Shown in pieces: positions 1 through 28,861 of a DNA stretch of 28,861 nucleotides; the stretch's first letter is position 1; every line of letters starts with the position of its first letter. The notes beneath the pieces were generated by a model that worked only from the letters and a program-made list of their open reading frames with translations, made no database searches and was not told the origin of the DNA. Where the stretch lies: IMG/VR virus record IMGVR_UViG_2695420523_000005. The stretch is one strand, 5' to 3'. Origin of the DNA: a virus. Its lineage: Duplodnaviria > Heunggongvirae > Uroviricota > Caudoviricetes. The translations under genes and the position numbers were made by a program.

Positions 1-575
<575 letters not shown>

Positions 576-588
576 CCTTGATCTCCTG

Positions 589-912
589 TTATTGCAGTCC
601 ATTTTTTACGCCATACGCGGCTAACCCCAAAAGCAGTGCGGTAATAATGAACGACGTTATTTTAGAAACAATGCCGCCAAAGAACCCACTTGAGATGGAA
701 TCTAACCGGTTAAGGAGTTTGTCCAGGTTGGAGTGTTGAATACTATGTTGCGCCGGGGTCATATCACCAAAGTAGGTTTTCAGCTGATCGTTGACCTCCT
801 GGCCAATTTCTTCACGTAGCTCTTTACCTAATTTGCCAACAACCTCCCGAGCAACGATCGCGGCAATACGCTCAACTTGCTCTGTTGTAACGCCCGCCAT
901 CTCGTTCGACAT
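589..912 (-). CDS. Small tail-anchored membrane protein (soluble charged N-terminal part, single C-terminal TM helix); candidate non-canonical holin / lysis-associated protein
   Basis: ORF-track ORF 589..924. ATG at 912 is preceded by GGAGG (plus 916..920 region); hydrophobic stretch ITSFIITALLLGLAAYGV near the C-terminus; sits immediately upstream of the 33..575 gene. Confidence 0.5.
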   Translation of the reverse strand: MSNEMAGVTTEQVERIAAIVAREVVGKLGKELREEIGQEVNDQLKTYFGDMTPAQHSIQHSNLDKLLNRLDSISSGFFGGIVSKITSFIITALLLGLAAYGVKNGLQ

Positions 913-993
913 GTTTTCCTCCATGAAAAGTCAAATCGGGATGGCGGATTTATATCACATTTCACCCTTTTGTTGTAGGTGTGTACTTACCTA

Positions 994-1227
994 TCATTCA
1001 GCATTGCAACGGACTGATGAGAAAGCACCTACTCCTACCCATCGCCAGTTATAGATGCTACCCGCTTTGTATAAGGTATAGTTGTTCACTTTTTTAACAG
1101 CATATATGGGTATGACTGTCTCCTGTCCACCAATGATAGCCTCACCGTAACATATAGGTGTCGGCAATTTCTGGCAGCCAGTAAGAGAGAGAACAACAGC
1201 TATTGTTAGAAATAATCTTTTCATCAT
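994..1227 (-). CDS. Small lipoprotein (signal peptide + lipobox LTGC); Cor/Llp-like receptor-blocking superinfection-exclusion candidate
   Basis: 77 aa, N-terminus MMKRLFLTIAVVLSLTGC is a textbook lipoprotein signal with cysteine at +1. Size and position distal to the tail fiber genes match Cor (phi80/N15/T1/HK022) and Llp (T5). Assignment is by architecture, not sequence identity. Confidence 0.6.
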   Translation of the reverse strand: MMKRLFLTIAVVLSLTGCQKLPTPICYGEAIIGGQETVIPIYAVKKVNNYTLYKAGSIYNWRWVGVGAFSSVRCNAE

Positions 1228-1234
1228 TTACTCA

Positions 1235-1843
1235 TCAGTTATACAGATTTCTATTTATTACCGGTACTCTGCCATTTACGCTAAAACTATGGCCGCCATT
1301 AAGTTGGTTTACGAATATCGAGCTAACAGTATTTCCATATGCCGCATATCCATAAACCATTGTCATGGCTCCGCCCGGTACTGGAACAGCGGACACATTC
1401 GCATATGTTGGGATTATCGCTGGAGGGTAATCAAAAACATGCCCTCCAGAGCTGTTCCACTCCGTATTATTAAGAAAGGTAAATGAAAGTGGGATATTTG
1501 CCGTATTATAGATTTCCTCCCCTTGTGCATTGAAAAAACTCATGCCCCAAGTTTCTTTTTTGGCTATACCTTTCGAAAATACGTATATCGTGGCACTAGA
1601 GTCGCTACCCCGACCTCCGAAACTGTAAATCACCTGGTTATTACGCACTATTCTGTTGGCTATTAATGAAACAGCTTTCGAATAGGCAACAAAAATCATC
1701 GGTGAACGATCTGGAGATATTTGGGTGTTAAACTCTGTCCCGCCAGACAAAGAAACAACCTGCTTTCTCTGAAAAACGATAGGAGACAAAGAAGGAGACA
1801 TCCAGACCTTCCCGTCAGATCGATATATCTTGCTTCCGTACAT
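1235..1843 (-). CDS. Hypothetical protein (Gly/Ser/Asn-rich, probably beta-rich); candidate adhesin, fiber accessory protein or moron
   Basis: 202-aa ORF; ATG at 1843..1841 overlaps the upstream stop (TAATG); no SD; region visibly AT-richer than the tail genes. Confidence 0.55.
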   Translation of the reverse strand: MYGSKIYRSDGKVWMSPSLSPIVFQRKQVVSLSGGTEFNTQISPDRSPMIFVAYSKAVSLIANRIVRNNQVIYSFGGRGSDSSATIYVFSKGIAKKETWGMSFFNAQGEEIYNTANIPLSFTFLNNTEWNSSGGHVFDYPPAIIPTYANVSAVPVPGGAMTMVYGYAAYGNTVSSIFVNQLNGGHSFSVNGRVPVINRNLYN

Positions 1844-2097
1844 TATTTTTGAAAAACCAATATGTTTAAATTGCCACTAGCTCCAGACCACGAAATGGTA
1901 TTTCCAGAAACCGTAAGACTTGTGTATTTTCCATTGGTTACGTCCATTATGTAATAGTCGATTCCCAATCCCGCCTCAACCTCATATGTTCTACTTCCTG
2001 AACCAGAGGGAGTAAAATAATCGAGGTAATAAACAGGGGCCAACGCATCGACCATCTCCTGTCTTGATGGCGACCAAACCTGTGCACCATAGCTCAT
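1843..2097 (-). CDS. Hypothetical protein; translationally coupled to, or frameshift-split from, the downstream 202-aa ORF
   Basis: 84-aa ORF; ATG at 2097 with AAGGA about 8 nt upstream; stop TAA at 1845..1843 overlaps the next start. Confidence 0.5.
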   Translation of the reverse strand: MSYGAQVWSPSRQEMVDALAPVYYLDYFTPSGSGSRTYEVEAGLGIDYYIMDVTNGKYTSLTVSGNTISWSGASGNLNILVFQK

Positions 2098-2117
2098 AAA
2101 TATATCCTTATAACTGC

Positions 2118-2150
2118 GGTTGTGAGGCCATATTTATCGACCTCACAACC
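2118..2150 (-). promoter_or_regulatory. Stem-loop between the tail fiber stop and the 84-aa ORF
   Basis: 10-bp perfect stem ggttgtgagg/cctcacaacc with a 13-nt loop; followed by SD AAGGA and ATG 2097. Confidence 0.45.
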
Positions 2151-2187
2151 ATCTTATAAATTATCCTTATTAGAAATAATGTCTAAA

Positions 2188-5100
2188 TCAGTTGCTTGTT
2201 GCCCCAACAGTACCGGCAAATTTCAGCCATTGACCTGACGGACTTCTATTACTACGGTAGTGATAAACGAGGATTGCGTTTGTCACTCCACCGTAGTCAG
2301 CTTTATGTGACGTTGTTAAACGAATTGTATAATCACCGTTAGGTAGATTAAAAACTTCGATTATAGATTCTGCTAATTCTACAGCACCAAATCCCGTTAT
2401 ATTGTTGATACTGCCAGCATTGAATCCCATAGCATCGCCAAAGCCAATCCAATAACTTTTGCTAAATGCCCCATTTGATTTAAGGTGGCTAATGAATGTG
2501 GACAAACTCATGCCCATATCCCCACCAGAAACAGAGGAAGTTCGCACAGTCATGCTTGGAAGAGAACTACTCTTCACATAGGAACTGAGAAGGTTTGTTA
2601 CCTCTGTTTTCGTATAAGCATTAAGGTTAGCCGCAGTCAAAGTTATATCGGCAGAGCCATCAAACGCCACACCTGCAATTTTCCTTGCTGTCTGCAATTT
2701 TGTGGCGGTTGCGGCATTACCAGTAGTGTTCTGATTACCAGTTGTATTCACACCAGGGATTGAATCCTTAGCGGTATATACCTGCGCCCACGCTGACCAT
2801 GCTGCACCTGTGTTATCTCTTCGTGAGCGAATGAAAACTGGCGCATGTGCACCGCTCGTACCACTCCAGCCAATAAGCAACTCGCCTTCACCAGCAGCAC
2901 TCGCACCTTTCATGTGCAATACGTTGCCATACGTGGTCGGGTAGCTATTGTTGTACGCCTCATACATTTGAATGCCAGCAGTGCCTTGAGTAGAGCCGCT
3001 TAACGCCGTAACTCGGCCACGAGATACCAATGTATTAATATTGATATCGCCTGAACCATCAAACTTAACACCATTGATGTTTCTCGCTGTTTGCAACTTC
3101 GTAGCTGTTGAAGCATTACCGTTCAAACTACCATTTACGCCACCAGTCACATTTAGTCCATTACCAATTGATACAGCACCGCTGGTATTATTAATTGTAA
3201 TAGGTCGCAAACCGTTCCATGAACCTAATGTGTCTCCTGATGCTGTTAGCAGGAAATATGTGTTCACCCCATCATTACGGATAAAGAACCCAAACTTACC
3301 GTAAGCAATGCGGAAACCATTTGCATATTTTGAAACGATCTCACCAGAAGACGTTAACCCTCCAGATAATGTGCCACCTGAAAGCGGTAATGCTCCTACA
3401 TCAGAAGCTGTTGGTTTGTTTTTAGTGTTATACGCTCTGCGCCATCCTGGTGAATAGGTCGTCCCGTTAAACACATAGACAAACTCCGCATTAGTGAGTG
3501 CGCCAGAGACACCTGTCGTTGTTGCCGTTGTTATACGAATCGTATAATTGTTCGAGCTACTGCCTTTATTAAATACCTCAATAACTGCGCCAGCCAGTGG
3601 AATAATGCCGCATCCTGTTTCGCTGTCTGGTATGGATGCACTATTTGCATACGCCCAGGCACAACGCGCTATCCATGTCTTTGCATTAAAAGCACCATTA
3701 TCTCGTAGCAGAGTCACTAATTGCTCTGTTGTTATTGAAGCTCCATTATCACCTGTTTCAAGCCAACCAGTAGGAGATGCCGGGCAACCTATATTTGCTG
3801 GCGACAAGGCAATATTTGCCGAGCCGTCAAACGACACCCCATTGATAGTACGCGCAGTCTGCAACTTCGTAGCAGTAGCCGCGTTGCCCGTTGTGTTCTG
3901 ATTACCAGTCGTATTAACACCTGGCAAATTAATATTCGCAGTACCATCAAAGCTCACGCCGCCGATAGTTCTTGCCGTCTGAAGTTTCGTAGCAGTTGCA
4001 GCATTACCAGTGGTGTTCTGATTACCCGTAGTGTTTACACCTGGAAGGTTAATATTTGCAGAACCGTCGAAAACAACTCCACCGATAGATCTTGCCGTCT
4101 GCAATTTCGTGGCTGTACTTGCATTACCATTCAATGAACCAGTTAATCCACCTGTAACAGACAACGGACCTGAAACTGTTCCTCCGGTTGTTGGCAGTGC
4201 TCCAATATCTAACGGCGTCGGTTTCTGATGTGTGCTATACATCGTATAAACAACACCATCGGTAACGCTGGAAGGCTTACTCGCTGAATATGTTGGCGAT
4301 GTATAAATAGAAACTGTCGCATTTGCAGTACAATCCCAATGGATATTTACACGAGTCGCATAATTGCCAATCTCAACGTAAATATCATATGTATCGCCGG
4401 ATGTGTTGATCCAGGCGAAATTCGTTAATCCGACAGCTGTACGCTTCCACAAAGCACCTGTAATCCCTTTGGGGTTTCCATTGCCTGCTCGTAGAACCAG
4501 TTCTGAAATGCCTGCCTGATGTGGGGAGCCGACGTTGTAACCAGCGCCACCAATCAATGCGATGTAAACGATGGAACTCGCTTGTGGCATGGTAACCGTA
4601 GCCAGTTTGAACCACCCTGCCCCGCCAGAGAAAGACATCGTTACTGAATTTAAAGTACCAATATCTTTCGGCGTTAATTTGATATCCGCAGTCAGTGCTT
4701 TACCGTTAACTTTTCGGTTAGATGGCACCCTGCTATTCGCATTGTCATTGGCTGCTTTAACTGCTTTTGGCGTTGCGGCCAGCGATTCACTGGTGCTGTC
4801 GACAGCACTGCTAAGTTTCACAACACCTTTAGTTGTAAGGCTTGCGTCTTCCATCGCAACTGCACCGGCAATCTCTTCAGCACGATCAGCAGCAGCTTCC
4901 GCACGGGTCGCAGCGGATTCAGCAGCAGTTTTGCTCTGAGATGCTGCCGTCGCACTGCCTGCCGCCTCTGTTGCTTTCGTGGATGCCGTCGTGGCGCTGC
5001 CCTTCGCTGCTGACGCCTGTCTGGTCGCCTCATCTTTTGAAGCAGACGCCGATGATGCCGATGACGCCGCCGAACTGGCGGACGATGCGGCTGCCGTTTT

Positions 5101-6216
5101 TGAGGATTCTGCACGGGTTTCCGACGCTTTCGCGTTCGTTTCGGATGTCTTCGCTGCGGAAGCAGACCTCGCTGCTGCGCTGGCCTGTTCAGTGGCTTGG
5201 CCAGCCTTCGTTGTGGCAGTTGAAGCAGACGATGCGGCACTTTCTGCCGATTTTCCGGCGGCGGTGGCACTGGCTGAGGCCTGCCCGGCACTTGTTGACG
5301 CGGCACTGGCAGACGACGCAGCCGCTGTTTTTGAGCCTGCCGCAGCCGAGGCGCTCTGTCCCGCTGCCGTTTCAGAAGACCTGGCGTTCGTCTCGGACGT
5401 TTTTGCCGCCTTCGCGGAATTTCCTGCCGCCGTTGCCGAGGAAGCGGCATTACTGGCGCTCGAGGCTGCGCTCGTTTCTGATGATTTCGCTGCCTCTTTT
5501 GAGGCCGCCGCATCCCGGGCTGAGGTGGCAGCTTCTGACGCCTTCGTGGTCGCGGTGGATGCAGAAGTGGCTGCAGATTTTTGTGACGCTGCAGCATTCG
5601 TTTCAGATTTTTTCGCAGCAGTTGCACTCGCACTTGCGGCACTTTGTGAGGATGCCGCAGCGGATGCACTTTGAGACGCTTGAGAGGCTTTTTCTCCAGC
5701 GGCATTGGCGCTTTTTGCTGCTGCGGCAGCACTGGCCGCCGCCTCACGAGCTTTGTCGCCAGCAGCATCAATCGCGTCAGTGTTATTTTTATACCACTCA
5801 ACGTTTTCGTTGTGCTCGTTGACGATCTGCATTAGCGGCTTAACGGTCACTTCTGTACCGTCTTCACGCTCGATTGTCACCTCATCCAGCGCAGTCAACC
5901 AACTGCGTATGGACTTGGAATCAGCCGACATACGCGACATTAGCGCAGTAAAGCGCGCGCTAAACTGTGTTAAGTCGCCTTCATAGGTCGTAATGATTCG
6001 GCACGGAACTTCAGACTGAGTTTCGCCGGTATAAGGTTCTGAGAGAACAATGTTCGTATCACTGGTTACGCGCTTGATCTCATACAGCTTATTGTCGGGG
6101 CCAATGACGATCATCCCCGGCAACACACCATTAGCTGTTACGTTCCAGGCTGTCCCTGCCCCAACCAGAGTATTGCTGCCCTGTGTAAATGTGATAGTAC
6201 CTTCCCTGTACCACAT
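2188..6216 (-). CDS. stf: Side tail fiber protein (lambda Stf-like) with Ala/Ser-rich segment, GNAATATKLQTAR-type repeats and duplicated C-terminal tip-like domain
   Basis: 1342-aa ORF; ATG at 6216 with AAGGAG upstream. Residues ~150-450 (KTSETNAAASQKSAATSASTATTKASEAATSARDAAASKEAAKSSET...) closely match the lambda Stf Ala-rich region as I recall it; at least 5 copies of the N(G/T)NA(A/S)TATKLQTAR motif. Confidence 0.9.
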   Translation of the reverse strand: MWYREGTITFTQGSNTLVGAGTAWNVTANGVLPGMIVIGPDNKLYEIKRVTSDTNIVLSEPYTGETQSEVPCRIITTYEGDLTQFSARFTALMSRMSADSKSIRSWLTALDEVTIEREDGTEVTVKPLMQIVNEHNENVEWYKNNTDAIDAAGDKAREAAASAAAAAKSANAAGEKASQASQSASAAASSQSAASASATAAKKSETNAAASQKSAATSASTATTKASEAATSARDAAASKEAAKSSETSAASSASNAASSATAAGNSAKAAKTSETNARSSETAAGQSASAAAGSKTAAASSASAASTSAGQASASATAAGKSAESAASSASTATTKAGQATEQASAAARSASAAKTSETNAKASETRAESSKTAAASSASSAASSASSASASKDEATRQASAAKGSATTASTKATEAAGSATAASQSKTAAESAATRAEAAADRAEEIAGAVAMEDASLTTKGVVKLSSAVDSTSESLAATPKAVKAANDNANSRVPSNRKVNGKALTADIKLTPKDIGTLNSVTMSFSGGAGWFKLATVTMPQASSIVYIALIGGAGYNVGSPHQAGISELVLRAGNGNPKGITGALWKRTAVGLTNFAWINTSGDTYDIYVEIGNYATRVNIHWDCTANATVSIYTSPTYSASKPSSVTDGVVYTMYSTHQKPTPLDIGALPTTGGTVSGPLSVTGGLTGSLNGNASTATKLQTARSIGGVVFDGSANINLPGVNTTGNQNTTGNAATATKLQTARTIGGVSFDGTANINLPGVNTTGNQNTTGNAATATKLQTARTINGVSFDGSANIALSPANIGCPASPTGWLETGDNGASITTEQLVTLLRDNGAFNAKTWIARCAWAYANSASIPDSETGCGIIPLAGAVIEVFNKGSSSNNYTIRITTATTTGVSGALTNAEFVYVFNGTTYSPGWRRAYNTKNKPTASDVGALPLSGGTLSGGLTSSGEIVSKYANGFRIAYGKFGFFIRNDGVNTYFLLTASGDTLGSWNGLRPITINNTSGAVSIGNGLNVTGGVNGSLNGNASTATKLQTARNINGVKFDGSGDININTLVSRGRVTALSGSTQGTAGIQMYEAYNNSYPTTYGNVLHMKGASAAGEGELLIGWSGTSGAHAPVFIRSRRDNTGAAWSAWAQVYTAKDSIPGVNTTGNQNTTGNAATATKLQTARKIAGVAFDGSADITLTAANLNAYTKTEVTNLLSSYVKSSSLPSMTVRTSSVSGGDMGMSLSTFISHLKSNGAFSKSYWIGFGDAMGFNAGSINNITGFGAVELAESIIEVFNLPNGDYTIRLTTSHKADYGGVTNAILVYHYRSNRSPSGQWLKFAGTVGATSN
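3821..4141 (-). repeat. Three tandem ~120-bp coding repeats in the tail fiber gene, with related copies at ~2668..2760 and ~3051..3133
   Basis: Repeated block ...accatcaaa..acgcc..gatag....gccgtctgcaa.ttcgtagc.gt.gc.gcattacc.gt.gtgttctgattacc.gt.gt.tt.acacctgg... read directly; encodes the GNAATATKLQTAR motif. Confidence 0.8.
4867..5769 (-). repeat. Low-complexity Ala/Ser/Thr-rich coding segment of the tail fiber
   Basis: Protein residues ~150-450 are almost exclusively A/S/T/K/E; this creates long spurious ORFs in other frames on both strands. Confidence 0.85.
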
Positions 6217-6237
6217 GTTGAATATGCTCCTTGATTT

Positions 6238-6258
6238 GGCGGGCTATCCTTGCCCGCC
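6238..6258 (-). promoter_or_regulatory. GC-rich stem-loop between J and the tail fiber with AAGGAUA loop
   Basis: Perfect 7-bp stem ggcgggc/gcccgcc, loop tatcctt; followed on the minus strand by the SD AAGGAG and the fiber ATG at 6216. Confidence 0.5.
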
Positions 6259-6260
6259 AT

Positions 6261-6279
6261 TAAGTAGATACTTACCTAT
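6261..6279. promoter_or_regulatory. Junction motif taagtagatacttacctat between J and the tail fiber
   Basis: Contains the palindrome taagta ga tactta and the TACTTACCTAT core shared with 985..997. Confidence 0.35.
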
Positions 6280-6309
6280 TTTTACCGATATAAAATTTTT
6301 TTTCCACCA

Positions 6310-9300
6310 TCACAGACGGCCAATTCTTACTCGTAAGACGTTGTTATCGTCATAAACGTCAATCCGCTGACCATTTATAACCAATCGCCCATTGCCGCCG
6401 CTATTACCGTTGATCTCAAGCGTTCCATTTTTGCCGAACCGCCATCCAGATCTACCGCTAACAAAATTGGTAGATTGCAGATCGCCTACTTTTGCATTGG
6501 TGATTGTGCCATCCTTGATATACGCTCCATTCATATAGGCGATACTGTTTTCGATAACAAATGGCGTTGTGATCTTCCCGTTAACAGAGTTGACCAAACC
6601 AAACCTGTCCGCCTGAACCAAAAACTGAGATAGCCCAGTGGTGTCAATACCAAGCGCAATACCGGCAACATACTTCTGCCCTCCGCTCGTTGAAGTCTCC
6701 ATTTTCAACGTCCACGCGGTTGACACTTTTTTGTTGGTATCAGCAATAGCTGTTGCCTGCTGTTGAATTGTCGCGGTATTTCCATTCACCTCTGCTTTCA
6801 GAGTATCGATTCGCCCACTCAGAGCATTATCTGCCTGCGTTCTCGCTTTCGTTTCAGTTGTGACCGCCGCGGAAATGTTGGCTGCCGTTTGAGACTCTAA
6901 GTTTGTGATTTGAGTCGCCAATGCAGCATCTTGCTCTGTACGCGTTTTCGTTTCGGTTGCTACAGCCGCTTTAATATCCTCTTTGTATTGAGAGGTCAGC
7001 TTGGTGATCTGAGACGACAACGCCGAGTCAGCATCAGTTCGAGCCTGCGTTTCAACTGCAACGGCCGCACTAATATCTTTCGCTGTCTGTGCTTTTAAAC
7101 TTGAAACCTCTTTTGTTAAAGCGGTATCACCATCTGCACGAGCCGTTGTTTCTCTGGCAAGAGACGCCTTGAGATCATTAGCTTTTGCTGTAAGAGACGT
7201 AATCTGGGTAGACAATGCACTATCGGCATCAGTCCTTGCTTTTGTCTCTACAGCAACCGCTGCGGCAATATCAGTTCCGGTTTGTGCTCGCAGGCTGTTA
7301 ATTTCTCGTGAGAGCGCCTGGTCAGCACTTGCTCTGGCCTCCTGCTCCTGAGTGATGGCAGCGGATATATCACCGTCAACCTTTGACTGAAGCTGGTTTA
7401 TTTGTTTGGCTAACGCAGAGTCCCCGCTTGCTCGGGCCTCCTGCTCACTGCGTATTGCAGCAGAAATATCATCATCAACCTTTGCCTGAAGTTGGGTGAT
7501 CTGGCTTGCCAGAGCCGAATCTTCCGTTGCTCGGGCTTCTTGCTCTTCCTTAATAGCTGCGACGATATCGTTGCTTACTTTCGACTCAAGCTGAGTGATT
7601 TGTGTCGTCAGAGCTTCATCGGCAGATGTACGAGCCTCCTGCTCTGTACTAATCGCCGCGCTGATATCTCCTTCAAACTTAGATTGCAGCTGAGTGACAC
7701 GCTTTGCCAACGCTTCATCGCCATCGGCACGAGCGGTGGACTCTTCCAGAATACTGGCCTTAATGTCTTCGCCAATTTCTACGCGAATTTCCTCAACCTT
7801 CGTGGCCATTGCAGACATATCATCAGCAAAGGTTTTCTGTGTTGTTGCGATCTTCGCGTTATTGACCATCTGCTTGTGCTGGTCTTCATCTTGACGAAGA
7901 GCCAGGTCAATATTTGTTTTGGCCAAAGCCTCAATGTTCGTAGTCAGTTCTGCACTGGCACGATCGACCTCTGCAACCGTCTTTTTCATTTCTTCAACGG
8001 CAGCGGAGCTTTCCTCTACCGTTGACTGTAACACTTCCAGTTGTTTAGCGTTTGCAGCATCACCTTCAACACGAGCCTCGCTTTCCTTAGCAATAAGAGC
8101 CGCCGCTTCATCTCTTGCAGCCTTTATTGCCTCGACTGTATTAGCGAGAGCTTTATCGTGTTCAGATACGGTGTTTTCGATTTCAACAATTGCAGCATCA
8201 GTAGCATCAATTTTTTCAAACGCTTCATTGACCTTGTTAATCGTTGCCGAAACCTCACCTTTAAGCTCGGTTTGTGCGTTCTCCAAAGCATCGCTACGCT
8301 CGTTGAATTTTATTTCAAAACCCGCGAGGTTATCGCTGAACTGCTTATCTAATTCAGCTATATCTTCCTTAACGTCGTTTACCGCCCCCTCTAAAGATTC
8401 GACGCTCTGGTTGATATGCTCATTTAACTCGTCAACTGCTTCTTGAGAGACTTTGCTGTTGATGTCCTCAAGCAGAGCCTGACCAAGCTCGGAAGATGTA
8501 ATTTTGCCAGTCAGGAACGACAGTACATCGCGAGTTGTCGCCTCTGTACCCAAGTTTGAGTTCGGAGGACTTAACATACCTCGCTTGTTCGATGCTCGAA
8601 CCCAGTAATACCACGTTTCGCTATCCCCAAGACCAGCATGTGTAAAGGTGGTGCTTGCAGACTCTGCGATCAGTTTCGCCGTATCCAGATTGTTGGTCTG
8701 GGATGCGTAAACATTAATGTGATCAAGGTCTACCGAATCTGGATTAACCCAATTCAGTATCACATTACGATAGTCTCCAACGGCCGTTAATGACGTTGGG
8801 GCATCAGGCGGTGTCATTGTGCCCAACACCTGATAAACGGTACTGATAATCTCTGTTTTTTTACCGTTGAATGAAACCGCATACAGCTGGAAGTCGTAGC
8901 GTCCATTCTCCGCGACATTAACGATTTCGTATTGCTCTTCGGTTACACGCGCCGATTGCCAGTTCGATACATTGTTTTCATCAGAACGTCGCCAACTGAT
9001 CCAATACTCTGGAGATTTCCCTTCCCATGTTGCAGTCAGTTTTACTGACAGGTTGCCCGGGCTTGAGAGATAAGTCCCTTCAGTGATTTGCAGATTAGAT
9101 GGCTTGGAGTAAGTTGGGTCCAATACCGTCGTATTCTGCGGGATCAGCGTTGCACCATTGTCGATTGCCTCATATTTAGACGGATTGTTCTCAACAGCGG
9201 TGATGTCAAAGCTACCCGACGTTTCCCCCTGTGCGATGTTAACGATGCGAACGCGCATAGGTTCGAGATCTGATTCTGTAATTGTCCAGACACCGTTCAA

Positions 9301-11040
9301 AACAGGCGTTTCCGCTGACGACAGGGCTTTTGAAAACGTAACCTTTGTTATGTTTTCGCCAGTTTCAAGAACATCGCGTTCAACGATTTTGCCTTCCTGA
9401 TTCAATATCCGAATAAAGCTGCCGCTTTTAGCTAACGACACAGGCGCATCGAGAGTGATGCTGTTTTTGGTAAACTCCACAATTCGACCGGAGTTACGTT
9501 TACCTGCACGATATTTGTTCTGAATCAGAACGGTTTCACCAGGCATCAGAAATGAGGCGTCTAAGCCGGCAGTAAATGTAATTACATCCGACTCCATTCT
9601 GGCGGTATACAACAGCCACAAACCAACTCGGTGAGCCTGGCCTCGGCTTGTACATCCAAATGCTACGACTTCTGTTTTACGCTCACCATAACGGCGCATT
9701 GCGTCCTGATCTTCAACGTACTCGATATTTTGCTTATAACCGTCCTCCTTGTTGTTGTAGGTTACGAGCGCAACGGATGGGCGATCTTTACGCGCAGAAC
9801 CTTTATAGGTAAACAGCCCATCTTTGACGTTGGAGTTGGTAAACATCATTACCGGATCTGATGGGCTATCCTGCATGATGTTAACCATGCCACCAGCCCA
9901 AAACACCATGCCGCGGAATGCACCGGCAATATCCTGAATTAATCGGTATGCGTCTTGTCGACTGGTGATCTGCGTATTGATTGCAAAGCGTTTCTCTTTA
10001 CCCCCAAAGCCATCATCGACCTCTTCGTCACAATATCGACCAATCTGGTAGAGCTGGCCGAGGTCAATCATGGATTCCGACACAAATTGCCCAAGACCAT
10101 ACCGAGTATTGGTAAGCAAATCGTAGAGAATCCACGCAGGGTTTGAAGAAGACAACAGCTTAAAAGTACCGTCCCATACGCCGACATAAGTATTGGTGTA
10201 TTCGTTGTAGTTTGACGGTACTCGGATTTTGATACCGCGCACCAAATACGAACGGGAAGGCATTGTGCTACCAAACTGCTCTGAATTGACCTTCAAGCCA
10301 ACAAGAGCAGAGTTAGGGTAGTTCATTGGCGTGTCGACAATCTCACCGATGGAATCAACCCATGTGTCGTTGTAGAGGTACTGGCTACTATTATCATCTG
10401 TAAGACGAATCACCCTAACCTTGTATGCACGACCAGGCTTAGGCAGTTTCAGCTCATAGCTACGGTAATACACGCCGGTTTTCTTTGCCGTTAGCGTGAT
10501 ATCAACGCTTTTCTCACCTTCTGCCACTACATCAGAAAATGTTGCGTCTGCGTTGGCGATCTGGAATTTGTACTTCACCGTAGTGCCATTTGTATCGCCA
10601 GAGCTTTTATCAACGCTACGTAAAGAGGGGAATTTCATGATGACACGAACGCGATCAGCTTCATCGTTATCGATTGAAACCGTAACGTCGTGTGTTTTTT
10701 TAAGCTGAATATTTACGGACTTAGGCGTTTCAACAAAATCAAAACCAGCCATTGGCGTCTGGTCTTGTGAGCCGTCACGAAAATCCCATGTAATACCGCT
10801 GAAGTTGGAAGAGCCATCTTCATTCAAGATCGGTAAATCGTCGATGAAGATCGACTTTGCGCCATTTACCAGGCCACCGATAACCCCCTCGCCAAGAAGG
10901 TCGAGGATGGCTGCCATAGCACGAGAATTGACAGTATCATCAGCTTCAACCGGGGTACGGCTGGAGCTTTTACTTTTCTTGCCACCAGCACCGGCAATAA
11001 GAAGCGGTAATTTTTTCTTCTTGAACTGTTCCATGTCCAA
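6310..11040 (-). CDS. J: Tail tip attachment / host specificity protein J homolog with ~450-aa tandem-repeat insert and short non-lambda C-terminus
   Basis: 1576-aa ORF. Recalled lambda J blocks are conserved (NSALVGLKVNSEQFGS, AFGCTSRGQAHRVGLWL, GQKYVAGIALG...SQFLVQADR). The track start at 11040 is TTG; first ATG is at 11034; AAGGA lies just upstream. Confidence 0.92.
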   Translation of the reverse strand: MDMEQFKKKKLPLLIAGAGGKKSKSSSRTPVEADDTVNSRAMAAILDLLGEGVIGGLVNGAKSIFIDDLPILNEDGSSNFSGITWDFRDGSQDQTPMAGFDFVETPKSVNIQLKKTHDVTVSIDNDEADRVRVIMKFPSLRSVDKSSGDTNGTTVKYKFQIANADATFSDVVAEGEKSVDITLTAKKTGVYYRSYELKLPKPGRAYKVRVIRLTDDNSSQYLYNDTWVDSIGEIVDTPMNYPNSALVGLKVNSEQFGSTMPSRSYLVRGIKIRVPSNYNEYTNTYVGVWDGTFKLLSSSNPAWILYDLLTNTRYGLGQFVSESMIDLGQLYQIGRYCDEEVDDGFGGKEKRFAINTQITSRQDAYRLIQDIAGAFRGMVFWAGGMVNIMQDSPSDPVMMFTNSNVKDGLFTYKGSARKDRPSVALVTYNNKEDGYKQNIEYVEDQDAMRRYGERKTEVVAFGCTSRGQAHRVGLWLLYTARMESDVITFTAGLDASFLMPGETVLIQNKYRAGKRNSGRIVEFTKNSITLDAPVSLAKSGSFIRILNQEGKIVERDVLETGENITKVTFSKALSSAETPVLNGVWTITESDLEPMRVRIVNIAQGETSGSFDITAVENNPSKYEAIDNGATLIPQNTTVLDPTYSKPSNLQITEGTYLSSPGNLSVKLTATWEGKSPEYWISWRRSDENNVSNWQSARVTEEQYEIVNVAENGRYDFQLYAVSFNGKKTEIISTVYQVLGTMTPPDAPTSLTAVGDYRNVILNWVNPDSVDLDHINVYASQTNNLDTAKLIAESASTTFTHAGLGDSETWYYWVRASNKRGMLSPPNSNLGTEATTRDVLSFLTGKITSSELGQALLEDINSKVSQEAVDELNEHINQSVESLEGAVNDVKEDIAELDKQFSDNLAGFEIKFNERSDALENAQTELKGEVSATINKVNEAFEKIDATDAAIVEIENTVSEHDKALANTVEAIKAARDEAAALIAKESEARVEGDAANAKQLEVLQSTVEESSAAVEEMKKTVAEVDRASAELTTNIEALAKTNIDLALRQDEDQHKQMVNNAKIATTQKTFADDMSAMATKVEEIRVEIGEDIKASILEESTARADGDEALAKRVTQLQSKFEGDISAAISTEQEARTSADEALTTQITQLESKVSNDIVAAIKEEQEARATEDSALASQITQLQAKVDDDISAAIRSEQEARASGDSALAKQINQLQSKVDGDISAAITQEQEARASADQALSREINSLRAQTGTDIAAAVAVETKARTDADSALSTQITSLTAKANDLKASLARETTARADGDTALTKEVSSLKAQTAKDISAAVAVETQARTDADSALSSQITKLTSQYKEDIKAAVATETKTRTEQDAALATQITNLESQTAANISAAVTTETKARTQADNALSGRIDTLKAEVNGNTATIQQQATAIADTNKKVSTAWTLKMETSTSGGQKYVAGIALGIDTTGLSQFLVQADRFGLVNSVNGKITTPFVIENSIAYMNGAYIKDGTITNAKVGDLQSTNFVSGRSGWRFGKNGTLEINGNSGGNGRLVINGQRIDVYDDNNVLRVRIGRL
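6790..7760 (-). repeat. About ten tandem 99-bp (33-aa) coding repeats inside the J-like gene
   Basis: Periodicity visible in DNA (gctcgggcctcctgctc-like blocks near 7340, 7440, 7540, 7640) and in protein (DISAAI..EQEARASADEAL..QITQLQSKV repeated). Boundaries approximate. Confidence 0.8.
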
Positions 11041-11051
11041 AAAATCCTTGA

Positions 11052-11642
11052 TTACATAAGCTGGTCGATGGTGATAGAAGAACTCACGACCTGTGAGCCA
11101 ACTAAAATTTCCTCGCCATAGATAAGCTGTACAGGGTTCCCCTGGTTTGTTGTGTTTTGAGGTCCATCAAAGTAATAAGAGTTCGAGTTATCCGCCTGCC
11201 TCACACTTTCGTTAGTGGCTTGCGGAGATATGATTTGCGCTATACCGCCCATCATCAGTGACAAACCGAGAGGCGCAAGAGCGGGCACCCATATCGAGGC
11301 AACCATTAATACTGCTCCAACAACCGTCTGAAACCATCCAAAAGCAGATCCACCGCTTCCTCGCGGAACAGGTGTAATGCGGATTTTTGCAATATTGTCA
11401 GACTGCCCCATCATCTGATATTCACTCTCGTCCACAGACCACTTGTGGCCCTGTTTATTGGTGATCTGGATGTGGTATCTGTCATAGGTTTTGATATTGC
11501 GCTTCATCCATGCTTTAAACCCAGGCTTGTTGGCCTCAATTAAATCCAGAGCCTGTTTTGTATTACGCACCTTTAGATGCCAGTGGCGGCCAAAATGTTT
11601 GGCCATAGGGCCGCCAAGCTGCACATGAACTAACTCAGACAC
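11052..11642 (-). CDS. I: Tail assembly protein I-like (C-terminal hydrophobic segment)
   Basis: 196-aa ORF, GTG start at 11642 with AGGGAG about 8 nt upstream; N-terminal region loosely aligns with recalled lambda gpI; position between K and J. Confidence 0.75.
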   Translation of the reverse strand: MSELVHVQLGGPMAKHFGRHWHLKVRNTKQALDLIEANKPGFKAWMKRNIKTYDRYHIQITNKQGHKWSVDESEYQMMGQSDNIAKIRITPVPRGSGGSAFGWFQTVVGAVLMVASIWVPALAPLGLSLMMGGIAQIISPQATNESVRQADNSNSYYFDGPQNTTNQGNPVQLIYGEEILVGSQVVSSSITIDQLM

Positions 11643-12427
11643 GTCTCATCTCCCTTGAGCAAGTCTCTGTGACGCAAGTGATGCGTCGTATGTTTCTGAT
11701 ACATTCCGCCGTAATAAGCACGACAACTTAGGCGGTCGATCTGGTGATGAAGAATCATTCCATCGCCGATATAAACCGCGCAGTGGTCAGGCATTTTCCC
11801 GTATTGGATAAAGAATACGTCCCCACGTTGAGGCTCTGTTCCGGGCGCAAGACGCACCAATCCCTCGTTACGGTAGTTCTGATCGAGAATGTCGTTATCG
11901 CCGGTGTACCACGATGGAATATGCAGGTGTGCGTTCGGGTTTAGTTCGACGTTAAACTCACGCTTCAAATAGTCCCGACACAACATCCAGCAATCGAATA
12001 CGCCAAATACATACGGTCTACCCAGGTATGGCATTTCGAAACCATCAGGTGTGATCACATTCATCTCGCTAAAATGGAAAGGGGCATCTCCCTCAACATT
12101 CTTGCGAATAGCCAGAATCATCCACGGAACTTCCGTCGCTTCACAGCCTGCACGATCGGCATCAGATGCTTCTGCTGATTCATCAGTATGTGAATGCCAG
12201 ATTGCGATAACATCACCCGCATCCTCTGCCGCCATAATGTCGTCAACGTGCATTACAAAAGTGTTCTGCGGGTTCTCCGAAACATTTCGCGCTTCCATAA
12301 AGCGATATTTGTCGCCATTAGTTCTCACCAGAAAGCCACACGCTTCATTAGGGTAGCGATTTATGGCGCAGAGATAGATTTGCTGCATAACATCAGAGCC
12401 AAGCTCAGGGATTGCTTTATTACCCAT
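11630..12427 (-). CDS. K: Tail assembly protein K (MPN/JAB metalloprotease-like domain + NlpC/P60 domain)
   Basis: JAMM-like HSH...D motif (IWHSHTDESAEASDAD) and a downstream Cys-containing NlpC/P60-like segment (FGVFDCWML). Track start 12454 is TTG; I prefer ATG at 12427 with GGAG upstream. Confidence 0.85.
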   Translation of the reverse strand: MGNKAIPELGSDVMQQIYLCAINRYPNEACGFLVRTNGDKYRFMEARNVSENPQNTFVMHVDDIMAAEDAGDVIAIWHSHTDESAEASDADRAGCEATEVPWMILAIRKNVEGDAPFHFSEMNVITPDGFEMPYLGRPYVFGVFDCWMLCRDYLKREFNVELNPNAHLHIPSWYTGDNDILDQNYRNEGLVRLAPGTEPQRGDVFFIQYGKMPDHCAVYIGDGMILHHQIDRLSCRAYYGGMYQKHTTHHLRHRDLLKGDETCLS

Positions 12428-13118
12428 ATCGCGTAGCTCCAATAAACCCGCCAAAATGGATCACTCCGTTGGCAAAATAATTCCGACGCGCATTACAGGC
12501 GTCATAACGTTTTGTGCAGTAATCAGCACCAGACATAGACGTCTGCTGGTTATTTTTGTCGAAATATGGACCGGTATAGCCGCATTCTGGCCCTCGGTAT
12601 TTCCACGGGCAGGTGTTTTTAATGATCTGACGATACGGCAGTTGCACCCCCATCAAATCGAACACACTGGACAACTCAAACTCGACAACCTGATGAGTTT
12701 CGAGCGTTTTCTGTTCGATAAACCACATTTCATCCGGGAAATGTTGGTTTGGATCTGCTGTTGGATTACCGTCTTTAAAATTAACGGCATCGAGGAAGCG
12801 AGCCAGCGTCATCTTGCGAATAATGCGGCAGCCAACAAGATCGTCGTTCGCCTGAACTTCCGCAGAGACGGTTCCGGCAAAGTTCGATACCTGAATTTTT
12901 GGACGTGGCAACGTTCCCTGGCCAGTTTTGTCAAAGCCTGATGCTTTGATTGGCCACGGCTCGTATGTCACTCCTTGCCAGACGACCGGTTGCATCAGTT
13001 CGTTTGTTCCGGCGTGGAAGAATAGCTTCCCCCCTGAAGTTGTGTTCGACATATCCAGTACGAACAACTCAATGAGTGCAGAGGGAGATAAGCTCTGAAT
13101 ATCAGCTTTAATTCCCAT
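12420..13118 (-). CDS. L: Minor tail protein L (Fe-S cluster-type cysteine motif)
   Basis: Conserved L-family blocks (ARFLDAVNF, NTCPWKYRGPECGYTGP) match recalled lambda gpL. Track start 13151 lies inside a stem-loop; I prefer ATG 13118 (MGIKADIQ...) with AAGGA 7 nt upstream. Confidence 0.9.
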   Translation of the reverse strand: MGIKADIQSLSPSALIELFVLDMSNTTSGGKLFFHAGTNELMQPVVWQGVTYEPWPIKASGFDKTGQGTLPRPKIQVSNFAGTVSAEVQANDDLVGCRIIRKMTLARFLDAVNFKDGNPTADPNQHFPDEMWFIEQKTLETHQVVEFELSSVFDLMGVQLPYRQIIKNTCPWKYRGPECGYTGPYFDKNNQQTSMSGADYCTKRYDACNARRNYFANGVIHFGGFIGATRYG

Positions 13119-13140
13119 TGTTTCATCCTTGAAATAAGTA

Positions 13141-13163
13141 GGCGCTAACATCCTGTCAGCGCC
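13141..13163 (-). promoter_or_regulatory. Stem-loop between M and L with AGGAU loop
   Basis: ggcgctaac/gtcagcgcc with one mismatch, loop atcct on the plus strand; about 25 nt upstream of the preferred L start. Confidence 0.5.
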
Positions 13164-13170
13164 ACAATGA

Positions 13171-13194
13171 TAGTAAATTAGTACTTACTTATCC
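13171..13194. promoter_or_regulatory. Junction motif tagtaaattagtacttacttatcc between M and L
   Basis: Shares the TACTTAC core and AT-rich palindromic flanks; lies immediately upstream (minus sense) of the 13141..13163 stem-loop. Confidence 0.35.
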
Positions 13195-13200
13195 AGATGC

Positions 13201-13536
13201 TTAAGCCTCAAATACTTGTCTGAATGTAGCAGTTAAGACACAGTACCCCTGATATCGCTTGACCGTATGACTGTCACATACAACTACAATCTGCTTGCCT
13301 CTTGGATTAACCCAATAGAACGATTCAACACCTGATCGCTCAGTCAGGAAATCATCGACTGCATTAATTTCGTTGTATGATCTGGTAAAGGTTAACGACC
13401 ATTCTTCTTTAATACGATTAAGACCTTGAGCCTGTCGCTGCTCGTAGTCATCACCAAAATTAAGTACCGTTACATTCGGTTTTACGCTCTTTTCAGATTC
13501 GTAATCTGGATACCAATTAAACGTTTGTCTTTCCAT
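13201..13536 (-). CDS. M: Minor tail protein M
   Basis: 111-aa ORF between the tape measure and L, the canonical lambda order; ATG at 13536 directly follows a hairpin whose loop carries AGGA. Confidence 0.8.
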   Translation of the reverse strand: MERQTFNWYPDYESEKSVKPNVTVLNFGDDYEQRQAQGLNRIKEEWSLTFTRSYNEINAVDDFLTERSGVESFYWVNPRGKQIVVVCDSHTVKRYQGYCVLTATFRQVFEA

Positions 13537-13573
13537 CTCACATCCTTGTGAGACTGCCCCGACCGGGGCAGTC
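13537..13573 (-). promoter_or_regulatory. Two adjacent stem-loops between tape measure and M; the proximal one carries the SD (AGGA) of M in its loop
   Basis: gactgcccc/ggggcagtc (13552..13573, loop gacc) and ctcaca/tgtgag (13537..13552, loop tcct); the M start codon begins at the base of the proximal stem. Confidence 0.6.
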
Positions 13574-13578
13574 GATAG

Positions 13579-16500
13579 TTAGTTACGTTGAGTGTTTGGG
13601 TTGAGTGATCCGCCAGGGCGTTTCTCTTGAGCGATAGTCTCAAGCGCGATTGCTTTCATCCGTTGAGCGGCATTGTTCCATATGCTTTCTGTATCGCCGG
13701 ATTCTGTCGTGCTACCGTCACTATGGACGTTGATCTCAATTGATACAGGAGAAAGAACATTTCCTCCTCCACTCATACCATCGGTACTTAGCGTTACAGG
13801 GATTGTTCGACCATCAGGCAATGGAACATACGCCTCATTCATATCGCCTTCCCCAAACAACGCCAATTGAGGTGAGTTGGCGATACCGCCTTTCTGGTAT
13901 GCCCGGAGCGGGATCACGCCGTCTTTTCCGAATATTCCTCCATTTGCAAACTTCGGGATTGCAGGAATGCCATTCGTGCCATCGGCAGCAGAACTGGTCA
14001 GATTGTTGAACCCGGAAGTTGAGCCAGAAGAACCGGACATCAATCCATCGAATCCACCACCAGCCCAAGCTGAAACAAGACCAGATGCAACCGTTGCTCC
14101 AAAACTCAACCACTTATTACCAGAGCCGGAAGCATTAGCTCCAAGCATTGCAAACGCGGCAGACAGCGCGCCGGTAACAGAGCTGAGGTTCTGCATCGAG
14201 AAGATGGAGTCCTTCACTGCTTTTGTCTCAGCATCTTTGGCTTCGGTGCTATCAAATAGCCCCGATACCCAGCTACCAATCGCATTTGTTGCTGTGCCAA
14301 TTGCGCTGGTGGTCTGCTGTGTTGTTTGCCCCAATCCAGTTACCGAACTGGACGTCTCCTTCGTGGCTTCTCCTACAGACTTGTCGCCGTTAACAGTGTT
14401 GCCCATTCGTACCCCTTGATTGGCAACGGCGGAAGCAACCCCGGTCAGCAAATTACCACTCTGTGAACTACCAGCAGCGGTGGTCCCCATCCCCAACATG
14501 TTCATTAGAGGCAGCGTGATCTGCGACTTCACGACCATATTGGTGATATCTTTCAAAATGGACTGAGATAGGCTGGAGAAGCTCATCTTCCCGTTAATAA
14601 CGAAATCAGTCAGGACATCAGTTAAGCCACTAAACAAATCAGTCCAGGTGCTTTCGATCTGCTCTGCCAGGTTTTCGTATTCCAGTGCCAACTTCTGCGT
14701 CGCAGTCCCCGTCTCTTTAATAAGCGCGGTATTGCCAGCAGCAATCAGTTGATTGATTTTCTTTGTATAAAGCGCCACAACTTTAGGATCAGACGCCTTA
14801 TCACGAAGTTCTATCAACGCTTTGAGATTGCGGTTGTAGGTGTCTTCGAAATCAGCAACTTTCTCTTCACGAGACGGCGTATAGCCAGCACTAATAATGG
14901 AATCCGCCTCCGGTGCCCAAGTGGAGATCATCTGCTCAACATTGCGGCGATTAAACATCTCGCGATATTCAGGTGTCGCATTTTTGAGGTCTTCAAGACG
15001 TTTTTTCGCCTTGTCGATCATCTCTTGAGTGATGAACTCGTTAGGTACCGCATTAGCCAAATCTGTCAGCGATTTCGTTGTATCGCGAAGAGACTGATCA
15101 AACGATACCGTAGCCTTAGAGCTTTCACCCATTTGCCCCATAAGCTGATCAGCTTTGTCCAGAGCCTTCTGGTATCCGGCTGCCAGTTTCTGTTGCGCTG
15201 CCTGTTCCTTCTTGGCCGCACGCTGCGAGGCGTTAGCTGATCGTTGGGCTGCTTTCTCGGCAGCTGCTGCATCCTGTTCACGAGCTTTAGTCAGTGCAGC
15301 AATGGCTGCAGCACGCTCTTCATCGCTCATTTTCTCCAGAGAGCTGGCGCTGGATGCTTTCTGCAAATTAAGCTGCGTCTTGAGTTGTTTAGGCCCAATA
15401 ATCGGCTTACCTTCGAAGTCCATCATCGGAGTGCCGTCAGGCAAAGTACGCTGATAAGTCGCAGAATCCATCTGGTTTCGCATATATTGCGCCAGCGCCT
15501 TCTGAGCAGCTTTATCAGTTGTACCTAACCCAAGAACAGTCCCCTGGTTTGACATTACGCCCTTACCAGTTTTGGCCGCGTTATCTCTCTCGAACTCTGC
15601 CTGAGTCAGCTCCTGAGCAACGGCTTCCAAATGCTCCTGATAACCACGAATACTGCCTTGCAGTTTCTGGATCTGCTCGGTATTTCCATCCTTTTTGGCT
15701 TTTTCAAGCTGATCATTAAGAGTCGCAATTTGCTTCTCGGTCGCATTCTTACGAGAAGAAAGTGAATCAACCAGTTTTTGCGCAGGCTCCAGATAGCTTT
15801 TGTTTACCGTTTCACGTAACGGTGCCAATAGCTTGTTCTTTTCGTCATCTGAAAGTGAACCGTCATCATTGATTTTCTGGATCTTATCCAGAGCCTCCTG
15901 CCGGGCTTTCACGAATGTTGCCGCGAAAATCTGGTTTTCCGCTCGAATTTTCTCAATCTGAGATTCGGCAGCCTCTTTAGCCAAACGCTTTGCTACAGCG
16001 CCGTCACCAAGAGCTATCGTGCCGGTTATCTTTTGATACTCTTCCTGATTTTTTTTCAGGCGTGCTTCGATGTCAGCCTTCGACTCTTTGTGAGTAATAA
16101 CACCGGCAGAGTTAGATACGTAATTAACACCCTCACCAGTTTTTAATGCTCGTTGATCAGCAAGAATCTGCTTTTCGAGCTTTTCTGCGCGGTCGGCCAT
16201 TTGTGCACGTTTGGCCGCTGTCATCGCTTCTGGTATTTTCCTAATCTCGTCAACGACCTTTGAAGTTTCGCTGCGGAGCATGGTCATGTACGTGATTAGG
16301 CCAGCAACAGCTACAGTGGCAACTGTAAATGCTGCCCCTATAGGGTTTGCTGCAATGAACGCCGTTAATCCAGCAAAAGCGCCTTTAAGCCCCGTAATCG
16401 CCCCACGGATGGCGAAAATAAGAGAGGGGATCGGAGCCAGCCCCATACGTGCCGCACGATTGAATCGAGTTACTGCTGTAGCGCCGAGGTTAAATGGAGT

Positions 16501-18168
16501 CTGTATGGCGGTCGCCATCGTGGCAAAGGTGCTAACCATCTGGCTCCCAGCGCCAACTACCCCCATGATCCCTGCTCGCATCAGTTTGAACGCAACCATC
16601 GCGGCCACGACCTTACCGAGATTAATTACCAGCTCTTGGTTCTTTGCTAACCATTGAGCAAGCTGACGCAACCCATCGATTGCCGTTGTTAACCCCGAAC
16701 CTAAAGAATTGGCAAACGAAATCCCTTCGGCGCTATTCATGATTGAAGCCAGTTCTTTCATCCCCTTCGATAGAGAATCCAGATATCCGGCCTGACCAAC
16801 CCGATCAGCAAATAACGTGAATGACGTCTGAAGTTGCGCCAGCGCACCTGTGTAGGTTTGCATCATGTCTTTCGCTGCGTTCTCATTCTCCGCACGCAGA
16901 CCAACAAACATCAGAGACAACGCCTGTTTTGCCTCAACCGTACCGCTGGCAACGGCTTTAGTCAGTTCCCCCATAGTGATGCCTGCGGCGTCTGCCATTG
17001 CCTGCATCGCGTTAGGAACGGCTTCACCTAATTGCTGACGTAGCTCTTCCATTGACACGACGCCCTTACCGGACATCTGCTGAACGGCCACAGCCGCACG
17101 TTTCAACAGCTCACTATCACCACCAAAACGAGCAACGGAGTCCACCAGCGCCTTCAGAGAGCCATCGGTTGGATCTAAGCCAGCAGAACGAAACTTCACG
17201 AAGGAATCTGTTAACGCCTGCATCGCGAACGGCGCATTTTGAGCCATGTCTACGATGTACTTCATGTCATCGGCGGCAGCCTGGCCAGGGTTAGACTTCT
17301 CCTTATTCAACCCACGAAGCATCACCCGCATACGTTCCATTTCGGCCGCAGCTTCAACAATAGGCTTCTGCCATCCAAACATGATGTCAGTAACCGTTCT
17401 GGCTGCATCTCCGATCTCGCCAAGCAGGAAAATGTTGCCACGAAGGCCAGAGAACATACCTCCTTCGTTACTTTTACCGCTATGGCCAGAGCCGCTACGC
17501 CGCCCGCTGCCACCATCGCCACTTCCAGATGTACGAACGCGTACCGGCTTGCTAATCAGTTGCTGACGTCCGATAACTTCGTCCATCTGCTCACGAACCT
17601 TTTTCAGTCCCTCGGCAGCCTGACTCGTTGTGACACCCCAATTACTGAGTCGCTTCGTCGTGGTATTAAGGCGCGTATTCATGCCACTCACGGACGCAGA
17701 GGCTTCTTTGACCTCCGTACCAAAGCGGCTTGCGCTTTTGCTTGCATAGGTCGCCCAATCAGAGAAATCATTTAGCTCTGATTGCACTTTACGTAATGAC
17801 GCGGTGAGTTTATCTACTGAAGAAGTTGTCGTATCGACGCGCTCAATCAGGGCTTTAAGACCAGAATTGAGGCTGGTGATGTTGCCACGCATTTTACGCG
17901 TAGCATCTGAAGCAAGCTCAAAACCGGCAGCTACATCCTGTAGTTTATCTGCCGTAGAATCGAGCTTGCTTTCCAGAACGCCAATGATACGGGCGACCGA
18001 ACCCAAAGAGCGTTCAAAGGTTTGGATTTTTTGAGCAGGCTTTGTTACCTGCTCACCAAATCGAGTAAGCAGTTTCCCCGCACGATCGATTGACGCTGTA
18101 AACTGTTTGTCTTCCAGCGACAGGATAAACTCTACGTTTTGTGACATTCCCTTGTCATCCTCTGCCAA
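13579..18168 (-). CDS. H: Tail tape measure protein
   Basis: 1529-aa ORF, largely helical/coiled-coil with Gly-rich C-terminal part and hydrophobic central segments; position after G/GT. Start is TTG at 18168 (MAEDDKG... resembles recalled lambda gpH N-terminus MAEPVGD); first ATG is at 18147. Confidence 0.9.
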   Translation of the reverse strand: MAEDDKGMSQNVEFILSLEDKQFTASIDRAGKLLTRFGEQVTKPAQKIQTFERSLGSVARIIGVLESKLDSTADKLQDVAAGFELASDATRKMRGNITSLNSGLKALIERVDTTTSSVDKLTASLRKVQSELNDFSDWATYASKSASRFGTEVKEASASVSGMNTRLNTTTKRLSNWGVTTSQAAEGLKKVREQMDEVIGRQQLISKPVRVRTSGSGDGGSGRRSGSGHSGKSNEGGMFSGLRGNIFLLGEIGDAARTVTDIMFGWQKPIVEAAAEMERMRVMLRGLNKEKSNPGQAAADDMKYIVDMAQNAPFAMQALTDSFVKFRSAGLDPTDGSLKALVDSVARFGGDSELLKRAAVAVQQMSGKGVVSMEELRQQLGEAVPNAMQAMADAAGITMGELTKAVASGTVEAKQALSLMFVGLRAENENAAKDMMQTYTGALAQLQTSFTLFADRVGQAGYLDSLSKGMKELASIMNSAEGISFANSLGSGLTTAIDGLRQLAQWLAKNQELVINLGKVVAAMVAFKLMRAGIMGVVGAGSQMVSTFATMATAIQTPFNLGATAVTRFNRAARMGLAPIPSLIFAIRGAITGLKGAFAGLTAFIAANPIGAAFTVATVAVAGLITYMTMLRSETSKVVDEIRKIPEAMTAAKRAQMADRAEKLEKQILADQRALKTGEGVNYVSNSAGVITHKESKADIEARLKKNQEEYQKITGTIALGDGAVAKRLAKEAAESQIEKIRAENQIFAATFVKARQEALDKIQKINDDGSLSDDEKNKLLAPLRETVNKSYLEPAQKLVDSLSSRKNATEKQIATLNDQLEKAKKDGNTEQIQKLQGSIRGYQEHLEAVAQELTQAEFERDNAAKTGKGVMSNQGTVLGLGTTDKAAQKALAQYMRNQMDSATYQRTLPDGTPMMDFEGKPIIGPKQLKTQLNLQKASSASSLEKMSDEERAAAIAALTKAREQDAAAAEKAAQRSANASQRAAKKEQAAQQKLAAGYQKALDKADQLMGQMGESSKATVSFDQSLRDTTKSLTDLANAVPNEFITQEMIDKAKKRLEDLKNATPEYREMFNRRNVEQMISTWAPEADSIISAGYTPSREEKVADFEDTYNRNLKALIELRDKASDPKVVALYTKKINQLIAAGNTALIKETGTATQKLALEYENLAEQIESTWTDLFSGLTDVLTDFVINGKMSFSSLSQSILKDITNMVVKSQITLPLMNMLGMGTTAAGSSQSGNLLTGVASAVANQGVRMGNTVNGDKSVGEATKETSSSVTGLGQTTQQTTSAIGTATNAIGSWVSGLFDSTEAKDAETKAVKDSIFSMQNLSSVTGALSAAFAMLGANASGSGNKWLSFGATVASGLVSAWAGGGFDGLMSGSSGSTSGFNNLTSSAADGTNGIPAIPKFANGGIFGKDGVIPLRAYQKGGIANSPQLALFGEGDMNEAYVPLPDGRTIPVTLSTDGMSGGGNVLSPVSIEINVHSDGSTTESGDTESIWNNAAQRMKAIALETIAQEKRPGGSLNPNTQRN

Positions 18169-18822
18169 ATATTTGCATCAGTTGCTCTTTGGCGTCAGGG
18201 TCTGCCTTATCCTGGCTTGGATCGTAGACTTTATCTGTTACGACTGGTCTTCCAATCCTGAGTTGCAAACCCTCCATGAACGCCTTCACAGCCTCGCCAT
18301 CCGCCTGGGACGCACGAGCGACTTGTAAGTTGCGGACATCCTCTTCCGCACGCAGACGGTCTATATTGCGACTGAGCATCCAGAACATCGTGAGAGGAAC
18401 GTTCAGTAGCTCTAATGGCGACACGGCGTAGTGAGCAACTACACGACTGAAATAGAATCCGAGATCTATTGAGACGGTCCTTGTCCCGGATTCATCGCGG
18501 GAAATTACTTTGCCCCTTCGCCAGCCGCTTTTTCGTTTTCTTCATCAATCACTTCCATAGCGAAGGTGAAGATCTGCTGGAGTTGCGGAACAGTCAGTTT
18601 TTCAAGAACTTCATCAGGCACTGAAGGGATAACCTTACGAACCAGATCTGCATAAGCTGTCACTTGCTCAACAGGAGACATGTTCATGAGATCTTTTCCT
18701 TCCATCTGCTTGATGGAAACGAACAGACCTACCGTCATTTCAACGATGGGATATTCCTGACCGCCAAATTTGATGCTTTTCTTCGGAGGCAGAATGGAAT
18801 CGAGATCGAGTAATTTGGTCAT
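18155..18822 (-). CDS. Tail assembly chaperone G-T fusion produced by programmed -1 ribosomal frameshift
   Basis: The downstream ORF (track 18155..18424) is in the -1 frame relative to G and that frame is open from 18541, giving a 36-nt overlap window (18508..18541) containing an AAAAAG run at 18528..18533. The slip site is not the canonical lambda GGGAAAG. Confidence 0.6.
18505..18822 (-). CDS. G: Tail assembly chaperone G
   Basis: 105-aa acidic ORF immediately upstream of the tape measure; ATG 18822 with AAGGA upstream; stop TAA at 18507..18505. Confidence 0.8.
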   Translation of the reverse strand: MTKLLDLDSILPPKKSIKFGGQEYPIVEMTVGLFVSIKQMEGKDLMNMSPVEQVTAYADLVRKVIPSVPDEVLEKLTVPQLQQIFTFAMEVIDEENEKAAGEGAK

Positions 18823-18833
18823 TGGTTAAAATC

Positions 18834-18864
18834 CTTTTAAAAGAGAGGCTCATCCTGAGCCTCT
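18834..18864 (-). terminator. Terminator/attenuator-like stem-loop downstream of the major tail gene
   Basis: 9-bp stem agaggctca/tgagcctct (18844..18864) with 3-nt loop; followed on the minus-strand RNA by CUUUUAAAAGGAU, then the ATG of G at 18822. Confidence 0.55.
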
Positions 18865-18877
18865 GCTTAATTACTGA

Positions 18878-19624
18878 TTAATCTGCGGAGTTAATCGTTA
18901 CTGACTTAGTAGCCTTCTTAGAACCGCTATTGCTGGTGAAGGAGATGTTTGCTGTACCCTGCGCCACACCGCGCACAAGACCCGTTTGATCTACCGTGGC
19001 CTTTTCCTGGTCTTCGGATTCCCAAACACCGGTTTTGTCTGCGGCATCAGCTGGAGTGATTTCGGCTGTCAGTTGCACAGTTTCTCCAGCTTTTACGGTT
19101 GGAGATTCCGGTGAGATCGACACAGTTTTTACCGGTTTAGGACCGCTCATTTTGCCCAGAACGCCTTCATCATCCGGGTATGCGCTGAACTGAACAGAGA
19201 ACACACGAACATCATCAGACTGGTAAGTCATAGTGAAGTTGCCCGCGGTTGCCGCTTTCGGGATGGTCAACACATAGTCGGTGGTGTCCTGCGGAGTCAG
19301 AACCAGCTCCTTCGCCACATCAATCAGGTTAACGCCCTGTGCAGATGTGATCGTGACAGAGTTGTCATCTTCGCTCAGAGTAGAACCAGGCATCAGGTCA
19401 ACCATGTTTTGGAGTACAGACTCAGCCAGAGGCGCGGTGATGGTAATGTTGCGCCCCTGAACTAATTCGGAAATTACGGTCTGCCCCAACTGATCGACGG
19501 TGACTTTCAGTGTTTCAGTGGCTACTTCAACCTGAACACCACCTTTGGTGTAACCCAAATCCACACCACCAAACGACACCTTACAGGCACCAAGTTTGAT
19601 GTTTTTTACATGGGTATTAGACAT
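18878..19624 (-). CDS. Major tail (tube) protein with C-terminal Ig-like (Big_2) domain
   Basis: Position immediately upstream of G; C-terminal ~80 aa (VSISPESPTVKAGETVQLTAEITPADAADKTGVWESED...) is an Ig-like repeat like those of the 22284..23204 protein. Track start 19660; I prefer ATG 19624 (MSNTHVKNIK...) with AAGGAG upstream. Confidence 0.8.
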   Translation of the reverse strand: MSNTHVKNIKLGACKVSFGGVDLGYTKGGVQVEVATETLKVTVDQLGQTVISELVQGRNITITAPLAESVLQNMVDLMPGSTLSEDDNSVTITSAQGVNLIDVAKELVLTPQDTTDYVLTIPKAATAGNFTMTYQSDDVRVFSVQFSAYPDDEGVLGKMSGPKPVKTVSISPESPTVKAGETVQLTAEITPADAADKTGVWESEDQEKATVDQTGLVRGVAQGTANISFTSNSGSKKATKSVTINSAD

Positions 19625-19672
19625 TGATGGAAAACTCCTTTTTCCGTTAATTCTACGCATTCATTGCGCTAA

Positions 19673-19692
19673 TAGTAAGTATATACTTACTA
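19673..19692. promoter_or_regulatory. Perfect 20-bp AT-rich palindrome tagtaagtatatacttacta upstream of the major tail gene (recurrent TACTTAC junction motif)
   Basis: The sequence equals its own reverse complement; lies between the upstream stop (19699) and the major tail start. Confidence 0.4.
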
Positions 19693-19698
19693 ATTGAG

Positions 19699-20055
19699 TT
19701 AATTCAATAAATAGCCAGCAAATTCAACAGGAATGCCTGCTTCTATTAATGCCCCATCATTTTTGGGATAAATGATTGGCATCGCCATCGGTCGAACAAG
19801 TCGAAAATAAACACCACCAGATTCCGTTTCCTCTACTGGAAACATCTCAATGATTTTATTGGCTTTCTCAACCGTCGTAGTAATTGACGAACCACGCACA
19901 ATTATTGTGAATGATTCGTGGTAAAAGCCCTGTAGCTCATGATCGATGCTGATACCGGTATTTGGGTTAATAAGCAGGACGCCAGATTTCACATTGGCAG
20001 GCAAGTAGTGACAGAAAATGTCAGTCCCGACCGTGCCAATCTTTGCCTTCTGCAT
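19699..20055 (-). CDS. Tail terminator-like protein (by position, gpU-equivalent)
   Basis: Track ORF 19699..20205 starts at TTG and overlaps the upstream gene by ~120 nt; ATG at 20055 (MQKAKIG...) removes the overlap. Function by synteny only. Confidence 0.45.
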   Translation of the reverse strand: MQKAKIGTVGTDIFCHYLPANVKSGVLLINPNTGISIDHELQGFYHESFTIIVRGSSITTTVEKANKIIEMFPVEETESGGVYFRLVRPMAMPIIYPKNDGALIEAGIPVEFAGYLLN

Positions 20056-20083
20056 CAAACTTGCAAACGCTTCAATAAACACA

Positions 20084-20557
20084 TTAACCTCTCGTAAAAC
20101 CGGCTTTTCTGGCAGCCTCAAGAATCGCTTCTGAGAACTGCTTCTCGCTAATTTCCACCGCTCTTTCCAGAAAGTGTGGCCCAACACGAGGTTTAACACC
20201 GGCAATTGGTGGGTTTGTCACGTTCTTCATTCGAGAAAGATAACCGAGTCGGTATTTACCCAGCTCCATGTACTTAGCATAGTCACCTACTTCTACGCCC
20301 GGATGCCCCTGACGTGGTTTTGCTCCAGACACAGAAAGCTCAATACGCAGCCCTGAATAACCTTCTTTAATCACCCTGGCAAAGATGGCTGTCTCCAGAG
20401 ATCCGGTTTCCAGCGGGGCCATTGCACGGCTGAGACGCTCAACCAAACGCGCCAGCTTTTCCATGTCCCGGATAAGATATCGCTTAAATGCTTTCTGGCT
20501 GTTGTTGAGTCGATTCCCCGCACGTTTGAACTGATGCGCATCGTATTTCAGACCCAT
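20084..20557 (-). CDS. Head-tail joining / tail completion protein candidate (by position)
   Basis: 157-aa ORF, ATG at 20557 overlapping the upstream stop by 10 nt; no recognisable motif. Confidence 0.45.
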   Translation of the reverse strand: MGLKYDAHQFKRAGNRLNNSQKAFKRYLIRDMEKLARLVERLSRAMAPLETGSLETAIFARVIKEGYSGLRIELSVSGAKPRQGHPGVEVGDYAKYMELGKYRLGYLSRMKNVTNPPIAGVKPRVGPHFLERAVEISEKQFSEAILEAARKAGFTRG

Positions 20558-20892
20558 ATATTCGCCCCTACTTCAAGATGCCCAGGTCTTCCTCGTAGCC
20601 CCCAGCGGCGATGAACACTGGACACCTTTAATTTTTGACCTTCAAGGATCAGTACATCATCAAGTTGTACAGCCGCTTCCAAAGGGACAACTAACACAGC
20701 ATCAAACAGCTCCAGACTCGCCTTACCACGACTACCAGAGCTATCAGCACGAACTGACGATTTCTCATTACTCTGTTCGAACTTAACCACGCCGACATTC
20801 GTCTTCCTGACGAATTGTAATTGCGCCTCACCGTAAACGTTCTTTGCGCCAAAGCGGTAGATCGCAATTTCTGTTTGCCATGAAATATTCAT
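20548..20892 (-). CDS. Head-tail joining protein candidate (by position)
   Basis: Track ORF starts at 20988; internal ATG at 20892 (MNISWQTEIAIY...) has GGGAGA about 5 nt upstream and avoids overlap with the preceding gene. Confidence 0.45.
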   Translation of the reverse strand: MNISWQTEIAIYRFGAKNVYGEAQLQFVRKTNVGVVKFEQSNEKSSVRADSSGSRGKASLELFDAVLVVPLEAAVQLDDVLILEGQKLKVSSVHRRWGLRGRPGHLEVGANIWV

Positions 20893-20971
20893 GCTCTCTC
20901 CCTGTTGTTGTCGGTCGCTCTCATTACTGGCCAAAAACCCTTTAGACCAAAAGTAAATAATGCGACTGGCG

Positions 20972-21805
20972 TTACGCACGGCGAACAATCATACGGTTGT
21001 TGATGTAACTGACCAGCAAGCGCCAGGTACTGCGAGCCACATGCACGTTTGCAGCTTTACCGGTACGGTACATGTTGGTTGTTTCACCGATGGACTCTGA
21101 CAAAATGCCATCCTCTCGTGCTGCGGCAACATCATTGCCATTTGCGATCTCACACGCTTCGTTGACAACGGCAAGCATCAACGCTTCTTTGAAGTAGTCA
21201 GGGAACTCTTCAAACTTCTCCTGCGTCATCTTTTCCCAATCGACTAAATCATGCCGGTACGCTCCATCTGCTCCCCACGGAATGTCATACACATTCAGCA
21301 TATTTTGAGGGCGATCGTATCGGTCAAAGTCGATACGTAGAATTTTGCGGATTGAGAACGGTAAAGTTTTAATTCGTCTGGTAGCCTCAATGAGACGCTT
21401 GCGCATTAAGCCTTCACCATCCGACAGCAAAGTGTCCCCATTCAGCATATCGATCGCCTGCATTTGAGCATCAGCGACAGTTGCAAACGACTGTTCTGGT
21501 ATCGACAGTTCAAAACTATTCAGCAGAACATACATTTGCCGCTCTTCATGCGTCAGACCCGATGCAACAGCCTTCACAATGACGTACCGCAGATCGCGTT
21601 CTTTCTCTGAGAGCTGGTTATATTCAGCCGACACGACAACCGGAATCGACATTTGCCCGCTGGTAATTTCTAGCGGCTCGCCATCAACGAGAATAGCCCC
21701 GGTGCTGTCCTTTACTGTGTAGGTGGCAGATTCGATATCCAGCACGTTGAAGGCAAATGAAAGAGAAACAGCTTCACCGCTACGATACGAGTCGATCTGC
21801 GCCAT
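20972..21805 (-). CDS. Hypothetical head-tail connector region protein (277 aa)
   Basis: ATG at 21805 overlaps the upstream stop (TAATG coupling); unusually large for an adaptor protein; no motif recognised. Confidence 0.5.
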   Translation of the reverse strand: MAQIDSYRSGEAVSLSFAFNVLDIESATYTVKDSTGAILVDGEPLEITSGQMSIPVVVSAEYNQLSEKERDLRYVIVKAVASGLTHEERQMYVLLNSFELSIPEQSFATVADAQMQAIDMLNGDTLLSDGEGLMRKRLIEATRRIKTLPFSIRKILRIDFDRYDRPQNMLNVYDIPWGADGAYRHDLVDWEKMTQEKFEEFPDYFKEALMLAVVNEACEIANGNDVAAAREDGILSESIGETTNMYRTGKAANVHVARSTWRLLVSYINNRMIVRRA

Positions 21806-22239
21806 TACTCACCGCCTTGTGCTTTCAGGATGCCTTCAATCATCTCGACAATTCCTTTCGCTTTAACACCAACCTGATTACCAATAACTCGTAGACCGGC
21901 AATACCTTCATTGTCTGCAATTGACTCCAACTCTTCTCGTGTGAAAGTCTGGAGCTGTTTGATCGGTTCATCTGGCGTCCCTCGTTTCATTGGCACAATG
22001 TCAGGCGCTACTGGCTCTGTAATCAGGTCTGCGGCCAATTCACCACGATCACTGTATGCGGCAGATGGGGAAACATTTTTTCCCTCTACTGTTGACGCTC
22101 GCATTGATGCACAAATTCTCTGCTGATCGATAAAAGGCAACTCTGCGACGGACACCCCATTCTCGAACTGAACGCCGCACAACATTCCCGAATAACCGGA
22201 AAATTGCGGTTCTAATAAAACAATTTTTGCTGGTTTCAT
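21805..22239 (-). CDS. Hypothetical head completion / adaptor candidate (144 aa)
   Basis: ATG at 22239, preceded by a GC-rich stem-loop with GAAA loop (22258..22275). Confidence 0.5.
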   Translation of the reverse strand: MKPAKIVLLEPQFSGYSGMLCGVQFENGVSVAELPFIDQQRICASMRASTVEGKNVSPSAAYSDRGELAADLITEPVAPDIVPMKRGTPDEPIKQLQTFTREELESIADNEGIAGLRVIGNQVGVKAKGIVEMIEGILKAQGGE

Positions 22240-22257
22240 AACGCTTTCTCTCTACAT

Positions 22258-22275
22258 GGGCGGCGAAAGCCGCCC
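22258..22275 (-). promoter_or_regulatory. GC-rich stem-loop (GAAA loop) between the Ig-like protein gene and the next gene
   Basis: gggcggc gaaa gccgccc, perfect 7-bp stem; no U-tract follows on the minus strand. Confidence 0.45.
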
Positions 22276-22283
22276 AATATCGG

Positions 22284-23204
22284 TTATTCCTGTGCGGCAG
22301 TAACTTCTACAGTCGCTGTCGCTTTGTGGCTACCATCTTGGGTAGTAACCTCGATTGTGGCAGTGCCAGCCGCAACACCAGTTACAACACCGGTTTCGCT
22401 GTCCACCGTTGCAAACTCGGTATTTTTGGATTCCCAAGTAACGGTTTTATTTGTTGCTCCTGCCGGCTCGACATTTGCGGTCAGCTGAACAGTTTTGTTT
22501 GCCTCAACGGTTGTGCTATTTGGGTCGATTTCGACACCAGTAACAGCCACAACAGGCGCAGTTACTTCCACCGTTGCAGTTGCCTTTTTGCTGCCATCTT
22601 GGGAAACGATCTCAATCGTCGCAGTGCCAACTTCTACACCAGTAACGTTCCCGCTCTGGTCTACCGTTGCCTTGTCTTCATTTTTGGAAGACCAGGTAAC
22701 TGCCTTATTCGTCGCATTTGACGGCTGAACATTCGCTTTCAGACTGACTGATTTCCCTTTCTCAACAGAAGTTGAGTCTGGCGTTACCGTTACGGATTGA
22801 ACGGCTACCGGATTTACGGTGACTTCCACTGACGCGGAAAGCTGGGTTTCCTGATCAGTTGCGGTAATTTTCACTTTGCCTGGTGCTACGCCAGTTACTA
22901 ATCCAGTGCCGTTGACGGTTGCAATTTGATCATTGGCTGACTTCCAGGTGAATGAACTGGCACTCTTACCCATAGTAATACCTGCACTAAGTTGAACAGT
23001 TTTCCCAACCAAAACTGACGGTGAAGCCGGGGTTATGTTTACGGATTGGGAGAAGGGAACCGCCTGCAAACAAGCAGATAGCTGACTTTGCTGTCGCTCG
23101 GTTAAAGGTTCATCGGAGATTGAATTGGTAAATCCGGCACGGCACATATGCCCCGTAAAATCCGAAAATGCCTCTTCCGTAATCTTCATCTTTTGTTCTG
23201 GCAT
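22284..23204 (-). CDS. Protein with three tandem Ig-like (Big_2) domains; capsid decoration protein candidate
   Basis: Three ~90-aa repeats of the pattern SV.VTP.S.SV..GKTVQL.A.V.P..ATNK.VTW.S.N...ATVD..G.VTGV..GTA.I; ATG 23204 with GGAG upstream; immediately downstream of the major capsid gene. Confidence 0.7.
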   Translation of the reverse strand: MPEQKMKITEEAFSDFTGHMCRAGFTNSISDEPLTERQQSQLSACLQAVPFSQSVNITPASPSVLVGKTVQLSAGITMGKSASSFTWKSANDQIATVNGTGLVTGVAPGKVKITATDQETQLSASVEVTVNPVAVQSVTVTPDSTSVEKGKSVSLKANVQPSNATNKAVTWSSKNEDKATVDQSGNVTGVEVGTATIEIVSQDGSKKATATVEVTAPVVAVTGVEIDPNSTTVEANKTVQLTANVEPAGATNKTVTWESKNTEFATVDSETGVVTGVAAGTATIEVTTQDGSHKATATVEVTAAQE

Positions 23205-23214
23205 TTCTCGCTCC

Positions 23215-23245
23215 TACAAAAAGGGTGGGCGTATAGCCCACCCTT
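23215..23245 (-). terminator. Intrinsic terminator-like stem-loop downstream of the major capsid gene
   Basis: Perfect 10-bp stem aagggtgggc/gcccaccctt with loop gtata (23221..23245); on the minus-strand RNA it is followed by UUUUUG, then GGAG and the next ATG at 23204. Confidence 0.7.
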
Positions 23246-23250
23246 TAACA

Positions 23251-23268
23251 TAGATAATTACTTATCTA
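23251..23268. promoter_or_regulatory. Junction motif tagataattacttatcta (imperfect palindrome), just after the major capsid stop
   Basis: 17 of 18 positions identical to the copy at 26674..26691; arms tagataa / ttatcta are reverse complements. Confidence 0.4.
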
Positions 23269-23277
23269 CTGCACTGA

Positions 23278-24153
23278 TTAAATTTTTACATTGGTCAGTG
23301 CAGCGATAGCCTTATCGTGCTTATTCGCCAGAGAGCAGTACCACTTCACACGGGTACGTACTGCGTCTTTGTTCTGTACAGTACCAATGTTTTCAACAAC
23401 GATACCTGCGTTGTCGCCGCCATACAGACCAGTAACGCCGTTCTCTTCTGACAGATGCAGGCAGTAGATGCTTGCTTTACCAGCATCGGTCGGGATGAAG
23501 TCGTTGATGATGAACGGAACGCCGTTATGACACAGCATCGGACGACCAAAGTTCTCCATCATGATTTCAGACGGACCTACGTTTACTGTACGCAGCAGCG
23601 CACGGTAAGCACGAAGGTGCTCTGAACGCATCATGATGCAGTCAGCACCAAGATCTTTCACCGCATCGACCAGTTCGTCGAACATAGAGAAAGTCATAGA
23701 TGCACCGGCGATATCGATCTTCTGATCTGCGTGCATCAGGCGTGGAATGCCGTCAAACGCTTTGTTGTTGGTGCTGGAGTCACCCAAAATCAGATTGCGA
23801 CGGAACGCACGAGCCAGACCTTTAACTTTCTGACGAACCTGAATAGCCAACTGGTTATTGGTGTCGGCCATAGTGGTTGCCAGGAATTTATCAACGTCTA
23901 CGTCACCAGCCAGAATACGCAGTTTCGCAACGCATTCTTCGAAGGTTGCTGCACCTTCAGTGATGGTGTCGTTAACGTCGATGAAGGTAGCTTCACTCAG
24001 CGTTTTTTCACGATTGTACAGATATGCCTTTGAATTAATTTTCATAAAAGGCAGGATGGCAAACAGGTCATCGCGATCAATGATAGTTTCGATCACACCC
24101 TGTTCGAGTTCGTTGTTAGACAGCTTTTCAGCTTCTTCACGCAGTAATGGCAT
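23278..24153 (-). CDS. Major capsid protein
   Basis: 291-aa ORF between scaffold and decoration candidate, followed by a strong intrinsic terminator; assignment by position and size, family not identified. Confidence 0.7.
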   Translation of the reverse strand: MPLLREEAEKLSNNELEQGVIETIIDRDDLFAILPFMKINSKAYLYNREKTLSEATFIDVNDTITEGAATFEECVAKLRILAGDVDVDKFLATTMADTNNQLAIQVRQKVKGLARAFRRNLILGDSSTNNKAFDGIPRLMHADQKIDIAGASMTFSMFDELVDAVKDLGADCIMMRSEHLRAYRALLRTVNVGPSEIMMENFGRPMLCHNGVPFIINDFIPTDAGKASIYCLHLSEENGVTGLYGGDNAGIVVENIGTVQNKDAVRTRVKWYCSLANKHDKAIAALTNVKI

Positions 24154-24178
24154 CTATCAATTCCCTTTGATTTAGATG

Positions 24179-25066
24179 TTACTTAAGTCCAATTTTCCCC
24201 AGACCGGAGGCCAACTTATCCATAGTCGACTTGTTCTTCGGTTGGGATATTGTGTAGGTCGATTTGGAATGTGAGCCTACACCCTGCTTGGCTTCGCTAC
24301 GCATCAATGCGTCAGCTTCCGGATCTGCCCGCACAATGCGTTCAATCGCGGATTCAAACGGCAACGGCTTACCTTCACCGTCAACCAGAACAGCTCGTTC
24401 TTTATGACCTGTCGGTTTGTCATAACCCACTACGCTACCGTCTTCACCCACTTCAAAATGAGAACCGTAGATCACGCGGGCTTTTGCCGGGGTCATCAGA
24501 ACTTTGTCACGTAGGAAGAGAGAGTTACTGAAGGAAGCGCCCACGGTCATCTCGACTAATTGAGATTTCAGTGATGCGTTTTCACTTTCCAGTGCTGTAT
24601 AACGTTCGTCACGCTGTGCCAGTTCTGCCTGGTGTGCTTCGATCATCTGTTTTTTAACAGCATCGAACTCACCACGACGCTCCAGTTCAGCTTGCTCCGC
24701 CTCACGACGTGCATTTTCTGCGGCCTGTTCAGCTTCTAAAAGCTGGCGAGCACGCGCCGGGTCGATATCACCGTACTGAGCAAGCTGATCGGCCAATGTG
24801 CGCTCTTTCTCTTTGCGCTTCATGTTCTCCTTCAGCAGTTCAGCACCAGCTTTCTTGGTTTTACGAAGTTCGGCCAGTAACTCTTCCTGAGTCATGCCAG
24901 CGTATTCGTCATCGCCCTTCGGCTGCTCTTTTTGTTCACCCTGTTTGTCAGGATCTTGTGTGCTCTGCTCATTATCAGCAGCTACACCGCCAGCGCCTCC
25001 ACGCTCATGCGCTTCAGCGACATCCATCAGACCACGACGGGCCAAAAGCATTTGCCACAGATTCAT
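24179..25066 (-). CDS. Capsid scaffolding protein
   Basis: Highly charged, Glu/Ala/Arg-rich helical protein (e.g. ARQLLEAEQAAENARREAEQAELERR) between portal and capsid genes; ATG 25066 with AGGA upstream. Confidence 0.65.
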   Translation of the reverse strand: MNLWQMLLARRGLMDVAEAHERGGAGGVAADNEQSTQDPDKQGEQKEQPKGDDEYAGMTQEELLAELRKTKKAGAELLKENMKRKEKERTLADQLAQYGDIDPARARQLLEAEQAAENARREAEQAELERRGEFDAVKKQMIEAHQAELAQRDERYTALESENASLKSQLVEMTVGASFSNSLFLRDKVLMTPAKARVIYGSHFEVGEDGSVVGYDKPTGHKERAVLVDGEGKPLPFESAIERIVRADPEADALMRSEAKQGVGSHSKSTYTISQPKNKSTMDKLASGLGKIGLK

Positions 25067-25087
25067 AAAAATTCCTTTTGTTACTTA

Positions 25088-26662
25088 TCACTCGTTCTCT
25101 TGAGTAGATGAGTCCCCATTCCCTCGGGGTTGATCTTGCCCGCTTTCTTGGGCTGCACCACGATCATAAGTAAGTACTGACTTATTTTCAAGGGTATTTA
25201 GATCATTTTTTGGAGGAAAATTCAAGAGATCTTTATCAAATTCCTTTTTCATCGCCTCAGTAATGTTCGGGAAAATCTTCTCAATAAGCATTTCCATCTG
25301 GTGACGACGTACAGAGTCCGGTGCCTGAAGTAATGACAGTTTCTCGGCAACAGAAAATTCATCAGTAAGGCCACGAATATCGAAACTTTCTGGATACGCA
25401 ATTAAAGAGTGGTCTTCGTCCAGATCTACCCCCATCCATTTCGCAACCAGTAGCATGATTTGGCGTTCAGCCCTTTCCAGACGCTCTGCTTTTGTGACAA
25501 GCAAGCTATTTACACGCTGGAAGTCATACATTTTTGCGGCACCAGATGAATTATCGATTCCCTGTGCGTTGTCCTGCTTCGTTCGCTCACCAGCTACACC
25601 AACTGAATGGTAGATTTCGTTAATCACCGTCTTAATCGTAGTGATGATCATCTGAGCTTGTTTCGGGTCTGGTGACAGATAAAACGGCTGGTTTCCACCT
25701 TCAGAATCGTAGGTGAAGACTCGCTTTGTGCCCATTTCAAGCACTTTAGTGTGGTTTTCATCACCAGGTAAAAGCGACTGTACCGGTATAGCCAACTGGC
25801 TAAATGTCTGATCCTGAATAATGGCATCAAGGTTTGACAGATAGTTTGCAACCGCACGATCAAGATAAGCGATATCATCGATCAACGATGGGCTGAAATA
25901 CGGTGATTCACTTTCTCCAATACAATCAACAGGAAACACAGGAACTACGCCGAGATTATGCTCACCGCTATCCTCTAAAATAACTTTTGCCTGACGGCGA
26001 CCTGCTCCACCAGCGCCCTTCTTCACTTCCTCACGGAACAGATACCACTCGTTTTGTGTCCACAGACGATAACGTTGGTATTCCTGACCTGTAGAAGTAA
26101 AAGGATCTGCGTCATCACGAGCGACTTCCACAATTAACGCCCACAACATATTCCCGTCGTCGTCCCACGCCACATCCAGCATTTGCTGAGGTGAAATCCA
26201 GTAGGCGTAGGCGCGAGCATCTTTCTTTTTCTCGTCAGCTACTGACTCAACATCACCACTCATCGTGCTATCGACAACAACCCATATGCGACCGTAAATA
26301 GACGACTGCAAATCAATAGCGGCCATAAATGAGTCAATAGAGGCATTCTGGCGAGTCGCACGTTTCCAGAAATTGCGGATCTGCTCTGGTGCCTCTTCGA
26401 TATTTCTATGAATGTCTTCTTTAAAGAGATATTTGTTGATGAGGTTTACCACCTCACGAGTGTGGTTGAAGCGATAAGCACGTTCAACTCGCTCCTTAAA
26501 CTCCTGATCTCCCTCTTTAAAGTAACGAAAGATATTGTCTGTAAACCAACCACGCCCGCCAGCGTAAGTGCTGGCGAGGAAGTCCCAATGTTCTTTTTTC
26601 TTTTCGTATTCCGGGTGGCGTCGCGCCACCAGATCCTTAATTTGTTTGTCGTTCAATTCCAT
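25088..26662 (-). CDS. Portal protein
   Basis: 524-aa ORF immediately downstream of the large terminase; size and position typical of a portal; no motif-level confirmation. Confidence 0.8.
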   Translation of the reverse strand: MELNDKQIKDLVARRHPEYEKKKEHWDFLASTYAGGRGWFTDNIFRYFKEGDQEFKERVERAYRFNHTREVVNLINKYLFKEDIHRNIEEAPEQIRNFWKRATRQNASIDSFMAAIDLQSSIYGRIWVVVDSTMSGDVESVADEKKKDARAYAYWISPQQMLDVAWDDDGNMLWALIVEVARDDADPFTSTGQEYQRYRLWTQNEWYLFREEVKKGAGGAGRRQAKVILEDSGEHNLGVVPVFPVDCIGESESPYFSPSLIDDIAYLDRAVANYLSNLDAIIQDQTFSQLAIPVQSLLPGDENHTKVLEMGTKRVFTYDSEGGNQPFYLSPDPKQAQMIITTIKTVINEIYHSVGVAGERTKQDNAQGIDNSSGAAKMYDFQRVNSLLVTKAERLERAERQIMLLVAKWMGVDLDEDHSLIAYPESFDIRGLTDEFSVAEKLSLLQAPDSVRRHQMEMLIEKIFPNITEAMKKEFDKDLLNFPPKNDLNTLENKSVLTYDRGAAQESGQDQPRGNGDSSTQENE

Positions 26663-26673
26663 TTGAATAACCT

Positions 26674-26694
26674 TAGATAATTACTTACCTATCG
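26674..26694. promoter_or_regulatory. Junction motif tagataattacttacctatcg overlapping the large terminase stop, upstream of the portal start
   Basis: Near-identical to 23251..23268; same TACTTAC core as 985..997, 6261..6279 and 13171..13194. Confidence 0.4.
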
Positions 26695-27945
26695 AGAACC
26701 ACCAAGAATAACACGGTTTTTGACTGGATACCTACGATGTACTGGATAGCCCAATGCGTCTGCACTATGCTCAATGCCACCTGTCTTATCCATATCTCGT
26801 GTTCCAGGCTTGTAGATGACTTTTTCCAGTGAATCAATCAAATGCTTGCACTTCGGATCGATATACAGCCGGATATCTCCAGATGCGGACATCAGCATTC
26901 GGTTAACAGCATTAACACGATCCGCAATTGGCGGGTGCTTTTTCGAATAATCGACACGTAAGAATCCCTTCTCTTTGAATATGTCTACGTCAGACTCCCC
27001 ACGAGCATGTTGGCGATAAGCACCTGCCGGATCTGGAAATACCGTTACCTGTGATTTCCAGCGCCAGAAGCGTCTCTCAAGCTCATCACAAACTTCTGCC
27101 GTGTTAGAGGAAAAGAGCACCAATTCATCAATTGCCCATAGCTCACCATTTGGCTGAGGTTGCAAAATTACTGAAGACATCGGGTCAATGTTGAAGTCCT
27201 GCCCTACCCATATAGGCAACCGAGGGTTGAACTGAAGCGGTTTTACATGCACGTTACGATCGAACGGGTAGTAAACGCGCCCGGACATGTTCTCAAAGCT
27301 GGCCAGGTACTCCTGAGCGAACGATTTGGGGTCCATATCGTTCTTAGCAGCTTCAATTTCCGCCGTAGGTACAAACGGAGAATCGGCAGTTACAAACTGC
27401 CAGCTCTTCCACTGTCCCTTTCTTTGCAGCTCTACGTTCTGGCCTATCGTCCACAGTTTGTGAAATTCCGAGAAGCCTTTTGGCGTACCAATGATCAGTG
27501 CACCGCCGCGTGTCGATGAAAGAGTAGGTCGTAACACCTTGTACCAGGTGTCAGCCTTCATATCCTGAAATTCATCAAGCACTACAAAATGCAACGCTAC
27601 GCCGCGCAGAGTGTCAGGCTTATCAGCACCTTTGAGGGCGATCTCCGAACCGTTCTTCAACACGATTGTCATCGTGGTGTCGTTCTTTTTCCTAACCCAC
27701 TTACGAGGCAGAACTTCCTGTAGATCGTCCCACAAAATCTGGCGAGCCATCTGGTAAGTAGGAGCGACATACCAGACCCTTTGCTTTTTTTCCTTTGCCG
27801 CCGCACGAATAATAGTGGAGATCGACAACCGAGATTTTCCCCAGCGTCGACCAGCACAAACAACTTTAAATCGATGCGGAGACTGGAAGACTTTCATCTG
27901 TCCAGAATGCAGTTGCACAAGACTGAGCGAGGACGGGATTGCCAT
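26689..27945 (-). CDS. Terminase large subunit
   Basis: N-terminal Walker A-like motif (CAGRRWGKS) followed by an acidic DE-type segment (FVVLDEFQDM); start ATG overlaps the terS stop (TAATG). Confidence 0.85.
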   Translation of the reverse strand: MAIPSSLSLVQLHSGQMKVFQSPHRFKVVCAGRRWGKSRLSISTIIRAAAKEKKQRVWYVAPTYQMARQILWDDLQEVLPRKWVRKKNDTTMTIVLKNGSEIALKGADKPDTLRGVALHFVVLDEFQDMKADTWYKVLRPTLSSTRGGALIIGTPKGFSEFHKLWTIGQNVELQRKGQWKSWQFVTADSPFVPTAEIEAAKNDMDPKSFAQEYLASFENMSGRVYYPFDRNVHVKPLQFNPRLPIWVGQDFNIDPMSSVILQPQPNGELWAIDELVLFSSNTAEVCDELERRFWRWKSQVTVFPDPAGAYRQHARGESDVDIFKEKGFLRVDYSKKHPPIADRVNAVNRMLMSASGDIRLYIDPKCKHLIDSLEKVIYKPGTRDMDKTGGIEHSADALGYPVHRRYPVKNRVILGGSR

Positions 27946-28577
27946 TATTCGTCCTCCCCTTCACTTCCATCATCTGTCGCATCAAATTCGCTTAGAGCTT
28001 CTTCTTCCAACGTCTCAAGCAATTCGTCATCGATGATTTCAGGCTCGTCGTCTTCCTGACGTAATTTCGCCACCTGGGAAGGCGTAAGCTCACCAAATAC
28101 CAGGTTCGGAATTTCTTCCTCGTCATTTTCCGCATGATCCATGCCCAATGCTTTGGACGAAACTTCAAAGCATTTTGCAAGGGTATTACTGGCTCTCTGT
28201 AAGCTCTTGAGAGAATCCTCAATCGCCCCTAAAGGCTTACCCTCACGTTTGGCCGTAGTGACTTCGACCATCACCATCTGCCCCAACGCATACGCCCAGC
28301 CGTCATAATGTGTACGACGTTCTTCTATCTTTTCCGCACGGGCTTTAGCGCGAAGCTCCGCGTCAGATTTAAGAGACTCACGAACCATCTTCCCAACAGA
28401 GTCCGCGCCTTTCTCTAATCCTCGCTTTTTGAAATGTCTGGAGAGTGTTTCACGACGAATGCCGTACTCTTCCTCCAGCTTTGAGAGTGTATATTCGCCT
28501 GACGTCCATTTGGCTTCAGCTTCGGCCCACTCCGCTGGTGTCAGGCGAGTTTTTACCTCGTCTTTTTCGACCGTCAT
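27945..28577 (-). CDS. Terminase small subunit (N-terminal HTH-like DNA-binding region, acidic C-terminus)
   Basis: 210-aa ORF directly upstream of and coupled to the large terminase; ATG 28577 with GAGGG upstream; C-terminus very acidic (DDGSEGEDE). Confidence 0.65.
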   Translation of the reverse strand: MTVEKDEVKTRLTPAEWAEAEAKWTSGEYTLSKLEEEYGIRRETLSRHFKKRGLEKGADSVGKMVRESLKSDAELRAKARAEKIEERRTHYDGWAYALGQMVMVEVTTAKREGKPLGAIEDSLKSLQRASNTLAKCFEVSSKALGMDHAENDEEEIPNLVFGELTPSQVAKLRQEDDEPEIIDDELLETLEEEALSEFDATDDGSEGEDE

Positions 28578-28582
28578 AGATC

Positions 28583-28656
28583 CCTCTAAAACACACAGAG
28601 CGCGTCCATGCGCTCTAAAACAACTTGTTTACTGCATCTGCTAACCAACTTGTTTT
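28583..28656. promoter_or_regulatory. Direct-repeat cluster and stem-loop immediately upstream of terS (candidate packaging or late-regulatory site)
   Basis: ctctaaaaca at 28584 and 28613 flanking hairpin agagcgc gtccat gcgctct (28598..28617); caacttgttt at 28621 and 28646. Confidence 0.4.
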
Positions 28657-28692
28657 CTGGGGTGTTTAATTAGGTCTGGCATGTCTTACGAA

Positions 28693-28746
28693 GCCTGCTT
28701 CCGTATATATTTAATAAGTTACTTATTATTTATATATACAGAAGCA
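28693..28746. promoter_or_regulatory. Long AT-rich imperfect palindrome upstream of terS, abutting the IS1 end
   Basis: cctgcttccgtatatatttaataag / cttattatttatatatacagaagcagg are near reverse complements around a ttac centre; the last two bases of the right arm belong to the IS1 terminus. Confidence 0.45.
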
Positions 28747-28861
28747 GGTAATGACTCCAACTTATTGATAGTGTTTTATGTTCAGATAATGCCCGATGAC
28801 TTTGTCATGCAGCTCCACCGATTTTGAGAACGACAGCGACTTCCGTCCCAGCCGTGCCAGG
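28747..28861 (-). mobile_element. IS1 terminal fragment (inverted-repeat end plus 3' end of insB), truncated by the window edge
   Basis: 28747.. reads GGTAATGACTCCAACTTATTGATAGTGTTTTATGTTCAGATAATGCCCGATGACTTTGTCATGCAGCTCCACCG..., which I recognise as the reverse complement of the IS1 right end. insB stop codon at 28763..28765 on the minus strand. Confidence 0.9.

Follow-up and report, generated by a model that had tools for sequence, protein, structure and literature searches.

An IS1 insertion at the edge of a conserved palindrome upstream of the putative terS gene of an SSU5/pHCM2-type phage-plasmid

A 28,861-nt viral sequence (IMG/VR record IMGVR_UViG_2695420523_000005; "the window" below denotes this whole stretch) ends within what had been read, from the sequence alone, as an IS1 element inserted upstream of the small terminase gene of a prophage. 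The locus raises the question of what kind of element received the insertion, what exactly the insertion has separated, and whether packaging or late-gene expression is affected by it.

Megablast comparison with complete E. coli genomes identified positions 28747–28861 (115 nt, minus strand) as the right-hand end (IRR) of an IS1A/IS1B-type element, with 100% identity over the full length. In an annotated IS1 copy, the alignment opens at element base 1, which lies 15 nt outside the transposase CDS, and position 28747 is the start of the terminal inverted repeat at IRR, GGTAATGACTCCAACTTATTGATAG. The minus strand of the segment encodes the C-terminus of InsB, the last 32 codons (28765–28860) being identical to InsB and followed by the stop codon at 28762–28764; the element then runs off the window end. 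The initial annotation of the last 115 bp as an IS1 terminus with the 3′ end of insB is thereby confirmed, and the alternative that the segment is not IS1, which was examined, is contradicted by a match at 115 of 115 nucleotides. The visible part does not differ from known IS1A/IS1B copies. As had also been described, IS1 is oriented in the same way as the phage genes: insB, the putative terS, terL, the portal gene and all other phage genes of the window are on the minus strand. The same 115-nt query was found at 71,720 places in 4,963 of the 5,426 complete E. coli genomes (median of 10 per genome), and the assignment of the source to an IS1-bearing enterobacterium was borne out. The window thus ends in a genuine copy of IS1, a familiar element, and novelty is confined to the place of its insertion.

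The DNA flanking IS1 matches plasmids of about 110 kb and phage SSU5 rather than an integrated prophage, so that the earlier label of prophage has to be abandoned. Identity of the flank is 99.6–100% to non-mobilizable plasmids of about 110 kb from E. coli, E. albertii and Shigella sonnei, and about 78–82% to SSU5, pHCM2 (S. Typhi), pMT1 (Y. pestis) and plasmids of Klebsiella, Enterobacter and Cronobacter. Around terS, SSU5, pHCM2 and pMT1 show about 79–82%, with a value of 79% for the terS region of SSU5. Positions 12001–28746 align with the E. coli relatives in one piece (98.8% over 16.7 kb), and positions 90–12000 align with 99.4% identity. ORF lengths equal those of the annotated reference p19KM1803_1, and the packaging, head and tail genes of the late module correspond gene by gene, in the same order, to those of p19KM1803_1 and SSU5. 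The relatives, 103–117 kb in size, carry plasmid replication and partition genes, such as RepB in p19KM1803_1 and ParA in SSU5; such genes would fall outside the window. By these comparisons, the element carrying IS1 is a phage-plasmid of the SSU5/pHCM2 type, and the window is its late module, otherwise intact.

Gene order and sequence of the late module are shared within the SSU5/pHCM2 group (SSU5, pHCM2, pLF82/Cyrano, pECOH89), and the region around terS is also common to pMT1 of Yersinia pestis; the window copy differs from the other SSU5/pHCM2 members in having IS1 between the gene of an 88-aa protein and terS. Phage-plasmids of this kind are active as phages: SSU5-like elements are packaged after mitomycin C treatment (PMC9600943), and for Cyrano (pLF82), which has a copy number of 5.5 per cell, ciprofloxacin gave a 39-fold induction, with DNase-protected DNA quantified by qPCR (PMC9928086).

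Insertions in this family have been described at other places. Antibiotic-resistance insertions in SSU5/pHCM2-type phage-plasmids cluster at one other locus (PMC9600943), and gain and loss of IS elements in such phage-plasmids have been noted in a recent survey (bioRxiv 10.1101/2025.09.12.675607). In the relatives considered here, p19KM1803_1 has an IS3-family element within its host-specificity J gene, which is thereby split (NZ_CP151018.1, 12237–13952 in locus extract L002), and the late module of CP056801.1 contains ISEc9 and an IS3-family element; IS insertions into the late module thus recur in relatives. At the opposite end of the window, positions 1–89 are unaligned in the closest E. 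coli relatives, whose matches begin at position 90, but are matched in a minority lineage, that of NZ_CP025883.1 and its relatives. The step at base 89/90, at the 3′ end of a 189-aa ORF (33–602, minus strand), appears from these alignments to mark a recombination boundary.

The uninterrupted relatives show the native state of the insertion point. There they read ...ACAGAAGCAGGTCTTTAAAT (over a longer stretch, ...TATATATACAGAAGCAGGTCTTTAAATAAGCTCCCAGACC...), and the window is identical to them through position 28749, because a native GGT stands where IS1 opens with GGT. Between IS1 and the putative terS start codon (ATG at 28577) 169 native bases are retained (28578–28746), which agrees with the distance of about 170 bp given in the initial annotation. 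After position 28746 the relatives continue with GGTCTTTAAAT, and the stop codon of the 88-aa gene follows 27 bp beyond the insertion point. The site lies in a 195-bp intergenic region flanked by the 88-aa gene on one side and the putative terS on the other, in accordance with the intergenic location described earlier, and no ORF is broken by IS1. The GC content at 28670–28789 is only 25–33%, which agrees with the preference of IS1 for A/T-rich target DNA reported by Zerbib et al. (1985), as cited in PMC9330008. The last native bases before IS1, ACAGAAGCA (28738–28746), are the predicted 9-bp target-site duplication if the event was a simple transposition.

The comparison with uninterrupted related elements that had been proposed for this locus yielded several hundred of them. 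The near search found the site without insertion in 215 E. coli genomes and 184 plasmids. Of the 798 PLSDB plasmids matched in the distant search, 754 have the native arrangement, and so do at least 53 of the 76 IMG/VR loci; in these sets and in the 215 genomes its distance from terS is constant. The observed junction was absent by megablast from complete E. coli genomes, PLSDB plasmids and INPHARED phages, and an exact 28-mer across it was found in none of 185,579 GTDB species genomes, nor in IMG/VR or the JGI metagenomes; it was also asked whether relatives share the junction, and no collection searched contains a match to it. The other junction expected for a simple insertion (IRL, 5–13 nt and GGTCTTTAAATAAGCTCC) was not found in GTDB genomes or JGI metagenomes, no IS1 end occurs within 3 kb of terS in any of the 76 IMG/VR loci, and the chimeric 48-aa ORF that spans the observed junction matched no record by exact sequence. 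Since neither the junction nor its predicted counterpart is present in any collection searched, the insertion is, as judged from these searches, private to the source isolate.

A second match place per record in the relatives was considered as a sign of a resident IS1, which could have given rise to an intramolecular rearrangement. The record of NZ_LR882992.1 comprises three segments, and in the two that were scanned (about 78% of the record) no IS1 end was found, which speaks against a resident copy; the second match is probably a further copy of the palindrome described below. For the same reason, the most likely origin of the IS1 copy in the window is the host chromosome or another plasmid.

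The window ends 115 nt into IS1; the second inverted repeat (IRL), expected about 768 bp away, any duplication and whatever follows the element would lie past that point. We consider a simple insertion to be quite likely and, in keeping with ordinary transposition, the match agrees exactly with the canonical IS1 terminus. An unlikely alternative is an IS1-mediated rearrangement (a deletion or inversion of neighbouring DNA, a cointegrate formed with the chromosome or another replicon, or a composite transposon of the Tn9 kind with cargo), in which case the sequence beyond IS1 would not be the 88-aa gene. The break of the contig inside IS1 leaves the other side unconstrained, and the searches missed the partner junction of a simple insertion, as they did the observed one; on the other hand, there is no evident partner IS1 in the scanned 78% or so of the related phage-plasmid, the rest of the late module is undisturbed, and simple insertions are the commonest outcome of IS1 transposition. 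According to PMC9330008, IS1 and Tn9 can also give rise to deletions of adjacent DNA, to inversions, and to cointegrates and composite transposons, the intramolecular deletions and inversions arising without direct repeats.

An assembly artefact, in which a chimeric read or mis-assembly joined an IS1 end to the phage-plasmid, is suggested by the position of the junction at the very end of the window and by the high copy number of IS1 (see the median above), and we regard it as highly improbable. The overlap between native and IS1 sequence is only three bases (GGT), much less than a k-mer mis-join would need, and the break coincides with canonical IS1 base 1. In short-read assemblies, real insertions typically show up as contigs that stop a little more than 100 nt inside a repeat. 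A real insertion of IS1 also explains why the contig ends where it does.

The insertion abuts a long AT-rich palindrome, as the initial annotation had recognized, and this part of the earlier description is correct. Its other part, that the first bases of IS1 complete the right arm of the palindrome, does not hold: the relatives carry GGT natively, so the palindrome is native and its last two bases, now supplied by IS1, are identical to the original ones. The core (28694–28748), CCTGCTTCCGTATATAT ... ATATATACAGAAGCAGG with the inner stem TAATAAGT/ACTTATTA, consists of 17-nt arms at 28694–28710 and 28732–28748, which are 94% complementary, and an additional inner 16-nt pair; it is the terS-proximal copy of the element. 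An arm match of this quality is expected 0.04 times by chance, and the z-score of the RNA fold in the window is −5.2.

The native element is larger than its core. Outer motifs TCTGGGAG ... CTCCCAGAC flank the core in all copies, and the window retains one conserved outer arm at 28673–28680, GGTCTGGC on the plus strand or GCCAGACC when read in phage sense. The matching arm, GGTCTGGGAG, is on the far side of IS1, and the adjacency of the two is lost. The uninterrupted sequence folds into an extended hairpin of about 100 nt with −53.4 kcal/mol (z −8.2), whereas the interrupted window sequence yields −33.6 kcal/mol from the core only; the cut made by IS1 in the terS copy runs between the upstream outer arm and the core.

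Three copies of the core are present in p19KM1803_1, at 34147–34201, 67599–67653 (the terS copy) and 96625–96679, and SSU5 has the same three, syntenic with those of p19KM1803_1. In locus-extract numbering, copies are at L002 31600–31654, L008 34147–34201 and L009 21126–21180; for SSU5, they are at L094 33459–33512 and at 78305–78359 of the SSU5 record. Each copy begins 11–28 bp past the stop codon of a co-directional gene and lies about 109–119 bp ahead of the next start codon. Similar palindrome copies were also seen in plasmids pLAO59 and pYLPI6a.

Sequence identity in the intergenic region upstream of terS reaches 90% when E. coli, pHCM2, pMT1, Cronobacter, Klebsiella and SSU5 are compared, with a nearly invariant core, whereas the surrounding coding DNA is about 80% identical across the same genera. 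This higher conservation of noncoding than of coding DNA indicates a constrained cis-function for the palindrome region. The upstream outer arm GGTCTGGGAG, now beyond IS1, shows no variation in six genera and belongs to each of the three copies.

Arm position 9 (window positions 28702 and 28740) has T in one arm and C in the other in six of the seven copies examined, so that nearly always there is one wobble or mismatch, and the strand that would give a G-U pair is inconsistent. With the arms read by hand, four copies favour the sense and two the antisense strand, and a strand-specific G-U pair as an argument for a hairpin at the RNA level was dropped for this mixed result.

Searchable literature yielded no description of the function of this element, and we considered three possible readings. 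The first is a packaging site. The SSU5 record ends with ...ACTTATTA and begins with AATATATACGG, that is, the SSU5 sequence was opened inside the palindrome with neither loss nor duplication at the join. Its base 1 corresponds to window position 28711 and that of Cyrano to 28710; these openings are 9–10 nt from the centre of the palindrome, and the possible virion DNA end they mark is 36 bp from IS1. The gene that adjoins the SSU5 record start was not annotated as a terminase by the SSU5 authors, which suggests that the start was not chosen for its proximity to a terminase gene, and none of 76 IMG/VR contigs ends at the palindrome, which argues against a routine assembly break as the origin of the SSU5 start. 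The SSU5 opening is nevertheless a weak indication of a packaging end, from a single source, since it may be a physical DNA end or a mere convention. The start of the Cyrano record was set aside as independent evidence for a virion end, because the Cyrano sequence is that of plasmid pLF82, which was re-annotated and compared with SSU5 (PMC9928086). Our search of the searchable literature for experimental virion termini of SSU5-type phage-plasmids returned none.

The arrangement can be likened, by analogy only, to the cosQ-cosN-cosB organization of lambda cos: a symmetric element lies about 117–134 bp upstream of the putative terS, dyad motifs lie between the two, and the SSU5 record starts inside the element. 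Unlike lambda cos, which this analogy invokes, the element has two extra copies far from terS, in both p19KM1803_1 and SSU5, and is not a unique site; the downstream dyads are found only at the terS copy. Also unlike a typical cos site, a palindrome cut with a symmetric stagger would leave a self-complementary overhang.

The second possible reading is an operon-boundary terminator or RNA-processing hairpin. The position just past stop codons fits it, and copies A and C have U-rich tails, but the tail of the terS copy, CUUCGUAAG, is not U-rich, and the terminator scan makes no call there. The third possible reading is an operator for a regulator. Under all three, IS1 takes the invariant upstream arm away from the core.

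The retained leader between the palindrome and terS contains further conserved features. Two dyad-symmetric motifs, read from the sequence and conserved across genera, are located at 28618–28630 (AAACAAGTTGTTT) and 28643–28655 (AACCAACTTGTTT); they are 25 bp apart and are fused into one by a 25-bp deletion in Klebsiella relatives. They are candidate binding sites for TerS or for the winged-helix-like 88-aa protein encoded upstream in the relatives. The terminator scan also detected, on the minus strand at 28596–28617, a terminator-like GC hairpin (AGAGCGC-loop-GCGCTCT) followed by the T run GTGTGTTTT. It is directly upstream of the ribosome-binding site of terS, and its stem is invariant and its loop variable across six genera, a pattern that suggests a leader attenuator or an antitermination target. 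A promoter scan found no sigma-70-like promoter between IS1 and terS. A hybrid promoter formed by IS1, with TTGGAG in IRR and TATATA in the palindrome at a spacing of 16–18 nt, was rejected, because no −10 hexamer ending in T is available and the scan is silent at this place.

The genes downstream of the leader were identified with differing confidence. The name terS for the 210-aa gene at 27945–28577 (minus strand) is putative, a positional assignment only. The initial annotation is upheld as to position, the end of the gene overlapping the start of terL, and by the Cyrano record OV696614, the only one in which the gene is annotated as the small terminase subunit; it is not upheld by Pfam, NCBIfam or PDB, where no match was found, and the PHROG family of the protein (867) is described as "DNA binding domain". 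The N-terminal region is helix-turn-helix-like. terL (26689–27945, minus strand, 418 aa) encodes the large terminase subunit according to PHROG families of that name, weak matches to Pfam Terminase_6N and Terminase_3, and a match to PDB 4zni ("Phage terminase large subunit", E = 5e-18); these matches were also considered for the type of packaging and cannot separate cos from headful packaging. The portal gene is at 25088–26662 on the same strand in the ORF list of the window.

In the relatives, an operon lies upstream of terS (4474–7647 in locus extract L001) that encodes two proteins with ParB-N domains, an ABC-type ATPase, a 296-aa protein and the 88-aa putative DNA-binding protein, all co-directional with terS. 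In the source isolate, IS1 would part this operon from the packaging genes.

The explanation that we favour, and hold to be probable, is that a host-derived IS1A/IS1B-type element transposed into an otherwise intact SSU5/pHCM2-type phage-plasmid. IS1 sits exactly at the outer edge of the conserved AT-rich palindrome core, with insA-insB read in the direction of the late genes. The core is preserved because the IS1 end GGT coincides with the native bases, and it is parted from all genes upstream as well as from the conserved outer arm on that side. A simple transposition with the 9-bp duplication ACAGAAGCA would add about 777 bp. Transcription entering terS from upstream would suffer the polarity of IS1, and any cis-function of the element of about 100 bp, be it in packaging (recognition or termination) or in transcript termination or processing, would be weakened.

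We see about an even chance that virion production is impaired by the insertion. A polarity or packaging defect is plausible, and its support is circumstantial: the hairpin is split, the SSU5 start is 36 bp away, and the scan between IS1 and terS was negative for sigma-70-like promoters. IS1 is polar in both orientations; antiterminated late transcription, of the kind known for lambda N and Q, would suppress this polarity. Late promoters of such phages need not resemble sigma-70 promoters, and one may lie in the retained 169 bp. Against an impairment, the palindrome core, both dyads and the leader hairpin are all intact, and the increase of 0.7% in genome length stays within the range of 103–117 kb. 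Maintenance as a plasmid is almost certainly unaffected, because no replication or partition gene is nearby.

The insertion could also be functionally neutral, if terS had a promoter of its own or were served by an antiterminated transcript and the packaging signals were contained in the retained 169 bp and the core. We hold this to be possible, though doubtful. It is favoured by the integrity of all late ORFs and of the cis features (palindrome core, the two dyads and the hairpin of the leader), by the absence of any interrupted coding sequence, and by a gain in size that is small against the natural range. Speaking against it are the lack of a promoter-like site in the retained region, the invariance of the outer arm GGTCTGGGAG in six genera and all three copies, which suggests that the arm is important, and the finding of no insertion at this site in several hundred relatives.

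A comparison with phage-plasmid P1 is instructive, as IS1 is likewise borne there by a plasmid prophage (and Tn9 by P1Cm), and the P1 copy is 99.1% identical to the 115 bases of the window. The P1 copy is in a non-essential region, and P1 stays viable. Unlike it, the IS1 of the window is 169 bp upstream of a putative terS, in a conserved cis-element of the SSU5/pHCM2 family.

Insertion of IS1 into AT-rich intergenic DNA, the build-up of IS elements in phage-plasmids and the decay of phage-plasmids into plasmids are ordinary biology. Returning to the impairment discussed above, the present copy is flagged as a candidate non-inducible or packaging-defective variant, which bears on its ability to spread by infection. 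We also put forward, with low confidence, that the element of about 100 bp, with its 55-bp AT-rich core in three copies, is a cis-signal of SSU5/pHCM2/pMT1 phage-plasmids that has gone undescribed, that its terS copy contains the site of packaging cleavage or recognition, and that the IS1 insertion is a natural cis-mutant of it. If the packaging-signal reading is true, IS1 would uncouple the core from its upstream arm and lock the phage-plasmid into a plasmid-only life style. The insertion draws attention to a conserved three-copy palindrome near the terminase genes of a widespread clinical family (pHCM2, pMT1 and plasmids of E. coli and Klebsiella), and it would provide a ready-made mutant of this palindromic element.
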